Assembly: GCA_964426385.1 (NCBI GenBank)
Contig: CAYRQF010000002.1
Coordinates: 7,037 to 71,036 of the forward strand
DNA from: an uncultured Candidatus Saccharibacteria bacterium
GTDB lineage: Bacteria; Patescibacteriota; Minisyncoccia; Phycocordibacterales; CSBR16-119
DNA: 64,000 nt
Direction: 5' to 3'
Part shown: positions 1 through 64,000 of the stretch, one piece after another
Position numbering within the stretch: the first letter of the stretch is position 1
Layout of the letters: each line of letters starts with the position of its first letter
Program-made: the position numbers and the translations under genes
The notes under the pieces: model-generated
What the model was told of the DNA's origin: nothing
What the model saw: the letters and a program-made list of their open reading frames with translations, nothing else
Databases searched by the model: none

Positions 1-467
1 AATTCATTGCTTACGGGGATAATGTTTACAATATTACTGATCCTGAAAAATTGATGGAGGAGGTAAAGAAGATCGACCCAGAAAATCTATTTGGAAAAAA
101 CAAAGACGAGGTTGCTGTGGATAAAATGATAGAAAAGATTAAAAAGCCGGTTAATGAAGAGGAGATTGCAGAAGAGGCTGATGAAGTAGACGAGGAGGGC
201 GAAGCTCTGGGTGAAGAGTCTGCGCCAGAAGAGGTGGTTGAGACCGAGACTCCAGTAGAGCCAACACCAGAGCCCGAAGAAGTTCCGCCTGTTGCCGAGG
301 AGCCTGTACCTGAAGTTGTTCCCGAGGAAGAAATAGTTCCTCCAGTCGTAGGGCCTGAGGTTACCCCTGAGCCTATTCCCGAAATTGTCCCAGAGCCTGA
401 AGTTGTTCCCATAACAGAAGAACCAATTAGTGTTTTAACCCGTAAGCGTAAGAGAAAAGTCGCATAA
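1..467 (+). CDS. C-terminal part of an acidic Glu/Pro-rich protein (5'-truncated by the window edge), ending in a basic RKRKRKVA tail
   Basis: The frame of the listed ORF 51..467 stays open back to position 3 with no stop. Low-complexity EEVPP/PEVVP repeats. Confidence 0.45.
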   Translation, partial: FIAYGDNVYNITDPEKLMEEVKKIDPENLFGKNKDEVAVDKMIEKIKKPVNEEEIAEEADEVDEEGEALGEESAPEEVVETETPVEPTPEPEEVPPVAEEPVPEVVPEEEIVPPVVGPEVTPEPIPEIVPEPEVVPITEEPISVLTRKRKRKVA

Positions 468-470
468 TTT

Positions 471-647
471 ATGGCAATAGATGATATCGTGGCGCAAACT
501 GGAGATAGGCAGGACTTTGTCCTCGAGATACCAGCTGGAAACGCTGCTTACTTACCAAACGATATTCTCATCGAGGATGACGGGGCATTACTCATGTCAG
601 AAGTGCCAGAGGCGGCTGGCGGAAACATTTTTATAATGTCAGAATAG
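471..647 (+). CDS. small acidic hypothetical protein (58 aa); below the 60-aa cut-off of the ORF track
   Basis: ATG at 471 to TAG at 645-647, translated by eye as MAIDDIVAQTGDRQDFVLEIPAGN... It sits directly upstream of tatC. Confidence 0.3.
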   Translation: MAIDDIVAQTGDRQDFVLEIPAGNAAYLPNDILIEDDGALLMSEVPEAAGGNIFIMSE

Positions 648-651
648 TGCC

Positions 652-1371
652 GTGGAGGGCATCCAGAAGTATTTTGTTCAATATGGAGGGTATTTAGACG
701 AGATCAGGCGTCGTGTTTTGATCTTGGTTAAAATATTCGCTAGCGTTTTCGTGTTAGGTTTCATTGCCACGAGTCCACTCATAAAGCTTTTTATGGAGCA
801 TATGGCGATTAAGAATGTTTTAATCGTTTCGACTGCTCCATTTCAGCTAGTAAACCTCGCGATGAGTAGTGGGTTTTTCTTGGCTAGTGTTATAACTACA
901 CCATTTTTTGTTTATCACCTTTACGCATTCTTGAGTCCAGGACTTCTACCAAAAGAGAGAAAGCTGTTCATATCTCTTATACCTTTGTCCCTGGTCCTGT
1001 TCTTTGTTGGATTTTCGTATGGTTTTGCCACTATGTACTATGCAACCCAGTCTATCGCTCAGTTGAACGTCAGTTTGGGGGTGGTTAACTACTGGGATAT
1101 AAGCAAGTTTGTGTCTGAAATAGTTCTTACCTCCTCACTCCTCGGTATAATCTTTGAGTTTCCGATAGTTATCACCTTTTTGATCAAAGTTGGCGTAACA
1201 GGGGTAGAATTCCTACGCTCAAAGCGTCGGCATGCCGTAGTGGCGATATTCATACTTGTTTCTTTACTTCCCCCTACGGATGGTTTATCATTGTTGTTAA
1301 TGGCTTTGCCAATGGTGGTTATTTATGAGCTAACTATTTTGGTTAATTCCAAAATTAAAAAACCTGCATAA
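652..1371 (+). CDS. tatC: Sec-independent protein translocase TatC
   Basis: Multi-TM protein whose N-terminal region (LDEIRRRVLILVKIFASVFVLGFIA) resembles the TatC N-terminus. GTG start. An adjacent tatA supports the call. Confidence 0.8.
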   Translation: MEGIQKYFVQYGGYLDEIRRRVLILVKIFASVFVLGFIATSPLIKLFMEHMAIKNVLIVSTAPFQLVNLAMSSGFFLASVITTPFFVYHLYAFLSPGLLPKERKLFISLIPLSLVLFFVGFSYGFATMYYATQSIAQLNVSLGVVNYWDISKFVSEIVLTSSLLGIIFEFPIVITFLIKVGVTGVEFLRSKRRHAVVAIFILVSLLPPTDGLSLLLMALPMVVIYELTILVNSKIKKPA

Positions 1372-1397
1372 TTTAATTATTAAGTAGTAAAAAATAT

Positions 1398-1553
1398 ATG
1401 TTTGGATTAGGTACGAAGGAGATAATAATTATTGCGATAATCCTTATACTCCTATTTGGCGCAAAGAAGATTCCAGAATTGGCAAAGAGTCTGGTGGACG
1501 CTGTTAAGCATCTAACTGGATCGTTCAAGGAAGGGGACTCAAAAAAGAAATAA
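1398..1553 (+). CDS. tatA: twin-arginine translocase subunit TatA/E (52 aa, not in the ORF track)
   Basis: Hand translation gives MFGLGTKEIIIIAIILILLFGAKKIPELAKSLVDAVKHLTGSFKEGD.... This matches the TatA TM helix followed by the conserved LLFG-KK-P hinge. Confidence 0.75.
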   Translation: MFGLGTKEIIIIAIILILLFGAKKIPELAKSLVDAVKHLTGSFKEGDSKKK

Positions 1554-1571
1554 CGGAACTACTGTAGAAAT

Positions 1572-1610
1572 AAAACGTTTTTCACACTTTCTTGTGAAAA
1601 ACGTTTTATT
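1572..1610 (+). terminator. rho-independent terminator (15-bp perfect inverted repeat AAAACGTTTTTCACA/TGTGAAAAACGTTTT followed by a T-run)
   Basis: Perfect palindrome seen directly, followed by TTTTATTTAT. Confidence 0.65.
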
Positions 1611-1641
1611 TATAGGGGCAAATTAGATATAATACTACGTA

Positions 1642-4464
1642 ATGAATTGTTTATCGCAAGGGAAAAGAAGCGTTGTTTTTTTGCTGTTTTTTGCTTTTTT
1701 AATAACACCAGTTTTACTGCTTGCTGACGTCGTTATTTATGCTCCAGGAGAGACTGTAAAAATAGGGGAATTTGTATACAACGACGATTTTACTCCGACA
1801 ACTGATGATTGTACGGTAACAATATATAGTCCAGCAGGGGCGACACTTGTGAACGGTGCAACTATGACTGACGATGCCACAGGGTGGCATTACTATGATT
1901 ACACTGCACCAGCAACTAACGGGAAGTATGCTGCATTTATGTCTTGTGGAACACTTATCGCTGGTGACCTGGTCAAAGCCGACAAGACCTTCATTGTTCT
2001 CGATCCAGAAGTAACAGATGCTTCGATAGCAACCAGTGTTTGGGGAAGCGGGTCTAGGACTTTGACAGCCTTTGGGTCTCTTGCTGCAGACGTTTGGAAT
2101 GGAGCGTATGCATCTGTTAGAAGACTCACGGATAGTACTTTAACTAGCGGCGGCGCTCTTGCAACTGAGAGTTACGTAGATGCACTAGAGACAACTGTTG
2201 TTACTGAGGTTCAGGCTAACGGCACACTTATTAGCGCACTTAATGATATCTCAGCTGCTGATGTCTGGGCTCATGGCACCAGATCGATTAACTCCGGAAC
2301 CGTTAGTATAGACAGTGGTTCGGTTGATGCTGTCTGGGATTCTGCCTCGTCAGGCCTCACTGCTGTAGGAAGTATTGGTGAACTTATAGTAGACAATCTC
2401 GATGTTGCCGTATCTACTCGTGGAACGAGCACTCTCACCGCAGGAGATGTTTGGGCTAGTGCAACTCGCACACTTTCTACGACGGGAGTAGATGCAGTAA
2501 CTGCCGGTGTCTGGGCTAACGGCACTAGAACCCTAACAAACTACGGTAACAATATAACGGCAGCTGACGTTTGGAATGTGTTGTCCTCATCTCTCGTGAC
2601 AGCTGGATCTATCGGCGAACAATTGGCTACGAACGTAGACGTCGCCTCATCAGATATCTTGACCGAGATTATGGATACACAGGCTCTGATAAACGCTCTT
2701 AATGATATCTCTGCTGCAGACGTCTGGGCGGCTGGAACACGAACACTTACAGGAAATGTAGATATTTCGACTGCATCTGTGGACGCGATCTGGGATACTG
2801 CTACATCGGGATTGGCTGCGAGTGGTAGCGTAGGAAAACTAATAGTAGATAACCTGGATGCTCAAGTTTCAACTGTTGGAGGCGGAACTTTGACTGCAGC
2901 CGATGTCTGGTCTCATGCAACAAGAACGTTGTCGACGGCAGGTGTAGACAGTATAGCGACTGACGTTTGGGCAGAGGCAACAAGGACTCTTACCGACTAC
3001 GGAAATGATATAACCGCCGCGGAGGTTTGGGATACACTGTCTTCGTCACTTACAACCATCGGCAGTATCGGCGAACAATTGGCTACGAACGTAGACGTCG
3101 CCTCATCAGATATCTTGACCGAGATTATGGATACACAGGCTCTGATAAACGCTCTTAATGATATCTCTGCTGCAGACGTCTGGGCGGCTGGAACACGAAC
3201 ACTTACAGGAAATGTAGATATTTCGACTGCATCTGTGGATGCTATCTGGGATACTGCTACATCGGGACTCACGGCAATCGGCAGTATCGGCGAGCTCATG
3301 GTTGAAAATCTGGACGCCGCAGTATCGACTCGCGGTACTAGTAACTTGACCGCATCTGACGTCTGGGCAGCGGGAACACGAACCCTGACAGACTACTCTA
3401 CCTCTGCAGTTGCGACAGCTGTTTGGGCAAACGGGACGCGCACTCTTTCTAACTACGGCAATGACATAACGGCAGCTGACGTTTGGAATGTGTTGTCCTC
3501 GTCTCTCGTGACGGCTGGATCTATCGGCGAACAATTGGCGACGAACGTAGATGGTCAGATTTCTGCGATAGGTGGGGCTGCCAACTGGAATGTGCGAATG
3601 GGAAATGTGGAGCGAGTCCAGACTGGCTATACGTACAGAACAAAAGTTTTCATACTTGATGCCTCAGCTGAACCAACAGCACCGTTCTCTGTGCCTACGG
3701 TAACTTTGTATGACCCTGATAGGAACATAGTTGTTTCTAATGTGCCTATGAGTTTGGTCACAACCGGTGTGTATGAATATACATATACTGTCGCGAATAA
3801 CGCGGCTCAGGGTCTATGGGAGGCCATAGCTTCTACTGAGGTTGAGAGTGGTAAAACAATACAAACAAACGACTATTTCGAAGTTGCCGGTTCTCCTGCG
3901 CAGGTATTGATTAACTCCGTTAGTTCAGCAAGCATCTCTTCTATTAGTGCCAACGTCACTATTACTAACGAGGGACTTACTGGATATGAATATCAGTACG
4001 AGTGGTGTGTTGTTTCAGATGTGAACAATGAGTGCGGTGGCGGAGATGACGAGTATCACGCTACAGCAGCAAAATTCATTAACCCTAGCGAAGACTGGAA
4101 TACATCATTATCGGCATCTGTTGCAAGTGCGGGAACATACTATTTCAAGTTGGTCGTTTATTTCGGCACAGAGAGTTCTGGCTCATCTAGAATATTCACA
4201 GTAACAGCTCCATCTTCTGGAGGTGGCGGTGGTGGGGGAGGAAGTACTCCTACTGATACCAGTGTTACCCCCATAGCTCCAGCAGGCGCCTGTAGCGGGG
4301 CCGACTTCAACAAAGACAGATTTGTGGATTCTATAGATTTCTCTATTCTCCTGTACTTCTGGAAGGCGTTATCACCATTTAGTAATCCTTGTGTGGATGT
4401 AAATGTCGACCAGAAAGTTGATTCGGTAGATTTCTCAATAATGCTTTATCAGTGGACCAAATAG
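1642..4464 (+). CDS. giant secreted repeat protein (940 aa) with a signal peptide, about 20-25-aa 'DVW..GTRTLT' repeats, a Gly8 linker and a C-terminal dockerin-like double segment
   Basis: N-terminal hydrophobic signal. Internal repeats are visible in both protein and DNA. The C-terminus carries DFNKDRFVDSIDFSILLYFW and DVNVDQKVDSVDFSIMLYQW, two dockerin-type Ca-binding-loop-like segments. Confidence 0.85.
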   Translation: MNCLSQGKRSVVFLLFFAFLITPVLLLADVVIYAPGETVKIGEFVYNDDFTPTTDDCTVTIYSPAGATLVNGATMTDDATGWHYYDYTAPATNGKYAAFMSCGTLIAGDLVKADKTFIVLDPEVTDASIATSVWGSGSRTLTAFGSLAADVWNGAYASVRRLTDSTLTSGGALATESYVDALETTVVTEVQANGTLISALNDISAADVWAHGTRSINSGTVSIDSGSVDAVWDSASSGLTAVGSIGELIVDNLDVAVSTRGTSTLTAGDVWASATRTLSTTGVDAVTAGVWANGTRTLTNYGNNITAADVWNVLSSSLVTAGSIGEQLATNVDVASSDILTEIMDTQALINALNDISAADVWAAGTRTLTGNVDISTASVDAIWDTATSGLAASGSVGKLIVDNLDAQVSTVGGGTLTAADVWSHATRTLSTAGVDSIATDVWAEATRTLTDYGNDITAAEVWDTLSSSLTTIGSIGEQLATNVDVASSDILTEIMDTQALINALNDISAADVWAAGTRTLTGNVDISTASVDAIWDTATSGLTAIGSIGELMVENLDAAVSTRGTSNLTASDVWAAGTRTLTDYSTSAVATAVWANGTRTLSNYGNDITAADVWNVLSSSLVTAGSIGEQLATNVDGQISAIGGAANWNVRMGNVERVQTGYTYRTKVFILDASAEPTAPFSVPTVTLYDPDRNIVVSNVPMSLVTTGVYEYTYTVANNAAQGLWEAIASTEVESGKTIQTNDYFEVAGSPAQVLINSVSSASISSISANVTITNEGLTGYEYQYEWCVVSDVNNECGGGDDEYHATAAKFINPSEDWNTSLSASVASAGTYYFKLVVYFGTESSGSSRIFTVTAPSSGGGGGGGGSTPTDTSVTPIAPAGACSGADFNKDRFVDSIDFSILLYFWKALSPFSNPCVDVNVDQKVDSVDFSIMLYQWTK
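2611..2811. repeat. intragenic near-identical DNA repeat, copy A (about 200 bp)
   Basis: 2611..2783 is identical to 3067..3239 apart from 1-2 mismatches; the following 21 bp are identical again. The offset of 456 bp equals 152 codons, in frame. Confidence 0.85.
3067..3267. repeat. intragenic near-identical DNA repeat, copy B
   Basis: See copy A. In addition, 2563..2640 matches 3478..3555 with 3 mismatches. Confidence 0.85.
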
Positions 4465-4467
4465 CTT

Positions 4468-5376
4468 ATGAAAATATTCAGTAGTAAAAATATCGTGTCG
4501 GTCATTTTCTCTCTAACGCTTGCTAGTGCGTCCGCGTTTTCGCTAACTGCACAAGCTGCAACTATAAGTAACAATCCACTGTCCGATGTGGGCGCTAAAG
4601 ACGTTTTTGTTATAGATATTTTGTTAGACACCGAAGGTGAAAGTATCAACACAGTTGACGGAACTATCAAATTATCGAGCCCGTTGGCTGTTACAGAGGT
4701 GCGCGATATAAGTGTCGCAGGATCGGCGGTTAGCCTCTGGCCAAGGAAGCCTTCTCTTTCTGAAAAGGGTGACGTTATATCTTTTGCCGGAGGTATACCT
4801 GGTGGTGTTGTTGGTAAAGCCATTCCACTTTTTAAAGTCATAGTTTCTGTAAATAGAGAAAGTGAACTAAAAATTCAAGCAAGTGATATCAAGGCTTATG
4901 TTAACGATGGAAAGGGTACAGCCCTTGATGTTGTGGCTAAGTTCTCGCCGGTAAGTATTGGAATTGCAAAAGCGGTACCTGTAGATTCTTGGAAAGAAAA
5001 TATATCGAGTGACAATACTCCTCCAGAACCTTTTGAGATAAAGCTTCTCCAGGATAAAAGTATCTACTCTAATAATTTATATATATCATACGGCACCATC
5101 GATAAAGATTCGGGTGTAAGTCATTACGAAGTAAAGGAAGGGCGACGAGAGCCGGTTCGTGCAGGGGAGACCTATGTACTTATAGATCAGAGTGTCAAAA
5201 CAAACATTACTGTTACAGCGTATGACAAAGCCGGAAATGCTCGTACGGTAGCCTTCTCTCCGGAGAGTAAGAAAATAAACTGGCTATCAATTCTGGTTAC
5301 GGTTCTAGTTGTTGTGGTTGGAGTGAAGATCGTAAGAATTTGGATAAAAAATAGACGTCATGGAAAAGATGTGTAA
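4468..5376 (+). CDS. secreted, C-terminally membrane-anchored protein with a cohesin-like N-domain and an Ig-like domain (AYDKAGN motif)
   Basis: Signal peptide, then a C-terminal TM helix plus basic tail (KIVRIWIKNRRHGKDV). It is a paralog of the next ORF. The N-terminal ~140 aa follow a beta-sandwich pattern reminiscent of cohesin. Confidence 0.7.
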   Translation: MKIFSSKNIVSVIFSLTLASASAFSLTAQAATISNNPLSDVGAKDVFVIDILLDTEGESINTVDGTIKLSSPLAVTEVRDISVAGSAVSLWPRKPSLSEKGDVISFAGGIPGGVVGKAIPLFKVIVSVNRESELKIQASDIKAYVNDGKGTALDVVAKFSPVSIGIAKAVPVDSWKENISSDNTPPEPFEIKLLQDKSIYSNNLYISYGTIDKDSGVSHYEVKEGRREPVRAGETYVLIDQSVKTNITVTAYDKAGNARTVAFSPESKKINWLSILVTVLVVVVGVKIVRIWIKNRRHGKDV

Positions 5377-6616
5377 TCACAAAACCAGAGGCAGATATTT
5401 CATTACTGTATTTGCAGTTATATTTTTCGTAATTTCTTTTTCTAGCGCTTACGCGGCTGAGCTTTTCGTTAATCCTTTTGACGCGACGGTGACAGAAGGG
5501 GATGTGATTAGATTGCGTGTCGGTGTAAATACTCAAGGAGTATCAGTTAACAATGGTGAATCCACCGTATCTTTTCCTGCAGACCTTATGCAAGTCGTAA
5601 GTATCGACACTAGTAGTTCTATCTTCGATTTGTGGGTAAGTAAGCCAACTTTTTCAAACGCAAATGGAACCATAAGCTTTAATGGTGGTGTTGCGAATCC
5701 GGGATTTACAGGTTCTAACGGAACATTATTCTGGATAAATGGAAGGGCAAAGAAGGCGGGCGTTGCAAACATTTCGTTGCAGTCATCATTCGTTCGTGCC
5801 AATGACGGCTTGGGAACTAACGTCTTGTCATCTACTCGAAACACTTCAGTTACTATAGCTAAAGCTGTTGAGAAACCAGCAGAGACAGAGCCTACAGAGG
5901 ATCTAGTTAGAGATGTGATGAGTCCAGATACTTTGTTTATCGCTGTTATGAAAAACGATCAGGGGCAGTTGGTCGCCATGCTTGATGCTCACGATAATGA
6001 AGGCGTAGATCACTTTACTATCACTATTGGCGATAGAGAGCCTGTAAAATTGGTCGCGGTCAATGATGCTACGACATACATTATCCCGAAAGATCTAAAA
6101 GACGGAGTATATATTCTGACAGCCGCAGCTTATGACAAGGCTGGTAATTCCAAGAAGCAGACGGTCAATATAAATATTGATAGCAATATGCCAGAGATAA
6201 CCTACTTCTCTAAAGAGGTGGTGGTTGGCCACGAAGCTCATGTTGCCGGGGCTACAGCAATGCCAAATACAGAAGTCTTGCTCGCCGTAGTGTACCCGAG
6301 TAGGAGGCTAGAAACTTACTTACTCGAGACAGACGAGAGTGGAAAGTTTGATTTCGACACAGAGCCACTACAACAAATCGGAGAGTATACCCTATGGATC
6401 CAGAAGACTGAGGTTGATGGGGTAGAACCTATAACTTCCGAGAGAATAACGATAAATGTAAGCCCAACCTGGGTTCATGCTCAGGTCGAGATGCTAAAGC
6501 CATATGCCCCGATACTCGTAGGGTCAATATTGGGTATCGCTCTTATCGTGCTACTAATGAGGAGTGGTGGCTATAGAGTGATTCGGGTGCCAAGGAGAAA
6601 TAGGGATGATTTCTAG
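5360..6616 (+). CDS. secreted, C-terminally membrane-anchored paralog (418 aa) with a cohesin-like N-domain and Ig-like repeats
   Basis: Signal peptide, a YDKAGN motif, and a C-terminal TM helix plus RVPRRNRDDF tail. It overlaps the previous gene by 17 bp, suggesting an operon. Confidence 0.7.
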   Translation: MEKMCNHKTRGRYFITVFAVIFFVISFSSAYAAELFVNPFDATVTEGDVIRLRVGVNTQGVSVNNGESTVSFPADLMQVVSIDTSSSIFDLWVSKPTFSNANGTISFNGGVANPGFTGSNGTLFWINGRAKKAGVANISLQSSFVRANDGLGTNVLSSTRNTSVTIAKAVEKPAETEPTEDLVRDVMSPDTLFIAVMKNDQGQLVAMLDAHDNEGVDHFTITIGDREPVKLVAVNDATTYIIPKDLKDGVYILTAAAYDKAGNSKKQTVNINIDSNMPEITYFSKEVVVGHEAHVAGATAMPNTEVLLAVVYPSRRLETYLLETDESGKFDFDTEPLQQIGEYTLWIQKTEVDGVEPITSERITINVSPTWVHAQVEMLKPYAPILVGSILGIALIVLLMRSGGYRVIRVPRRNRDDF

Positions 6617-6692
6617 GGTAAAGTTGCATTTCCCCAAGGGAAATAGTGTATAATTAAGGGTATTGATTAATAGGTAATTTTTAAGCATATAT

Positions 6693-6986
6693 ATGCCAGC
6701 AAAAAAAGCAGCAGCAAAGAAAGCGGGAGGAGCAAAGAAAGCAAATTCTGCATTCATGAAGCCTTTAACTATCAGCGCTGATCTAGCCGCTATCGTCGGT
6801 AAGGGCCCTATGCCTCGCTCTGAGATAATCAGCAAGATGTGGGTATACATCAAGAAGAACGATCTACAGGACAAGAAGAATAAGAGAAACATCAACGGCG
6901 ACGCAGCTCTCACTAAAGTTTTCGGGGGCAAGAAGACAGTTACAATGTTTGAGATGGCGAAACACATCAGTAACCACGTCTCATAA
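6693..6986 (+). CDS. SWIB/MDM2-domain protein with an N-terminal Lys/Ala-rich histone-H1-like tail
   Basis: An AKKAAAKKAGGAKKA tail is followed by PLTISADLAAIVGKGPMPRSEIISKMWVYIKKNDLQD..NGDAALTKVFG, which is typical of the SWIB fold. Confidence 0.75.
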   Translation: MPAKKAAAKKAGGAKKANSAFMKPLTISADLAAIVGKGPMPRSEIISKMWVYIKKNDLQDKKNKRNINGDAALTKVFGGKKTVTMFEMAKHISNHVS

Positions 6987-7095
6987 TAGAATTCAACTAG
7001 CAAGAAACCTTCGCACTCGCGAGGGTTTTTTGTTTGTAGGGGTGGTATACTGAAATAAACAGGGCATTAATAGTTAATATAAATAATAAAAAACT

Positions 7096-7401
7096 ATGGT
7101 ATCAAAATACTATGAGTACGCGACGTGGATACTCGGAATCATCGTCATCATCCTAGCGATACTACTCTTCCGTGCACAGAATGCGTCATTGGATGACAAC
7201 CTAGATATGGCTATCGAGAATCTTCGAGAATGTAATGCTGACTTGTCAGCATGGCGCGCAGAGAACCCTTCACCGTCTGCCTCTACAGCGGACCAGCAGA
7301 AGGAGCTATCAGAAATTCTCTCACGGTGTGCAGAAAGTACGGGGGTAGTCGATTCATCTGCGCCCGATATCGGTCCAGAGGCCGGATCTCTCAAACAATA
7401 A
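7096..7401 (+). CDS. hypothetical single-pass membrane protein
   Basis: N-terminal TM helix (WILGIIVIILAILLF). The antisense ORF 7110..7415 translates as low-complexity junk. A hairpin plus T-run follows at about 7417..7455. Confidence 0.4.
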   Translation: MVSKYYEYATWILGIIVIILAILLFRAQNASLDDNLDMAIENLRECNADLSAWRAENPSPSASTADQQKELSEILSRCAESTGVVDSSAPDIGPEAGSLKQ

Positions 7402-7456
7402 TTCGACATATACAAAAATGGCGCGAAGTAGTAATACCTCGCGCTATTTTTGTATT

Positions 7457-8101
7457 CTAGTGAGCGATAGTGAACGCCAGTATCTTCTTGGCGCCCGCGA
7501 TTCGGAGGACGCGTCTCGCTTCTATGAGGGTAGCATGCGTAGTCGTGATATCGTCGATGATAACGACATTCTTGTCTCGAACACTTATGTCAGGCTCGAC
7601 ACTGAACATTCCCCGGAGATTTGTGAGTCGCTTTTGACGATTCCCTATAGAGTGCTGAGTTACCGTGTCGCTTACCTTTCGGAGCACATCTACGACCGGT
7701 AGTTTTCTGTTACTTTTTCTGGATAGTTCATCTGCTATAAGTCGTGATTGATTATATCCGCGCTTGCGTTTACTTTTGGCTGAGAGGGGTATGGGTACTA
7801 GGATGAAGGCCCCAAGGTTATCAAATATTGCGCGCTCTGTGAGCTCGCTCGATAGCTCGTCGTGAAGCCGGAGAGACAAATCCTCAATAACAGAGAATTT
7901 GTTTTCAAACTTGAATTTCCAAAGTAGGCGCTTGATTCGTGGGTCTTTATAATTCCACACAGAAATAATCCAATTGTGATCTGGCGCTTTGGCTAGCGAT
8001 ATTTTCTCGAGGCAGGTTGGGCATATCCAAAATCCTTCCCGTTTACATTCGATGCATCGAGAAGGGAAGAGGAAACTTACAAATTTCTTCAGAATTCTCA
8101 T
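7457..8101 (-). CDS. comFC: ComF family competence protein with a phosphoribosyltransferase domain
   Basis: N-terminal CxxC..CxxC zinc finger and a C-terminal PRTase motif (VVIIDDITTTHATL). Confidence 0.85.
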   Translation of the reverse strand: MRILKKFVSFLFPSRCIECKREGFWICPTCLEKISLAKAPDHNWIISVWNYKDPRIKRLLWKFKFENKFSVIEDLSLRLHDELSSELTERAIFDNLGAFILVPIPLSAKSKRKRGYNQSRLIADELSRKSNRKLPVVDVLRKVSDTVTQHSIGNRQKRLTNLRGMFSVEPDISVRDKNVVIIDDITTTHATLIEARRVLRIAGAKKILAFTIAH

Positions 8102-8170
8102 CTAATTATCAACAAAAAGCTCTATTTAAAGCCTTACTGTAGGTAACGACATGATATAATTCTACTACAT

Positions 8171-9310
8171 ATGATGGATAGCGTAGTAAAAGGGCTGATG
8201 GGAAAGCTTGGGGATATTTTGAAATCGTCAAAAGGCGGGAGTGTTTTAGGTATCGACGTCGGATCTTCGGCTATCAAAGTCGTTCAGATAAAAAAAGAGG
8301 GCGCCAAGGCGATACTTGAAACGTATGGCTCCATCGCTCTCGCTCCTTATGCTGAGGGTGTCGTTGGGCAGGTCATCCCTATTCCTGAAGAGGCATTGGT
8401 CAAAGCGCTACTCGATCTGTTCAAAGAGGCAAATGTGACCACTAAAAATTCCGCCATGTCGATCCCGGCCTCAGCCTCGCTTGTTTTTCTTGTAGAGCTT
8501 CCTGGTAGTGTCGATGAGAAACAGTTACCTGAGATTATCCATAACGAAGCTAGGCGGTATATCCCCGTACCTATAACAGAGGTTGCCATGGACTGGTGGA
8601 TGGTACCGAAGAGACCCCTCGATGATGTGACCGATGATTCTGTTAAGCCTTCCAAGTCAGATATAAAAGAAGAAAAAACCAAAGTCCTAGTCGCCGCTAT
8701 CCATAACGAGGCATTAGAGAAATATAAGAGCTTGGTAAATGATGCCAAGATAGATACTGACTTTTTTGAGATCGAGATGTTTGGTTCAGTACGTTCGACG
8801 CTTGGTCAGGATCTCGGCACGAATATGATATTCGATATGGGTGCATCTAAAACGAAGATATCTATCGTCGATCGTGGGGTTATCCAGGACTTTCATATCA
8901 TCAATCGTGGCTCACACGATATATCAACAGCGCTCGCGACTGCGCTTTCTATCGGTTTTCACGATGCTGAGATGATGAAGAAAGAATACGGCCTGTATGA
9001 TAATCCAAAACAACCAAAAGCCTCTGAGGTCATCAAGAGCGTACTCGATTATATACTTTTTGAGTCGGGGAATGTGGTATTGAATTATGAAAAGAAGTAT
9101 AATAAAAGTATTGGAAAAGTCGTGATGATCGGCGGAGGAGTTTTGTTGAAGGGGATTATGGATGTTGCGCAAAAAAAGTTCAACACTGAGACTGAACTTG
9201 GCAATCCATTCAAACGAATCGAAGCCCCGGCCTTCCTAGAGAATGTTCTCTCGGAGTCCGGACCAGAGTTCGCCGTTGCCGCTGGACTAGCGCTCAGAAA
9301 GTTAAGGTAA
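8171..9310 (+). CDS. pilM: type IV pilus assembly protein PilM (actin-like ATPase)
   Basis: LGIDVGSSAIKVVQI actin-fold N-terminus, matching PilM architecture. It is the first gene of the pilMNO-pilBTC block. Confidence 0.85.
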   Translation: MMDSVVKGLMGKLGDILKSSKGGSVLGIDVGSSAIKVVQIKKEGAKAILETYGSIALAPYAEGVVGQVIPIPEEALVKALLDLFKEANVTTKNSAMSIPASASLVFLVELPGSVDEKQLPEIIHNEARRYIPVPITEVAMDWWMVPKRPLDDVTDDSVKPSKSDIKEEKTKVLVAAIHNEALEKYKSLVNDAKIDTDFFEIEMFGSVRSTLGQDLGTNMIFDMGASKTKISIVDRGVIQDFHIINRGSHDISTALATALSIGFHDAEMMKKEYGLYDNPKQPKASEVIKSVLDYILFESGNVVLNYEKKYNKSIGKVVMIGGGVLLKGIMDVAQKKFNTETELGNPFKRIEAPAFLENVLSESGPEFAVAAGLALRKLR

Positions 9311-9319
9311 AATATTTGC

Positions 9320-10078
9320 ATGGATAAAGAATTTCAAACATCGTTCGTTCCGAAGAAGACTGTAATAGAGCGTGAAGTGTCCCACACTCACAGCAGTTTT
9401 TCTGGTGTGGCCAATCTGGTAGCACTCATCATATTTATCGCCTCTATCCTCTCCGCAGGTGCTGCATATTTCTATCGTGGCTCTATGGAGGATAAGGTGT
9501 TGAATTATAAAGACTCACTTCAGCGTGCTCGTGCATCTTTTGAGCCAGCCCTCATCACTGAGCTTCAGATTCTCGACAAGAGGATGCGCGCTTCGACCGA
9601 GATACTCGCTAATCATATCGCCGTCTCTCCTATATTTACTCTTCTCGGCGAGGTTACATTGCCAACTGTGCGATATTCTGACTTTTCATACGGATTCAAC
9701 GAAGAAGACTCCAAACTTGTAGACGTAGAGATCAATGGCGAAGCCAAAGGGTATAATTTTATCGCCCTTCAGGCAGATCTTATCGGCGATAATAAATTTA
9801 TCAAGAACCCGATCTTCTCAGAGTTCACACTAGATCAGACGGGCAATATAGATTTTAAGTTGACGTTTTCTGTGGACAAATCCCTCGTTCTGTATGAGTC
9901 ATTCCTCGAGAGAGAAGAGTCCCTCGGCGAGGATTTTGATCCGGCGGTGACTGGCGATCCATTTGCTCCGGCAGTACCAGGCTCTGGCGAGATAATAGAA
10001 CAGCCGATGGATGGCGATACGCAGACTGATTCGTCTGGTGGAACTCCACCGTCTAGTAATATCCAAATTAATATATGA
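9320..10078 (+). CDS. pilN: PilN-like bitopic pilus assembly protein
   Basis: A short cytoplasmic N-terminus, a single TM helix and a periplasmic domain, located directly after pilM. Confidence 0.5.
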   Translation: MDKEFQTSFVPKKTVIEREVSHTHSSFSGVANLVALIIFIASILSAGAAYFYRGSMEDKVLNYKDSLQRARASFEPALITELQILDKRMRASTEILANHIAVSPIFTLLGEVTLPTVRYSDFSYGFNEEDSKLVDVEINGEAKGYNFIALQADLIGDNKFIKNPIFSEFTLDQTGNIDFKLTFSVDKSLVLYESFLEREESLGEDFDPAVTGDPFAPAVPGSGEIIEQPMDGDTQTDSSGGTPPSSNIQINI

Positions 10079-10716
10079 GATGGTTACTACCAATAATTTT
10101 GATCGGAGTCGGCATCGGGGGATTTTTCATAATCACTCAGCCTATTTTTGATGAGACCCAGGCTCTTCAGGCAGAGGCAGCGGTTTACGAGGTGGCTCTC
10201 CAGAATTCTGCGAACCTCGTCAAAGAGCGCGACCGTCTTACAACGAAGTACAATAGTTTCAGCAAGGATGATGTGATGAAGCTCGAGAAAATGCTTCCCG
10301 ATAGTGTCGACAATATCCAGCTCATACTTGAAATCCAAGAAGAAGCCGCCAAGAGGGGTATAATAGTCAAAAATGTCGAATTCGAGCCAGATCAGTTTCT
10401 CGAACAGAATGCAGTTGTAACTGATGCCGCAGTTGGAACATCAGGAACGACAACAACAGCAGCACGAGAGCGTGCAACGACGAGACGTGCAACAGATGCA
10501 GACGCGAATAAGGAATACGAGGCTTTTGAACTAGAGTTCTCTGTGGAAGGATCTTATGATGACTTCGTGTCGTTCATGAAGCTGATGGAGAGGAGTCTCC
10601 GATTGATCGACATAAACAGCATTGCTTTTACCCCGGGAACATCCGAGAAGGACAAAGTCTACAGCGACAATTATAAGTACCTTTTCCGTATTAATACTTA
10701 TAGACTAAAAGACTAA
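10075..10716 (+). CDS. pilO: PilO-like pilus assembly protein
   Basis: A TM helix, a coiled coil and a C-terminal alpha/beta domain (GSYDDFVSFMKLME), in the position after pilN. Confidence 0.55.
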   Translation: MRWLLPIILIGVGIGGFFIITQPIFDETQALQAEAAVYEVALQNSANLVKERDRLTTKYNSFSKDDVMKLEKMLPDSVDNIQLILEIQEEAAKRGIIVKNVEFEPDQFLEQNAVVTDAAVGTSGTTTTAARERATTRRATDADANKEYEAFELEFSVEGSYDDFVSFMKLMERSLRLIDINSIAFTPGTSEKDKVYSDNYKYLFRINTYRLKD

Positions 10717-10723
10717 GCCTTAT

Positions 10724-11485
10724 ATGAACCACACACTGAAAAATATCATAATAGGAATAGTCATAATAGCTCTCTTGGGTCTAGGCTATTATCTATTTTT
10801 TGCGAGATCTTCTGATTCCCCGAGTCCTGCACCCAAAAATACCGGAAGTCTCACTACGGCAGAGGGTGCGCCTGTTTCAAGCATCATAAATACTGAAAAG
10901 CCACTAGGAGAAGTTGAGGCCACCAAAATCGGTCAGGAGTTCATAAACCAGTTATTGTCCCTTCAAGCTATCAAGCTTGATGATGAGATATTCTCATCTC
11001 TTTCTTTCCAGTCACTAGAAGATTTCACTATAGTATTGATCCAACCAGGAAATGAAGGGCGCCCAAATCCATTCGCCCCATTTGGATCTGATGGTGCAAC
11101 TTCGAGTAGTCAGGGAACCCCTTCATTTACAGTAGGGGAAGGCGCAGAGTCAGGGGTTGTCGATCCTAATGCTTGGCTTCGGGTGAGCTTCAACAGAAAA
11201 GACATCTTCTACCCACCAACATGGACTGTCGCCACAGAGTTCAAGCCTCTAGTAGAAGAAGATGACGACCTAGAAGCTCAGATGCACCGGTTTACTCTTC
11301 CAAGCATGGCAACTATAACCTGGGGCGGTTTGTCGTCCGCGTGTAGTACTTCGACTTATCCGGCGTTTCAGTATGGTGCATCAACAAAGATTTGCATCAG
11401 GAACACTACGGTTCAGATAGACGGCGTTGATCCGACACCAGAGACGAAGACTGCATTCGGTGATTTTGTAACAAGAAATAAGTAG
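10724..11485 (+). CDS. hypothetical membrane-anchored protein of the pilus operon (PilP-like position)
   Basis: N-terminal TM helix, sitting between pilO and pilB. Confidence 0.45.
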   Translation: MNHTLKNIIIGIVIIALLGLGYYLFFARSSDSPSPAPKNTGSLTTAEGAPVSSIINTEKPLGEVEATKIGQEFINQLLSLQAIKLDDEIFSSLSFQSLEDFTIVLIQPGNEGRPNPFAPFGSDGATSSSQGTPSFTVGEGAESGVVDPNAWLRVSFNRKDIFYPPTWTVATEFKPLVEEDDDLEAQMHRFTLPSMATITWGGLSSACSTSTYPAFQYGASTKICIRNTTVQIDGVDPTPETKTAFGDFVTRNK

Positions 11486-11563
11486 CAACTATGAGAAATA
11501 TTTTTTCTAATAAAACCAATCTGTCTCGAGGAATCCCATTTATAAGGATTAATAACTCCTAAT

Positions 11564-13312
11564 ATGACATTCCTCCAGGGACTAGTTGAACAAGGGCTTT
11601 TATCCAAGGACCTGGTGTCTCATATTTCGAGTTCTGTAGAGGCTAAATACGGAGGGGATTTAGAAGAAGCTTTGTCCAAAGAAGCCAGTATTCCTGAGGA
11701 CAAAATGCTCGAGTACAAATCTACTTTCTACGGTATACCAGCTCGTTCAGTTGGACCAAAAGAACTCGACCCTCGAGTTTTAGAATACATATCTGAGGAT
11801 TCAGCTCGACAGTACGGATTTATTCCTGTTGGAATAAAAGATAACGTTCTCGAAGTCGGCATAGTTAATCCTGGACGTACGGATTCCCTCGATGCTCTAC
11901 AGTTTATCTCGTCTAAAAATGAGACACCATACAAGCTTTTTGTTTTAACAAAGAGAAATTACGATACATTACTGGAGGCATACAAGGGTCTGTCCGGGGA
12001 AGTAGACGCCGCACTTTCTGATCTCGACACTGAACTTTCGAAAGTCGACGGATTGAATAAACTCAAAGAAGCCGCTCGCACAGAGGCCGCTGCCGAAGGT
12101 CAGCCAGCTGAGGAAGATGAGAGAAAGATTGTTGAAGAGGCTCCGATAATCAAAGTCGTAGCAGTGACCCTGCGTCACGCTGTCGAGGGTGGTGCTTCAG
12201 ACATCCATATCGAGAACACTGGCAAAGAAGTCAAAGTGCGTTTTCGTGTCGATGGCGAACTACACACATCTCTCACTCTACCACTTAACGTCTATTCGGG
12301 AGTTGTCGCGCGTATCAAGATATTGGCCAAGCTTCGTCTCGATGAGAAGCGCAAGCCACAAGACGGAGGTTTCTCCGCGAAAATCGATGGTAGGAAAATC
12401 GACCTGCGTGTTTCGACATTCCCAGCATATTATGGTGAAAAAGTCGTGATGCGTATTCTGGATGCGGAGAAGGGAGTAAAAAGTTTGGATGATCTCAATA
12501 TGACGCCCGAGCATCTCAAGCTTATCCGTGACGCTATCAACATACCATACGGCATCGTGCTCATCACCGGTCCGACAGGAAGCGGTAAGACTACGACGCT
12601 ATATGCCATGCTAAACGAAATTGATCGCGAGTCGAAAAACGTCGTCTCTCTCGAAGACCCGGTCGAATACCATGTCGACGGAGTGAATCAGTCTCAGGTT
12701 ATGCCGGAGATCGGTTATACCTTTGCATCGGGACTTCGCTCCATCCTTCGTCAGGACCCGGATGTTATCCTGGTTGGAGAAATCCGCGACAAAGAAACTG
12801 CTGCTCTCGCTATCCAGGCCGCACTCACTGGACACTTGGTGTTATCCACTCTCCACACCAACAATGCTGCCGGTGCTATCCCTCGCCTCATCGACATGGG
12901 TGTCGACCCGTTCCTTATCGCTCCGACGTTAGTACTCGCTATCGCTCAGAGGTTGGCCAAGAAAACCTGCGAGGATTCTCGCGAACCTGTAGCGATAGAT
13001 GAGGCAACCAGGGTCATGATCGACAAAGAATTCGCTGACTTACCTCCAGAGTTCCGTTCCAAAATCACGATCCCCGAAAAGATGATGAAAACTGTTCCCT
13101 CGAAGACCTGCCCGTCTGGAACCAAGGGACGTATGGCTGTGTTCGAGATGTTTCCTGTAGATAAGGAGATTGAGTCAGTGATTTTGAAATCTCCGACTGA
13201 GCTCGATATATATAACGCAACCCGAAAGAAGGGCGTTCTGACGATGAGAGAAGATGCATTACTCAAGGCTCTGAAGGGAGATATCCCCATAACAGAAATG
13301 TATAAGTTCTAA
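11564..13312 (+). CDS. pilB: type IV pilus assembly ATPase PilB (GspE family)
   Basis: Walker A (GPTGSGKTT), a GspE N-domain, and a tetracysteine/His-box region. Confidence 0.9.
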   Translation: MTFLQGLVEQGLLSKDLVSHISSSVEAKYGGDLEEALSKEASIPEDKMLEYKSTFYGIPARSVGPKELDPRVLEYISEDSARQYGFIPVGIKDNVLEVGIVNPGRTDSLDALQFISSKNETPYKLFVLTKRNYDTLLEAYKGLSGEVDAALSDLDTELSKVDGLNKLKEAARTEAAAEGQPAEEDERKIVEEAPIIKVVAVTLRHAVEGGASDIHIENTGKEVKVRFRVDGELHTSLTLPLNVYSGVVARIKILAKLRLDEKRKPQDGGFSAKIDGRKIDLRVSTFPAYYGEKVVMRILDAEKGVKSLDDLNMTPEHLKLIRDAINIPYGIVLITGPTGSGKTTTLYAMLNEIDRESKNVVSLEDPVEYHVDGVNQSQVMPEIGYTFASGLRSILRQDPDVILVGEIRDKETAALAIQAALTGHLVLSTLHTNNAAGAIPRLIDMGVDPFLIAPTLVLAIAQRLAKKTCEDSREPVAIDEATRVMIDKEFADLPPEFRSKITIPEKMMKTVPSKTCPSGTKGRMAVFEMFPVDKEIESVILKSPTELDIYNATRKKGVLTMREDALLKALKGDIPITEMYKF

Positions 13313-13322
13313 AAAATATTTT

Positions 13323-14393
13323 ATGAATAACGAACTAATAATCCAAAAACTAAATAATCTGATCGAGCAAGTTATAGTGAACAACGGCTCAGATCTTCAT
13401 CTTGCTGTAGGGCGAGTACCGCATATTCGTGTCTCGACTCAGCTCATCGCAGTTGTGAATCAGCCTGTACTCGAAGAGGCCGAACTCGAAGCGATGCTAA
13501 GGTACATGCTAGCTGATGAGGAAAAGTTCGCTGATTTCAAGACGAATCATGAGGCAGATTTTGCCTATGACTACGCCGGTGGTTCGCGACTGCGGGGTAA
13601 CGCCTATTTCCAGAAAGGGAAACCTGCAATAGCACTGCGTCTCGTGCCAAAAGTCAAAAGTTTGCAGGAACTGAATCTCCCAAAACAGCTCGAGCAGTTC
13701 GCCAGGCTTAAACAGGGATTTTTCCTCATCGTTGGACCGGTTGGTCAGGGCAAGTCTACTACGATGGCTTCTCTTATCGAGCTTGTTAATGTTGAGAGGG
13801 CAGAGCATATCATTACTGTTGAAGAGCCGATCGAGTATCTGTTCGAGTCTAAGAAATCCATCATTGACCAGCGCGAGATAGGACTCGACACCAAGGATTT
13901 CGCTACGGCACTCAAGTCTGCGTTCCGTGAGGATGCGAACGTTCTCATGATCGGCGAGATGCGTAGCCCTGAGACTATATCGGCGGCAGTCACCGCTGCC
14001 GAAACTGGACACCTCGTCATATCGACTCTCCACACCAACAACGCACCACAGACCATCGACCGTATTATCGATTCTTTTCCAGCTGAACAGCAGGACCAAG
14101 CCCGCTCCCAACTCGCGAATTCTCTCGTCGGCATATTCTCCCAGCGTCTCATCCCGCGAACTAACGGCGGACTCATCCCAGCGTATGAACTTCTCATCAA
14201 CACCAAAGCTGTGGCGAACCTCATCCGTGAGAACCGTACGCACGAGATTGATGTCTTGATAGAGACAGGGTCTGAGCTCGGAATGATAGATATCAACCAC
14301 TCCCTCCTCGAGCTTGTCCGGCGGGGAGAGATCACCGTTGATGATGCTCGTTTCCACGCCTTCAACAAGAAGACATTCGAAAGTCTGTTATAA
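13323..14393 (+). CDS. pilT: twitching motility retraction ATPase PilT
   Basis: GPVGQGKSTT Walker A, HLVISTLHTNNA, and a PilT-like length of 356 aa. Confidence 0.9.
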   Translation: MNNELIIQKLNNLIEQVIVNNGSDLHLAVGRVPHIRVSTQLIAVVNQPVLEEAELEAMLRYMLADEEKFADFKTNHEADFAYDYAGGSRLRGNAYFQKGKPAIALRLVPKVKSLQELNLPKQLEQFARLKQGFFLIVGPVGQGKSTTMASLIELVNVERAEHIITVEEPIEYLFESKKSIIDQREIGLDTKDFATALKSAFREDANVLMIGEMRSPETISAAVTAAETGHLVISTLHTNNAPQTIDRIIDSFPAEQQDQARSQLANSLVGIFSQRLIPRTNGGLIPAYELLINTKAVANLIRENRTHEIDVLIETGSELGMIDINHSLLELVRRGEITVDDARFHAFNKKTFESLL

Positions 14394-14401
14394 TTTAACC
14401 A

Positions 14402-15604
14402 ATGTTATTCAAATATAAAGCCCTGGATCAGGCAGGCAAGAAAAAAGAAGGCACTATCGACGCACTGAACAAGACCGTGGCTATCGCCGCACTCCAGAGG
14501 CGAAGCCTTATCGTCGTATCTCTCAAGGGTGATGAGGACAAGTCTATATTTCGTGGAACGTTCCTCGATCGTGTTCCACTGCGCGATGTTGTCATCATGT
14601 CTCGTCAGCTTGCGACGCTCTTTTCGTCTCAGGTCTCTGCACTCAAAGCTTTCACACTACTTTCTGAGAACGCTGAGAACAAGATGCTCGCCGGACAGCT
14701 CCGTCAGATAGGCGACGACCTACAGGCTGGTTCGTCTATTTCGGACGCTTTGTCCAAGTATCCTGATACTTTCTCAGAGTTTTATGTGAACATGGTCAAA
14801 GCTGGCGAAGAGTCGGGTAAACTGAACGAAACCTTCGAATACCTCGCGCAGTATCTAGATCGCCAGTACAACCTGACATCGAAGACTCGGAATGCGCTCA
14901 TCTATCCAGCATTCGTCATCGTCGTCTTCATCTCCGTCATGATACTCATGTTCACCATGGTTATCCCGAACTTGGCTCAGCTCCTCCTTGAGTCCGGACA
15001 GGAGATACCGATATATACCCGCATAATCATCGGCATCAGTAACTTCTTAGTCAACTACGGTATATTTATTCTGATAATCGTTGTGATGGCTGTCATGTAC
15101 TTCTTCTGGTATAGGCGTAACGAGAATGGTAAAGAGTACATCGACAATATCAAGATATCTGTGCCTCTCATCGGCAATCTATACAGGAAAATGTTCCTGT
15201 CTCGTATCGCTGACAACCTTAACACCATGCTTTCATCCGGTATATCCATCGTTCGCTCTATAGAGATCACAGGAGACGTGGTGGGGAACTATGTTTACAG
15301 GAGGATTCTGCGAGAAACAGAAGACGCCGTGAAGTCCGGAAGCTCACTCTCTGATGCCCTAGGCAAATATCCTCAGATTCCGGCTATCATGGTGCAGATG
15401 ATAAAAGTGGGAGAAGAAACCGGAAGCCTCGGGTCTATCCTCAAGACTCTAGCCGAGTTTTATCGCCGAGAAGTAGATGATGCTGTCGATACGATGATCG
15501 GTCTCATCGAGCCGGCCATGATCGTGATGCTCGGTCTCGGCGTCGGTATACTTCTAACCTCAGTTCTCGTACCAATTTACAATATTGCTAGTTCTATTAG
15601 CTAA
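14402..15604 (+). CDS. pilC: type IV pilus platform protein PilC (GspF family)
   Basis: Two GspF repeats and three TM segments; 400 aa. Confidence 0.9.
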   Translation: MLFKYKALDQAGKKKEGTIDALNKTVAIAALQRRSLIVVSLKGDEDKSIFRGTFLDRVPLRDVVIMSRQLATLFSSQVSALKAFTLLSENAENKMLAGQLRQIGDDLQAGSSISDALSKYPDTFSEFYVNMVKAGEESGKLNETFEYLAQYLDRQYNLTSKTRNALIYPAFVIVVFISVMILMFTMVIPNLAQLLLESGQEIPIYTRIIIGISNFLVNYGIFILIIVVMAVMYFFWYRRNENGKEYIDNIKISVPLIGNLYRKMFLSRIADNLNTMLSSGISIVRSIEITGDVVGNYVYRRILRETEDAVKSGSSLSDALGKYPQIPAIMVQMIKVGEETGSLGSILKTLAEFYRREVDDAVDTMIGLIEPAMIVMLGLGVGILLTSVLVPIYNIASSIS

Positions 15605-15663
15605 CACAGGGGGAATTCTTTTCCACAGTTTAGATACGTGCCACGCTTGCCATAGGCGCATTG

Positions 15664-15672
15664 TGATATAAT
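15664..15672 (+). promoter_or_regulatory. extended -10 promoter element (TGaTATAAT) upstream of the major pilin
   Basis: TG at 15664-15665 and TATAAT at 15667-15672. The pilA ATG lies about 46 nt downstream. Confidence 0.45.
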
Positions 15673-15718
15673 GAACCTAAGAAATTTATTATTTATAAAA
15701 GTTAATTAGTATTTTATT

Positions 15719-16228
15719 ATGAAGTCCAAATCTAACCGTGGTTTTACATTGATCGAACTCTTGGTGGTCGTAGCCATCATCGGTATCCTTTCATCTATCG
15801 TCTTGGTCTCTCTGAATAGTGCAAGGTCAAAAGGTCGTGACGCTTCAGCCAAGGGAAGTCTCTCGTCTATGAGGGCAACCGCTGAGATATTTTTTGACAC
15901 TTATTCTTTCTATGGGCCAACAGGGAGCGCTGGGCAGATTGGTGATGCGGATAACCTTCTAGCTGGTCTTTCGCCCACAGATACGCTCGTTGATGCAACA
16001 AGTATCTGTGACTACATAGAAATTGTACGACTTGCCGACGCTGTACATGCGCAGACTCGTGAACCTGTCGAATGTGAGCCAGATGACGCGAACGCAAACG
16101 GAGCAAGCTATACTCTCTCAGCCTTACTGAATGATGGCAGAACATATTGTATCGATTCAACTGGATATGCTGGATATAATGATACAGACAACGGCACTGC
16201 TGTGAACCCAGGAATCTCTTGTAGATAA
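15719..16228 (+). CDS. pilA: type IV major pilin (prepilin with a class III signal peptide)
   Basis: NRG|FTLIELLVVVAIIGIL: G-1, F+1, E+5 and a hydrophobic N-terminal helix. Confidence 0.85.
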   Translation: MKSKSNRGFTLIELLVVVAIIGILSSIVLVSLNSARSKGRDASAKGSLSSMRATAEIFFDTYSFYGPTGSAGQIGDADNLLAGLSPTDTLVDATSICDYIEIVRLADAVHAQTREPVECEPDDANANGASYTLSALLNDGRTYCIDSTGYAGYNDTDNGTAVNPGISCR

Positions 16229-16242
16229 GATTAGGAAATTCA

Positions 16243-16275
16243 AAACAGCTCCATATGGAGCTGTTTTGAATTTTA
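16243..16275 (+). terminator. rho-independent terminator after pilA
   Basis: AAAACAGCTCCATATGGAGCTGTTTT perfect hairpin plus a T-run. Confidence 0.7.
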
Positions 16276-16343
16276 GACACATCGTCCCCAAACTGATTTT
16301 GTTTTCATTTCGATATAAATTCGTGTGGGGGTATAATTAAGAC

Positions 16344-17153
16344 ATGAATACCATCTTAGCTATTTTCGTTTTTGTTTTTGGTGCGATTATCGGGAGCTTC
16401 TTGAACGTGGTGATACTCCGTCTCGGTACAGGGCGTTCGCTCGGAGGACGTTCCATGTGTTCTGTGACTGGCAAACCCTTGAGATGGTTCGAGCTCATCC
16501 CGATCGTATCATTCATCATCCAGGGCGGTAGGTCCAGATATTCGAAGACTAAGATATCTTGGCAGTATCCACTAGTAGAATTCTTCACTGGATTATTGTT
16601 CCTATTCATCGCGATAAAGTTTCTACCTCTCATATATATCAGACCAGAGCTCGTACTCATAAATCTGCTTTTCTATTTTATTGTCGTGAGTTACCTGATT
16701 ATGATTTTCGTCTACGATATGAGGCATCGGATAATCCCTGACACGTTCCTCTATCCTCTAGCGGGGCTAATATTTATCGGAGTATTTTGTCTTCCACTAT
16801 TTCTCGGTGCCGATATAAACTCGAGTATCATCTGGCCACTTCTAGCGGGTCCCGTCGTCGCTCTGCCACTCCTCGCTCTATGGGTCATCACCCGCGGTAA
16901 GGGGATGGGGCTCGGAGATGTGAAACTCGTCGTTCCGCTCGGCTGGCTACTAGGGCTATCATCTGGATTCGCGATGCTTCTATTGTCGTTTTGGATTGGG
17001 GCCGTGGTTGCAATATTTCTCATCTTTTTTGCGAACAAGAAGATGAAAAGTGAGATACCATTTGGACCATTTATAATAATCAGTTTCATCCTGACGTTCT
17101 TGTATAATATAGATATGAACAGCATCTCGGCATTTTTCGGTGGTTTAATATAA
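16344..17153 (+). CDS. pilD: prepilin peptidase (A24 family)
   Basis: Polytopic membrane protein with a GAIIGSFLNVV N-terminus and a length of 269 aa. Confidence 0.85.
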   Translation: MNTILAIFVFVFGAIIGSFLNVVILRLGTGRSLGGRSMCSVTGKPLRWFELIPIVSFIIQGGRSRYSKTKISWQYPLVEFFTGLLFLFIAIKFLPLIYIRPELVLINLLFYFIVVSYLIMIFVYDMRHRIIPDTFLYPLAGLIFIGVFCLPLFLGADINSSIIWPLLAGPVVALPLLALWVITRGKGMGLGDVKLVVPLGWLLGLSSGFAMLLLSFWIGAVVAIFLIFFANKKMKSEIPFGPFIIISFILTFLYNIDMNSISAFFGGLI

Positions 17154-17154
17154 T

Positions 17155-17883
17155 ATGTTCAAAGATTTTTTTAATAAACGGGAAGTGAAAAGTGGTGACG
17201 CCTCTCGTTTTAATAATGCCGGCATGACGTTCATCGAACTTATCGTCGTACTCGGCATATTTGCTGCAGTTGCTGCGACAGTCCTGTTCAACTACCGCGG
17301 ATTTAGTAACAATGTCTCTCTTCAGAATCTAGCACAGGAAGTCGCCCTCCAGATAAAACGTGCGCAGACTGATGCTGTGTCAGGCAAGACTCCTGCACTG
17401 TCGGTTGTTCAACTACCGAACATCAACAACCTCCTTTCTCTGGATTGGACTCCGAGTTATGGTGTAGCCTTCGACAAGGAGGAATATCCTGGATCACTTT
17501 TCTTTTATTTCAACAAAGATGTCGGTTCTTCGAGTGAGATAAAGCTAGACTTTCTCGATATTGAGAACGGGAGCTACTCATCACCCTGCGGTAACAGTCA
17601 GACCTCTGAGTGTCTAGAGGAGTTGTTGCTTCCAGCAAATGTAGTGATAGATATGATATGTTTTGATTTTACTACGATAGTTCCACAAGGAGATTGCTCT
17701 GATGCTGACGGTGTCGAGGGTGATACAGCACATATCTCGTTCACTCGTCCACGAGGCAATGCCTCTATTATGGAGTTCGACGACGGTGACTATAACGGAA
17801 ATGTCTTCGTCAGACTCACAACAGTAGATGGAGGTAAACGATACATTGCCGTTTGGGAGTCAGGATATATAAGTATAAAATAG
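17155..17883 (+). CDS. minor (pseudo)pilin
   Basis: NAG|MTFIELIVVLGIF prepilin N-terminus with E+5. Confidence 0.75.
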   Translation: MFKDFFNKREVKSGDASRFNNAGMTFIELIVVLGIFAAVAATVLFNYRGFSNNVSLQNLAQEVALQIKRAQTDAVSGKTPALSVVQLPNINNLLSLDWTPSYGVAFDKEEYPGSLFFYFNKDVGSSSEIKLDFLDIENGSYSSPCGNSQTSECLEELLLPANVVIDMICFDFTTIVPQGDCSDADGVEGDTAHISFTRPRGNASIMEFDDGDYNGNVFVRLTTVDGGKRYIAVWESGYISIK

Positions 17884-17886
17884 GTT

Positions 17887-18564
17887 ATGCGTAACAGGAT
17901 GCTAAAAAGAGAAATCACTAATCAAAAAGGCTTTACTCTTGTCGAGATGATGATCGCCGTCGGATTATTCACCGTTCTCATGACAGTCGGCATCGGAGCC
18001 ATACTCGGTGTTAACTCAACCCACAGGAAGACTCAGACGATGCGGGCCGTTATAGACAACCTGTCGTTTCTCATGGAAGACATGGCTCGATCGATTCGTC
18101 TCGGAGACTCTTATTATTGTAAAGAGGATGGCGCGCCGAGTTTCATCGAGCTCTCTGGAGACGTGAATAATCCTCAGGCTTCAAACGATGGCGGTACGGC
18201 TAACAACCTCTGTGACAGTGTAGCGTTCGAGCCTTTCTGGGATTCACAGTTGAGTAATGTTTCGAATCAAATCATATATTATATGACCGAGATCGATGGT
18301 GTCGGTACCATCGTCAAGAAGTCTGAGCTTGCTTCATCAACGTTCAATATAGGCGACTGGGATCCAGTTACACCTACTGAGATTAATATTGATTTAGACC
18401 GATCGGGTTTTATGGTTGTTGGAGCAGAAGACCCAGCTGACTTTCGTCAGCCAAAAGTTTCTATCGTTCTCATAGGTACAGTCAGACTTGCAGGCTCTAT
18501 GACAGAGTTCAATCTCCAGACTACGGTGTCTCAGAGATCCCTCGATGTAAACATAACCCCATAA
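17887..18564 (+). CDS. minor pilin
   Basis: QKG|FTLVEMMIAVGLF prepilin N-terminus. Confidence 0.75.
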   Translation: MRNRMLKREITNQKGFTLVEMMIAVGLFTVLMTVGIGAILGVNSTHRKTQTMRAVIDNLSFLMEDMARSIRLGDSYYCKEDGAPSFIELSGDVNNPQASNDGGTANNLCDSVAFEPFWDSQLSNVSNQIIYYMTEIDGVGTIVKKSELASSTFNIGDWDPVTPTEINIDLDRSGFMVVGAEDPADFRQPKVSIVLIGTVRLAGSMTEFNLQTTVSQRSLDVNITP

Positions 18565-18565
18565 T

Positions 18566-19132
18566 ATGAAAAATGATTTTACGAACAAATCGAGAGGCTT
18601 CACCCTGATAGAGACCATTGTCGCTATCGCTATATTTGCTTTTGCTATCACCGGACTCATATCTATTACAGCAACAGGAGTTTTTAACACTAATTATGTT
18701 AAAAATAAATTCACTGCTTCATATCTAGCTCTGGAAGGGGCAGAGCTAGTTAGAAATATAAGGGATACTGCGGCTCTCTCAGCGAGCGATCTGAACGCGG
18801 CACTTAATGATACGACATATTTACGTAACTGTACGGGTTCTGTTGGTTGTCGTATAGATGCGTGGGCGGTAGCACAGCCTATAGACTGTGAAGCTGTTGA
18901 CGGTACTGCGTGTCGCAATCTCACGTACGACCGTGATACGGCGAAATTCAATTATGATTTCCCAGACAATATAGATGCGTTCGAGTCTATATTTCGTCGC
19001 ACTATCAATGTGACAACCGTGTCACCTGGTCAGGAGATACGGGTTATATCCAAAGTAGAGTGGAATCAGGGGAGGGAAATGCATGATGTTTCGTATACAT
19101 ACAACCTTTTGAATTGGACACTAGCACCTTAA
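18566..19132 (+). CDS. minor pilin
   Basis: SRG|FTLIETIVAIAIF prepilin N-terminus. Confidence 0.75.
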   Translation: MKNDFTNKSRGFTLIETIVAIAIFAFAITGLISITATGVFNTNYVKNKFTASYLALEGAELVRNIRDTAALSASDLNAALNDTTYLRNCTGSVGCRIDAWAVAQPIDCEAVDGTACRNLTYDRDTAKFNYDFPDNIDAFESIFRRTINVTTVSPGQEIRVISKVEWNQGREMHDVSYTYNLLNWTLAP

Positions 19133-19133
19133 T

Positions 19134-19601
19134 ATGAAAGATAATACTAAAAATAGTAATCGCGGGTTCGTAGCACTCTTTACCGTACTTATCGCTGCGG
19201 TTGTTCTCGCAATGGCGGTAGGTATCGCCAACATATCACTTAAACAGATCATACTGTCCGCTTCCTCGACTGACGCTAACGAGTCGTTTTATGCCGCTGA
19301 CTCTGGTGTAGAGTGCGTACTCTTCCACGATCTGCGGGGCACTACGCCAAACTCTTTTGATGCAAACCAAGCTTTTTCTACTATTGAGTGCGGGGGTATA
19401 AATATCCAAATTGCTCAGGTGGTTCCGGGGTTCTTTTTGGAATTCCAAGTACCATACAACGATAACAAGGCGTGTGCATATGTCACTGTTGAAAAGGATT
19501 TTACTGCCAATACGACACGGGTTATCTCTCGGGGCATTAATGCGACGTGCGGAGAACTGAATCCTCGTTCGACAGAGAGAGTCATCGAAGTCACCTATTA
19601 A
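19134..19601 (+). CDS. minor pilin, PilX-like (no Glu at +5)
   Basis: NRG|FVALFTVLIAAVVLAMAVGI. The four genes are spaced 1-4 bp apart, indicating an operon. Confidence 0.65.
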   Translation: MKDNTKNSNRGFVALFTVLIAAVVLAMAVGIANISLKQIILSASSTDANESFYAADSGVECVLFHDLRGTTPNSFDANQAFSTIECGGINIQIAQVVPGFFLEFQVPYNDNKACAYVTVEKDFTANTTRVISRGINATCGELNPRSTERVIEVTY

Positions 19602-19647
19602 AAGCGACCATTATAGGCTAAAATAGCCTAATAACTTGTCCCGTTAG

Positions 19648-21726
<2,079 letters not shown>

Positions 21727-21751
21727 CCTGGTTACTTGTATACTTAGAGCT

Positions 21752-22027
21752 ATGACTGAACAAGATATCGAAAAACTGGCGGAACTCAGCAAAATCAAGC
21801 TCCCGGAAGGAGAGGCTGTTCGATTTGCCAAGGATTTCGAGTCAATCCTCGGTTATGTGAAGCAGATCGAAGGTGTAGAGCTCGGGGAGGTAAAAAAGTC
21901 TTTTTTCCTCAAGAATATTCTCCGTGCTGATGAGAGCCCGAACGAGACCGGCGCATTGTCGGACGCGCTTCTGTCTGCTGCACCAGCCACCCACGATGGC
22001 TTCGTGAAAGTAAATAAAATACTCTAA
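21752..22027 (+). CDS. gatC: Glu/Asp-tRNA amidotransferase subunit C
   Basis: 91 aa, reading EQDIEKLAELSKIKLPEGE.... Confidence 0.8.
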   Translation: MTEQDIEKLAELSKIKLPEGEAVRFAKDFESILGYVKQIEGVELGEVKKSFFLKNILRADESPNETGALSDALLSAAPATHDGFVKVNKIL

Positions 22028-23439
22028 TGGATTTGAAATCGATGACAATTGAAAAAGCTCAAGCTGGATTCAAATCTGGAGAATTTTCTGCACTTGATTT
22101 AACTCGTGCTTATATCGAAAATATCAAGGCAAAGAACGGGGAACTAAACGCATTTCTTGAGATTTTCACCGATGCAGAAGATCAGGCAAAAGTCGCAGAT
22201 GAGATGATCTCTCGAGGTGATATCAAAGCTCTGACGGGAATCCCTATCGCACTCAAAGACAATATTTTGTTCGAGGGTCATATCGCGAGCGGGGGATCAA
22301 AAATCCTAGAGAACTACAAAGCTGTGTATGATTCGACCGTTGTGAAGGATCTCAGGGCGCAAGGCGCAGTTATCATAGGTCGGACGAACATGGATGAATT
22401 CGCTATGGGTTCATCAACAGAGACGTCGGCATATGGCATGACAAAGAATCCCGTAGACATAACAAGAGTTGCCGGAGGGTCGTCAGGAGGCGCAGCGGCA
22501 GCGGTCGCAGGCGACATGGCCATAGTCTCACTCGGGTCTGACACTGGCGGATCTATCCGTCAGCCAGCAGCATTCTGTGGAGTGGTGGGTCTCAAGCCTA
22601 CATATGGAACCATATCTCGTCATGGACTCATGGCTATGGGCTCGTCTCTAGATATCATTGGTCCGATTACGAATTCTGTTGCAGACGCCGAAATAGTATT
22701 TGGCGCACTCGCTCATCATGACTCAATGGATGCAACAAGTTTCCCGACGAGCGAAAGGAAGTGTTCAAAGACTGAAGTCAAAAAAATCGGTGTTCCAAGG
22801 AGATTTCTGTCTGGCGAAGGAATAGATAGTGAAACTATGGCGAACTTCGATAAATCTCTCGAGAGATTGAGAGCACTCGGATATTCTGTGGTCGATGTAG
22901 ATGTGCCATTTATGGAGTACTCTCTAGCCGTCTACTATATCCTCATGCCGGCTGAAGTCTCAACCAATCTGGCGCGCTTTGATGGTATTCGTTATGGACT
23001 ATCTCTCCCGGGAGAAAACACTAATGAGGCTTACAAGAACACGAAAACCGCAGGTTTCGGTGCAGAAACAAAGCGACGTCTTCTTCTCGGAGCATATGTC
23101 CTATCTCATGGATACTATGACGCGTACTATAACAAAGCTGTGAAGCTACGTGCTAAAATCACCGAGGAGATGCAGAAAGTTTTTGAAACCGTAGACTTGC
23201 TCGTAACGCCTACATGCCCAACTCCTGCGTTCAGGCCTGGGGAGAAGAAAGATCCTGTTTCGATGTATCTATCTGATATATTCACTGTACCAGCAAATAT
23301 TTCCGGCGTTCCTGCGATATCTGTGCCTAGTGGAAAGAATTCCGAAGGTTTGCCACTCGATATACAATTCGTAGCACCGCATTTTGGCGAATCACTTCTG
23401 TTCGAAGTAGGTAAGAAGTACGAAGGAAGTACGAAGTAA
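22027..23439 (+). CDS. gatA: Glu/Asp-tRNA amidotransferase subunit A (amidase signature)
   Basis: GGSSGGAAAAVA amidase-signature motif and a Ser-cisSer-Lys triad region. Confidence 0.9.
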   Translation: MDLKSMTIEKAQAGFKSGEFSALDLTRAYIENIKAKNGELNAFLEIFTDAEDQAKVADEMISRGDIKALTGIPIALKDNILFEGHIASGGSKILENYKAVYDSTVVKDLRAQGAVIIGRTNMDEFAMGSSTETSAYGMTKNPVDITRVAGGSSGGAAAAVAGDMAIVSLGSDTGGSIRQPAAFCGVVGLKPTYGTISRHGLMAMGSSLDIIGPITNSVADAEIVFGALAHHDSMDATSFPTSERKCSKTEVKKIGVPRRFLSGEGIDSETMANFDKSLERLRALGYSVVDVDVPFMEYSLAVYYILMPAEVSTNLARFDGIRYGLSLPGENTNEAYKNTKTAGFGAETKRRLLLGAYVLSHGYYDAYYNKAVKLRAKITEEMQKVFETVDLLVTPTCPTPAFRPGEKKDPVSMYLSDIFTVPANISGVPAISVPSGKNSEGLPLDIQFVAPHFGESLLFEVGKKYEGSTK

Positions 23440-23443
23440 CATT

Positions 23444-24001
23444 ATGCTCAATCTAGAATTTATATTTTTAAAGATTTACCAATTTTTCACTAACGGACTC
23501 AATCCGGATACCGTTGGGAATTCTGGTTTTGTGAGCTTTATAGTTTTTGTGCTCTCTCTCATTTCTGTTATTTGCATAAGTATCATTATCTATACTTGGA
23601 TGAGACTCGAAGAGAGAAAAAAGCTCGACAAACAGGAGTTCCATGAATCAGTACATGCGGTCAAGGCAAAAGACGAAGAAAAGAAAGACAATAAACAATG
23701 GCAGAAAATAATTGAGCATATCAATTCAGCGAACCCTTCTGATTGGAGACTCGCTATTATGGAAAGTGATAGTATGCTTGAAGCTTTGACGTTTGATATC
23801 GGATTGGTGGGGGTAACACTCGGCGAGAGACTGAAGAATGCTAATGTGAATCATTTCAAGACGCTTAGCAACGCTTGGGATGCTCATAAGCTCCGCAACA
23901 AAATAGCGCACGTAGGACTCGCACACGATCTCCCATATCGCGACGCCAAGAAGGCCATCGAACAATACGAAAGCGTATTTTTAGAGTTCGGGGTTATATA
24001 A
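23444..24001 (+). CDS. hypothetical N-terminally membrane-anchored protein with a C-terminal helical domain carrying an Rx4H (HEPN/DUF4145-like) motif
   Basis: TM helix at residues 25-50. The C-terminus reads ...AWDAHKLRNKIAHVGLAHD.... Confidence 0.5.
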   Translation: MLNLEFIFLKIYQFFTNGLNPDTVGNSGFVSFIVFVLSLISVICISIIIYTWMRLEERKKLDKQEFHESVHAVKAKDEEKKDNKQWQKIIEHINSANPSDWRLAIMESDSMLEALTFDIGLVGVTLGERLKNANVNHFKTLSNAWDAHKLRNKIAHVGLAHDLPYRDAKKAIEQYESVFLEFGVI

Positions 24002-24074
24002 GGGTTGCTAAAATAAGTTTTTTGGATATAATCAAAGCTACTTTATAGAATCTATTGATTCTCACGAGTTTTAT

Positions 24075-24145
24075 AGCGGGGTGGAGTAGTGGTAACTCAT
24101 CAGGCTCATAACCTGAGGACGGCCGTTCGAGTCGGCCCCCCGCAA
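24075..24145 (+). tRNA. tRNA-Met (anticodon CAT), initiator-like (A11:U24; unpaired 1:72; anticodon stem UCAGG/CCUGA)
   Basis: Cloverleaf folded by hand: D-stem GAGT/ACTC, anticodon loop CTCATAA, T-loop TTCGAGT. Confidence 0.75.
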
Positions 24146-24320
24146 CAATTATAATTTTCAGACTCGGTCATCGCGCTTTTCCTCGGGACTCCTCCTCACC
24201 CGTCAGATTCCTGTCGCGCGACGACATAGGAATCTGCCTCCTTCGGAGCCGGCCGCCCTCGCTTTATCGCTACGCGCGCTCGGGTCAGCTTCGAGTCCCG
24301 CTTGCTTGCCTCCAGCAAGC

Positions 24321-24349
24321 AAAAGAGCATGGAAAATCCATGCTCTTTT
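24321..24349. terminator. bidirectional hairpin (AAAAGAGCATGGA/TCCATGCTCTTTT) lying between convergent tRNA genes
   Basis: Perfect 13-bp inverted repeat flanked by A-runs and T-runs on both sides. Confidence 0.5.
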
Positions 24350-24356
24350 GCTCGTG

Positions 24357-24430
24357 CGCGAGCGGCGGGACTCGAACCCGCAACCTCTCCCGTGACAGGG
24401 GAGTGCTCTAACCAGTTGAGCTACGCCCGC
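24357..24430 (-). tRNA. tRNA-Asp (anticodon GTC)
   Basis: Reverse complement folds as GCGGGCG TA GCTC..GAGC A CTCCC CTGTCAC GGGAG .. GCGGG TTCGAGT CCCGC CGCTCGC G. Confidence 0.85.
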
Positions 24431-24477
24431 ACTAACAATGGCGAAAGTCTAGCATAGAATACCTTGTTCGCCAATGG

Positions 24478-24551
24478 TGTCGGGGGAGAGAATCGAACTC
24501 TCGACCTTAGCGTTATGAGTGCTACGCTCTAACCGTCTGAGCTACCCCGAC
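24478..24551 (-). tRNA. tRNA with a CAT anticodon (elongator Met or Ile2-lysidine type), with an A31.C39 mismatch
   Basis: Reverse complement folds as GTCGGGG TA GCTC AGACGGTTA GAGC G TAGCA CTCATAA CGCTA AGGTC GAGAG TTCGATT CTCTC CCCCGAC A. Confidence 0.75.
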
Positions 24552-24662
24552 ATGAGCCACGTTTGACGTGACAATGACTCAAAATTATCACATAAATGCT
24601 TATTTTCCAATACTCCCGAAACCTTTGAAAAAAAGCCCCAATAGTTTAATATCTTCTGATAC

Positions 24663-24738
24663 GCCGTTGTAGCTCAATCGGCAGAGCACTCCATTGGTAA
24701 TGGGGAGGTAATGAGTTCGAAACTCATCAACGGCTCCA
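24663..24738 (+). tRNA. tRNA-Thr (anticodon GGT), with CCA encoded
   Basis: GCCGTTG TA GCTC AATCGGC AGAGC A CTCCA TTGGTAA TGGGG AGGTA ATGAG TTCGAAA CTCAT CAACGGC T CCA. Confidence 0.9.
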
Positions 24739-24756
24739 GCGTATAATTATGAGGAA

Positions 24757-24822
24757 CCGCCATCCTAGCTCAGTTGGTACCCGCCAGAACGACTGAGATC
24801 GTTCAGTCGGGCGGGGAGCAAG
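24757..24822 (+). other. tRNA-like 5' fragment (acceptor plus D-arm GCCATCC TA GCTC AGTTGGTA) interrupted by a strong nested hairpin (CCCGCC..GAACGA..TCGTTC..GGCGGG)
   Basis: The D-arm consensus is seen, but no closing GAGC, anticodon arm or matching 3' acceptor strand could be folded. Confidence 0.3.
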
Positions 24823-24825
24823 CAA

Positions 24826-24896
24826 GCCGATATAGTTCAGTGGTAGAACATTACTTTCGTAAAGTAAAGACGCGGGTCCGATTCCCGCCTTCGGCT
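24826..24896 (+). tRNA. tRNA-Thr-like (anticodon CGT) with non-canonical features (6:67 U.U and 7:66 A.C; T-loop UCCGAUU)
   Basis: GCCGATA TA GTTC AGTGGTA GAAC A TTACT TTCGTAA AGTAA AGAC GCGGG TCCGATT CCCGC CTTCGGC T. The 3' end abuts the prfB ATG. Confidence 0.5.
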
Positions 24897-24900
24897 CACC

Positions 24901-25782
24901 ATGAAAGACAAATCACTTATCGAAAAAAGGATTGCTGAGATAGAGACTGCTATGAATGCGGCGGACTTTTGGTCCGATAAAACGACTGCTCAGGCCATGA
25001 TCCGCGAGATGCAGGAGCTCCGGGATTCTGTGCAAGGTTTCGGCAAGTACGACAAGAAGTCTGCACTGTTTACGATATTTTCGGGGGCGGGTGGGGACGA
25101 CGCGGAGGATTTTACTCGCATGCTTTTCTTGATGTATATGAAGTATGCCGGGAATAATGGTTACGAGCTTCGTATTATCGACGAGACATCTGCAGACTCT
25201 GGTGGCTACCGCTCCATATCTTTTGAGATAGTGGGCAAGGGTGCATATGGGAAACTCAAGAACGAGTCCGGGGTACACCGCCTGGTACGTATCTCACCTT
25301 TCAACGCGAATTCCAAACGTCAAACATCATTTTCTATGGTCGAGGTGATACCTGTCCTAGACAAGTCAGACGAGGTGCGCATAAATCCAGATGATCTCGA
25401 CATGTCATTTTCCCGTTCCGGTGGCGCTGGCGGACAAAACGTGAATAAACGTGATACCGCGGTTAGGATCACACATCGTCCGACCGGTATAACAGCGCAT
25501 GCCTCGAGTGAGCGTAGTCAGGAGGCTAACAGGGACAAAGCCATGGAAGTCGTTCGTGGAAAAATCATCAAGAAGCTCGAAGAAGAGCACAAAGACACGG
25601 TTGATGATTTGTCGGTCTCAAAAACGACTGAGAACGAGTGGGGTAGTCAGATCCGTTCATACGTTTTGCATCCATATCAACTCATCAAGGATCATCGGAC
25701 GGATGTTGAAGTGCGAGACGTTGACAAGGTCTTGAAAAATGGCGAAATCGATGAATTCCTGGAGGCAGAGAAGGAAATCTAG
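24901..25782 (+). CDS. prfB: peptide chain release factor 2, N-terminally short; no programmed frameshift site found
   Basis: SPF tripeptide ([15 protein letters not shown]) and GGQ ([11 protein letters not shown]); 293 aa. Confidence 0.85.
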
Positions 25783-25842
25783 GGAAAATTTAGAAAATTT
25801 TGTTATACTTGTTATGTTTTTAATCAGCGCATTTTTATATTC

Positions 25843-26526
25843 ATGATACGTTTTGAAGGTGTTACAAAATTCTATAAGGAGGCTAGGAACCCTTCGATTG
25901 TCGAGATGGATCTCGAGATCAAAGATGGCGAGTTCATTTCCATCGTCGGACATTCCGGGGCTGGCAAGACTACTTTTACTAGGTTACTCCTGTGCGAAGA
26001 GGCTCCGTCAGAGGGCAAAGTGTTCTTCGGCGATGTCGATATACACAAACTCCGAGGCAAGAAACTCACCAAGTACCGACGAGGTATCGGTACGGTATTT
26101 CAGGACTTCCGACTGCTCCCGTACAAAACCGCATATGAGAACATCGCCTTCGCCATGGAGTCTGCAGGCAAGACTGATGAAGAGATAGCGAACGATGTCC
26201 CTCACGTTCTAGAGCTCGTTGATCTAACAGATCGCGCGCATCATTTTCCACGCCAGCTTTCTGGTGGAGAGAAACAACGCCTGTCCATCGCTCGTGCCAT
26301 CATCAACAACCCTGACGTCGTTATCGCCGATGAGCCGACAGGGAACCTCGATCCAGTGAATACATACGAAGTCATCCAGATTTTGAAGAAAATCAACGAC
26401 CTCGGAACTACCGTTATCCTGACCACTCACAACAAAGGCGTTATCGACTCGATCAAGAAGCGAGTGGTTAGTCTCGAAGACGGGCGCATTATTCGAGACG
26501 AAGCGCATGGTAAATATATAGTATAA
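25843..26526 (+). CDS. ftsE: cell-division ABC ATPase FtsE
   Basis: Walker [13 protein letters not shown] signature LSGGEKQR and Walker B. An ftsX-like partner gene follows. Confidence 0.85.
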
Positions 26527-26532
26527 AAATAT

Positions 26533-27456
26533 ATGAAAATTTTAGACCTACGGAGAATAATCAAATCAGGTTTCATAAACTTCAAACGATCAAGCTTCGT
26601 TTCGTTGTCGTCGGTGCTAGTCATGACTATCACACTATCTGTCGTAACCATGATTATCTTCTCCCAGGCTATACTGAACTTCTCACTGGCCTCCCTCGAG
26701 GACAAAGTCGACATTACAGTCTATTTCACTCAGAACGCTCAGGAGTCCGAGATACTTGTCTTGAAGGAATCCATCGAGAAATTACCAGAGGTTGCAAGAG
26801 TAGACTATGTTTCCGCTGCTCAAGCGCTCGACAACTTCAAGGAACGCCACGCTAACGACTACCTTACCCTCCAAGCACTAGAAGAGCTCGATGAGAATCC
26901 TCTCGGCGCAACCCTAAACATCCAGGCTATCGACACCACCCAATACGAGTCTATATCGAATTTCCTCGAGAGTGATAGCGCTCTCGACTCGGGTAGTTCT
27001 GTCATCATAGACAAGATAAACTACGCTCAGAACAAGCTTGTAATAGACAGACTCATATCTATCAGCGAGGGAGCGAAACGTCTCGGCATTGCACTCACCA
27101 TAGTTCTGATGGCTATATCGCTCATCATTACTTTCAACACCATCCGCCTCGTTATCTACATCGCACGTGAGGAGATCGCAGTTATGAGACTTGTCGGCGC
27201 AGAGAACCACTACATCCGTGGACCCTTCCTCGTCGAAGGTGTGCTTTATGGACTTATATCAGCAGTCATCACGATGATTATCTTCTACCCGATGACTTTG
27301 TGGGTCGGAGCTAATATGACGAGTTTCCTCGGTATCAACCTCCACACTTACTACATTGCGAACTTCTTCCAGCTATTTGTTATCACGGGAGTGTTCGGTA
27401 TGATACTAGGCATCGTGTCGAGTTATCTAGCTGTTAGGGCGTATTTGAAGAGATAG
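26533..27456 (+). CDS. ftsX: FtsX-like permease
   Basis: N-terminal TM helix, a large extracytoplasmic loop and three C-terminal TM helices, 7 bp after ftsE. Confidence 0.8.
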   Translation: MKILDLRRIIKSGFINFKRSSFVSLSSVLVMTITLSVVTMIIFSQAILNFSLASLEDKVDITVYFTQNAQESEILVLKESIEKLPEVARVDYVSAAQALDNFKERHANDYLTLQALEELDENPLGATLNIQAIDTTQYESISNFLESDSALDSGSSVIIDKINYAQNKLVIDRLISISEGAKRLGIALTIVLMAISLIITFNTIRLVIYIAREEIAVMRLVGAENHYIRGPFLVEGVLYGLISAVITMIIFYPMTLWVGANMTSFLGINLHTYYIANFFQLFVITGVFGMILGIVSSYLAVRAYLKR

Positions 27457-27474
27457 ACCTGTCATACTATTCGG

Positions 27475-29127
27475 ATGAAAAAACCAAAAGATACTAAGTA
27501 CATATTCGTAGTAGGGGGCGTCATGTCAGGCGTCGGCAAGGGGGTCACAACATCGTCCATCGGTACCATCATCCAGTCCAAGGGTTATAGGGTCAGCCTC
27601 ATAAAGGCCGACCCTTACTTGAACGTAGATGCCGGCACGATGAATCCGACAGAGCACGGTGAAGTTTTCGTTCTAGACTCCGGACTCGAGACTGATCAGG
27701 ATATGGGTAACTACGAACGATTCCTGAACAAATCTCTACCGAAACAGAACTACATGACGAATGGTATGGTTTTCAAGTACGTTATCGACAAAGAGCGTGC
27801 TCTCGGGTATAAGGGCAAGTGCGTCGAGCCGACGTACCACATCACCGAGGAGATACTTCGCCGCATAGAGGATAGTGCCGAAGTCGAAAATGCTGAGTTT
27901 GTCATCGTCGAGATCGGTGGAACTATCGGCGAATACCAGAACGCTATCTTCCTCGAGGCCGCCAGACAGCTACGTCTGAAGAATCCTTCGAGCGTCATGT
28001 TCGTCATGGTCTCATATCTACCAACCCCGACATCTATCGGCGAGATGAAGACCAAGCCGACCCAGAATGCCGTTTCTCAGATGAACAGCTATGGAGTACA
28101 TCCAAATATCATCATCGCTCGCGCGGACATGCCTGTAGACAAGAAACGCAAAGAGAAAATCGCCAACATGTCAGGGCTAATGTCTGCCGATGATGTCATT
28201 TCAGCACCAAACGTTAGCAATATCTACGATGTGCCGGTGAACTTCGAGAAGGATGGATTGTCAGACCGCATCATGAATCATTTCGGCATCAAGCCAAAGA
28301 AGAAGGACCTCTCCGAGTGGCGTGGATTCTTATCCAAGATGAATAACCCGAAGGGTGTTGTGAAGATTGCTGTCGTTGGCAAATATTTTGACTCAGGAGA
28401 CTTCATCCTTTCTGATGCCTACATATCCGTTATCGAGGCGCTCAAGATTTCCGGTGCATGGCAGGGCGTCAAAACAGAGCTCACTTGGCTCGACTCGAAG
28501 AAATTTGAGACTGGAGGCAAGAAATTCCTAAACACCCTGAGTAAATACGACGGCATCCTGGTGCCGGGCGGATTCGGCGAGACTGGGGTAGAGGGCAAGA
28601 TAAAGGTCATAGAATACGCCCGCCTGAACAAGATCCCTTATTTCGGTATATGTTATGGCATGCAACTCATGGTGGTAGAGTACGCTAGGAACATTCTCGG
28701 ACTCACCGAGGCGAACACTGTCGAGATCAATCCAAAGACGACGAATCCTATCATCGACATCATGCCTGACCAGAAGCAGAAGCTTGAGATCAGGAACTTC
28801 GGAGGCTCGATGAGACTCGGTACATATCCGGCTGTCGTGTCGAAGAAAACTATCGCTCACGAAGCATACAAATCTACTAAAATCGACGAACGCCACCGTC
28901 ATCGATACGAGGTCAATCCGGCGTACGTCGAGATGCTCGAGAATGCTGGACTAGTATTTTCTGCCAAATCTCCGAACGGCGTTCTGATGGAGATAGCCGA
29001 GCTTCCGCGCTCTGTTCATCCATTCATGCTCGGTACACAGTTCCACCCAGAATTCCTCGCACGTCCGCTTTCGCCACATCCACTTTTCACAGAGTTTGTT
29101 AAAGCATGTATTATAAAAAATAAGTGA
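27475..29127 (+). CDS. pyrG: CTP synthase
   Basis: N-terminal synthase domain (YIFVVGGVMSGVGKG) and a C-terminal class I GATase (GICYGMQ); 550 aa. Confidence 0.95.
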   Translation: MKKPKDTKYIFVVGGVMSGVGKGVTTSSIGTIIQSKGYRVSLIKADPYLNVDAGTMNPTEHGEVFVLDSGLETDQDMGNYERFLNKSLPKQNYMTNGMVFKYVIDKERALGYKGKCVEPTYHITEEILRRIEDSAEVENAEFVIVEIGGTIGEYQNAIFLEAARQLRLKNPSSVMFVMVSYLPTPTSIGEMKTKPTQNAVSQMNSYGVHPNIIIARADMPVDKKRKEKIANMSGLMSADDVISAPNVSNIYDVPVNFEKDGLSDRIMNHFGIKPKKKDLSEWRGFLSKMNNPKGVVKIAVVGKYFDSGDFILSDAYISVIEALKISGAWQGVKTELTWLDSKKFETGGKKFLNTLSKYDGILVPGGFGETGVEGKIKVIEYARLNKIPYFGICYGMQLMVVEYARNILGLTEANTVEINPKTTNPIIDIMPDQKQKLEIRNFGGSMRLGTYPAVVSKKTIAHEAYKSTKIDERHRHRYEVNPAYVEMLENAGLVFSAKSPNGVLMEIAELPRSVHPFMLGTQFHPEFLARPLSPHPLFTEFVKACIIKNK

Positions 29128-29137
29128 AAACATACAT

Positions 29138-29665
29138 ATGAACTTTTTTAAATTCGAGGGTAAACAAAAGGGGGCTAGTGAGAACGAAAAGCGTAAGCAA
29201 CTTACCGTCGAGATTTTTGAGCTAGTAAAAGATTTGGACTATTTGAACAAGGATTCAGTTGAAAGTCTTGGTGAGGCTAATCAGTTTGGCACGTTACCTT
29301 CTTCTGAAGAGCTTCAAGGACTTAAAAATTTAATAGAAGGGTCAAAAAAGGAAGAATTACCCGAGGTCCTAGATAACTGGTTAATCGATCACGAAAGTCT
29401 GATATTAATGATGATGCCTGGGGAAGCAAGTAATGATGATGAGTCGGAAGCCATAATCAATGACTACAAAGAAAAAATGAGGCGGGCAAAAAGCGTCGTT
29501 GGCGGATGGTTTCAAAAGGATAAACTAGATCTTCTATATTCGGATACAGGTGGGGGTGCGGCTTTTGATGAAAAAATTACTGAGCTTGAGGCGTCACTTA
29601 ATGGTCTATCTCCAGAAGATAAATCTATCGTACTCCATAAATTTATTGAAGATCTGAGAGGGTAA
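29138..29665 (+). CDS. hypothetical acidic protein (175 aa)
   Basis: Long ORF with no recognisable motif. Confidence 0.5.
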   Translation: MNFFKFEGKQKGASENEKRKQLTVEIFELVKDLDYLNKDSVESLGEANQFGTLPSSEELQGLKNLIEGSKKEELPEVLDNWLIDHESLILMMMPGEASNDDESEAIINDYKEKMRRAKSVVGGWFQKDKLDLLYSDTGGGAAFDEKITELEASLNGLSPEDKSIVLHKFIEDLRG

Positions 29666-29670
29666 ATAAA

Positions 29671-30327
29671 ATGGAGCATTTTCCTATAAAAGATAAACTT
29701 CATACTGATGTATTGGAGGACAAATACGGTCCCATCCACGCAGATGTTCTATATCACGATAACGAGTTTCGCGAAGCTAGGCTAGTTGACGGTAGAGACA
29801 TATCGAGAACCCACACGCTGACTTTCTTCGAATATGATAAATCTAACGAAGAGATAGCCGATATAAACAAAGAGATTCAGGCCGGTGGACTCATCGGCAA
29901 GGTCTTTCGCGAACATGGGTATACGATCAAGAAGAACGTCATTGGTGTATTTTTCATGACTTTGCCGGAAAGGGTGAAGAAAGATTTTCAAACAGAAGAG
30001 GGTAAAGCCAAAGCCCGCATCTCAGAATTCTATGCAAAGAAGGGCGAGGCAGACCCTGTTATTTATGGAAAAGTACTAGAAATATATAGTCCTGATTTTC
30101 GTGACCCTAAAGAAGGGATAAATCAGGTAGATCTGATACAGATAAATCCAACAGTTGGTTCACTTGTTGAAGATGGATTGTCTTCTGCTGAGATTTGGCA
30201 GAAGCTCGATAACGTTTCACCCGAAGATAGAAATATTTTCAGTGATCATGCTGATGCAGAGAAGAAAAGCGAAGCTATCGTGACCGAGCTTCATGATCGG
30301 ATAGTTGGATATTTTAATAACAGATAG
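29671..30327 (+). CDS. hypothetical protein (218 aa)
   Basis: Long ORF with no recognisable motif. Confidence 0.5.
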   Translation: MEHFPIKDKLHTDVLEDKYGPIHADVLYHDNEFREARLVDGRDISRTHTLTFFEYDKSNEEIADINKEIQAGGLIGKVFREHGYTIKKNVIGVFFMTLPERVKKDFQTEEGKAKARISEFYAKKGEADPVIYGKVLEIYSPDFRDPKEGINQVDLIQINPTVGSLVEDGLSSAEIWQKLDNVSPEDRNIFSDHADAEKKSEAIVTELHDRIVGYFNNR

Positions 30328-30329
30328 TA

Positions 30330-30800
30330 ATGAACAGAGATACCGAGAAAGCATTTGGGTGGATTGTTGGTATTCTAAATAATCACAAGATCTCTTTTCA
30401 AATAGAGGGCGGTTTAGCAGCAAAAGCACACGGCGCCGAGAGAGAGTTGGCTGACATAGATCTAGTTATTCCAGAAGATAATTTTGTAGATATCTTGCCT
30501 GAAGTAAAAGATTTTATTAAATCTGGACCTTTGCAATTAAAAGATAGTCATTGGGATTTGCTGCTTATCACGCTTGAATATGAGGGTCAATTAATTGAAA
30601 TAGCAGGTGTCTATGATCAGAAATATTTTGATAATGTTAATAAAGAATGGATATCTGCGCCGTCTGATTTTTCCAAATCTGAATTAAGAGAAATATTCGG
30701 ACAAATAGTGCCAATTGTACCGAAAGAAAATTTAATAAGATCCAAAGAGAGACTTGGAAGGGATGTAGATATAGAAGATTTAAAATTCTTGAAGGGTTAA
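30330..30800 (+). CDS. nucleotidyltransferase-fold protein resembling aminoglycoside 2''-nucleotidyltransferase ANT(2'')/LinB-type enzymes
   Basis: ISFQIEGGLAAKAHGAERELADIDLVIP carries the hG[GS]..x..DhD pol-beta NTase motif. The C-terminal alpha-helical part has a comparable length. Confidence 0.55.
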   Translation: MNRDTEKAFGWIVGILNNHKISFQIEGGLAAKAHGAERELADIDLVIPEDNFVDILPEVKDFIKSGPLQLKDSHWDLLLITLEYEGQLIEIAGVYDQKYFDNVNKEWISAPSDFSKSELREIFGQIVPIVPKENLIRSKERLGRDVDIEDLKFLKG

Positions 30801-31004
30801 ATTCTGTCAGTATTCGTCTCGACCCTTGGAAAAACACCGTTAAGAAACGAATCGAGTTTGTCTGAAAGTCCGTACTGTCCGAACCAAGCCTAAGCTTGGT
30901 GAGTTTACGGACCTTTCTGGCTAAACTACGCTCGTTTTAGGTGTTTTTACACCGGGTCTAGATCTTTTGTTACTTTTGCATCATGGCAAAAGTAAGGAGA
31001 TATT

Positions 31005-31763
31005 TTAGTCGTTACGCATCGGCGCGTTATTCACTATCTTCACTATCTCATCCTCATCATCTAGTATTTTATATAGTTCCAGGTCACTTTCAGAGATAGT
31101 TCCATTCTCAGCTAGTAGAGTTTGCTTTATGAATTGATCGAGTGGCTCCCAGAATTTCTTGCCAACCAAAACTATCGGAAGTCTAGAGATTTTACCTGTT
31201 TGGACGAGCGTCAATATCTCGAATAGTTCGTCGAGCGTGCCGAATCCGCCAGGGAAGTATAGATATGCCTCGGCTGAATATGCCATCAGGGTCTTGCGTG
31301 TGAAGAAGAAATAGAAAGGGATCTCCTCAGTCACGTATTGGTTCGTAAACTGTTCAGTCGGTAGGTTTATCGTCATGCCGAGGGACGGTTTACCCATCTC
31401 GTATGCTCCTCTATTGCCAGCCTCCATGATACCTGGTCCACCACCAGTCGCTATCATACAGTTGAGTTCACCAGCGAGCCTCCTAGAGAGTCTCAGGGCC
31501 TTTTGATAGTGCTCATTATCGACGGGTAAACGCGCAGAGCCCCAAAATGTTACGGATTTGTTGCCGTCTTTGTTCTTCTTCACGATCTCGAATCCTTGGC
31601 GGAACTCTTCGTTCATGAGGCATATCTGACTTTCGGTGTTGTTGTCGCCGTAGACGTAGATACAGCCACTTTTTATTTCTTCAATAGAAAGTTTCTTTGG
31701 TCGAAATGATTGCTTGATATCCATATATGGGAATATTATATTTCCTAGCGAAGATGTGTGCAA
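31005..31763 (-). CDS. LOG-family (TIGR00730) nucleotide 5'-monophosphate nucleosidase-like protein
   Basis: GGGPGIMEAGNRGA and PGGFGTLDELFE motifs. Confidence 0.85.
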   Translation of the reverse strand: MHTSSLGNIIFPYMDIKQSFRPKKLSIEEIKSGCIYVYGDNNTESQICLMNEEFRQGFEIVKKNKDGNKSVTFWGSARLPVDNEHYQKALRLSRRLAGELNCMIATGGGPGIMEAGNRGAYEMGKPSLGMTINLPTEQFTNQYVTEEIPFYFFFTRKTLMAYSAEAYLYFPGGFGTLDELFEILTLVQTGKISRLPIVLVGKKFWEPLDQFIKQTLLAENGTISESDLELYKILDDEDEIVKIVNNAPMRND

Positions 31764-31868
31764 GGAACAACCTTGAATGACATCTGAGCGAAGGAAATAT
31801 ACGAGCGAGATTTTTTATTCGAGGCTCTTATAGCACGCTTTTTAGAAAGTTTGGAATAAATGAAATAG

Positions 31869-32312
31869 TTAGAACGTCGCGACGGTTTCGTACTCCATCA
31901 CTGGAGGGTTGTAGTCAGGAGACCCTTCTTCGAATTCCTTGTGTCGGACTTCATATACATCACCAGCTTTTACAACTTTGAAATATTCACCGAAGCCGGC
32001 GTAGTAGCACATGATCATTGTACTGTCGTAGACATCGGCATCAGGGTCTGGATAATTCTCGCATCCACCTTGAACTTCACCGACATCTTTTTTCACAACT
32101 GTCCCGTCAGGATATGTGGCGGATAGGCTCACTTTGTTGTATGGGAATTCACCTTTTTCAAATGGTGAGTACTCCCATGCGAATGTCGGGTTACCAGCGG
32201 GCGTCTCTGCGACGGGGGTAGGGGTTTGAGCTTCTTTCGGCTCGGTGTCACGCAACAGGAAATATCCGCCGACGATGATAATTATTACTGCGATTAGGAT
32301 CTTTATGTTCAT
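31869..32312 (-). CDS. hypothetical membrane-anchored/secreted protein
   Basis: N-terminal TM helix or signal (IKILIAVIIIIVGGYFLL). Confidence 0.5.
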   Translation of the reverse strand: MNIKILIAVIIIIVGGYFLLRDTEPKEAQTPTPVAETPAGNPTFAWEYSPFEKGEFPYNKVSLSATYPDGTVVKKDVGEVQGGCENYPDPDADVYDSTMIMCYYAGFGEYFKVVKAGDVYEVRHKEFEEGSPDYNPPVMEYETVATF

Positions 32313-32390
32313 AGTGAGTCAATTATAGCAGAATTACTCGACAGTCAGTAGAGATGTGGTGCAGGTACTAATCCCTATAATCTATCGTTA

Positions 32391-32432
32391 TATAAAAGAG
32401 AAGACCCCCCGCGAGTAGCAGGGGGTCTCTTC
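32391..32432 (-). terminator. hairpin GAGAAGACCCCC..GGGGGTCTCTTC with a T-run on the minus strand
   Basis: 12-bp perfect inverted repeat downstream of the antiporter gene. Confidence 0.45.
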
Positions 32433-32540
32433 ATCTCACTGATAGGCTATTTCCGATTCAAGTAGTCGTCCCCCCGAAGGTGGTAACTAAACTTGCGTCG
32501 ATGAGCTTTCCAGTTGTTGAGGTAGTTGTCGTATACGCGC

Positions 32541-33902
32541 TTAGCTATGCGCCGGCATACGCGAAAGATCAGGTTCTTCATGGGTCTCTTTTTTTGATTC
32601 TTCGGTCAAACCGAGTGTCTTCGCCCACCATGGTGTGATGGCTGGCAGGAGGGTCAGTGTCCAGATCACCACCCACGCCACGAGTGGCATGAGAGTGGTT
32701 AGTTCTGGAAAGGACTTTAGCGTGATGACCGTTAGGACAATCGCGATAACTCCTGTTTCCCTGACACCACAGAGGAACAACGCCTCCTTGATCACTATCT
32801 TCTTGCGCAGAAGTGGCCAGAGGAGCGACACGAAGACCGCTACTGGACGAACGAAGAAGATGAACAGCATCGAAATGGCGAAGCCTGTGAACGCATTCTG
32901 CCATAGGTCACCGACGCTCACGAGTGGTCCCGCCATCATGAAGATGGTGGGTTTTGCCAGCGAGTCGATCTTCGTTTCCATCACCTGTAGCGTCCGGCCG
33001 AATCTGTGGTTGCTGTGATTGTAATTGGCGAGCAACCCAGTAATGAATGCGGCCAGGAAGCCGTTACCACCGAAGAAGGCGGCGAGAACGAACACGAAAA
33101 TAGGGACAGCGAGCACGACACCAAAGTCGTAGCTTGTTTCGTGGTTGTCACTCTTGTGCTTCTCGTACAGGCGCATAATGAACCAGCCGACCAATCCCGC
33201 AATCGCTCCGATAGCGAGTTCTTTGCCGAGGTGTGTCAGGTTATGCGGTTCAGAGATACCCGTTAGCACATTGCCGATCGAGGCGACATCAACTCCACTC
33301 TGGATCATGATGATCACCGCACCGGTAAAGATGGCGCCGACAGCATCGTTAATGGCTGATTCCGCCACACTGATGTCCACCAGCCTCTTGTACTCGGGCT
33401 TGAACCGAACATCTTTCAGTGTGGGTATGAGCGATGCTGGATCAGTTGAGCCGATGATCGCTGCGAGGAGTGCTGCCGTCTTGCCTTCGATACCGATAGC
33501 GAGCGCCAGGAATAGTAGGGCAAAAAATGCCACAATGTAGCCAAGCGTCGCGATCAGGATTGTCGGCAGAGCTATCTTCCCGAAAAGTCTCCGCTCCACT
33601 TCATCACCTCCTGATTTCAGAATGATAGCAGCGAGCACTGAGCAGACGACCACAATGATCATCGTTTGTGATGACAGTGGCGAAAGTGCGTCGTGCAACA
33701 GGATGCTGACACCCAGCTGTAGGGTGAAAGACGGGAAGATCGTACCCTTGGAAACCTCAGAGCATGCCCAGCCGAAGCCGAGAATTAGTGAGAGTATCCA
33801 AAAGGTCTCCATTCCAACGGGCAGTCGCCCTAGTATGAATGGGCTAACCGCATTGACCCCTATCGCGATAGCGATGAGGGCTAGAATCTTCAGGTATTTC
33901 AT
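32541..33902 (-). CDS. cation/proton (Na+/H+) antiporter, CPA1 family
   Basis: About 12 TM helices, a GSTDPA motif and 453 aa. Confidence 0.75.
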   Translation of the reverse strand: MKYLKILALIAIAIGVNAVSPFILGRLPVGMETFWILSLILGFGWACSEVSKGTIFPSFTLQLGVSILLHDALSPLSSQTMIIVVVCSVLAAIILKSGGDEVERRLFGKIALPTILIATLGYIVAFFALLFLALAIGIEGKTAALLAAIIGSTDPASLIPTLKDVRFKPEYKRLVDISVAESAINDAVGAIFTGAVIIMIQSGVDVASIGNVLTGISEPHNLTHLGKELAIGAIAGLVGWFIMRLYEKHKSDNHETSYDFGVVLAVPIFVFVLAAFFGGNGFLAAFITGLLANYNHSNHRFGRTLQVMETKIDSLAKPTIFMMAGPLVSVGDLWQNAFTGFAISMLFIFFVRPVAVFVSLLWPLLRKKIVIKEALFLCGVRETGVIAIVLTVITLKSFPELTTLMPLVAWVVIWTLTLLPAITPWWAKTLGLTEESKKETHEEPDLSRMPAHS

Positions 33903-34090
33903 GAGGTCTGGAGGGGGTTGTAGAGTGGTGTAGACTCAGGGTTTTTGTGTGAAAGAACTGGCCATCTCGCCCTATGTGAATAGGGACTAGACGGATTACT
34001 ATCTTATTGTTTAATGCTAAAAAGTCAACCGGGGGTCAGCCCGGTCTGAAAAGCCCCAGAATGTGCATTTTCTCCAGTGTTAGAAATAGA

Positions 34091-34315
34091 TTATGACCTA
34101 TGCGGGCACCCTGCCCAGCAGCACGGCCGGCGCATGCCGCCAGAAAGCTTTGAGACAGCCTTTTCTATACGTATACCGCGTGTTTCGGCACGTTTTCCAG
34201 ATATGACCCAGCATATCCATTCATTGCGGGCGAGGGGAGTAACCTCCTGCCACACGGCTTGAGCGGGCTTATTTGAGGCAATAGCTTGTTGCAAATCTGA
34301 TGGAAGTTTATGCAT
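34091..34315 (-). CDS. stand-alone YdeI/OmpD-associated (bacteriocin-protection) C-terminal-domain-like protein, possibly a fragment
   Basis: LPSDLQQAIASNKPAQAVWQEVTPLARNEWICWVISGKRAETRGIRIEKAVSKL. It lies in a GC-rich patch. Confidence 0.45.
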   Translation of the reverse strand: MHKLPSDLQQAIASNKPAQAVWQEVTPLARNEWICWVISGKRAETRGIRIEKAVSKLSGGMRRPCCWAGCPHRS

Positions 34316-34322
34316 GCACTTA

Positions 34323-34904
34323 TTATAGGAATTTATCTGGGAATTCGCCTAATAACTCCTTAGCTTTTTCGTATCTACTTCTAAATGCTTCTTGGGCTTC
34401 TGGTAAGACGATTTTCCTATTCCAGTCTTTTTCTATTTTTTCTTTCAGATATTTTTGAGTAGTTACAAAGTCATCGCCATCACCAAAGTAGCTTGGATAA
34501 AATACCCCAACGAAATGGGACGCTCCGTCAGCTGAAGAGATGATTTGGGTTTCTATAGGAGTAGTTCGGATATCAATTTCATTCTTCTTTTCCATTAATT
34601 CCCAGCACCTTAAGACTTTATCAATAAACTCTTGGGAAAAACCGCATTCAGCAAGAGCTTTTGGTCCTTCTCGCAAAGTTGTCTCTTTTTCATTTTTCTC
34701 ATCAATAGGTTTCCCAAAGTCATGGAACCAGACCAAAACCTGAACAATGTCTCTGTCAGCTTCTGGGTAGGCGTCACAAAGTTCCATAGCAATACGTTCA
34801 ACAATTTCAAGATGGTATTTGACCATCCACTCGTGATATTGAAAATCCTTCTTAGAGAAGTTTTCTATTGTAAGGCTCTTAAACTTTGCGATTTTTTCTT
34901 GCAT
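34323..34904 (-). CDS. HD-domain phosphohydrolase
   Basis: H..(x)..HDFGK motif. Confidence 0.7.
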   Translation of the reverse strand: MQEKIAKFKSLTIENFSKKDFQYHEWMVKYHLEIVERIAMELCDAYPEADRDIVQVLVWFHDFGKPIDEKNEKETTLREGPKALAECGFSQEFIDKVLRCWELMEKKNEIDIRTTPIETQIISSADGASHFVGVFYPSYFGDGDDFVTTQKYLKEKIEKDWNRKIVLPEAQEAFRSRYEKAKELLGEFPDKFL

Positions 34905-34961
34905 GAGGATATTTTACCATTTCCTTGATTTTGAGCCGAATTTGGGGCAGAATAGCGACAT

Positions 34962-35032
34962 TGCCGGATCGTCTAATGGTAGGACATATCCCTCTGGAGG
35001 ATAGTATCTTGGTTCGAGTCCAGGTCCGGCAG
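34962..35032 (+). tRNA. tRNA-Gln (anticodon CTG)
   Basis: TGCCGGA TC GTCT AATGGTA GGAC A TATCC CTCTGGA GGATA GTAT CTTGG TTCGAGT CCAGG TCCGGCA G. U1:A72 and G73 are typical of tRNA-Gln. Confidence 0.85.
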
Positions 35033-35071
35033 CAAATTTGAGCAGAGTTCGGAGTACGAAGAGTATCATTT

Positions 35072-35602
35072 ATGCATAAATCACAATACAATATTCCTTA
35101 CGTGGTTGTTACTCAGAACATGATGCAAAACGCTGCGCGTAGTTCTGTGCAGACAATGGAAACCCTATTAAGTAAAAATCGGCTTGACTTAACATCTTGG
35201 CATGTACCATTTTATATTCTTGCTACGACGGCTCTTGAGTTATTTCCTAAAGTAGCACTATCTCGTAATAGACAAAACGGAGAACCAATTCCAGAAATTA
35301 TTAAGGAATTTAAAAGATTAGGGCATAAACTCGATGCGCTCTATTCAAGTGAGGTGGTCGGCGACGATTTTCTATTAAGAGCCGGGATATCTAAGGTTGT
35401 AAAGGTCGTAGATCAAGACCAATTTGTCTATCGTTTTGATTTTTATCAAAATGGATCAAATGTCCCTATTCAGGTCTACGATATGGAATCTCTAAGATAC
35501 GGATTTATGGCGGGAATTAAATCCAACGCAGGGATAATAGCATATCAATTTGATGATCTGCTTAAACTATGTCAGTTAGTCGAAAAAGCCGCAATCAGTT
35601 GA
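35072..35602 (+). CDS. hypothetical protein (176 aa)
   Basis: ORF only. Confidence 0.5.
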   Translation: MHKSQYNIPYVVVTQNMMQNAARSSVQTMETLLSKNRLDLTSWHVPFYILATTALELFPKVALSRNRQNGEPIPEIIKEFKRLGHKLDALYSSEVVGDDFLLRAGISKVVKVVDQDQFVYRFDFYQNGSNVPIQVYDMESLRYGFMAGIKSNAGIIAYQFDDLLKLCQLVEKAAIS

Positions 35603-35637
35603 TTTAAAACGCAATCAAGATGGTAAAATAAAAGCCC

Positions 35638-35973
35638 ATGATCATACATATTTGTTCAACAACGACCTGGAAAGCAGTCAAAGAGCAAGGTTATTACGAA
35701 GCTGACAGCTTAAAATCACAAGGTTTTATTCATTGCTCAAAACCCGAACAGGTAGTTAAAGTTGCTGATTTCAATTTCAAAGGAACTAAAGACCTCATAT
35801 TACTTTTAATTGACGAAGAAAAAGTTAAGCCCGAAATAAAGTACGAGGATGGCGGAAGCGGAGAGTTGTATCCTCACATTTATGGACCGCTGAACATTGA
35901 CGCTGTTATTGGTACTGTAGATTTTCCAACCGAAGCTGATGGAAATTTCAAACTTCCGAAATTGCCTGAATAA
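35638..35973 (+). CDS. DUF952-family protein
   Basis: QGFIHCSKPEQ....LILLLIDEEKV....GELYPHIYGPLNIDAV matches the DUF952 pattern as remembered. Confidence 0.65.
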   Translation: MIIHICSTTTWKAVKEQGYYEADSLKSQGFIHCSKPEQVVKVADFNFKGTKDLILLLIDEEKVKPEIKYEDGGSGELYPHIYGPLNIDAVIGTVDFPTEADGNFKLPKLPE

Positions 35974-36085
35974 TCAATTCCGAAGAGGGTCGAAATGGTA
36001 GAATCAAAGTTACCTGGAGAGCCTTGTGGGGTAAGGTATTAAAAATTACGAGCCCGAACAGGCCAGCAATTTAGAGAATTAAGGA

Positions 36086-36454
36086 ATGATAGCCAATAAA
36101 AAACTCAGCGTAGTCTTCGATAAAACAAGTGGGCACTGCCATTTTTGCGGTGATGCTCTCGTGTTTGATAAATATGGAGTAAAAGACATAAATAATCTAG
36201 AGGGTGCATGGGAGGCAGATCACGTTATCCAAAAAGGTAAGGGTGGGAGCAAGGATATTGAAAATTGTCTACCATCCTGTGTTAGGTGTAATCGTCTAAG
36301 GTGGCACCGCAAAGGTGATGACCTGAGGGAGCTTATTTTCTGTGGGCTTATTGTGAAGGACGAAATAAAAAAAAGAACAGTTCTTGGAAAGAAGATCTCT
36401 GAGCTCAAAGATAAGCGAATTAATCAGAACACTAGTCGTAGGAGAAAGATATAG
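36086..36454 (+). CDS. HNH endonuclease
   Basis: HCHFCG..(x)..EADHVIQKGKGG..N..PSCVRCNRLR forms an HNH/Zn-finger nuclease core. Confidence 0.75.
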   Translation: MIANKKLSVVFDKTSGHCHFCGDALVFDKYGVKDINNLEGAWEADHVIQKGKGGSKDIENCLPSCVRCNRLRWHRKGDDLRELIFCGLIVKDEIKKRTVLGKKISELKDKRINQNTSRRRKI

Positions 36455-36525
36455 TCTGTTTCGCATGTAGTATCCTTGCGAGTAATATATTCGGCCCAAA
36501 ATCAAGGAAATGTTAGAATGGGCGA

Positions 36526-36849
36526 ATGGATAAAGATACTCAAATCAAGGAACTGACCGCCAAGGCCAAGCGAGTTATGGATAATTACAGGATCGATTTT
36601 CCTGATGTGAAGATGGATCGGGACTATATACCGTTCAAGATCACCGAAGAATGGGGCGAATGCCTCCAGGCGTACCTGATGCTAACCGATCGAGGTCGCC
36701 AGAAGGGCAAGAGTAAAGAAGAGATCAAGGAATTACTCTCACAAGAATTCGCCGATGTTTTCGCTTATCTACTACTATTCGCTGATGCCGAAGGTGTCGA
36801 TCTCGCCGAGTCTGTCAAAAAGAAATGGTTCGCGTATTTAAAAGATTAA
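36526..36849 (+). CDS. MazG-like nucleotide pyrophosphohydrolase domain protein
   Basis: EEWGECLQA...EEIKELLSQEFADVFAYLLLFADAEGVDL matches the all-alpha NTP-PPase EExxE/DxxxY pattern. Confidence 0.55.
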   Translation: MDKDTQIKELTAKAKRVMDNYRIDFPDVKMDRDYIPFKITEEWGECLQAYLMLTDRGRQKGKSKEEIKELLSQEFADVFAYLLLFADAEGVDLAESVKKKWFAYLKD

Positions 36850-36858
36850 TAAATATTA

Positions 36859-37254
36859 ATGAGATCAACTGAATGGTATGCCGCACTCGTGAAGCCTGAC
36901 TGGGCTCCGCCGTCATGGCTTTTTGGTCCGGTTTGGACCGTGCTATACGCTATTATCGCCGTAACATTCGGCTCAGTTTTTTATCGAGCTTTCAAGGGCG
37001 AGATTCCGTTCGTCGTTGTTCTGCCATTTATCCTCAATCTTGTTTTCAATATACTCTTCACTCCGATCCAGTTCGGCTTGCGTAACAACCTGCTCGCCGC
37101 TGTCGACATCCTGCTCGTACTCGGAACTCTCGTCTGGGCACTCATCGCTATCTGGCCACACATGCGCTGGGTTGTTTATGCGAACATCCCATATGTACTG
37201 TGGGTCGCGTTCGCCACAGTGCTCCAGTTATCCATAACTTTCATTAATAGATAA
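36859..37254 (+). CDS. TspO/MBR-like tryptophan-rich membrane protein (short)
   Basis: KPDWAPPSWLFGPVWTVLYAIIAV. Confidence 0.5.
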   Translation: MRSTEWYAALVKPDWAPPSWLFGPVWTVLYAIIAVTFGSVFYRAFKGEIPFVVVLPFILNLVFNILFTPIQFGLRNNLLAAVDILLVLGTLVWALIAIWPHMRWVVYANIPYVLWVAFATVLQLSITFINR

Positions 37255-37703
37255 TGAACACTCTCGACACCATCGCACTGTTCGTCATGCTCGCTGGATT
37301 CGTCATCGGTCTCGGCGCTGTGACCGTCATCGACATTCACGGCTTCCTCGGACGTAAGTCTAGCTACTGGACTTTGGCAACGACTCGCACTCACAAAGTC
37401 ACCAAGCCTCTCATATGGATAGGTATGTTCCTCGCCATCGTTGGCGGAGTATTGCTTTACCGACACGAGTCTCTCGTGGGTATACCGCTCATTCACGCCA
37501 TCGTCGCGCTCGTTCTCATCCTAAATGGATTATTCCTGTCTTTCCGCGTCAGTCCGTATCTCCTAGCCAAAGAGAAGTCTGGTCGCGCAGAGGAACTACT
37601 GCCGAAGTCTTGGCAGGATCGCATCATCGTGAGTCTCATCGTCTCAGACATCGGCTGGTGGGGAAGCCTGGCGTTACTCGTCGTTTATATATCGAAGCTC
37701 TAG
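37254..37703 (+). CDS. hypothetical 4-TM membrane protein
   Basis: Hydrophobic segments seen in the ORF. Confidence 0.5.
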   Translation: MNTLDTIALFVMLAGFVIGLGAVTVIDIHGFLGRKSSYWTLATTRTHKVTKPLIWIGMFLAIVGGVLLYRHESLVGIPLIHAIVALVLILNGLFLSFRVSPYLLAKEKSGRAEELLPKSWQDRIIVSLIVSDIGWWGSLALLVVYISKL

Positions 37704-37706
37704 TCT

Positions 37707-38219
37707 ATGGGCAAACCTAGAACAGTCTCTGTAAATAACAAAATGCAGAAAGGGTACAAGTACGAACTCACAGAACCCGTGGGTCGTAACTTCGATCCCG
37801 AGTTTCGACCTGACCTAACTCCCGCCGAGATGCTTCACCTCGGAGTCTTCGGCGGAGTGTACATGCGTGACTGCGGGAGCGAGTATCCGAAGAGTTGGTT
37901 TAGCGGAGCGAAGTTCGCCAAAGGCGCTCGTGATGCGGATATTAACTATTTCAAAGTGAATGCTAGTCAGCCACTCTCAGTCTGGCGAGCCAAAGGTTGG
38001 ATCAGGGAGATGGATCCTCGGGGATGGTTCGAATGGTACTGTCGTTACTACATAGGTAGACGTATTCCAGCCGAGGACACTCGCCAGATCAAGCGCTGGA
38101 AGGCTATGCGTCGTCATCTCGGGCAGATAGTCGGGAACTGTCGGGCAGGGGACACTAGTTGCAGACCTCGTCAGCGTCAGGCACTCCTACATTGGGCATA
38201 CGATACACGCAGGGTCTAG
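37707..38219 (+). CDS. conserved hypothetical protein (Trp/Arg-rich; WFEWYCRYYIGRR)
   Basis: ORF in a GC-richer segment. No family could be assigned by eye. Confidence 0.5.
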   Translation: MGKPRTVSVNNKMQKGYKYELTEPVGRNFDPEFRPDLTPAEMLHLGVFGGVYMRDCGSEYPKSWFSGAKFAKGARDADINYFKVNASQPLSVWRAKGWIREMDPRGWFEWYCRYYIGRRIPAEDTRQIKRWKAMRRHLGQIVGNCRAGDTSCRPRQRQALLHWAYDTRRV

Positions 38220-38258
38220 ACGTTCAAAACTCACCTCAAAAATGGTAAAATATGGTCT

Positions 38259-39191
38259 ATGAAAAAATCGCTTAAAGCCTTTGTTTTCGGCCTTTTTATC
38301 TTTGTTTTTGCCTTAGGACCACTTCAACCAGCAGTCGTTTCGGCCTATGGAGGGGTTGACGAGTGGCTTTTTAGTACGAATGATTTACGCAAGAAAGTGA
38401 ACGCTCTCGGTGCCGAGGCTGTCAAGAATCTACCTCTACCGGTTCTCATCGGTGTACCACTCAGTAGTGTCTCATCGAACTTCGGGGACATCCGCTCAGG
38501 TGGTAGGAAACACGAGGGGTTAGACATCATGGCACCGATGGGTTCACCTATCGTTTCTCCGACAGATGCCGTGGTCCTAAAAGTCGGCTATGGAGCAAGC
38601 TCCGGATACTATGTCTATACAGGGAACCCTGGTGGCGAAGTCTTCGCCTACATGCACCTCGAGAAGCCTTCGACACTCGAGGCTGGTGACGAGCTCGACG
38701 AGGGCGACCTCATCGGCTATGTCGGTAACACAGGGAACGCCAAAGGTGGCTCTCCACATCTACACTTCGAGGTTAGGAAGGATGGTCCGACTGATCCTTT
38801 CCTGCGTATCACCAAAGAGTTCAGTGTAGAACAGCGTCTGGCGTTCCTCGAGAACATCATCGACAAGGTCAAAGATACGAGCACCTCTGTTGCCAAAGCA
38901 ACGAAGACAACGACAGCAAAAGCAGACGTTACCGAAGATAACGCCATCAATCTCCCGAACACTGACCTCAAGCTCGGTGCACGAGGTGAGAGTGTTCGAG
39001 AACTCCAGGAGTTTCTGATCGAGCAGAACGTCGGCACTAGTGTGGCGAAGCTCGCCAAAGCCGGTGCGACAGGCTATTTCGGCGAGGTTACGAAGAGTGC
39101 ACTCGCAGAATATCAGGCGTCAATCGGTATCAAGCCAGCTAGCGGATACTACGGACCTATTACTAGAAAAATCATCGCGCAGAATATCTAA
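38259..39191 (+). CDS. M23 family metallopeptidase with a C-terminal peptidoglycan-binding (PG_binding_1) domain
   Basis: Signal peptide, HEGLD...D, and GNTGNAKGGSPHLHFEV. The C-terminus reads GARGESVRELQEFL...GYFGEVTKSALAEYQ. Confidence 0.85.
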   Translation: MKKSLKAFVFGLFIFVFALGPLQPAVVSAYGGVDEWLFSTNDLRKKVNALGAEAVKNLPLPVLIGVPLSSVSSNFGDIRSGGRKHEGLDIMAPMGSPIVSPTDAVVLKVGYGASSGYYVYTGNPGGEVFAYMHLEKPSTLEAGDELDEGDLIGYVGNTGNAKGGSPHLHFEVRKDGPTDPFLRITKEFSVEQRLAFLENIIDKVKDTSTSVAKATKTTTAKADVTEDNAINLPNTDLKLGARGESVRELQEFLIEQNVGTSVAKLAKAGATGYFGEVTKSALAEYQASIGIKPASGYYGPITRKIIAQNI

Positions 39192-39838
39192 TGCCGAAAC
39201 CGAAGGTTATAGTTTTTGATTTTGATGGAGTTATCATAGACTCTAACGATTTTGGTTTACGACAATTTATAAAAGTGTTCCCGAAAATAACCGCCGACGA
39301 TTACAAGAATTTGCTCCGGGGTAACTTCAGAGACGGAGTAGACAAGCTTACGCTAGAGAAAATACCAGAAACAGAAGAAGAAAAAGAAGCGAGGAGAGCG
39401 CAGGCAAATCTAGAAAAACTAAATGTTTGTTCGATGTTTCCGGGAATGGTGGAGCTAGCTCAGGAACTTCATGGGCTAGGATACACGCTCGCCATGAACA
39501 CTTCGGCGAGCACGATGAGTTGCGTTCCGATGCTCGAGAAGTGTGGACTCGGTGAATGTTTCGATTTTATGGGCACTATCGAAATAGATAGAAGCAAGGT
39601 CAAGAAATTCAATCTCATGAAAGAAAAATACGGTGTCACAGGATCAGAGATGGTCTTCGTTACAGACACGCTAGGCGATCTAGTAGAGGCGCATGAAGCA
39701 GACGTCCCAACCCTCGTCGTCATGTGGGGTATGCACGACAGGAGCTACTTTACCCGAGAGACACATGACAACCTCGTCGCCATCGTCGATACCGTCGCCG
39801 AACTAAGAGAGAAAATATTAGAAAGTGTTAAAATATAG
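39191..39838 (+). CDS. HAD-superfamily hydrolase
   Basis: VIVFDFDGVIIDS motif I. Confidence 0.75.
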   Translation: MPKPKVIVFDFDGVIIDSNDFGLRQFIKVFPKITADDYKNLLRGNFRDGVDKLTLEKIPETEEEKEARRAQANLEKLNVCSMFPGMVELAQELHGLGYTLAMNTSASTMSCVPMLEKCGLGECFDFMGTIEIDRSKVKKFNLMKEKYGVTGSEMVFVTDTLGDLVEAHEADVPTLVVMWGMHDRSYFTRETHDNLVAIVDTVAELREKILESVKI

Positions 39839-39840
39839 GG

Positions 39841-40074
39841 ATGAAACATTTTGATGGATTTCTAAGTTGGGTAGGGGTTCTGATCATCCTCGGGGCGTAT
39901 ATCCTGAATGTTTTCGGCGTTATTTGGACTCAGAGTATTATTTATCTGCTGGCCAATATCGTCGGTTCGGTTTTCATCCTCGGACACGCCTTTCACCGGC
40001 GTGACTACCAGCCAGCGATACTGAACATCATCTGGGCAGTGGTTGCACTTATTAATTTAGTTATCCTTCTATGA
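39841..40074 (+). CDS. small 2-TM membrane protein
   Basis: ORF only. Confidence 0.4.
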   Translation: MKHFDGFLSWVGVLIILGAYILNVFGVIWTQSIIYLLANIVGSVFILGHAFHRRDYQPAILNIIWAVVALINLVILL

Positions 40075-40730
40075 AACTACTTCTAACATCAAACGGACTT
40101 TCTAACGATTCTGTCGTTAGGGCCCTCTTTGATCTCGTCGGTAAAAAGCCTGAAGATACAAAAATCGTTTTTATTCCGACGGCAGCCAATTTAGAAGTTG
40201 GCGATATGGGTTGGTTTATAGATAATTTGATTGATATTCAGAAATGTGTTTTTGAAGAGATACAGATAACAGACATTTCCGCTGTCGATGAAAAGATTTG
40301 GCGTCCGAAGTTCGAGAATGCTGATATTTTGTTTTTCCAAGGAGGGAATAGCTACCACCTGATGTCTTGGATAAATAAATCAGGTCTTGTAAATATTTTG
40401 CCAGAACTCATGAAAACGAAAGTATGGGTTGGCGCAAGCGCAGGAGCTATGGTGACTAATCCTACCTTAGCCTTAACCTCCAAGGATAAAGAAATGTATT
40501 ATGAGGAGGTGTTTGGAAAAACTGGGGAAGAAGCTCTGGGGTTTGTAGATTTCTATATTAGACCACATTTTAATTCTCCAAGTTTTCCCGAAGTTAGAAA
40601 AGAATATTTAGAGGACGCAATAAAAGGGATAAATCAGAAGGTTTACGTACTCGACGATAACTCTGCTGTAAAGGTGGATGGAGATAAAGTAGAGGTTGTT
40701 TCAGAAGGCGAATGGATTGTTTTTAACTAG
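40071..40730 (+). CDS. peptidase S51 (dipeptidase E-like) / class I glutamine-amidotransferase-like protein
   Basis: FFQGGNSYHLM and GASAGAMV nucleophile motifs. Confidence 0.65.
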   Translation: MKLLLTSNGLSNDSVVRALFDLVGKKPEDTKIVFIPTAANLEVGDMGWFIDNLIDIQKCVFEEIQITDISAVDEKIWRPKFENADILFFQGGNSYHLMSWINKSGLVNILPELMKTKVWVGASAGAMVTNPTLALTSKDKEMYYEEVFGKTGEEALGFVDFYIRPHFNSPSFPEVRKEYLEDAIKGINQKVYVLDDNSAVKVDGDKVEVVSEGEWIVFN

Positions 40731-40736
40731 ATAAAT

Positions 40737-41240
40737 ATGTCAGAAGAAGTTGTTGTAGTAAATGAAAATGACGAAATAATCGGCACGATGCCGAAGGATG
40801 AGGCTCATAAAAATGGGGTACCTCATCGTATAGCTGTTACTTACGTAGAAAATACTTCTGGGCAGATTTTGGTCCAGATCAGAATGAGTGGAAGTTTGGA
40901 CCACTCGTCTGCTGGTCATGTGGAGGTTGGAGAATCTTATGAAGATGCTGCTCGCCGCGAACTTGAGGAAGAGCTCGGAATAAAAGATGTCGATCTTGCA
41001 TATATTGGGAAAGGTTCCTCTGATGAAAATTATGGACATGACGGAGGTCACAGAGTTCATTTCTTTCATGTTTTTAGGTGCAAGGCTGAACCAGGTCAAA
41101 TTCAACAAGATGAAGTAAGTGGTATTTATTGGGCTGACCCAGAAGAGGTTTTAAAAGAAATGCAGATAGAACCTAGAGAGAAAGTGTTTGCGGGAGGGTT
41201 TTTAGTTTCGTTGCCAATATATTTAGCTAGCAAGAAATAA
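40737..41240 (+). CDS. NUDIX hydrolase
   Basis: Nudix box GHVEVGESYEDAARRELEEELGI. Confidence 0.8.
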   Translation: MSEEVVVVNENDEIIGTMPKDEAHKNGVPHRIAVTYVENTSGQILVQIRMSGSLDHSSAGHVEVGESYEDAARRELEEELGIKDVDLAYIGKGSSDENYGHDGGHRVHFFHVFRCKAEPGQIQQDEVSGIYWADPEEVLKEMQIEPREKVFAGGFLVSLPIYLASKK

Positions 41241-41241
41241 T

Positions 41242-41850
41242 ATGAAAAAACAGGTTGTTGTAATTCATGGGGCCGAAGCTTTCGATACATACGAAGATTA
41301 TTTGAAGTTTCTGAAAAATATAGAAATAAAAAGTCTGGATGATATCAAAGAAAGCAGAGGCTGGAAAAGTTCTCTAGGAAATAGACTCGGGGAAGAATTT
41401 GAGGTGGTTGCACCCAGGATGCCCAATAGCTTCAATGCTAAATACGCTGAATGGAAAATCTGGTTTGATAAGATCGCCCCTCTTTTAAGTAGTGAAGTGG
41501 TCCTTGTTGGTAATTCGATGGGGAGTATTTTCTTGGTTAAATATTTGTCTGAGAATGATCTAAAGAGTGAGATTAAAAGTCTACACTTGGCTGGCACACC
41601 CTTTGATGCTGAGGGTACCAATGACACACTGGTTGATTTTGCGATTACAGCCGACTTTAGAAATCTCGAGAAGCAGGTAAGTAATATATTTTTCTATCAA
41701 AGCAAAGACGACCCAGCTGTTCCTTTTGCCAATGTTGAAAAGTATAGAAAGCTTTTGCCGAATGCTAATTACAATATCTTCGAAGACCGCGGACATTTCC
41801 GCCAAGAAGAATTCCCGGAACTGGTGGAGAATATCCGCAAATTCAGCTAG
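41242..41850 (+). CDS. alpha/beta-hydrolase-fold serine hydrolase (YdeN/RBBP9-like)
   Basis: GNSMGS nucleophile elbow. Confidence 0.6.
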   Translation: MKKQVVVIHGAEAFDTYEDYLKFLKNIEIKSLDDIKESRGWKSSLGNRLGEEFEVVAPRMPNSFNAKYAEWKIWFDKIAPLLSSEVVLVGNSMGSIFLVKYLSENDLKSEIKSLHLAGTPFDAEGTNDTLVDFAITADFRNLEKQVSNIFFYQSKDDPAVPFANVEKYRKLLPNANYNIFEDRGHFRQEEFPELVENIRKFS

Positions 41851-41859
41851 AATATACTC

Positions 41860-42879
41860 ATGAACACCAAAATCAATGCCAAATACTTCTTCTTCGGACT
41901 ACTTCTGATAGTCCTAGCCTTTACCGTAGTTTTACTACGACCTTTCCTAACACTCCTGGTACTCGGGGCATCTATATCTGTCGTACTCTATCCGTTGTAT
42001 AACTGGTTTAACAAAGAGATGAAGTGGCAAACTGGTTGGCTGTCATCGATCCTAACCGTTCTGACATTTATGATAGTGCTATGCGTCCCACTCTTTTTTA
42101 TCGGCAGTAGTATCGTCAAGCAGTCCTCTGATGTCTATAATCAGCTCTCATCTGAGGGTCAGTCCGATGTGTACGTTAGTCAGTTCAATGAAACCGCGGC
42201 TAGAATATTGCCAGCGAATATAAATTTCGACATCAGGGATACAGCAGAAAGTGTGTTCGGAGCTATCACGAAAAATGTTGCAGGGATATTCACCAAGACG
42301 CTTACAACGATACTCTATTTCCTCTTACTACTTCTAGCGATATTCTACTTCCTCAAAGACGGTCATCGCTGGAAGAAAGCCGTAATACTACTTTCACCGC
42401 TCCCTAATACAGATGATGTTAAGGTGATAGACAGACTACAGAATGCAGTTTCTGGGGTGATGAAGGGCTACCTACTAATCGCAGCGCTCCAGGGTATCCT
42501 CATGGGTGTCGGACTCGCTATATTTGGTGTACCACATGCGGCATTGTTCGGGCTCTTCGCAGGTGTGGCCTCACTAGTTCCAACCATCGGTACTGCGATA
42601 GTGGCGATACCAGTCGTGCTCTACCTGTTCGCGTCAGGTGATTCTACCGCGGCTATAGGTTTCACTATCTGGGCTACTGTTATCGTCGGCTTCGTCGACA
42701 ACCTACTGAACCCTACGCTCGTCGGGCGTCGTACGAACATCCCACCACTGTTTATCCTATTCTCAGTACTCGGTGGTATCGCACTCCTAGGTCCTGTCGG
42801 TATCCTTATAGGCCCACTCACTATCAGTCTACTTCTCGCACTGATTGCGATATATCGTGAGAGAGAAATGCATAAATAG
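41860..42879 (+). CDS. AI-2E family transporter (UPF0118/PerM)
   Basis: 8-TM architecture and a VSGVMKGYLLIAALQGILMGVGL region. Confidence 0.75.
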   Translation: MNTKINAKYFFFGLLLIVLAFTVVLLRPFLTLLVLGASISVVLYPLYNWFNKEMKWQTGWLSSILTVLTFMIVLCVPLFFIGSSIVKQSSDVYNQLSSEGQSDVYVSQFNETAARILPANINFDIRDTAESVFGAITKNVAGIFTKTLTTILYFLLLLLAIFYFLKDGHRWKKAVILLSPLPNTDDVKVIDRLQNAVSGVMKGYLLIAALQGILMGVGLAIFGVPHAALFGLFAGVASLVPTIGTAIVAIPVVLYLFASGDSTAAIGFTIWATVIVGFVDNLLNPTLVGRRTNIPPLFILFSVLGGIALLGPVGILIGPLTISLLLALIAIYREREMHK

Positions 42880-42958
42880 GTTACACGCCGTGGAAAATTT
42901 GTTAGTATGGTAATAGGGTAGAGGTCGTTATTAATAGAGTAATTTTGCAAAATAATTT

Positions 42959-43111
42959 ATGTTAGTAACAATCGCAACAATTCTTATCATCCTTTGGCTT
43001 CTCGGTATCGTTGGGGTGTATACAATCGGAAACTTGATTCACATACTCCTAGTTATCGCCGTGATAATGTTCCTCGTTCGCATCATCCGCGGAGAGAACC
43101 CAGTCAAATAG
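42959..43111 (+). CDS. small 2-TM membrane protein (50 aa), lmo0937-like; not in the ORF track
   Basis: Hand translation gives MLVTIATILIILWLLGIVGVYTIGNLIHILLVIAVIMFLVRIIRGENPVK. A terminator hairpin follows. Confidence 0.5.
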   Translation: MLVTIATILIILWLLGIVGVYTIGNLIHILLVIAVIMFLVRIIRGENPVK

Positions 43112-43141
43112 GTATTAGGTTATAGATAGTAGATTTTATAA

Positions 43142-43173
43142 AGCAGAAATCCGCCCAGAGGCGGATTTCTGCT
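43142..43173 (+). terminator. rho-independent terminator (AGCAGAAATCCGCC caga GGCGGATTTCTGCT)
   Basis: 14-bp perfect inverted repeat. Confidence 0.65.
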
Positions 43174-43184
43174 ATAATAAAGAT

Positions 43185-43445
43185 ATGGAAACATTAATGA
43201 AAGCAGACATTTTTTTCTTCGTTACGACCATCTGCGTAGTGCTCATATCAGGAGCTATTATCTACCTATTGATCCGAGCTTCGGCATTCATGACATCACT
43301 CAGGGAGCTCGCAGACAAACTCAAGGAGAAGGCTGATGATGTCGGACAAGAAGCCGAGGAGCTACTCGAGAGGATGGAGGATAGTCTCATATTTAGACTC
43401 GTGTTTGGAGGAAGGAAGAAATCTACGAGAAAGAAGAAGCGCTAG
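43185..43445 (+). CDS. small membrane protein with a basic C-terminus
   Basis: ORF with a TM helix. Confidence 0.4.
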   Translation: METLMKADIFFFVTTICVVLISGAIIYLLIRASAFMTSLRELADKLKEKADDVGQEAEELLERMEDSLIFRLVFGGRKKSTRKKKR

Positions 43446-43504
43446 AGTTTTGCTCGGGTGGGTGTATAATTAATGAGGATATTATCAGGCTTAAATATAT
43501 AACT

Positions 43505-43849
43505 ATGGCAAAAACTAACAAAAAGAGCGGAGTGGGAAAAGCCCTAGCTGTCGGAGCAGGTGTAGCAGCAGCGAGTGCTGCGGCATACATGCTCATAGGA
43601 CCTAAGGGCAAGCAGAACCGAGCCAAGGTAAAAGCATTTGCAAAAAAGGCAAAGACTGCAATAACTAAGAACAAAGAAGTTATGGCGATGGCGGCAGCGG
43701 TTACCAAAGCTGCTATGGGTGCGAAGAAGAAGGCCGGAAGCGCAGTGAAGAAGGCGAAAGTGGTGGCGAAATCAAGTATGAAGAAAGGTGTGACTGCAGC
43801 CAAGAAGGCTGTGAAGAAAGCAGTAAATAATGCAAAGAAGCGAGCATAA
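43505..43849 (+). CDS. YtxH-like Lys/Ala-rich basic protein
   Basis: ALAVGAGVAAASAAAYMLIGPKGKQNR resembles the YtxH LLAPKSGKETR motif. Confidence 0.45.
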   Translation: MAKTNKKSGVGKALAVGAGVAAASAAAYMLIGPKGKQNRAKVKAFAKKAKTAITKNKEVMAMAAAVTKAAMGAKKKAGSAVKKAKVVAKSSMKKGVTAAKKAVKKAVNNAKKRA

Positions 43850-43870
43850 TTATTAAGATAAATAAATAAT

Positions 43871-44098
43871 ATGGATCAGCAACCACAAATGAATCAGACA
43901 ACAACATCAGACAGTGGAGGAACAAACACAGTTTTGATAGTTATCGTAATCATTATCATCTTGGTCGGAGGATATTTTCTCTTCATGAGAAATGGCGTTG
44001 CACCAGCACCAGCAGATAACGGCGGAGTTAATATAGATGTTACTCTGCCAGCTAACAGTGATGAGCAGCCACCCGCAGGACAGGAAGCTGTTTACTAA
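43871..44098 (+). CDS. small single-pass membrane protein
   Basis: ORF with a TM helix. Confidence 0.35.
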   Translation: MDQQPQMNQTTTSDSGGTNTVLIVIVIIIILVGGYFLFMRNGVAPAPADNGGVNIDVTLPANSDEQPPAGQEAVY

Positions 44099-44112
44099 TC
44101 GATCGGATAAAC

Positions 44113-44138
44113 AAAAAGCCCCAGGTTGGGGCTTTTTG
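44113..44138. terminator. bidirectional terminator (AAAAAGCCCCA ggt TGGGGCTTTTT) between convergent genes
   Basis: Perfect hairpin flanked by A-runs and T-runs. Confidence 0.7.
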
Positions 44139-44150
44139 CTTTAGTATTTT

Positions 44151-44855
44151 TTAAAAACCTAACTGTTTAAAGAGAGTCTTGAGCTCGGGGCCGGCAATTT
44201 TCTTGAACTGATTTGGTTTCAGTTTACCGAGTTCTATATTCATAACGCGGATTCGTTTCAGCTTCATGACTTTGTATCCGAGTGATCCACACATTTTCCT
44301 GATTTGGCGATTTTTGCCTTCGGTTAGGATTATCTGGAATGAGTGCTTGTCGACGCGCATTATCTTTGCCTTTTTTGTCGTATAACCATCGAGCTTGATC
44401 CCGAGACCCATCTTGACCAGAAAGGAGTGCGCGATCTCCGGAGAAACACTGACGAGATACTCCTTTTCATGGTCGTTGTCTGGATTTAGCAGTTTGTCGG
44501 TTAGACGGCCATCATTGGTCATGAGGATGAGCCCCTCAGAGTCCTTGTCGAGGCGGCCGAGTGGGAAGACTCGTTCGGGGAATTTGGCCCGCTCCTCTAT
44601 ACCGGGCTCCTCAGCCGTTCCTCCCACTGACAGCACTCCTACGGGCTTGTAGTAGGCATAATACGCGTACTCAGTGGCTTTTACGCCCTTTAGCGTCACT
44701 TCGTCCTTCTCGTAGACTGTGTCTCCGAGAACGGCCTTTTTGCCGTTTATATACACCTTTCCTGCAGATATGAGCTCATCCGCTCCACGCCTAGTAGCGT
44801 AGTTCTTGTGGGCGAGGTATTTGTTTATCCTCATCGGGAAACCTGATTCACTCAT
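44151..44855 (-). CDS. RsuA/RluB-family 16S/23S rRNA pseudouridine synthase
   Basis: S4 domain and a GRLDKDSEGLILMTNDG catalytic motif. Confidence 0.85.
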   Translation of the reverse strand: MSESGFPMRINKYLAHKNYATRRGADELISAGKVYINGKKAVLGDTVYEKDEVTLKGVKATEYAYYAYYKPVGVLSVGGTAEEPGIEERAKFPERVFPLGRLDKDSEGLILMTNDGRLTDKLLNPDNDHEKEYLVSVSPEIAHSFLVKMGLGIKLDGYTTKKAKIMRVDKHSFQIILTEGKNRQIRKMCGSLGYKVMKLKRIRVMNIELGKLKPNQFKKIAGPELKTLFKQLGF

Positions 44856-46012
44856 CTGGTGCGTGTTAGTCTCGAACTAAAGAATAATACAGTGAGCATT
44901 ACACAGCCGAGAACAATAAACAAGCCTCTGTATTCGGTCATAGTTAGGACGAATGTCGCCACAAGTGGCCCCAAGATGTAGGCAACAGGGGCCGCATTTC
45001 TAAACATCGCAATCATATGCGAATCCTCGGCGTCGACTTTTCGGAAGAAATAGCTCTCTGTTCCGACCTGGACGAACGAGGCTCCGACTCGAGTGAGTGT
45101 GAGCCCTATAGTCCAGTTCAAAAAGCTTCCATCTGCGAACAGTCCGAGGGCCGCAGTCGATAGCGCGATGATAACCAGTCCGATACTCATCAGATGCTTC
45201 TCACATCTATATTTGTCAGCGAGGCGGCCGATTGGAACTTCGAGTGTGATGTAGGGGATATGCATTATGGCGAACATGGCGCCTATTTGTTGCCAGTCAA
45301 ACCCGAGAAACATATTGAGATATATCGGCGTATAGACGGCCATCCAGCTGAAGAAAAAAGACAGCATCAGACTGACGATGTAGACATTGAAAAGATTATT
45401 GCTTCGCAGGAAACGGCGTATGATTTTCGGAAATGAGATATCTTTTCTTTCCGACAGTAGATCTATTTTCTCGAGATCTCTCATGAACACTAGGAACATG
45501 ATTATGATGAACATGCCAGCCGTCAGATAGACGAGCTCAAAAGAATTATTCACCAGTATCGTTCCAGCCAGTAGTGGTCCGATCAGGAATGCTAGGTTGT
45601 ACACAGCGAGATAGATTCCGCGTGTATTGCCAGTAGAGCCCTTTTTACTAAAATGCTCAATCAGCAGATCAATGGTGAAATATATCCCTATGCCGGCGGC
45701 TAGGTAAATGACGAAAAACGCCTGGAATAGTAGAGCGTTCTCCGTGTATATCATCCCGAGTATCGAGAGGAGATATGTGCCTGCGGTCAGATGGAACACC
45801 CCTCGAATGCCGATCTTTTTCAGTATGCTCGGCAAGTAGGCGAGGAAGACTATGGTTGTTATCGATCCGAGAGAGAACAATACTCCGACAGTTTTCACGC
45901 TGACGTATGTTCCAACGAAGGAAGAGTCGATGTAGCTTGTTAGCGCGAGTGCGATAGTCAGGAGGAACCCGACCAAAAAGACCGAACGCAGTTTGTTCGC
46001 AGAAGTATTCAC
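44852..46012 (-). CDS. MFS transporter
   Basis: 12-TM protein with an overall MFS-like layout. Confidence 0.75.
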   Translation of the reverse strand: MNTSANKLRSVFLVGFLLTIALALTSYIDSSFVGTYVSVKTVGVLFSLGSITTIVFLAYLPSILKKIGIRGVFHLTAGTYLLSILGMIYTENALLFQAFFVIYLAAGIGIYFTIDLLIEHFSKKGSTGNTRGIYLAVYNLAFLIGPLLAGTILVNNSFELVYLTAGMFIIIMFLVFMRDLEKIDLLSERKDISFPKIIRRFLRSNNLFNVYIVSLMLSFFFSWMAVYTPIYLNMFLGFDWQQIGAMFAIMHIPYITLEVPIGRLADKYRCEKHLMSIGLVIIALSTAALGLFADGSFLNWTIGLTLTRVGASFVQVGTESYFFRKVDAEDSHMIAMFRNAAPVAYILGPLVATFVLTMTEYRGLFIVLGCVMLTVLFFSSRLTRTR

Positions 46013-46046
46013 TACATAATTGTAACAAATCTTTACTAGTTTTTGT

Positions 46047-47975
46047 CTAGACGCTGAGGACTACTGGGATAACTACCGGACGCTTGCCCGTGGACTGGAA
46101 CAAGAACTTGGAAATCTTTCTGTTGATGGTGTCTTTGACGTAGTCGAAGTCTATCGGATCCATACCAGCGATTGTTTCCTCCGTAGTGACTTTGATGATA
46201 GTGCGAGCTTTCTTCAGCAGTTCCTGATTTTCCTTTAGGTAGACGAATCCTCGAGAGATGAGGTCAGGGGACTTCTTTACTTTCTTGTTATGGACGTCGA
46301 CCATGATGATGATCATGAATATACCGTCCTGAGCGAGAGCTTTGCGGTCGCGGATGACGAGATGCTGGGTGTCAGAGACGGAGAGCCCGTCGATGATGAC
46401 GGCGTCAGCTGGAACCTTCTCTTTGAGCATAGTGATCTTCTGACCCGAGTCACTAATCTCGATGATGCTACCGTTGTCTGGAACGACAATGTTTTCTGGT
46501 TTAGCACCTAGAGAGACAGCGAGTTCTGCGTGCATTTTCAGTCTGTGGTGGTGTCCGTGGATAGGCATGAAGTATTTGTAGGGGATCTGCCTGTGGATCC
46601 ACTCGAGCTCAGCACGCTTGCCGTGGCCTGAGGCGTGAACGACATTGTCCATATATGTGATGACTTTCGCATTGCCACGGTAGAGATTGTCTTTGAGTTT
46701 GTCGACAGCTGATTCGTTACCAGGGATGACCGAAGATGATAGAACAACTGTGTCCATCTCCTGCATGCGGATCTGCTTGTGAGTTTTGTTGGCGATACGC
46801 ATGAGCGCGGCGAACTCTTCGCCTTGAGCGCCGGTCGCAAGTATGACTATCTTGTGTGGAGGAAGCTTGTCGATATCCTCCATGGCGACCATGTGGTCAA
46901 AGTTCGTGAGCTTGAGTTCCTTGGCGATGCCGACGTTTGTTTTCATCGAACGTCCTTCGATAGCGACATACTTGCCGTACTTTTTAGCTGAGTTGATGAA
47001 CTCGATGATGCGTTCCATCTGGGATGCGAAAGTTCCGATGATGAGTCGGCCTGGTGCTTCTTTGATTATCTTGTCGATGTTATCGATAACTTCCTGCTCT
47101 GAGTATGACCAGCCCGGATATGGGATACCCGTCGAGTCCATCGTCATCAGGAGTACTTTACGTTCCTTGAAGAACGCGTATTGCTCGAACTCTTTTGGTA
47201 GAGGGATGCCGTCACGGTTGTCGACGCGCACGTCGCCAGAGAAGACGATGTCGCCATACGGAGTTTCTAGGATGACACCAGTAGAGTCAGGGATAGAGTG
47301 AGTCTGACCATAGAAGCGGACTTTTAGATCTGCTGATAGGGGAATAGAGCCGTCTTCTTTCTCGATGACTTTTATGTCGAGCTTGAGTCCTGGGAAATCC
47401 TCGGCCTTGGCCTTGATGAGGAGTGCACCGAACTCACGTGTATATATTGGCGGATTGCCGATACGTCCGACTACGTAAGGGATACCCCCGATGTGGTCTA
47501 GGTGACCGTGAGTGATAAGCATAGCTTTGACCTTGTGTTTGTTCTCTTCGAGGTAGCGAGTGTTTGGGATCATGTAGTCGATACCTGGGTTCTCTTCATC
47601 TGCGAAGCCGATACCGGCGTCGATGACGATGATCTGTTCGTTGAACTCGATAGCTGTCATGTTACGTCCGATCTCTTCGACTCCGCCGAGAGGGATGATA
47701 CGTATGGTACCTTTTTCCAAGGCTGGGATTTTCACATTTCCATTCTTCCTGTCTACATGTGGAGCACTGGTAGAATCCTTTGGTCGGAAACTACCTTCAG
47801 GTCGCGGACTAGAGCTAGATCTGCCACGATTGCCACCGCCAAAAGGCTTCTTCCGAGGGTTGGTCGCCTGAAAGGCGTTCGGAACTGTCGTCCTGGGCGT
47901 ATCTGTTTTTTGTTCTGGTGAGACGTATGTCCGAGTCCGGTTTACGCTCCCTCCTGTGTTTGGTTTTTTTATCAT
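46047..47975 (-). CDS. rnj: ribonuclease J (beta-lactamase/beta-CASP) with an ~90-aa basic Arg/Ser/Pro-rich N-terminal extension
   Basis: HGHLDHIGG metal-binding motif, LGGVEEIGRN, and a 642-aa length. Confidence 0.9.
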   Translation of the reverse strand: MIKKPNTGGSVNRTRTYVSPEQKTDTPRTTVPNAFQATNPRKKPFGGGNRGRSSSSPRPEGSFRPKDSTSAPHVDRKNGNVKIPALEKGTIRIIPLGGVEEIGRNMTAIEFNEQIIVIDAGIGFADEENPGIDYMIPNTRYLEENKHKVKAMLITHGHLDHIGGIPYVVGRIGNPPIYTREFGALLIKAKAEDFPGLKLDIKVIEKEDGSIPLSADLKVRFYGQTHSIPDSTGVILETPYGDIVFSGDVRVDNRDGIPLPKEFEQYAFFKERKVLLMTMDSTGIPYPGWSYSEQEVIDNIDKIIKEAPGRLIIGTFASQMERIIEFINSAKKYGKYVAIEGRSMKTNVGIAKELKLTNFDHMVAMEDIDKLPPHKIVILATGAQGEEFAALMRIANKTHKQIRMQEMDTVVLSSSVIPGNESAVDKLKDNLYRGNAKVITYMDNVVHASGHGKRAELEWIHRQIPYKYFMPIHGHHHRLKMHAELAVSLGAKPENIVVPDNGSIIEISDSGQKITMLKEKVPADAVIIDGLSVSDTQHLVIRDRKALAQDGIFMIIIMVDVHNKKVKKSPDLISRGFVYLKENQELLKKARTIIKVTTEETIAGMDPIDFDYVKDTINRKISKFLFQSTGKRPVVIPVVLSV

Positions 47976-48003
47976 ATTCTTTTAATTATTAATTTTTTAT
48001 TGA

Positions 48004-49791
48004 TTATTGTTCTATATCTGCATCTACACTTTCTTCGGTCTTTGGCTGGAGGAATTCCCACACAGCATCAGTCCTGACGTACCACTCACTTATCCCTAGA
48101 AATCTCTCTGATGAGTTCGTGATTTGGTCGAGAGCGATATTCTTTACTTTGCCTGACTCCATATATATGAGATCGGGAGAGTAGATGAATATAGCTGGTG
48201 AGTCCGCACGTACGATGTCATTGAACTCTCCGACTTTCTCATCACGTGTCTCTGGGTCGGGTGTAGAGATGATCTCCTCCAGAAGTTTGTCGACGCGGTT
48301 GTTCGTGTAGACGGCGACGTTGAGTCCTGGGTCGTTCCTCTGTGATGAGTGCCAGAAGGCGAATAGGTCGGTATCGTTTCGGATGACTTGTCCGAAGAAT
48401 AGAGCTTCGTATTCGCGTGGTCTGATAATATTCTGGTTCAGCGCTCCGACGTCAAATACTTTCACCGAGACCTCTATTCCAATTTTGGCGAGGTCAGACT
48501 TGATAAGGTCGCTCGCTTGTCGGAGTTCCGCGACGTCGGCAGTCGAGATAGAGAATCGGAGCTGTTTACCATCTTTCTCGCGGATACCCGTTCTTTCGTT
48601 CATTCGGAAACCGGCAGAATCGAGCAGGACGTTCGCTTGATTCAGGCTCTCTGACGCTGACTCAGGGACTGCGATCTCCTCGTCACTTTTCATAAGTGAT
48701 GCCGGGACTGGCCCATCGATGATCGTACCGAAACCGTACAAGACGGTGTTGACGATGTTTTCTTTGTCGATGGCGAGATCTATAGCTGTAACTATAGTAC
48801 TATTTCTAAGATATTCATTTCTGTTTGGATTAAAAAACATACCGAACACTCTAGAGAGTGTTGTCGTAGTCGGTTCGTACCCCTCATCTGTTAGTGCTTT
48901 GGCATTCTTCGGACTAACTGAGCTGATCTGATCTACACGACCCTTTCTGTAGGCACGGATGAGATCGGCTTCGCTTTGGTAAAATTTAAAATCAATATTT
49001 TTTATAAATGGTGCATCACCTGCATAGCCATCGAAAGCCGACAGGCGGACATGCTCTATCTGACCGGCCTTATTCTGATCGATTTTTTGGATGCGATACA
49101 GTCCTGAACCGACAGCCTGGAGATTGTTATCTGAGAAACTGAACATTTCTGGATCGATACTCTCCCAAATGTGTTGAGGGATGATGCCGACAGTAGCATT
49201 CTCTAGAAACGACGCATAAGGCTGAGTCAGTTTAAATACTACTGTGCGTGAGTCTTCTGGGTCACGAGTGGCTACGACACCCTCCCAAACTGCCTGCATC
49301 GGACTTTTTATTAGAGAATCTTTAATTTTCTCTACAGTGAATATGACGTCGTTACTTGTAATAGGCGTCTTGTCATGGAACATGGCACCTTCTCGTATTT
49401 TGAAAGTATAGGTGAGTCCTCCTTCAGAGACTTCGTATGACTCGGCGAGATCTGTCACGATATTTCCATCTGGAGTTTTCTTCATCAGACCGGAATAGAC
49501 GAGTGATGATAGGTCGCGGTCCGTATCAGATATGGCCAAGATAGGATTGATAAAGCGGGGATTACCGAACACACCTTCAGAAAACGACCCGCCATTCTCA
49601 GGTAGGTAAAGCATAAAGCTTTTGTTGACACTATTTAATATGGAGATAGTACTAGCCGTTAGTATCACGAACAAGAGCACGAACAGGACTGTCTGTCGGT
49701 TCGAGAATGAATCGAGGATGGTTTTCAGAGTCTTCATATTCAGACCGCGGGATCGCGCCGAAATAGAAGAATTAATGTTTGTTTCTAACAT
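48004..49791 (-). CDS. ABC transporter substrate-binding protein, family 5 (Opp/Dpp-like), with an N-terminal membrane anchor
   Basis: Length and composition typical of SBP_bac_5. No cognate permease genes are adjacent. Confidence 0.7.
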   Translation of the reverse strand: MLETNINSSISARSRGLNMKTLKTILDSFSNRQTVLFVLLFVILTASTISILNSVNKSFMLYLPENGGSFSEGVFGNPRFINPILAISDTDRDLSSLVYSGLMKKTPDGNIVTDLAESYEVSEGGLTYTFKIREGAMFHDKTPITSNDVIFTVEKIKDSLIKSPMQAVWEGVVATRDPEDSRTVVFKLTQPYASFLENATVGIIPQHIWESIDPEMFSFSDNNLQAVGSGLYRIQKIDQNKAGQIEHVRLSAFDGYAGDAPFIKNIDFKFYQSEADLIRAYRKGRVDQISSVSPKNAKALTDEGYEPTTTTLSRVFGMFFNPNRNEYLRNSTIVTAIDLAIDKENIVNTVLYGFGTIIDGPVPASLMKSDEEIAVPESASESLNQANVLLDSAGFRMNERTGIREKDGKQLRFSISTADVAELRQASDLIKSDLAKIGIEVSVKVFDVGALNQNIIRPREYEALFFGQVIRNDTDLFAFWHSSQRNDPGLNVAVYTNNRVDKLLEEIISTPDPETRDEKVGEFNDIVRADSPAIFIYSPDLIYMESGKVKNIALDQITNSSERFLGISEWYVRTDAVWEFLQPKTEESVDADIEQ

Positions 49792-49838
49792 GTTATATAG
49801 AGTCTGTATTTAATAGGGTATCTCCCTTAGTTGACCTA

Positions 49839-50102
49839 TTAGGCCAAGTATAGTCCGAGAAGAAGTGAAGCGACTAGAAGAACGCCGAAAACTATCGTCA
49901 AATTGAAGATAACTTTTTCGAATCCTCGTCTCTTGTGGAAAGTAACGCCCCCGTCATTGCCAGAGCCAAAAGCTCCGCCGATGCCAGATTCCGACTTCTG
50001 CAGCAGTATTATGATCACCAATATAATAGAGAATATTATCTGGAGCCAAGGTAGTAGAGATTCCATGGGGTTTATAGTATCAAAAGCCCCTAAATTTTGC
50101 AA
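49839..50102 (-). CDS. secG: preprotein translocase subunit SecG
   Basis: LLQKSESGIGGAFGSG..F.KRRGFE with two TM helices. Confidence 0.7.
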   Translation of the reverse strand: MQNLGAFDTINPMESLLPWLQIIFSIILVIIILLQKSESGIGGAFGSGNDGGVTFHKRRGFEKVIFNLTIVFGVLLVASLLLGLYLA

Positions 50103-50174
50103 ATACCTGGATGTTTTAGACTTATTCTATATATAGACATTTGTAGACTAGGGCTTTTCTGCTAAAATTCGTGT

Positions 50175-50681
50175 ATGCAAAGCTTAAAAGGCAATCTAAT
50201 TATATTCGTCTTCATTCTCGGTATCGCCGGACTCGCTAATTGGGCCTTCAACAGTATGAAGGCTAACAACGCCGATCTCATCGCGAGTGGTGGCTTCATG
50301 GAGGATGTCGGGCCGATAGTCACGACTGAGCCTGAGGTTTATACGCCAGATACGACAGCACCTATCCCCGAACCTGAGCCAGAGACGACACCCACGCCCA
50401 CTACAGTAGAACCGACTGGCGAACACGCCGGACTTATCAAAGAACTCCAGAAGCTTATCACTGACAATGTCTTGATGAAGAAAGGGTCTCGAGGTACTCG
50501 CGTCGGCACCGTTCAGAAATTCCTCATCGAATACGGCATCAAGATGACCGCGGATAACGACTATGGTGATGGAACAGTGAATGGTGTGAAAAAATTCCAG
50601 GCTGAGCAGAAGCTTACCGCTGATGGCGAAGCCGGCGCGGGAACATTCAAGGCGATGATCTCCTGGCTCGAGAAGAACTAA
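50175..50681 (+). CDS. membrane-anchored peptidoglycan-binding (PG_binding_1) domain protein
   Basis: GTVQKFLIEYG..DGTVNGVKKFQAEQKLTADGEAG. Confidence 0.6.
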   Translation: MQSLKGNLIIFVFILGIAGLANWAFNSMKANNADLIASGGFMEDVGPIVTTEPEVYTPDTTAPIPEPEPETTPTPTTVEPTGEHAGLIKELQKLITDNVLMKKGSRGTRVGTVQKFLIEYGIKMTADNDYGDGTVNGVKKFQAEQKLTADGEAGAGTFKAMISWLEKN

Positions 50682-50682
50682 A

Positions 50683-51214
50683 ATGAAAATAAAAGTCGCA
50701 TCGCTCAATCCTCAAAAGATCCAAGCCGTTAAGGATACTGTTTTGGATTACCCCGAATTAAAAGATGCACTAGTCGAGGGGGGTAAGTGCACCATCAGAT
50801 GTTAGTGATCAACCGAAGTCTCTGGAGGAGACTGTGAATGGTGCGACGAATAGAGCTAGGAATGCTTTTGTTGATTGTGACTACAGCTTCGGGATAGAGA
50901 GTGGACTTATCTCTGTACCAAAAACAAAAAGTGGTTACATGGATATCTGTGTTTGTGCAATATATGACGGCAAGGATTTTCATCTCGGTTGTTCATCTGT
51001 GTTTGAAGTTCCGAATAAAATAATGGAACTGATGCACACAGGTATGAACATGCAAGACGCATGTTTCGAAGCGGGCCTCACACAAAATAAAAATCTTGGT
51101 TCTGCCGAAGGTATGATCGGAATATTAACTAAAGGCAGAGTGACACGTCTCGCGTACACCAAGCAAGCAATTATTTCCGCATTGATTCATCTAGAAAATA
51201 AAAATCTATTTTAA
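50683..51214 (+). pseudogene. yjjX: YjjX-like (DUF84) non-canonical purine NTP phosphatase, disrupted by a frameshift in a G6 homopolymer (50778..50783)
   Basis: Frame A (50683..50805) reads MKIKVASLNPQKIQAVKDTVLDY.... Removing one G of the run joins it to VSAPSDVSDQPKSLEETVNGATNRARNA..., which is the listed ORF 50834..51214. The joined product is collinear with E. coli YjjX. Confidence 0.6.
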
Positions 51215-51399
51215 AAAAACTTTTTATAATTTTCTAAAATAAAAAAGTTATCCACAATTTTGTTGCAAGCGAATTGTATAAATGTTTTGTATGTAAGATA
51301 ATTTACACATAGCAGCGACAACTTTTTTCAAAACATTTTTTGAAAAAAATTTTTGGTCGAAAGTTGTTGCATGATTTAATAATTAATCCACTAAATAAT

Positions 51400-51507
51400 A
51401 TGGCCGCTAAAAAAAGAAAGGCAGCGAAGAAGACAGTAAAGAAAGCTGCAAAGAAGAAGACGACAAAGAAAGCTGCGAAGAAGAAGACTGCAAAACGACG
51501 ACGATAG
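51400..51507 (+). CDS. tiny, highly basic Lys/Ala-rich protein (35 aa; MAAKKRKAAKKTVKKAAKKKTTKKAAKKKTAKRRR)
   Basis: ATG at 51400 to TAG at 51505-51507. It has its own upstream AT-rich region with a large imperfect palindrome and a downstream terminator. Confidence 0.35.
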   Translation: MAAKKRKAAKKTVKKAAKKKTTKKAAKKKTAKRRR

Positions 51508-51530
51508 TTTTACGTCTGCCTTGTAACGAC

Positions 51531-51558
51531 AATCCCGCCTCGCGGGATTTTCGTTTTT
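51531..51558 (+). terminator. rho-independent terminator (AATCCCGC ctc GCGGGATT plus a T-run)
   Basis: Hairpin followed by TTCGTTTTT. Confidence 0.6.
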
Positions 51559-51575
51559 ATGATAATCTTTACCTC

Positions 51576-54113
<2,538 letters not shown>

Positions 54114-54156
54114 GCAGACCAAGATTGTCAGCGTCAAATAGCAAGAAAACGCCCAG

Positions 54157-54180
54157 AAAGCCTTGATTTACAAGGCTTTC
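54157..54180 (+). terminator. hairpin GAAAGCCTTG attta CAAGGCTTTC after secA
   Basis: 10-bp perfect inverted repeat. Confidence 0.55.
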
Positions 54181-54210
54181 TAGCATTTGACAAACCGGGC
54201 TTTTTGTGGC

Positions 54211-54239
54211 TTGACAAGTTTGGCTGGACATGCTATATT
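54211..54239 (+). promoter_or_regulatory. canonical sigma70-type promoter: TTGACA, 17-bp spacer, TATATT
   Basis: The -35 at 54211..54216 and the -10 at 54234..54239 were read directly. Confidence 0.55.
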
Positions 54240-54359
54240 ACTCTCGTAATCCCGAAAGGGGTTTTTTAGTTTCCTCTAGCCATTGCCCACGGGCAAGACT
54301 CTCGAGTCTAGTTAGAGGAGATTTTCCACCACAGAGTTGTCGGAGCGAAACCGTCAAAT

Positions 54360-54986
54360 ATGAAAAAGACTAATAACTTCCTTAAGAATAAGTTACATTC
54401 ATTTATTCTTCTACCGCTTCTCCTCACGAACTTTACGACTCCAGTGATGTTAGATAACCCAACAATCGCCGGGTCCGTAGGAGAAACTATTAGCCTGAAC
54501 TTTCAAAAATCAAAGACTGACATCATGGAAGCTCCGGTCTTCGCTGACCCACGAGCTGCGAAGATCGATGCATATTTCGCTCAGTGGGATCTCCCACTAT
54601 CTGGCCACGGTAAAGGTATGATCGAGGCCGCTGATAAGTACGGTATAGACTGGAGACTTCTTCCAGCTCTAGCCATGCTTGAGACGACTGGTGGTAAAAA
54701 CCTCTGCGGTGACGGTACTAACCTTAACGCTTTCGGATATGGCTCGTGCCAGATACACTTCTCGACTTTCGAGCAGTCATTCGAGGCCGTAGCCAAGACT
54801 GTTAGTGGTAATGGTAAGAACACCTCTCACTTGTATAAGGATAAGTCTATCGAGGGTATTCTCGAGGTATATAATCCTCCGAATACTCCAGGTATGACTC
54901 CTGGTTACCACAAGAAAGCACTGAACGTCATGTCTGCGATTGAATCAATGGAAGTTTCAGCTAGTACGCTCGCTAAAGCCTCATAA
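54360..54986 (+). CDS. secreted GH73-like (glucosaminidase/muramidase-type) cell-wall hydrolase
   Basis: Signal peptide. ALAMLETTGGKNLCGDGTNLNAFGYG resembles the E-S-G-W-G...N-N-L-F-G-I core of GH73. Confidence 0.45.
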   Translation: MKKTNNFLKNKLHSFILLPLLLTNFTTPVMLDNPTIAGSVGETISLNFQKSKTDIMEAPVFADPRAAKIDAYFAQWDLPLSGHGKGMIEAADKYGIDWRLLPALAMLETTGGKNLCGDGTNLNAFGYGSCQIHFSTFEQSFEAVAKTVSGNGKNTSHLYKDKSIEGILEVYNPPNTPGMTPGYHKKALNVMSAIESMEVSASTLAKAS

Positions 54987-55027
54987 TACAAAAAGACCCC
55001 TGGAGAAATCCTGGGGTCTTTTTGTGT

Positions 55028-58000
55028 CTATATCTCCTTGATCGAATCGATCATGATAGTCTTCTCGCCTTCACGGATTTTGACTTTGGCTTTGATGGCG
55101 ACCACTTTGTCTTCCATTAGGATGTTCGCATATGTTTTGTAAGTCTCTGGGAAAGCTACAGCTTCGATGGTGCCTGTTAGGTCCTCGAGTTGGATGAACG
55201 CCATCTGCTGGTTCTTCTTGGTAATGATTATCTTCACAGTCTGGATGACAGAAGCTAGGGCTATGGATTCATCCTGTCTGCCGGTCGCCTTGACCCTAGA
55301 GATGGTGTTGCCACTTTTCTCGATCTTATCGCGGATACTATCGAGCGGGTGTCCCGAGACATACAGTCCGAGGAGTTCTTTTTCCCAGGCTAGACGGGTC
55401 TTCTGATCGGCCGGCGGAGCGTCGACGAGGGTGAGTTTAGACTTCGGAGCCAAGTCTCCACCGAATAGGCTACCCTGGTCTTTATTATTCTTGCTAAAAG
55501 ATTTGTTGAACTCGGTCAGGTTCTCGATATTCGCGACGAGCATACTACGTTCGCCGAATGAGTCCATGGCTCCGGACTTGATCAGAGCTTCTAGGGACTT
55601 CTTGTTTACATTTTTATGCGTTACCCGCTCGAGGAAGTCAGGGAGACTCGTGAATCTGCCACGAGCCTTGCGTTCTTCGATGATGGCGTCGGCGATATCC
55701 GTGCCGAGGTTTTTGATCGTGTAGAAGCCGAATCTGATAGCGTCTCTTTTCGTAGGGTCGTCGTTCTTGATGACAGTGAATCCACCAAAGCACTCGTTCA
55801 CGTCAGGAGGTAGGACTTCGATACCCATGCGTCCGCACTCATGGATGATTTCCGAAACCTTCTCGATGTCACCAGACTCAGCCGTGAGTATCGCTGTCAT
55901 GTAGGGAACTGGGAAGTTCGCCTTCATGTATGCAGTCTGATAAGCGACGCGTCCGTACGAGGCAGCGTGAGCTTTGTTGAATCCGTACGCAGCGAATGGT
56001 TCGATGAGTGCCCAGAGCTCCTCGGTTTTTTTCTTCTCCATACCATTGGCCACGAGGCCTTTTACGAGCTTGTCTTTCTCGGCGGCCATGACTTCAGGAA
56101 TTTTCTTACCCATGGCTTTGCGGAGCTTGTCGGCTTCGAGCCACGAGTATCCTCCGAGCTTGATAGCGATCATCATGACGTCGTCCTGGTAGGTGATAAC
56201 GCCGTAGGATAGGTCGAGGATATCTTTCATCCTGGGGTCGAGGAATCTGATGAGGTGGTGGTTATGTTTACGCTTGATATAGTCGGGAATCATTTCCATC
56301 GGCCCAGGACGATAGAGCGCTACCATGGCGTTGATGTCGTCGATGACGGTCGGACGGAGTTCTTTGAGGTAGCGAGTCATGCCAGAGCCGTTGAGCTGAA
56401 ACAGTCCGATAGTTTCACCACGGGCTAACATCTCGAAAGTTTTTCTATCATCCATCGGGATGTTTTCGATATCGATATCGACGTTTTCTATTTTCTTCAC
56501 CAGAGTTACAGCTCCAGCGAGGATTGCTAGGTTTCTGATACCGAGGAAGTCGAACTTGATGAGTCCAGCAGCTTCGACAGCGTGCATGTCGTACTGAGTG
56601 ATAATCTTGCCACCTTTGGGGTCGAGCTGGATCGGGGCATAGTCATCGACGCGTGTCGGGGAGATAACAACACCGGCGGCATGCACACTGATGTGACGTG
56701 CACAGCCTTCTATCTTCTTGGCGAGGTCGATTATTTCCTTGGTTGGCTTGTCAGTGTCATACATTTTCTTCAGCTCCTCGACCATCTCCATGGCATGGTC
56801 GATTGTCATAGCGAAGCCCTGCTTGCCTAGCGGGATGAGCTTCGAGATGGTGTCACCGACACCGTAAGGGTGGCCGAGTGCGCGAGCGACATCGCGTACA
56901 GATCCGCGAGCCATCATGGTACCGAATGTTCCGATCTGGGCCACAGCTGCCTCACCGTACTTTTGTTTGGCGTACTCGATGACTTCGTCGCGTCTATCGT
57001 CGGCGAAGTCCATATCTATATCGGGAGCTGATGGGCGCTCTGGGTTTAGGAATCGTTCAAATGGTAGCTGGAAACGGAATGGGTCGACGGTCGTGATACC
57101 TAGGAGGTATGAGCAGATAGATCCGGCGACCGATCCTCGGATGTTCGTCAGAATGCCGTTCTCTCGAGCGAAGCGGATGAGGTCGGCCACGATGAGGAAG
57201 TAGATAGGGAAGCCTTTTTGTTCGATGACTTGGAGCTCGTATTCTATACGCTCCTCGATTTTCTTATTGATGGTTCCATATCTTCCTGGAACACCGGCAT
57301 AGACTTTTTTCTTGAGTTGGGACTCGGGAGTTTCTCCAGCTTCGAGTTCGAATTTGGGGAAGACCCATTTGCCGAGTTCGATGTCGATACTGACCATGTC
57401 TGCCACTTTGTTCGTCTGTTCGACGGCCTCTGGTGTGTCGTGGAAGAATTCGAGCGCTTTCGCCGGGTCGATGAAAGAATAGTCGCCACCCATCTTCATG
57501 CCTGAGCCCTGGGTGTTGATATTGAGTAGAGTGTTGTGCGCTTCTTTGTCATCCTCGTGCAGGTAGTGCGAGTCCCATGTTGCGACGATGGGGATATCGA
57601 ACTCACCTGAAAGTTTCTTAACCCCAGCTTTCAATACTTCATACCCCTCCACCTCGGCATGGCCCATGAGTTCGAGGAAGAAATTCTCCTTGCCGAAGAT
57701 ACTTTGGTATTTTTCGATGATTTGCTTTTGTTTCGACGGATCATTCGCGCGGATAGCGTGTGCGAGCTCGCCAGCCGGGCATCCGGAGAGACAGATGATG
57801 CCTTCTGAGTATTGACGCAGGAGTTCCTCGTCCATGCGTGGTTTGTAATAGTATCCATCGATGAATGACATGGATACGAGCTTCATGATGTTTTTGTAAC
57901 CTTGGTTATTCTTGGCGAGGAGAGTCAGGTGGTAGCGCTTTGAATCGATGTTGGCTTCTTTGTCGAAACGTGTTCGCTCGGCGATATAGGCCTCGACGCC

Positions 58001-58195
58001 GATGATCGGCTTGATGCCTGCTTTCTTGCATTCCTGGTAGAACTCGATGGCGCCATACATCGCGCCATGGTCAGTGAGGGCTAGCGCTTCCATGCCATGC
58101 TTTTTAGCTTCGTCCACCAAATCCTCTATTTTTGACATCCCGTCCAGGAGGGAATAATGCGAATGTGTATGCAGATGGACGAATTTTTGGCTCAT
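55028..58195 (-). CDS. dnaE: DNA polymerase III alpha subunit
   Basis: PHP domain (HLHTHSHYSLLDG), polymerase core and an OB domain; 1055 aa. Confidence 0.95.
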   Translation of the reverse strand: MSQKFVHLHTHSHYSLLDGMSKIEDLVDEAKKHGMEALALTDHGAMYGAIEFYQECKKAGIKPIIGVEAYIAERTRFDKEANIDSKRYHLTLLAKNNQGYKNIMKLVSMSFIDGYYYKPRMDEELLRQYSEGIICLSGCPAGELAHAIRANDPSKQKQIIEKYQSIFGKENFFLELMGHAEVEGYEVLKAGVKKLSGEFDIPIVATWDSHYLHEDDKEAHNTLLNINTQGSGMKMGGDYSFIDPAKALEFFHDTPEAVEQTNKVADMVSIDIELGKWVFPKFELEAGETPESQLKKKVYAGVPGRYGTINKKIEERIEYELQVIEQKGFPIYFLIVADLIRFARENGILTNIRGSVAGSICSYLLGITTVDPFRFQLPFERFLNPERPSAPDIDMDFADDRRDEVIEYAKQKYGEAAVAQIGTFGTMMARGSVRDVARALGHPYGVGDTISKLIPLGKQGFAMTIDHAMEMVEELKKMYDTDKPTKEIIDLAKKIEGCARHISVHAAGVVISPTRVDDYAPIQLDPKGGKIITQYDMHAVEAAGLIKFDFLGIRNLAILAGAVTLVKKIENVDIDIENIPMDDRKTFEMLARGETIGLFQLNGSGMTRYLKELRPTVIDDINAMVALYRPGPMEMIPDYIKRKHNHHLIRFLDPRMKDILDLSYGVITYQDDVMMIAIKLGGYSWLEADKLRKAMGKKIPEVMAAEKDKLVKGLVANGMEKKKTEELWALIEPFAAYGFNKAHAASYGRVAYQTAYMKANFPVPYMTAILTAESGDIEKVSEIIHECGRMGIEVLPPDVNECFGGFTVIKNDDPTKRDAIRFGFYTIKNLGTDIADAIIEERKARGRFTSLPDFLERVTHKNVNKKSLEALIKSGAMDSFGERSMLVANIENLTEFNKSFSKNNKDQGSLFGGDLAPKSKLTLVDAPPADQKTRLAWEKELLGLYVSGHPLDSIRDKIEKSGNTISRVKATGRQDESIALASVIQTVKIIITKKNQQMAFIQLEDLTGTIEAVAFPETYKTYANILMEDKVVAIKAKVKIREGEKTIMIDSIKEI

Positions 58196-58241
58196 AAGTC
58201 TCGATATTATAGCAGATAGGTCGTGTTAATATTATCCCTAT

Positions 58242-58838
58242 ATGGAACCGAAATTCATCGTTGGCATAGACGAAGTGGGTAGGGGTCCCGTAGCAGGGCC
58301 GGTGTATGTCTGCGCCTTTTGGGCGAAGGCCGAGAGTCTCCCGGAGATAATCTCCGGAAGCCTTCTGCCCGTGCGTGATTCGAAAAAGCTCACGAAGAAA
58401 ATGCGGGAAAAGTGGTTCAAGTATCTGCAGGACCGGGCCGGTGAGGGGAATTTCCGATACGTGATATCTAAAGCTTCGAATGTCGAGATAGATACCAAAG
58501 GTATCGCCGTGTGCATCAAGGCCTGTGTAAATAATTGTCTCGAGAAACTCAAGCTTGATAAGGAGAACACAAAAGTGTATCTTGATGGCGGTCTATACGC
58601 CGACAGTATATATATGCAGGAGACTGTCGTGAAAGGGGACGAGAATATTCCCATAATCTCACTCGCATCTATCATCGCCAAAGTCTCGCGTGATGCTGAG
58701 ATGGAGAAACTCGCATTAGATTTCCCTGAGTATATGTGGAGTAAAAATATGGGTTATGGGACGAGCGCGCATATGGATGCGGTCAAGAAATTAGGTACGA
58801 CCCCTTTACACCGAGTGTCATTTTTAAAAAATGTCTAA
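58242..58838 (+). CDS. rnhB: ribonuclease HII
   Basis: IVGIDEVGRGPVAGPV. Confidence 0.9.
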   Translation: MEPKFIVGIDEVGRGPVAGPVYVCAFWAKAESLPEIISGSLLPVRDSKKLTKKMREKWFKYLQDRAGEGNFRYVISKASNVEIDTKGIAVCIKACVNNCLEKLKLDKENTKVYLDGGLYADSIYMQETVVKGDENIPIISLASIIAKVSRDAEMEKLALDFPEYMWSKNMGYGTSAHMDAVKKLGTTPLHRVSFLKNV

Positions 58839-59487
58839 AAATTTAGAAAATATAATACTAATAGATAAACCGAAAGGCATAACATCTTTTGATGTAATCA
58901 GACGGCTGCGGAAGCAAACGGGTATCAGGAAAATGGGACATGCCGGAACGCTTGATCCACTCGCGACAGGACTCATGATCATTGGAGTGAATGAAGGAAC
59001 GAAACGGATGGAAGAGTTCCTAAAGCTCGACAAGACATACGATGCCGAGATACTCCTCGGTACGCGGACTGATACAGGAGACCTCGAGGGCGAGGTGCTC
59101 GAGGTTCGTGATGTCTACGATGTGGAAGAAGATTATGTAGAAGAGGTGCTAAATAATTTTCAGGGTGTATTTGAGATACCAGTTCCGAAATATTCAGCGA
59201 TAAAAAAAGCAGGGAAGCCTTTGTATGCATACGCCCGAGAGGGGATCGACGTAGACGCTCCTGTAAAGCCAATGAAAGTTTATAAAAGTAAGTTTTTGGG
59301 TCTAGAAGAAGTAGAAGAGGGCTTCCTTTTGAAGGTTCGATTTGATGTCGCTAGTGGGGTATATATCCGTTCTCTGGTTGAGTACCTAGGAGGGTTCCTA
59401 GATGTTCCGGCAACACTCGCGAATCTAAGAAGGACTAGAGTAGGGGATTTCGATATCAAATCGGCCCGCACACTTGATAAAGTGTAG
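58831..59487 (+). CDS. truB: tRNA pseudouridine(55) synthase TruB (short form, no PUA domain)
   Basis: LIDKPKGITSFDVIRRLRK...GHAGTLDPLATGLM. It overlaps rnhB by 8 bp. Confidence 0.9.
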   Translation: MSKNLENIILIDKPKGITSFDVIRRLRKQTGIRKMGHAGTLDPLATGLMIIGVNEGTKRMEEFLKLDKTYDAEILLGTRTDTGDLEGEVLEVRDVYDVEEDYVEEVLNNFQGVFEIPVPKYSAIKKAGKPLYAYAREGIDVDAPVKPMKVYKSKFLGLEEVEEGFLLKVRFDVASGVYIRSLVEYLGGFLDVPATLANLRRTRVGDFDIKSARTLDKV

Positions 59488-59566
59488 CGGGTAAACTAAA
59501 AAGCTTCACCCGGACACGAGTGAGCGATAGGTGGAAAATATCCCTAAATATAGGGCTTTTTGGGCC

Positions 59567-59595
59567 TATTTTAGGCTTGACGTATCGAACTATAT
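59567..59595 (+). promoter_or_regulatory. sigma70-type promoter: TTGACG, 17-bp spacer, TATGAT
   Basis: Read directly. It follows the truB terminator hairpin (CCCTAaataTAGGG plus a T-run at about 59530..59550). Confidence 0.5.
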
Positions 59596-59678
59596 GTGAT
59601 ATGATACAGCCAAGCCGAAAGACTATACGAGTCTAGTAGGGTTCCTTCAAAACTTCACCAACAAACACACCTCCAAGC

Positions 59679-60650
59679 ATGAAAATCTTGAAACACTTGA
59701 TCGCATTTGTTGCGGTCTACCTCGGAGTGACCGAGTCGAGCGCTCAGACGATGAACATCGTGTGGGATGCGAACATCAGACCGAATTCACGAACGGTTCG
59801 TCTCTCGTATGATTTCGGAAACACGACCTACACCCTCAAGGTGCATGTCAGAGACCTCGGCGATGATCAACCTGTGTGGACATACTATGAGCAGCTCGAC
59901 ATGCAACTTTCGGGGTCCGGGACGTTCACGCTTCTCGTGGACTATGGCATCCAGGATCACCAGCATACGCATCAGATCGATTTTCGACTGAAAGAGCAGG
60001 GCAGTTCGTCGGCATGGCTTGAGAATCCGAACTGGCAAGTGGCTGGTTTCCAGCCACTTGATCCAGCGACGCTCACCATCACCGATGTGCAGGATAACCA
60101 GCACTACTACCGGTTTACCGTGGAAGCCAAATACGGTCAGCAGATCCAGGAGGACTCGGTCAAGCTCGTGATGGATATCGACAACATCTCGGACGGTAAT
60201 AGCGATCAGCAGACCGTTTTTATCAATGCGGGTCAGACCTTTACTTGGAACCCAGAGCTATATTTCTGGGGTCCTGGGGTCTATCAGGTCTGCTTTGAGA
60301 TCTGGTACAAGGACGCCAACGTTTTCCCGCTTTGGAACTGGACGCTTATCAAGACGAACTGCGGATATCCCGATCCGATGGTCATCGAGTATGACTTATC
60401 GACCGCTACTGAAGAGGTCGAAGCCCCGAAATGTGGTTCGCCCAAGGCATGGCCGAATCCGACATCGGGACCCATCACGCTCGAAGGTTTCGCGCCCGAG
60501 CGTGAGATCAACCTGGTGGATGCAGCCGGCAAAACCATCACCTCCTACAGTGGTATGACGCAGCAGCTGGATCTTTCGATGTTCAGCAATGGCGTGTATG
60601 TCCTCTCGCAGGGCGACAAGGGATGTTTCAGTGTGGTGAAGCAGAATTGA
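59679..60650 (+). CDS. secreted protein with a C-terminal T9SS (Por secretion system) type-A sorting domain
   Basis: Signal peptide. The C-terminus reads AWPNPTSGPITLEGFAPEREINLVDAAGKTITSYSGMTQQLDLSMFSNGVYVLSQGDKGCFSVVKQN and matches the PNP...G..I.L.D..GK......L..G.Y.... pattern of the T9SS C-terminal sorting domain. The gene is GC-richer than its flanks. Confidence 0.7.
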   Translation: MKILKHLIAFVAVYLGVTESSAQTMNIVWDANIRPNSRTVRLSYDFGNTTYTLKVHVRDLGDDQPVWTYYEQLDMQLSGSGTFTLLVDYGIQDHQHTHQIDFRLKEQGSSSAWLENPNWQVAGFQPLDPATLTITDVQDNQHYYRFTVEAKYGQQIQEDSVKLVMDIDNISDGNSDQQTVFINAGQTFTWNPELYFWGPGVYQVCFEIWYKDANVFPLWNWTLIKTNCGYPDPMVIEYDLSTATEEVEAPKCGSPKAWPNPTSGPITLEGFAPEREINLVDAAGKTITSYSGMTQQLDLSMFSNGVYVLSQGDKGCFSVVKQN

Positions 60651-60659
60651 CGACTTCTC

Positions 60660-60722
60660 GCGAAAGCGATAAGTGAGGGCCCTGGGATGATTCCCGGGGC
60701 CTTTCGCTTTTCATGGTAATTT
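60660..60722 (+). terminator. compound GC-rich terminator (GCGAAAGCG..GGCCCTGGGA tgat TCCCGGGGCC..CGCTTTCGC plus a T-run)
   Basis: Nested inverted repeats. Confidence 0.6.
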
Positions 60723-60774
60723 CATTTTATATGTATAAAATTGTATAATTAGCACTCATAAATTAATAAAAGAC

Positions 60775-62022
60775 ATGCAAAATAATCCATTTCAAAACTA
60801 CATCGAGAACCTCGAGCGCGCGAAGCTTGCACTGGGACTGATTGATGCCGAGATAGAAAAGCTCAAGACTCCTCAGAACATTATCCAGAGCGACCTCTCT
60901 ATAGAAACAAGTCATGGGATGGAAACTTTTCCTGCGTATCGTGTTCAGTTCAACAATGCTCGTGGGCCTTTTAAGGGTGGCATCAGATTCCATCCTGGAG
61001 CGGACCTTGATGAAGTCAAAGCTCTCGCTGCACTCATGGCAGTCAAATGCGCCGTTGTGGGGATACCTCTCGGTGGAGCCAAAGGAGGTGTGACAATTGA
61101 TCCGAAAAAATACAATGCAGTCGATCTCGAGAAGGTAGCTCGCGGATGGGCGCGTGTCATGGCACCTAGTATCGGAGTGGACAAGGACATTCCGGCACCG
61201 GACGTGTACACGAACGGTCAGACGATGTCTCATATCCTCGACGAGTATGAGTCTATCGTTGGGCATGCTGAACCTGGAGTGATCACAGGAAAGCCTCTCG
61301 AGCTCGGTGGGTCACTAGGTAGGAATATCGCCACAGCTCGTGGAGGAATCTATATACTCGAAGAGATGGTGAAGGATATGGGACTCAAAGAGTCTGATTT
61401 GCGGGTTGCTATACAGGGCTTCGGCAATGCGGGCTATACGGCCGCTTCAATACTTCATCGTAAAGGGTTCAAGATTGTGGCTATTTCTGATTCTTCGGGC
61501 GGACTTGCATCCTCTGTCGGGATAGATCCTGAGGAGGTGAATAGATTCAAAGAAGAAACAGGTAAGGGTATGACGGAATTTACAAAGGATGGTCTCACGA
61601 CGATCACTAATGCAGAGCTACTTCTGACCGACTGTGACATTCTTATCCCAGCTGCGTTAGATAATCAGATTACTTCAGAGAACGCAGGCAGTATAAAAGC
61701 GAAAATTATCCTCGAGCTAGCTAATGGTCCGACAACTCCCGAAGCTGATGAGATACTTTTCAAGAATGGAATTACGCTGGTGCCTGACGTACTTGCAAAT
61801 GCGGGCGGAGTCACTGTCTCATATTTCGAGTGGGTGCAGAATAGATCAGGAGACGTTTGGGATGAGGCAACTGTTCTCGAGAAGTTACGCAAGATAATGG
61901 TTGAAAGTTACAGGAGTGTCTATGTTCTCGCCAAGGAAAAGAATGTCGATCTACGTCTCGGGGCATTCTCGCTCGGCATCAAGCGAATCATGGATGCGAT
62001 GAAGCTTCGCGGACGAGTCTAG
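60775..62022 (+). CDS. gdhA: Glu/Leu/Phe/Val-type glutamate dehydrogenase
   Basis: GGAKGG catalytic-Lys motif and a Rossmann motif GFGNAGY. Confidence 0.9.
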   Translation: MQNNPFQNYIENLERAKLALGLIDAEIEKLKTPQNIIQSDLSIETSHGMETFPAYRVQFNNARGPFKGGIRFHPGADLDEVKALAALMAVKCAVVGIPLGGAKGGVTIDPKKYNAVDLEKVARGWARVMAPSIGVDKDIPAPDVYTNGQTMSHILDEYESIVGHAEPGVITGKPLELGGSLGRNIATARGGIYILEEMVKDMGLKESDLRVAIQGFGNAGYTAASILHRKGFKIVAISDSSGGLASSVGIDPEEVNRFKEETGKGMTEFTKDGLTTITNAELLLTDCDILIPAALDNQITSENAGSIKAKIILELANGPTTPEADEILFKNGITLVPDVLANAGGVTVSYFEWVQNRSGDVWDEATVLEKLRKIMVESYRSVYVLAKEKNVDLRLGAFSLGIKRIMDAMKLRGRV

Positions 62023-62133
62023 TTTAAGAAATGGGACCTGTCCCGTTAGTGATTAATGATTAGGAACACTTCAAGTCTAGGTAAATTCAAGAGATATGAT
62101 CGATTTATTATTCCGGAAATATTTTAATCACTA

Positions 62134-63243
62134 ATGGGATATATATCTTCGAAAAAAAGAAGCCTCGAAGAGTTCATAGAGAGAAATCGTCGGTTTATCA
62201 TGCCGACAGTGTTGCTCGGGGGATTTGGTGTCGACACTTTGACTCTCCAGCAGGTAGACCGAGTATTCGATAACGTGGTTCTGCTGTCACACCTACTAAT
62301 CGTGTCGGTCTGCATCATACTGCTCTTCACGAAAAATACTGCTTGGGGTGCGAGATTTCGGATAGTCGATAAAGATTCGATTATTAACGCCATCATGCTC
62401 TTCTCCTTCGGAGGACTTTTCTCTGGATTTACAATATTCTACTCGAAGTCTGGTTCACTCATCTCGAGCTGGCCATTCATACTGTTTATGCTCGTGGTGA
62501 TGCTCGGGACGGAAATAAAGAAAAATTATTTTCAGGAACTCATCCGACAGATCAGTATCTACTATATTGCTGTCTTTTCTTACCTGATATTTTCTATTCC
62601 AGTTTTGGTGAGCCGTATGGGTGCGGCGATATATCTCCTGTCTGGAGTAGTGAGTCTACTGTTTATATTCTTTTTCATTTTCGTACTCTCACGGGTGAAC
62701 CGGCGTGACTTACTCGCAAACAAGAAAAAGATTCTCATTCGTATATTCTCGATTTTCGCCATATTTAACATCCTCTATTTCTTGAACATCATCCCACCGA
62801 TACCTCTGTCGCTGAAGTTTCGTGCGGTATATCACGACTTTGAACGTGTCCAGGCAGTAGAGTACAAAGGATACTATGAGAAAGCTCCTATGCTCGAGTT
62901 CTGGCACAAGAGGGACAATGTATTCCATCGGAGGGATGGTGAACCAGTCTACGTCTACACTGAAGTCTATGCACCGGTTAAACTCTCGACCGAGATATAT
63001 CACAAGTGGGAGTATTTTGATACAGAGCGCACGCGTTGGGTGCCGTCGACGCAGGTTCTGATACCTATTACCGGTGGACGAGCAGAAGGATTCCGCGGTT
63101 ATTCTCAGAAGACGAACATTGATCCCGGTACATGGCGGGTGAAGGTGACCACTGCGCGCGGACAGACACTCGGACAGATAACATTCCGTGTAAAACCGAT
63201 TGAAGGTGAGACTCTAGATCTGCGACAGGAAGCATTCTATTAA
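62134..63243 (+). CDS. polytopic membrane protein with a C-terminal soluble beta-rich domain (possibly DUF2914-like)
   Basis: About 6 TM helices followed by a ~150-aa hydrophilic domain. Confidence 0.5.
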   Translation: MGYISSKKRSLEEFIERNRRFIMPTVLLGGFGVDTLTLQQVDRVFDNVVLLSHLLIVSVCIILLFTKNTAWGARFRIVDKDSIINAIMLFSFGGLFSGFTIFYSKSGSLISSWPFILFMLVVMLGTEIKKNYFQELIRQISIYYIAVFSYLIFSIPVLVSRMGAAIYLLSGVVSLLFIFFFIFVLSRVNRRDLLANKKKILIRIFSIFAIFNILYFLNIIPPIPLSLKFRAVYHDFERVQAVEYKGYYEKAPMLEFWHKRDNVFHRRDGEPVYVYTEVYAPVKLSTEIYHKWEYFDTERTRWVPSTQVLIPITGGRAEGFRGYSQKTNIDPGTWRVKVTTARGQTLGQITFRVKPIEGETLDLRQEAFY

Positions 63244-63292
63244 TCCCCAATTTTGACAGAGAGACTCCTTTTACGGTGATACAATTAGTAAT

Positions 63293-64000
63293 ATGAAAAA
63301 AGATATTGAGAGAGCTCTGTACTCCATCGGAGCCTTGGCACTGGTTGTAGTCGTAACCTGGCTGTTCTCATTAACAATCGTAAGCCGTGACACCCAACAA
63401 GCTCGTGTTACATCTTCTACTGCGTCCAAATACCCAACAAGCGACGAAGCTCTAAAAACTCTCATGAGTGAACGGGCTCGAACAACATCATTCAGAGATC
63501 GCGACTTCGCTTCAGCTTGCGTCGCCGGCGCTATCAAATGCGGCAAGATCGTCATAGAAAAGAGCGCTCTTCCAGAATCAAACCTTGATTTCACTTTTTA
63601 TACCAACGTCCCAAACTATCCGAGCTTTATGCTCGATGATGACGCCACGCTTGATAACTCAGCACTTCCAAATACTCAAACGATTTTTACCTCTCCAAAC
63701 GGCAACTACATTGTCGCCGAGATGCCATCACCAAGCGAATACAGTACGGTCCTAGCGTGCTCTGATCCGTCAGGGAACTCTGTCGTACTTACCGGAAGTG
63801 TTGCCGCCGTTATTATCAATATGAATGCGGGTGAGACTGTTAATTGTACGTTTAGGAATATTATGGTGCCACAAGAGCCGATGGCGTGTGAACCGGATAC
63901 ATGGACACAAAAGGCAGATTTTGGTGGTGTCGGTAGAAATGGTGCAACAGGATTTTCTATCGGGACCAAGGGGTATATCGGTACGGGATATAATAATTTA
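63293..64000 (+). CDS. N-terminal part of a membrane-anchored/secreted protein that continues beyond the window (3'-truncated)
   Basis: Hand translation from ATG 63293: MKKDIERALYSIGALALVVVVTWLFS... The frame stays open to the window end (236 codons). It is absent from the ORF track because it has no stop. Confidence 0.45.
   Translation, partial: MKKDIERALYSIGALALVVVVTWLFSLTIVSRDTQQARVTSSTASKYPTSDEALKTLMSERARTTSFRDRDFASACVAGAIKCGKIVIEKSALPESNLDFTFYTNVPNYPSFMLDDDATLDNSALPNTQTIFTSPNGNYIVAEMPSPSEYSTVLACSDPSGNSVVLTGSVAAVIINMNAGETVNCTFRNIMVPQEPMACEPDTWTQKADFGGVGRNGATGFSIGTKGYIGTGYNNL

What the first reader, a model, noticed from the sequence alone, without database searches (positions are those of the whole stretch)
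1642..6616. Possible cohesin-dockerin surface-display module beside the type IV pilus locus: a dockerin-tagged giant repeat protein plus two membrane-anchored cohesin-like paralogs
- The 940-aa secreted protein ends with a Gly8 linker, then two tandem ~20-aa segments, DFNKDRFVDSIDFSILLYFW and DVNVDQKVDSVDFSIMLYQW.
- Both segments fit the Ca-binding loop pattern D-x-N-x-D-x-x-V-D-S-x-D-F followed by the helix typical of type I dockerin duplicated segments.
- Immediately downstream, two paralogous secreted proteins overlap by 17 bp. Each has a signal peptide, a C-terminal TM helix and a basic cytoplasmic tail. Each has an N-terminal ~140-aa beta-rich domain whose hydrophobic/Gly pattern resembles cohesin modules, and they share Ig-like AYDKAGN motifs.
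- A membrane-anchored cohesin scaffold that docks a large repeat adhesin would be a minimal cellulosome-style display system.
- In a small-genome, pilus-bearing, likely epibiotic bacterium, this is a candidate host-attachment apparatus. As far as I know it is not a described system in this lineage.
Basis: partly seen in the sequence, partly recalled or inferred. Interest (0 to 1): 0.7.

Follow-up and report, generated by a model that had tools for sequence, protein, structure and literature searches.

The report
Operon-encoded cohesin-dockerin surface anchor in Patescibacteria
Three adjacent genes encode a secreted, non-enzymatic repeat protein ending in a true dockerin, plus two membrane-anchored proteins whose outer domain has the cohesin fold; this trio is conserved across many ultra-small Patescibacteria and probably tethers a variable surface fibre to the cell.

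Summary

- **Dockerin.** Gene A (1642-4464, 940 aa) ends in a genuine type I dockerin. The isolated tail scores 27.6 bits on Pfam PF00404 (cut-off 22.9). All 41 homologous tails hit the same model, and their profile finds solved dockerins (best E 4e-9).
- **Synteny.** In 76 of 77 related loci from different species genomes, a dockerin-ending gene lies directly upstream of the B homolog. In 72 of 81, one to four C-type cohesin genes follow.
- **Cargo.** The passenger part varies from 250 to more than 2600 aa and never carries a catalytic domain.
- **Neighbours.** The type IV pilus and Tat gene neighbourhoods are incidental.
- **Literature.** No paper in the searchable library describes this module.

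Verdict: a new variant of non-cellulosomal cohesin-dockerin anchoring.

The parts
1642..4464 (+). Gene A: secreted 940-aa dockerin-tagged surface protein (the cargo)
   Evidence: ORF. 297 homologs, most with precomputed PF00404 and PF01835 hits. AF2 domain map.
1642..1728 (+). A residues 1-29: signal-peptide-like segment (K/R n-region, hydrophobic core, no twin arginine)
   Evidence: Sequence. AF2 helix 2-29. N-termini of homologs also lack an RR motif.
1732..2001 (+). A residues 31-120: N-terminal beta-sandwich head with near-invariant Cys57 and Cys102
   Evidence: AF2 pLDDT about 87-93. Near-invariant columns in alignment A4.
2002..3579 (+). A residues ~121-646: repeat region made of short 'DVW..(G)TRTLT' motifs nested in a ~152-aa higher-order repeat; fold unknown
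   Evidence: Sequence. TRF finds a 456-bp period x 2.2 copies at 2539-3551. AF2 pLDDT only 30-65. No Pfam hit and only one marginal PHROG hit of unknown function.
3589..4206 (+). A residues 650-855: two tandem beta-sandwich domains (MG2-like, then a second with invariant Cys789 and Cys798)
   Evidence: Pfam MG2 at 662-746, 46.6 bits against cut-off 32.8. AF2 pLDDT 81-93. Foldseek hits to RbmA, TEP1 and alpha-2-macroglobulin MG domains.
4219..4242 (+). A residues 860-867: Gly8 flexible linker, within a disordered stretch 859-882
   Evidence: Sequence. AF2 pLDDT below 50 for 859-882.
4291..4461 (+). A residues 884-940: type I dockerin with two Ca-loop-plus-helix segments (nt 4303-4362 and 4396-4455). 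Cys884 and Cys917 each lie four residues before a loop.
   Evidence: Pfam PF00404. Profile hits to solved dockerins. AF2 helices 897-905 and 928-936, pLDDT 67-88.
4468..5376 (+). Gene B: 302-aa membrane-anchored cohesin protein (signal peptide, cohesin, Ig-like domain, TM helix, basic tail)
   Evidence: ORF. AF2 pLDDT 91.3. The family has 2685 representatives at E<=1e-30.
4555..4965 (+). B residues 30-166: cohesin-fold nine-strand beta-sandwich
5023..5259 (+). B residues 186-264: Ig-like stalk domain with the AYDKAGN motif
   Evidence: AF2 strands 192-263. Sub-threshold NCBIfam OmpL47-type hit. 22 highly conserved positions.
5281..5352 (+). B residues 272-295: C-terminal transmembrane helix, followed by a basic tail
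   Evidence: AF2 helix 272-300. Sequence.
5360..6616 (+). Gene C: 418-aa paralogous membrane-anchored cohesin protein. It overlaps B by 17 nt.
   Evidence: ORF. BLASTP against B gives E 1e-18.
5456..5869 (+). C residues 33-170: cohesin-type domain, inferred by homology to B
   Evidence: The B-family cohesin HMM hits C residues ~34-175 at E 7.7e-28. BLASTP alignment.
6002..6484 (+). C residues 215-375: Big_13 Ig-like domain (215-274) and a further domain of unknown fold
   Evidence: Pfam Big_13 at 40.3 bits against cut-off 27. Nothing was tested for residues 275-375.
6509..6559 (+). C residues 384-400: C-terminal hydrophobic anchor, followed by the basic tail RSGGYRVIRVPRRNRDDF
   Evidence: Sequence.
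1565..1614 (+). 22-nt inverted repeat (6-nt loop) between tatA and gene A. It is a probable terminator that separates the Tat genes from the A-B-C unit (inferred).
   Evidence: the repeat finder reports 95% complementarity. Sequence.

Best explanation
A-B-C is a self-contained, operon-encoded, non-cellulosomal cohesin-dockerin anchoring module.

B and C are type I membrane proteins. Each has a signal peptide, a distal cohesin domain, one or more Ig-like stalk domains, a C-terminal TM helix and a basic cytoplasmic tail. A is exported by a Sec-type signal peptide. Its C-terminal dockerin hangs on a flexible Gly-rich linker and binds the cohesin of B and/or C in a Ca2+-dependent way. This tethers a long, non-enzymatic protein to the cell surface. 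That protein consists of a head domain, a repeat shaft and tandem Ig/MG2-like domains, and it varies between lineages.

What is shown:
- the dockerin identity of A's tail;
- the cohesin fold of B, and C's homology to it;
- the predicted signal-like and C-terminal hydrophobic segments that imply this topology;
- the near-universal adjacency of the three gene types;
- the absence of catalytic cargo.

What is inferred:
- the physical cohesin-dockerin contact and its Ca dependence;
- the stoichiometry, that is whether B and C are alternative or simultaneous partners;
- the biological role, most likely adhesion to a host or substrate, or building a surface coat.
For: **Dockerin.**
- The isolated tail scores 27.6 bits on PF00404 against a cut-off of 22.9.
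- 41 of 41 homologous tails hit the model.
- The tail profile hits solved dockerins down to E 4e-9.
- Both loops keep D1, N3, D5, D9 and D12.
- AF2 predicts two helices at 897-905 and 928-936.

**Cohesin.**
- B's model has pLDDT 91.
- The best Foldseek hit is the cohesin-FN3 double module 2w1n.
- 3 of 52 family members reach Pfam Cohesin.
- C matches the B-family cohesin HMM at E 7.7e-28.

**Linkage.**
- In 76 of 77 loci with enough upstream sequence, a dockerin-ending ORF lies immediately upstream on the same strand.
- Gaps are mostly from -13 to +30 nt.
- 72 of 81 loci have at least one C-type cohesin gene downstream.
- This holds although the passenger part changes completely in length and content.

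**Window census.** One dockerin and two cohesins in 64 kb.

**Binding-face hints.**
- Conservation in the cohesin domain is highest on strand 5 (0.76), strand 6 (0.72), the loop after strand 8 (0.86) and strand 3 (0.60).
- The dockerin loop position 10 splits the loci into a Ser class and a Leu/Ile class. This class co-varies with homologous residues in both paralogs on strands 3, 5, 6 and 8: B 92, 93, 107 and 144; C 65, 94, 108 and 146.

**Other.** Conserved Cys pairs in A's domains fit an extracellular protein.
Against: - No binding or co-folding result exists.
- B and C themselves fail the Pfam cohesin model. A B-family profile finds no PDB sequence, so cohesin membership rests on fold plus a few homologs.
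- The Ig-like domain of B is at least as conserved as the cohesin domain (22 positions above 0.8). An important function may therefore sit there.
- The co-variation is confounded by phylogeny. The Ser class is probably one clade, and side-chain orientation could not be checked.
- The repeat shaft of A is modelled with low confidence.
- Nothing shows expression or surface location.
Confidence: 0.7

Rival explanations
1. The three proteins are co-expressed envelope proteins that do not dock to each other. B and C would be independent Ig/cohesin-fold adhesins. A's dockerin would act as a Ca-dependent stabilising or ligand-binding module for another partner, such as the cell wall, a glycan or a host surface.
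For: - No binding data exist.
- B and C miss the Pfam cohesin threshold.
- In Southlakia epibionticum an essential protein that the authors describe as carrying a dockerin domain (SEML1_0315) has no cohesin-like neighbour. Dockerins in this phylum can therefore exist without an adjacent cohesin.
- The authors of PMC10633639 speculate that such proteins target host-cell glycans.
Against: - Strict adjacency of dockerin and cohesin genes in 76 of 77 loci, despite complete turnover of the passenger.
- The only invariant part of the upstream gene is the dockerin.
- The cohesin fold is best known as a dockerin receptor.
- Conservation and co-variation fall on the strands of the canonical binding sheet.
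Confidence: 0.17
2. A minimal cellulosome or other polysaccharide-degrading complex: the cohesins would organise dockerin-bearing enzymes on the cell surface.
For: Cohesin and dockerin are the defining modules of cellulosomes. Metagenomic surveys count them as markers of polysaccharide degradation (PMC7038595).
Against: - Neither A nor six diverse syntenic dockerin proteins carry a catalytic or carbohydrate-binding domain. Only MG2, Big_6, Big_13, fn3, a weak Y_Y_Y hit and Cys-rich DUF4215 were found.
- Each anchor has a single cohesin.
- There is only one dockerin in the 64-kb window.
Confidence: 0.03
3. An accessory of the neighbouring machinery: either a type IV pilus-associated adhesin set, or a dedicated Tat-exported cargo with its receptors.
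For: - In the window, PilM starts 1.5 kb downstream of C and is followed by ORFs I read as PilN, PilO and PilB.
- TatC and TatA lie directly upstream.
- TatC-TatA-TatA precede the module in 13 loci of the closest clade. In two further loci the Tat genes lie 4-5 kb away on the opposite strand.
Against: - PilM is found in none of the 81 other loci and PilB in only one.
- TatC is absent from 66 of 81 loci.
- A, B, C and their homologs have no twin-arginine motif.
- A 22-nt hairpin separates tatA from gene A.
Confidence: 0.05

Closest known systems
Non-cellulosomal cohesin-dockerin pairs: Clostridium perfringens glycoside-hydrolase toxin complexes (PDB 2w1n, 2vo8, 2o4e, 2ozn) and the Archaeoglobus fulgidus cohesin (2xdh). 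The genomic survey is Peer et al. 2009, FEMS Microbiol Lett 291:1, cited in PMC10066038.
   Same: - A cohesin-fold domain and a dockerin used outside cellulose degradation.
- B's best Foldseek hit is the C. perfringens cohesin-FN3 double module, which mirrors B's cohesin plus Ig-like arrangement.
   Different: - Here the cohesins are single and membrane-anchored by a C-terminal TM helix.
- They occur as a conserved paralog pair.
- They are encoded in one operon with their single presumed dockerin partner.
- The cargo is non-enzymatic and variable.
- The lineage is Patescibacteria.
Cellulosome anchoring scaffoldins: C. thermocellum OlpA/OlpC/SdbA, R. flavefaciens ScaE, A. cellulolyticus ScaB/ScaC (PDB 3ul4, 4dh2, 2zf9, 5nrk, 4uyp)
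   Different: - Anchoring is by a TM helix, not by SLH domains or sortase. No LPXTG motif precedes the hydrophobic tail (sequence).
- There are no enzymes, no CBM and no multi-cohesin scaffoldin.
- Sequence identity to known cohesins is only 10-18%, and B and C do not reach the Pfam model.
Essential cell-envelope protein SEML1_0315 of the saccharibacterium Southlakia epibionticum, described by the authors as dockerin-domain-containing (Wang et al. 2023, Cell; PMC10633639)
   Same: A roughly 930-aa envelope protein of a Patescibacterium. It is rich in Ig/FN3-like domains, is described as carrying a dockerin domain, and is proposed to mediate adhesion.
   Different: No cohesin-like genes lie next to it: its neighbours are an alpha/beta hydrolase gene and a tRNA. 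No homology to A was tested here.
Vibrio cholerae RbmA and alpha-2-macroglobulin/TEP MG domains
   Same: The tandem beta-sandwich pair of A (residues 650-855) resembles these matrix, adhesion or MG modules (Foldseek E 1e-9; Pfam MG2).
   Different: This is fold-level similarity of two domains only. A has no thioester or bait region, and the rest of A is unrelated.

Membership tests
Dockerin type I (Pfam PF00404) | Score above the curated Pfam threshold | tested here: met
   The isolated tail scores 27.6 bits against 22.9. In the full-length protein it scores only 19.1 bits. 41 of 41 homologous tails hit, best E 8e-16.
Dockerin type I (Pfam PF00404) | Two tandem ~22-residue segments, each a 12-residue Ca-binding loop (Asp/Asn at positions 1, 3, 5, 9, 12) followed by a helix | tested here: met
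   DFNKDRFVDSID and DVNVDQKVDSVD each carry D1 N3 D5 D9 D12. AF2 helices 897-905 and 928-936. The two halves are 65% identical, and the family mean is 61%.
Dockerin type I (Pfam PF00404) | Ca2+-dependent folding and binding to a cohesin | not testable with these tools
   Only indirect support: adjacency to cohesin genes in 76 of 77 loci.
Cohesin (Pfam PF00963) | Match to the cohesin sequence model | tested here: not met
   B and C have no PF00963 hit at E<=1. Three of 52 B-family members hit, best E 2.5e-7. A weak phmmer hit of B to R. flavefaciens ScaB cohesin has E 0.18.
Cohesin (Pfam PF00963) | Nine-stranded flattened beta-sandwich (jelly-roll) fold | tested here: met
Cohesin (Pfam PF00963) | Dockerin binding on the 8-3-6-5 sheet | tested here: inconclusive
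   Conservation peaks on strands 3, 5 and 6 and on the loop after strand 8. Class-specific co-variation falls on strands 3, 5, 6 and 8 in both paralogs. No coordinates, no co-fold, and the signal is confounded by phylogeny.
Cellulosome | Dockerin-bearing catalytic subunits (glycoside hydrolases and similar) | tested here: not met
   No catalytic domain in A or in six diverse syntenic dockerin proteins.
Cellulosome | Scaffoldin with multiple cohesins and a carbohydrate-binding module | tested here: not met
   One cohesin domain each in B and C, and no CBM hit.
Tat (twin-arginine) substrates | S/T-R-R-x-F-L-K motif in the signal peptide | tested here: not met
   A has GKRSVVF, B has no Arg pair, and C has TRGRYF. 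The N-termini of homologs also lack RR.
Type IV pilus-associated genes | Conserved linkage to pil genes | tested here: not met
   PilM was found only in the window. PilB was found in the window and one other locus, out of 82.

The most novel reading that the evidence does not exclude
The module could be the principal surface-attachment organelle of a large part of the Patescibacteria (Paceibacteria/Parcubacteria-type lineages). In this reading the pseudo-symmetric dockerin is clamped at the same time by the two different cohesins, B and C. Together they form a heterotrimeric membrane anchor. From it projects a fast-evolving, possibly oligomeric fibre whose head domain recognises the host cell. 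The Ser versus Leu dockerin classes, with matched cohesin changes, would then be lineage-specific 'lock and key' pairs.
Probability: 0.15. Interest if true: 0.8.

Novelty: new variant of a known kind. Interest (0 to 1): 0.6.

Why it matters
How ultra-small, host-dependent Patescibacteria build their surface and attach to partners is largely unknown. Experimental work has centred on type IV pili in the few cultivated Saccharibacteria.

This is a compact three-gene module with a mechanism that can be tested directly. The domains are small, soluble, Ca-dependent binding partners that can be produced in E. coli. The B family has 2685 representatives at 50% identity with E<=1e-30. Relatives occur in at least 131 species-level genomes.

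The module also shows that cohesin and dockerin hits in these genomes should not be read as markers of polysaccharide degradation. It gives a minimal, naturally paired cohesin-dockerin set with two apparent specificity classes. That could interest protein engineers.

Tried and rejected
- **Direct scans of B and C.** Pfam and NCBIfam gave no cohesin hit. phmmer against PDB sequences gave only marginal hits. A 52-sequence B-family profile found no PDB sequence at all. The cohesin assignment therefore needed a structure model.
- **Locus search.** A 14-sequence alignment worked.
- **Cargo census.** Searching with the dockerin-tail profile returned almost only short contig-end fragments. It gave no per-genome count of dockerins. 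Cargo diversity was instead read from the syntenic loci.
- **PHROGs.** Only a marginal hit of unknown function.
- **Full-length AF2 model of A.** The repeat region came out at pLDDT 30-65, so its fold is unknown. Foldseek on that model reported only the Ig/MG-like domains.
- **Unavailable resources.** The afdb50 library was not on the machine. Peer et al. 2009 could not be read.
- **Co-folding.** It could not be done.
- **Type IV pilus link.** Rejected: the adjacency is not conserved.
- **Tat link.** Rejected: the adjacency is clade-limited, there is no RR motif, and a hairpin separates the genes.
- **Cellulosome.** Rejected: no enzymes.
- **Equivalence with Southlakia SEML1_0315.** Not supported: it has no cohesin neighbours.
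- **Organism names.** Many record titles read 'uncultured Candidatus Saccharibacteria', and a few read Gammaproteobacteria, Planctomycetia, Nitrospira or Promethearchaeota. These come from bulk co-assembly MAGs. I do not rely on them, because named relatives are Nomurabacteria, Paceibacterota, Parcubacteria and Minisyncoccales.

Full report
**1. The observation**

The three ORFs are as described: A 1642-4464 (940 aa), B 4468-5376 (302 aa) and C 5360-6616 (418 aa).

- A and B are in the same frame, separated by the stop codon and one further codon. B and C overlap by 17 nt.
- A has a hydrophobic N-terminal signal-like segment and eight consecutive Gly at residues 860-867.
- Its two segments are DFNKDRFVDSIDFSILLYFW (888-907) and DVNVDQKVDSVDFSIMLYQW (919-938). 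Both carry D1, N3, D5, D9 and D12 of a 12-residue Ca loop.
- This motif occurs nowhere else in the six frames of the window.
- B and C are paralogs: 29% identity, E 1e-18, over B residues 27-259. They share AYDKAGN, and each ends in a hydrophobic helix plus a basic tail.

**2. The dockerin**

- Pfam finds Dockerin_1 at A residues 888-934, but at 19.1 bits, below the 22.9 cut-off. It also finds an MG2 domain at 662-746 above threshold.
- Scanned on its own, the 72-aa tail scores 27.6 bits.
- All 41 non-redundant homologous tails taken from related loci hit Dockerin_1, best E 8e-16. EF-hand models are the runners-up.
- A profile of these tails retrieves solved dockerins: 2y3n_B at E 4e-9, then 2yik, 4fl4, 1daq, 2mte, 5nrm, 2vn5 and 1ohz.
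- Most full-length homologs of A carry precomputed PF00404 hits. Several are named 'dockerin type I domain-containing protein' by NCBI.
- In the AF2 model of A, the tail forms two helices (897-905 and 928-936) at pLDDT 67-88, after a disordered linker at 859-882.
- The two halves are 65% identical, and the family mean is 61%. The dockerin is therefore internally symmetric.

**3. The cohesins**

- Neither B nor C hits Pfam Cohesin. A B-family profile finds no PDB sequence.
- The B family is large and uniform: about 300 aa, mostly annotated as hypothetical. It has 2685 representatives at 50% identity with E<=1e-30. A minority of the top hits are multi-thousand-residue proteins that match only through repeated Ig-like domains.
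- Three of 52 members reach Pfam Cohesin, best E 2.5e-7.
- With that alignment, AF2 gives a confident model: pLDDT 91.3 and pTM 0.76. It contains a signal-like helix (3-23), a nine-strand beta-sandwich (31-165), a second beta domain (192-263) and a TM helix (272-300).
- The top nine Foldseek hits against the PDB are all cohesins. First is the C. perfringens GH84C cohesin-FN3 double module 2w1n (E 2.6e-10). R. flavefaciens ScaB Coh3 and C. perfringens GH33 cohesin give TM 0.74-0.78.
- An HMM of the B-family cohesin domain hits C at E 7.7e-28 and nothing else in the window.
- C additionally has a Big_13 Ig-like domain above threshold at 215-274.

**4. Genomic linkage**

A pattern scan of one genome per species found 131 genomes with a B relative. 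Eighty loci were fetched, plus the complete Candidatus Nomurabacteria genome CP064958.1. I called ORFs and searched them with pieces of A, B, C, TatC and TatA.

- Of 77 loci with more than 400 bp upstream of the B homolog, 76 have an ORF ending in this dockerin directly upstream on the same strand.
- The A-B gap is mostly from -13 to +30 nt.
- Three loci departed from that arrangement: two have one cohesin gene in between, and one has the dockerin gene 4 kb upstream.
- 72 of 81 loci have one to four C-type cohesin genes downstream.
- The upstream protein varies from about 250 to more than 2600 aa. The A-type repeats are kept in 19 of 76 loci and the MG2 region in 26 of 76.
- Elsewhere the passenger consists of Big_6, Big_13, fn3 arrays or Cys-rich DUF4215 repeats. 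No catalytic or carbohydrate-binding domain was found.

The dockerin is thus the one constant feature of the gene that precedes the cohesin genes. This is the strongest argument here for a functional pair.

**5. Hints about the interface (inference)**

- In the B family, the most conserved cohesin elements are strand 5 (LWPRKPSL, 0.76), strand 6 (0.72), the loop after strand 8 (NDGKGT, 0.86) and strand 3 (0.60). These belong to, or border, the sheet that binds dockerins in solved complexes (established knowledge). C carries the same motifs: LWVSKPTF, ISFNGG and NDGLGT.
- Dockerin loop position 10 is a known specificity position in type I dockerins (from my own knowledge of the literature). It is Ser in 25 loci and Thr in one, and Leu, Ile or Phe in 51.
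- The columns that best track this split are B 93 (R to E), 92 (P to I/V), 88, 134, 114, 144 and 107, and C 146 (R to L), 108 (N to E), 65 (N to A) and 94.
- These include homologous positions in both paralogs: B93/C94, B107/C108 and B144/C146.
- This fits co-adaptation. However, the Ser class is probably a single clade, so it may count as one evolutionary event. Side-chain orientation could not be checked.

**6. The cargo**

- A confident N-terminal beta-sandwich head (31-120), with near-invariant Cys57 and Cys102.
- A repeat region (about 121-646) of short DVW..TRTLT motifs. It is modelled poorly (pLDDT 30-65). At the DNA level it contains a 456-bp unit repeated 2.2 times.
- Two confident beta-sandwiches (650-855). 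They resemble RbmA and MG domains of TEP1 and alpha-2-macroglobulin.
- The Gly-rich linker and the dockerin.
- The low confidence of the shaft may mean that it folds only as an oligomer. This is speculation.

**7. The neighbourhood**

- TatC (652-1371) and TatA (1398-1553) precede A. The same order occurs in the 13 closest loci. TatC is present in only 15 of 81 loci overall.
- No signal peptide in the module has a twin arginine.
- A 22-nt inverted repeat lies between tatA and A.
- The pil genes downstream are absent from nearly all other loci: PilM is in none of them and PilB is in one.
- Both neighbourhoods are therefore incidental.

**8. Mechanism proposed**

B and C sit in the membrane with the cohesin domain outermost on an Ig-like stalk. 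A is secreted and captured through its dockerin in a Ca-dependent way, displaying a variable fibre. Overlapping or abutting reading frames suggest coupled, roughly equimolar synthesis.

B and C may be alternative partners, in the manner of a dual binding mode. Or they may clamp the symmetric dockerin together. This is open.

**9. Comparison and novelty**

- It works like the anchoring end of a cellulosome. It also resembles non-cellulosomal cohesin-dockerin pairs in C. perfringens and A. fulgidus.
- It is not a cellulosome: no enzymes, no CBM and no multi-cohesin scaffoldin.
- It differs from known cases in four ways: TM-helix anchoring, the conserved cohesin paralog pair, operon pairing with a single dockerin protein, and the lineage.
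- Full-text searches combined dockerin or cohesin terms with Patescibacteria, CPR, Parcubacteria, Saccharibacteria, Paceibacteria, epibiont and related terms. None found a description of this module.
- The nearest mention is a single essential protein in Southlakia that the authors describe as carrying a dockerin domain. It has no cohesin neighbours.
- I rate the finding a new variant of a known kind, with interest 0.6.

Noticed in passing
window 652-1553: TatC (652-1371) and a single TatA (1398-1553) lie directly upstream of the module. The closest relatives have TatC plus two tandem tatA genes in the same place. None of the module's proteins has a twin-arginine signal.
   Followed up: partly
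window 1565-1641: A 22-nt inverted repeat (1565-1586 and 1593-1614) follows tatA. A TATAAT hexamer at 1628-1633 lies only 8 nt before A's ATG, and no Shine-Dalgarno-like sequence is visible. This suggests that gene A's mRNA is leaderless or nearly so.
   Followed up: no
window 4291-4461 (A residues 884 and 917) and related loci: A Cys lies four residues before each Ca loop (C884 in ..ACSGADFN.. and C917 in ..NPCVDVN..). This holds in the window's clade and in a second dockerin subtype, but not in the most distant subtype. It may be a disulfide clasp linking the two dockerin halves.
   Followed up: no
window 2002-3579: The DVW..TRTLT repeat shaft has no Pfam family and only a marginal PHROG hit. 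AF2 models it as low-confidence helices. The 152-aa higher-order unit is recently duplicated (77% DNA identity), and copy number differs widely among homologs (about 640 to 1440 aa).
   Followed up: partly
proteins P0367, P0368, P0370, P0373, P0448: Proteins of 2000-4300 aa elsewhere contain 13-31 tandem copies of the Ig-like domain found in B (profile positions ~179-262). The stalk domain is therefore also a building block of giant proteins.
   Followed up: no
window 51-467: A 138-aa ORF upstream of tatC is extremely rich in Glu, Pro and Val (PVEPTPEPEEVPPVAEEPVPEVVPEEEIVPP...). It has a low-complexity mirror ORF on the opposite strand.
   Followed up: no
window 24075-24896 and 34962-35032: Five tRNA genes cluster on both strands within 0.8 kb, and a sixth lies at 34962. 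There are no rRNA or other Rfam hits in the window.
   Followed up: no
loci L035, L036, L041, L048, L052, L057, L065, L074, L078: The record titles of some loci carrying the module name non-Patescibacteria: Gammaproteobacteria, Promethearchaeota, Planctomycetia, Nitrospira, Methylomirabilis and Humimicrobiaceae. These are probably mis-binned contigs or loosely named MAGs rather than true occurrences.
   Followed up: no
window 6693-8101: Between the module and pilM lie a SWIB-domain protein (6693-6986), a small ORF, and a Pribosyltran-domain gene that looks ComF-like to me (7457-8101, minus strand). This arrangement is shared only with near-identical contigs (L083).
   Followed up: no

Follow-up and report, generated by a model that had tools for sequence, protein, structure and literature searches.

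How a gene of a monoderm candidate phylum came to encode a protein that ends in the sorting tag of an outer-membrane secretion system, and what such a tag may do there, are the questions raised by one locus in a contig of an uncultured Candidatus Saccharibacteria bacterium. The C-terminal domain (CTD) of type IX secretion system (T9SS) cargo is regarded as diagnostic of outer-membrane secretion in the FCB group, and cargo proteins are commonly predicted from it. The T9SS is confined to the FCB group (PMC11205867), and the Patescibacteria are described as monoderm (PMC11665869). A preliminary description of the window, i.e., the whole 64,000-nucleotide stretch that was analysed, assigned a T9SS-type CTD to a secreted 323-aa protein and explained it by horizontal acquisition from Bacteroidota, by a mis-binned or chimeric contig, or by a repurposed domain. 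The gene is called X here, and all of its features given below lie on the forward strand.

The open reading frame is real. The coding sequence of X is located at 59679..60650 (stop codon included), the encoded 323 aa end exactly as had been quoted, and an identical 323-aa protein is present in NCBI and Logan records. The product had been described as secreted, in agreement with its N-terminus, MKILKHLIAFVAVYLGVTESSAQ, which resembles a Sec-type signal peptide (aa 1-23, 59679..59747) with a basic n-region, a hydrophobic h-region and a small-residue c-region, without a lipobox; in the AF2 model this segment is a low-confidence helix at aa 4-14. Cleavage by SPase I would likely fall between SSA and Q, leaving Gln at +1, and the 'AQ' at this putative site is kept in 10 of the 14 members of the family alignment. 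The remainder of the protein was modelled as three β-sandwiches without any enzyme-like domain. Domain 1 (aa 24-124, 59748..60050) is all-β and lineage-specific, with pLDDT of about 73-88; no Pfam match was obtained for it, and Foldseek returned only generic FN3/Ig/MG-like neighbours. Domain 2 (aa 131-236, 60069..60386), delimited by the AF2 model (pLDDT about 80-93) and by conserved columns, carries the family motif WYKDAxxxPLWxW and the conserved Cys205 and Cys228. It is followed by a flexible linker (aa 237-255, 60387..60443; pLDDT <50 at aa 240-253) that holds Cys252, and by the T9SS type A-like CTD (aa 256-323, 60444..60647), which was located by Pfam, the family profile and AF2/Foldseek. 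When the full-length model was compared with PDB and BFVD, generic tandem-FN3 matches alone (TM 0.2-0.3) were found, so that no function was drawn from them. The predicted tandem sandwiches recall secreted FN3/Ig proteins such as Vibrio RbmA and the MG domains of alpha-2-macroglobulin, but at these TM values and 8-13% identity the resemblance is one of generic fold, with no evidence of a shared function.

The last domain of X is genuinely homologous to the type A CTD of T9SS cargo. PF18962 (Por_Secre_tail) matches aa 258-311 with 31.3 bits (E = 2.5e-7) and so clears its gathering score of 27, and the orthologues reach 20.6-27.2 bits against the same profile. TIGR04183, which had been proposed as the check, stays at 19.4 bits (E = 7.7e-4), below its curated cutoff of 23, which sets X apart from typical T9SS cargo. 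A reciprocal profile built from the CTDs of the Saccharibacterial family alone retrieved 96 proteins, all with PF18962 and with E-values down to 1e-11; the named ones are 'T9SS type A sorting domain' proteins of Bacteroidota, including Flavobacteriales, Hymenobacter, Segetibacter and Lutibacter. The same profile matches the solved CTDs 5jvk, 7pzj, 8glk_D, 5uyt and 5m11, each as a single C-terminal stretch; WD40 matches in the PDB profile search were discarded, since they were sums of many weak repeat matches.

The CTD has been characterized as a compact seven-stranded (3+4) Ig-like β-sandwich at the extreme C-terminus, and a Gly at the start of β4 (motif L-β3-β4) and a Lys in β7 (motif C-t.) are required for secretion in Porphyromonas gingivalis (PMC11285876). 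The AF2 model of the CTD of X alone (pLDDT 92.3) is likewise a compact Ig-like sandwich of seven strands at the C-terminal extreme. Its best PDB match by Foldseek is 8glk_D (TM 0.74, rmsd 2.8 Å, 75 columns), which heads the list together with 8glj_D; both are translocon-bound CTDs, PDB 8glk and 8glj being the CTDs of NucA and FspA in the SprA translocon. Also listed are 5m11, 7pq4 and 5hfs, and the CTDs of PorZ, RgpB and 5hfs are among the matches. Given the small size of the domain, the E-values are weak, at about 1e-2. X resembles type A cargo (TIGR04183/PF18962; e.g., RgpB) in combining a Sec signal with a seven-stranded Ig-like domain of about 70 aa at the C-terminus, in its motifs (PNP, DxxG(K/R), GxY and a terminal VVK with the Lys in the last strand), and at the level of both profiles and structural models. 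G284 does not vary across 14 family members, and conservation of K321 among them is at least 90%; these columns align with Bacteroidota CTDs, the residue match to RgpB being made by the pattern D-x-x-G-R/K and not by structural superposition. The PF18962 score, the reciprocal profile and the AF2 matches therefore bear out the original identification of the domain. The alleles P0018, P0020 and P0021 are without the PNP and terminal VK motifs, which indicates that the constraint is not uniform and that the function of the CTD may not hold clade-wide. The FCB group is a plausible but unproven ancient source of the module, and an older ancestry may be the alternative.

An assembly chimera or a mis-binned contig had also been proposed, and the unexpectedness of the domain is all that speaks for it. 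Both junctions of X are reproduced in the independent Logan assembly L001, and DNA identity to the closest genome, L002, is continuous through both of them. The local gene order dnaE-rnhB-truB-[X]-gdh-DUF2914 recurs in ENA, JGI, Logan and NCBI assemblies of different samples. The proposal is thereby refuted, and we give it practically no credence.

The relatives of X were reached in two ways, by an exhaustive search of representative proteins and via the neighbouring gene gdh. A word-indexed search with the full protein returned only the protein itself and one orthologue of 85% identity, and scans of genome contigs and metagenome contigs with the protein or the family alignment gave no match. 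Among 1.84 billion representatives, the N-terminal query had 17 matches at E<=1e-3, of which 13 are 300-340 aa long and cover most of the query; the long repetitive proteins P0010-P0012 and P0016 were excluded from the family as unrelated multi-repeat proteins. Members share a signal peptide, two β-sandwich domains and a CTD in about 300-350 aa, and the family N-terminal HMM matches the ORF between truB and gdh in every locus, including L004 (8.6e-9). The relatives reached through gdh are named Candidatus Saccharibacteria or Patescibacteria. In the exhaustive search, full-length homologues of the N-terminal domains were confined to this small family.

Eleven alleles (those of the window, L002, L003, L004, P0003, P0009, P0014, P0015, P0017, P0020 and P0021), from at least 10 independent assemblies, all occupy the truB-[X]-gdh slot of Saccharibacteria/Patescibacteria genomes, and the slot was not empty at any of these loci. 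Apart from the 85% identical orthologue, the nine other alleles in this slot are more divergent: identity between most alleles is 21-36%, and between related genomes X is only 23-30% identical compared with 57-83% for the flanking proteins.

These data bear directly on a recent horizontal island from Bacteroidota, recognizable by its GC content, as had been suggested from a GC-rich gene in AT-rich flanks. That observation is overstated. The GC content of X is 52.8% versus 45.8% for the window, and its GC3 (0.675, z=+2.1) is the highest of the 57 window genes, but the next values are 0.651, 0.636 and 0.628 (dnaE), so that any GC island is a modest one. The flanking genes are ordinary at 44-49% GC, and AT-richness is limited to the short spacers between genes. 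In favour of an import, besides GC3, X has the most unusual codon usage of the 27 genes that are 250 codons or longer (RSCU distance 0.605, compared with 0.486 for the runner-up), and the CTD relatives outside the family are Bacteroidota proteins. In its tetranucleotide profile X deviates by only z=-1.9 and is far surpassed by the gene at 1.7-3.3 kb. Raised GC is also found in the orthologues of L002, L004 and L010, though not in those of L007 and L011; the idea of a fresh import scar was rejected, because raised GC recurs in most orthologues, including ones diverged to 23-30% identity, and is thus a property of the gene. Against a recent arrival stand also the constant position of X in every related genome examined, the divergence of its alleles, the restriction of the full-length N-terminal homologues to the slot family, and the conservation of a native-type promoter. 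No tRNA gene lies near X (the nearest is at 34962-35033), and its neighbours rnhB, truB, gdh and the DUF2914 gene are housekeeping genes, with no integrase at the borders. Horizontal gain as a compositional island is therefore unsupported as a recent event, and we consider it very improbable. Within one Saccharibacteria (Patescibacteria) clade, X is a resident gene that is passed on vertically and evolves very fast.

The transcription signals of X fit a resident gene, and those named in the preliminary description were found again. The σ70-type promoter at 59577..59605, located by a consensus scan, consists of TTGACG, a 17-nt spacer and (TG)TGATATGAT, matches the consensus at 10 of 12 positions, and in addition has the TG of an extended -10 element. 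Of eight orthologous upstream regions, seven carry the TTGAC of the -35 element and only the short L004 fragment does not; the -10 core TGATA..ATA is invariant in all eight, next to coding flanks that are 57-83% identical at the protein level. Alignment of the eight loci delimits a 5' leader of about 73 nt (59606..59678), A/C-rich and G-poor, with a semi-conserved motif CCTT(C/G)AAAC at 59644-59653; in most other window genes the -10 box is 5-10 nt ahead of the ATG. The leader has no Shine-Dalgarno sequence, which was rejected as a Bacteroidota-like trait, as only 5 of the 57 window genes have one. Downstream, an intrinsic terminator found by scanning (60675..60704) is formed by a 13-bp hairpin with eight GC pairs and a T-run; its core, GGCCCTGGGATGATTCCCGGGGCC, is identical in L002, with two differing bases at the 5' edge.

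Comparison with L002 also revealed how X diversifies. DNA identity is about 90-100% in most 100-nt windows of the locus, drops to 49-63% across about 330 bp covering linker and CTD, and is back at about 100% from the terminator stem onwards, directly after the divergent segment. This cassette (60345..60675) comprises the end of domain 2, the linker, the CTD and about 25 nt of the 3' UTR. Its dS is 1.61 versus 0.13-0.18 in the neighbouring segments and its dN/dS is 0.21, so that the linker and CTD segment is a swapped cassette under purifying selection. The N-terminal and CTD modules have incongruent histories with sharp breakpoints: P0003 and P0009 share 33% identity in the N-terminal part and 88% in the CTD, whereas P0001 and P0002 share 95% and 52%, respectively. 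Mosaic hypervariable surface-protein loci, which keep a fixed position and recombine modules, are a general class in many bacteria, and X resembles them in its fixed slot between housekeeping genes, in alleles that diverge far more than their flanks, and in its sharply bounded modules. It differs from them in that the locus showed neither silent cassettes nor inverted repeats nor diversity-generating elements, in that modules seem to be exchanged from genome to genome and not inside a single one, and in that an antigenic or receptor-binding function is only putative.

The cell in which the CTD is found seems to be an improbable place for a T9SS. The preliminary description of the window as monoderm-looking, with pili lacking a secretin, was confirmed: the type IV pilus operon encodes pilM, pilO, pilB, pilT, pilC, pilins and pilD but no secretin, and the roughly 55 window proteins scanned include SecA and TatC but none that belongs to an outer membrane or a T9SS. 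SprA/Sov, PorK/L/M/N, PorV and PorU were found neither in these proteins nor in the related loci, and phylum-level knowledge suggests that the genome, of which 64 kb from a contig of about 124 kb were seen, has no T9SS or PorU-like genes. In further contrast to T9SS cargo, of which there are dozens per genome, X is the sole CTD-bearing ORF in about 225 kb of related sequence; its passenger consists of two lineage-specific β-sandwiches instead of an enzyme or a long adhesin, its CTD cassettes are swapped between strains, and the CTDs of some alleles are degenerate. Because Patescibacteria are monoderm, outside the FCB group, and the T9SS is an outer-membrane machine of that group, the CTD is most likely not a T9SS export signal in these cells; and because X is an old resident gene instead of a recent import or an assembly error, the tag probably has a different job here.

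The evidence favours a repurposed domain, and the reading that we hold to be probable is that the resident gene X encodes a hypervariable protein that is exported by Sec, is surface-bound or secreted, and carries a repurposed CTD; export route, surface location and role in interactions are inferred. X would be made with a Sec signal and exported as an extracytoplasmic protein of three Ig/FN3-like β-sandwiches, whose CTD probably persists as a folded module that serves binding or anchoring at the surface. N-terminal and CTD cassettes would be exchanged between strains by homologous recombination, and since X is hypervariable and exchanges these cassettes, it is probably a cell-surface or released factor in contact with a host bacterium or with phages.

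Purifying selection on the β3-β4 Gly and the β7 Lys would be easier to explain if a partner that recognizes the CTD had survived, and two further proposals name such a partner. Sortase and exosortase systems are analogues of a dedicated sorting pathway, and by analogy a PorU-like or other C-terminal enzyme might remove the CTD and fix the protein to the wall or S-layer. The CTD is at the C-terminal extreme in all alleles, its recognition-type motifs are conserved, it is under purifying selection, and X has no other anchor among those sought (LPXTG, C-terminal transmembrane segment, lipobox). Dedicated systems usually serve several substrates, however, whereas X is the only one in the sequence surveyed, and no candidate peptidase adjoins it at any locus examined; we regard such sorting as unlikely.

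The other proposal places the partner in a different cell: the CTD of a parasite or epibiont could be a counterfeit T9SS tag that binds surface-exposed PorV, attachment complex or SprA of an FCB/Bacteroidota host, although we think this quite improbable. Attachment or entry, or handling of the tag by the host T9SS, would be the equally doubtful outcomes, and swaps of CTD cassettes would, with as little likelihood, track host-specific CTD compatibility. A reason for the diversity of cassettes would be that CTDs are known not to be interchangeable between the T9SSs of different species (PMC11285876). The Gly and Lys positions that matter to the T9SS are conserved (PMC11285876), and the CTD is under purifying selection, yet whole cassettes are swapped between genomes. 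The probable Gln at +1, at a putative cleavage site, is like the Q-rule of Bacteroidetes (PMC5837995). The closest non-family CTDs come from Bacteroidota-type genomes, where, unlike X, they have LPS transport as their genomic context and several CTD genes lie near each other. On the other hand, the conserved Gly and Lys may be structural, the CTD is degenerate in some alleles, and cultivated Saccharibacteria are all reported to grow on Actinobacteria (PMC10633639). If true, mimicry would mean that an environmental Saccharibacteria clade has FCB hosts, and it would be a principle of host recognition new to the candidate phyla radiation (CPR).

In full-text searches no paper was found that treats T9SS CTDs as a trait of proteins from Saccharibacteria or Patescibacteria, the co-mentions being, to judge from title and abstract, on unrelated subjects. 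With a repurposed CTD as the favoured reading, X represents the case of a monoderm CPR lineage with a conserved gene whose CTD is genuine and maintained by selection. CTD matches alone do not imply a T9SS, which is relevant to automatic annotation and to quality control of binning, and X provides a natural case for studying what the CTD fold does without its machine. X also marks a hypervariable, recombining secreted-protein locus in Saccharibacteria, and such genes are expected to mediate contact with hosts or phages.

The gene X is a 323-aa CDS in the ORF listing (59679..60650, + strand), and its C-terminus matches exactly the one quoted in the preliminary description. The promoter reported there, TTGACG-17-TATGAT, was located upstream at 59577-59605 and also carries a TG extension; the GC-rich terminator consists of a 13-bp hairpin and a T-run at 60675-60704. 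The -35 element TTGAC is kept in seven of the eight orthologous upstream regions (the exception is a short fragment from locus L004), the -10 core TGATA..ATA is invariant in all eight, and an A/C-rich leader is found throughout. The leader of X can also form a small hairpin (AGAC-TATACGA-GTCT, 59620-59636, alignment A6), which may be a leader structure. Its stems differ in sequence but are still complementary in loci L014 and L016, whereas L007, L010 and L011 have lost it by deletion. Across the window, a GGAG/GAGG/AGGA motif precedes only 5 of 57 genes, and in many genes a TAnAAT or TGnTAnAAT box ends ~5-10 nt before the start codon (e.g., 1642, 8171, 14402, and 16344; on the minus strand, 31869-32312, 44852-46012, and 55028-58195), which suggests that leaderless or near-leaderless mRNAs are widespread. 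X, with a leader of ~73 nt, differs from these genes.

The C-terminal domain (CTD, aa 256-323) is a genuine homologue of the type A CTDs of type IX secretion systems (T9SS), as originally proposed. The Pfam model PF18962 (Por_Secre_tail) matched aa 258-311, and its 31.3 bits exceed the gathering score of 27; TIGR04183 (NCBIfam), the model initially suggested, also aligned to this stretch but reached 19.4 bits, short of its cutoff of 23. A profile built from Saccharibacterial CTDs only retrieved 96 proteins, all with PF18962, and the named ones were Bacteroidota "T9SS type A sorting domain" proteins. Among PDB entries, this profile found the C-terminal domains of 5jvk, 7pzj, 8glk_D (NucA's CTD within the translocon complex), 5uyt, and 5m11 (PorZ); its WD40 matches were discarded as repeat-summing artefacts. 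Modelled on its own with AF2 (pLDDT 92.3), the CTD has seven strands, and the best PDB neighbours of this model were 8glk_D (TM 0.74) and 8glj_D, with the PorZ, RgpB, and 5hfs CTDs also among them. The contigs of the nearest CTDs outside the family encode LptF/G and SprB repeats and have several CTD genes at short distances from each other, indicating diderm Bacteroidota-type genomes. Within the X family, the PNP and GxY motifs, the glycine of the beta3-beta4 turn (G284, invariant), and the last-strand lysine (K321, at least 90%) are kept. It was reported that this glycine and this lysine are relevant for secretion in P. gingivalis (PMC11285876).

The T9SS is described as a machine of the FCB superphylum (PMC11205867), and Patescibacteria as monoderm (PMC11665869). 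When the neighbouring glutamate dehydrogenase (gdh) served as query, its nearest genomic relatives, at 77-78% identity, were located in MAGs of Candidatus Saccharibacteria and of the Patescibacteria group. The monoderm appearance of the window was borne out: its complete type IV pilus cluster (8171-19601, +), with pilM, a pair of unassigned genes (9320-10078 and 10724-11485), pilO, pilB, pilT, pilC, the major pilin, pilD, and four genes resembling those of minor pilins, contains no secretin, as expected in Saccharibacteria. SecA, TatC, DnaE, RNase J, and peptidoglycan hydrolases carrying PG_binding_1 domains are also encoded, and no outer-membrane or T9SS gene was found among the ~55 window proteins scanned. 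X is the sole CTD-bearing ORF in ~225 kb of fetched, mostly Saccharibacterial, sequence. The main observation that a plain repurposed fold leaves partly unexplained is that recognition-type residues are still conserved. A pathway dedicated to CTD processing in this monoderm lineage and mimicry of T9SS cargo, by which X would engage an FCB host, are both considered less likely than a domesticated CTD that would work without a T9SS.

The proposal of a chimeric or mis-binned contig was rejected: L001, an independently assembled Logan contig, encodes an identical X protein with both junctions intact, and L002, from an ENA assembly, carries an 85% orthologue in the same order, rnhB-truB-X-gdh-DUF2914. 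When 1.84 billion representatives were searched exhaustively by HMMER, using the N-terminal 257 aa as query, 17 proteins came up at E<=1e-3, 13 of which are 300-340 aa long, cover most of the query, and share a signal peptide, two domains, and a CTD. Every family member that could be placed lies between truB and gdh: those of L004 and L003 (reached via gdh), and the proteins P0003, P0009, P0014, P0015, P0017, P0020, and P0021. In slot-bearing genomes, the flank proteins are 57-83% identical and X 23-30%. The slot seems to collect surface proteins. An extra 629-aa secreted-type protein with NHL/He_PIG matches lies between X and gdh in L010 (11059-12948), as does a large secreted-type ORF of at least 443 aa in L011 (6928-8256); the CTD is absent from both. 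Next after the DUF2914 gene comes one for a beta-propeller protein of the Kelch type, in the window (63293-64000, +), L001 (7180-8652), and L007 (13577-15388). Next to it in L007 is a DUF4907 protein, of a family found mostly in Bacteroides, which may be a further FCB-flavoured gene near the locus.

The "GC-rich island" signal at X is real but modest. The GC content of X is 52.8% versus 45.8% for the window, its GC3 (0.675, z=+2.1) is the highest of 57 window genes, and none of the 27 genes with 250 codons or more deviates further in codon usage. However, the GC3 distribution is continuous (other genes 0.651, 0.636, and 0.628, the last being dnaE), and by its tetranucleotides X stands out only moderately (z=-1.9), far less than the MG2-domain gene at 1.7-3.3 kb. 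The 940-aa secreted protein with MG2 (alpha-2-macroglobulin-like) domains (1642-4464, +) is encoded by the stretch of the window whose tetranucleotide usage is most atypical (r=0.12-0.24 versus a mean of 0.60), exceeding X. GC and GC3 of X are also raised over the neighbours in L002, L004 (0.561 versus 0.43-0.47), and L010, so this is a property of the gene and not a scar of recent import; no such rise occurs in L007 and L011. Horizontal acquisition as a recent island was therefore rejected, based on this recurrence, the occupation of the same slot in divergent genomes, the conserved promoter, and the lack of a tRNA gene near X or integrases beside it, with housekeeping genes on either side.

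X has nevertheless evolved as a mosaic. The DNA of the locus is about 95-100% identical to L002 over most of its length, drops to 49-63% at ~60345-60675, and returns to ~100% at the terminator stem. In this segment, dS is 1.61, versus 0.13-0.18 in the N-terminal part of X, gdh, and the DUF2914 gene, and dN/dS is 0.21, so a linker-plus-CTD cassette was replaced by recombination and did not decay locally; the incoming cassette is a long-diverged allele, itself under purifying selection. Smaller low-identity patches against a background of ~96% occur inside rnhB (58329-58528, 72-84%; rnhB dS 0.44 versus 0.13-0.18 elsewhere) and at the truB 3' end and spacer (59429-59528, 45%), pointing to common small recombination tracts or indels around the locus. 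Across the family, the histories of the two modules are incongruent, with N-terminal and CTD identities of 33% and 88% (P0003 vs P0009), 95% and 52% (P0001 vs P0002), and 62% and 24% (P0015 vs P0018). Three alleles, P0018, P0020 (L010 10001-10981), and P0021 (L011 5916-6845), have a CTD without PNP or terminal VK, ending in ...KAH(K/Q)TYSI(I/V)R or ...RKLSHFNR, and form a degenerate or re-modelled CTD subtype inside the slot family.

The N-terminus of X (MKILKHLIAFVAVYLGVTESSAQ) resembles a Sec signal peptide and has no lipobox. If SPase I cuts after the Ala of the AQ conserved at its end, mature X would begin with Gln, resembling the Q-rule of Bacteroidetes (PMC5837995). In the full-length AF2 model (pLDDT 77.8), two more beta-sandwiches, spanning aa 24-124 and aa 131-236, precede the CTD, followed by a linker that is disordered (aa 240-253); the structures closest to this model are FN3/Ig/MG arrays of a generic kind, at low TM-scores, and outside the CTD neither a Pfam match nor an enzyme-like domain was found. 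A conserved cysteine pair (C205 and C228) and, in many alleles, a further pair, with one Cys ahead of PNP and the other ahead of the last strand, fit an extracytoplasmic protein.

In the full-text literature, as judged by titles and abstracts, no description of a T9SS CTD in Saccharibacteria or Patescibacteria was found; the matches listed concerned other subjects, so such a CTD in Saccharibacteria appears undescribed within the searchable literature. Its origin may be an ancient transfer from FCB bacteria or something older; the domain evolves fast and is ~70 aa long. We infer the export route, localisation, and role of X. In the best-supported reading, X is resident in one clade of Saccharibacteria and encodes a hypervariable protein of three sandwiches, presumably exported by Sec, whose domesticated CTD would plausibly help in binding or anchoring when the cell interacts with a host or with phages.
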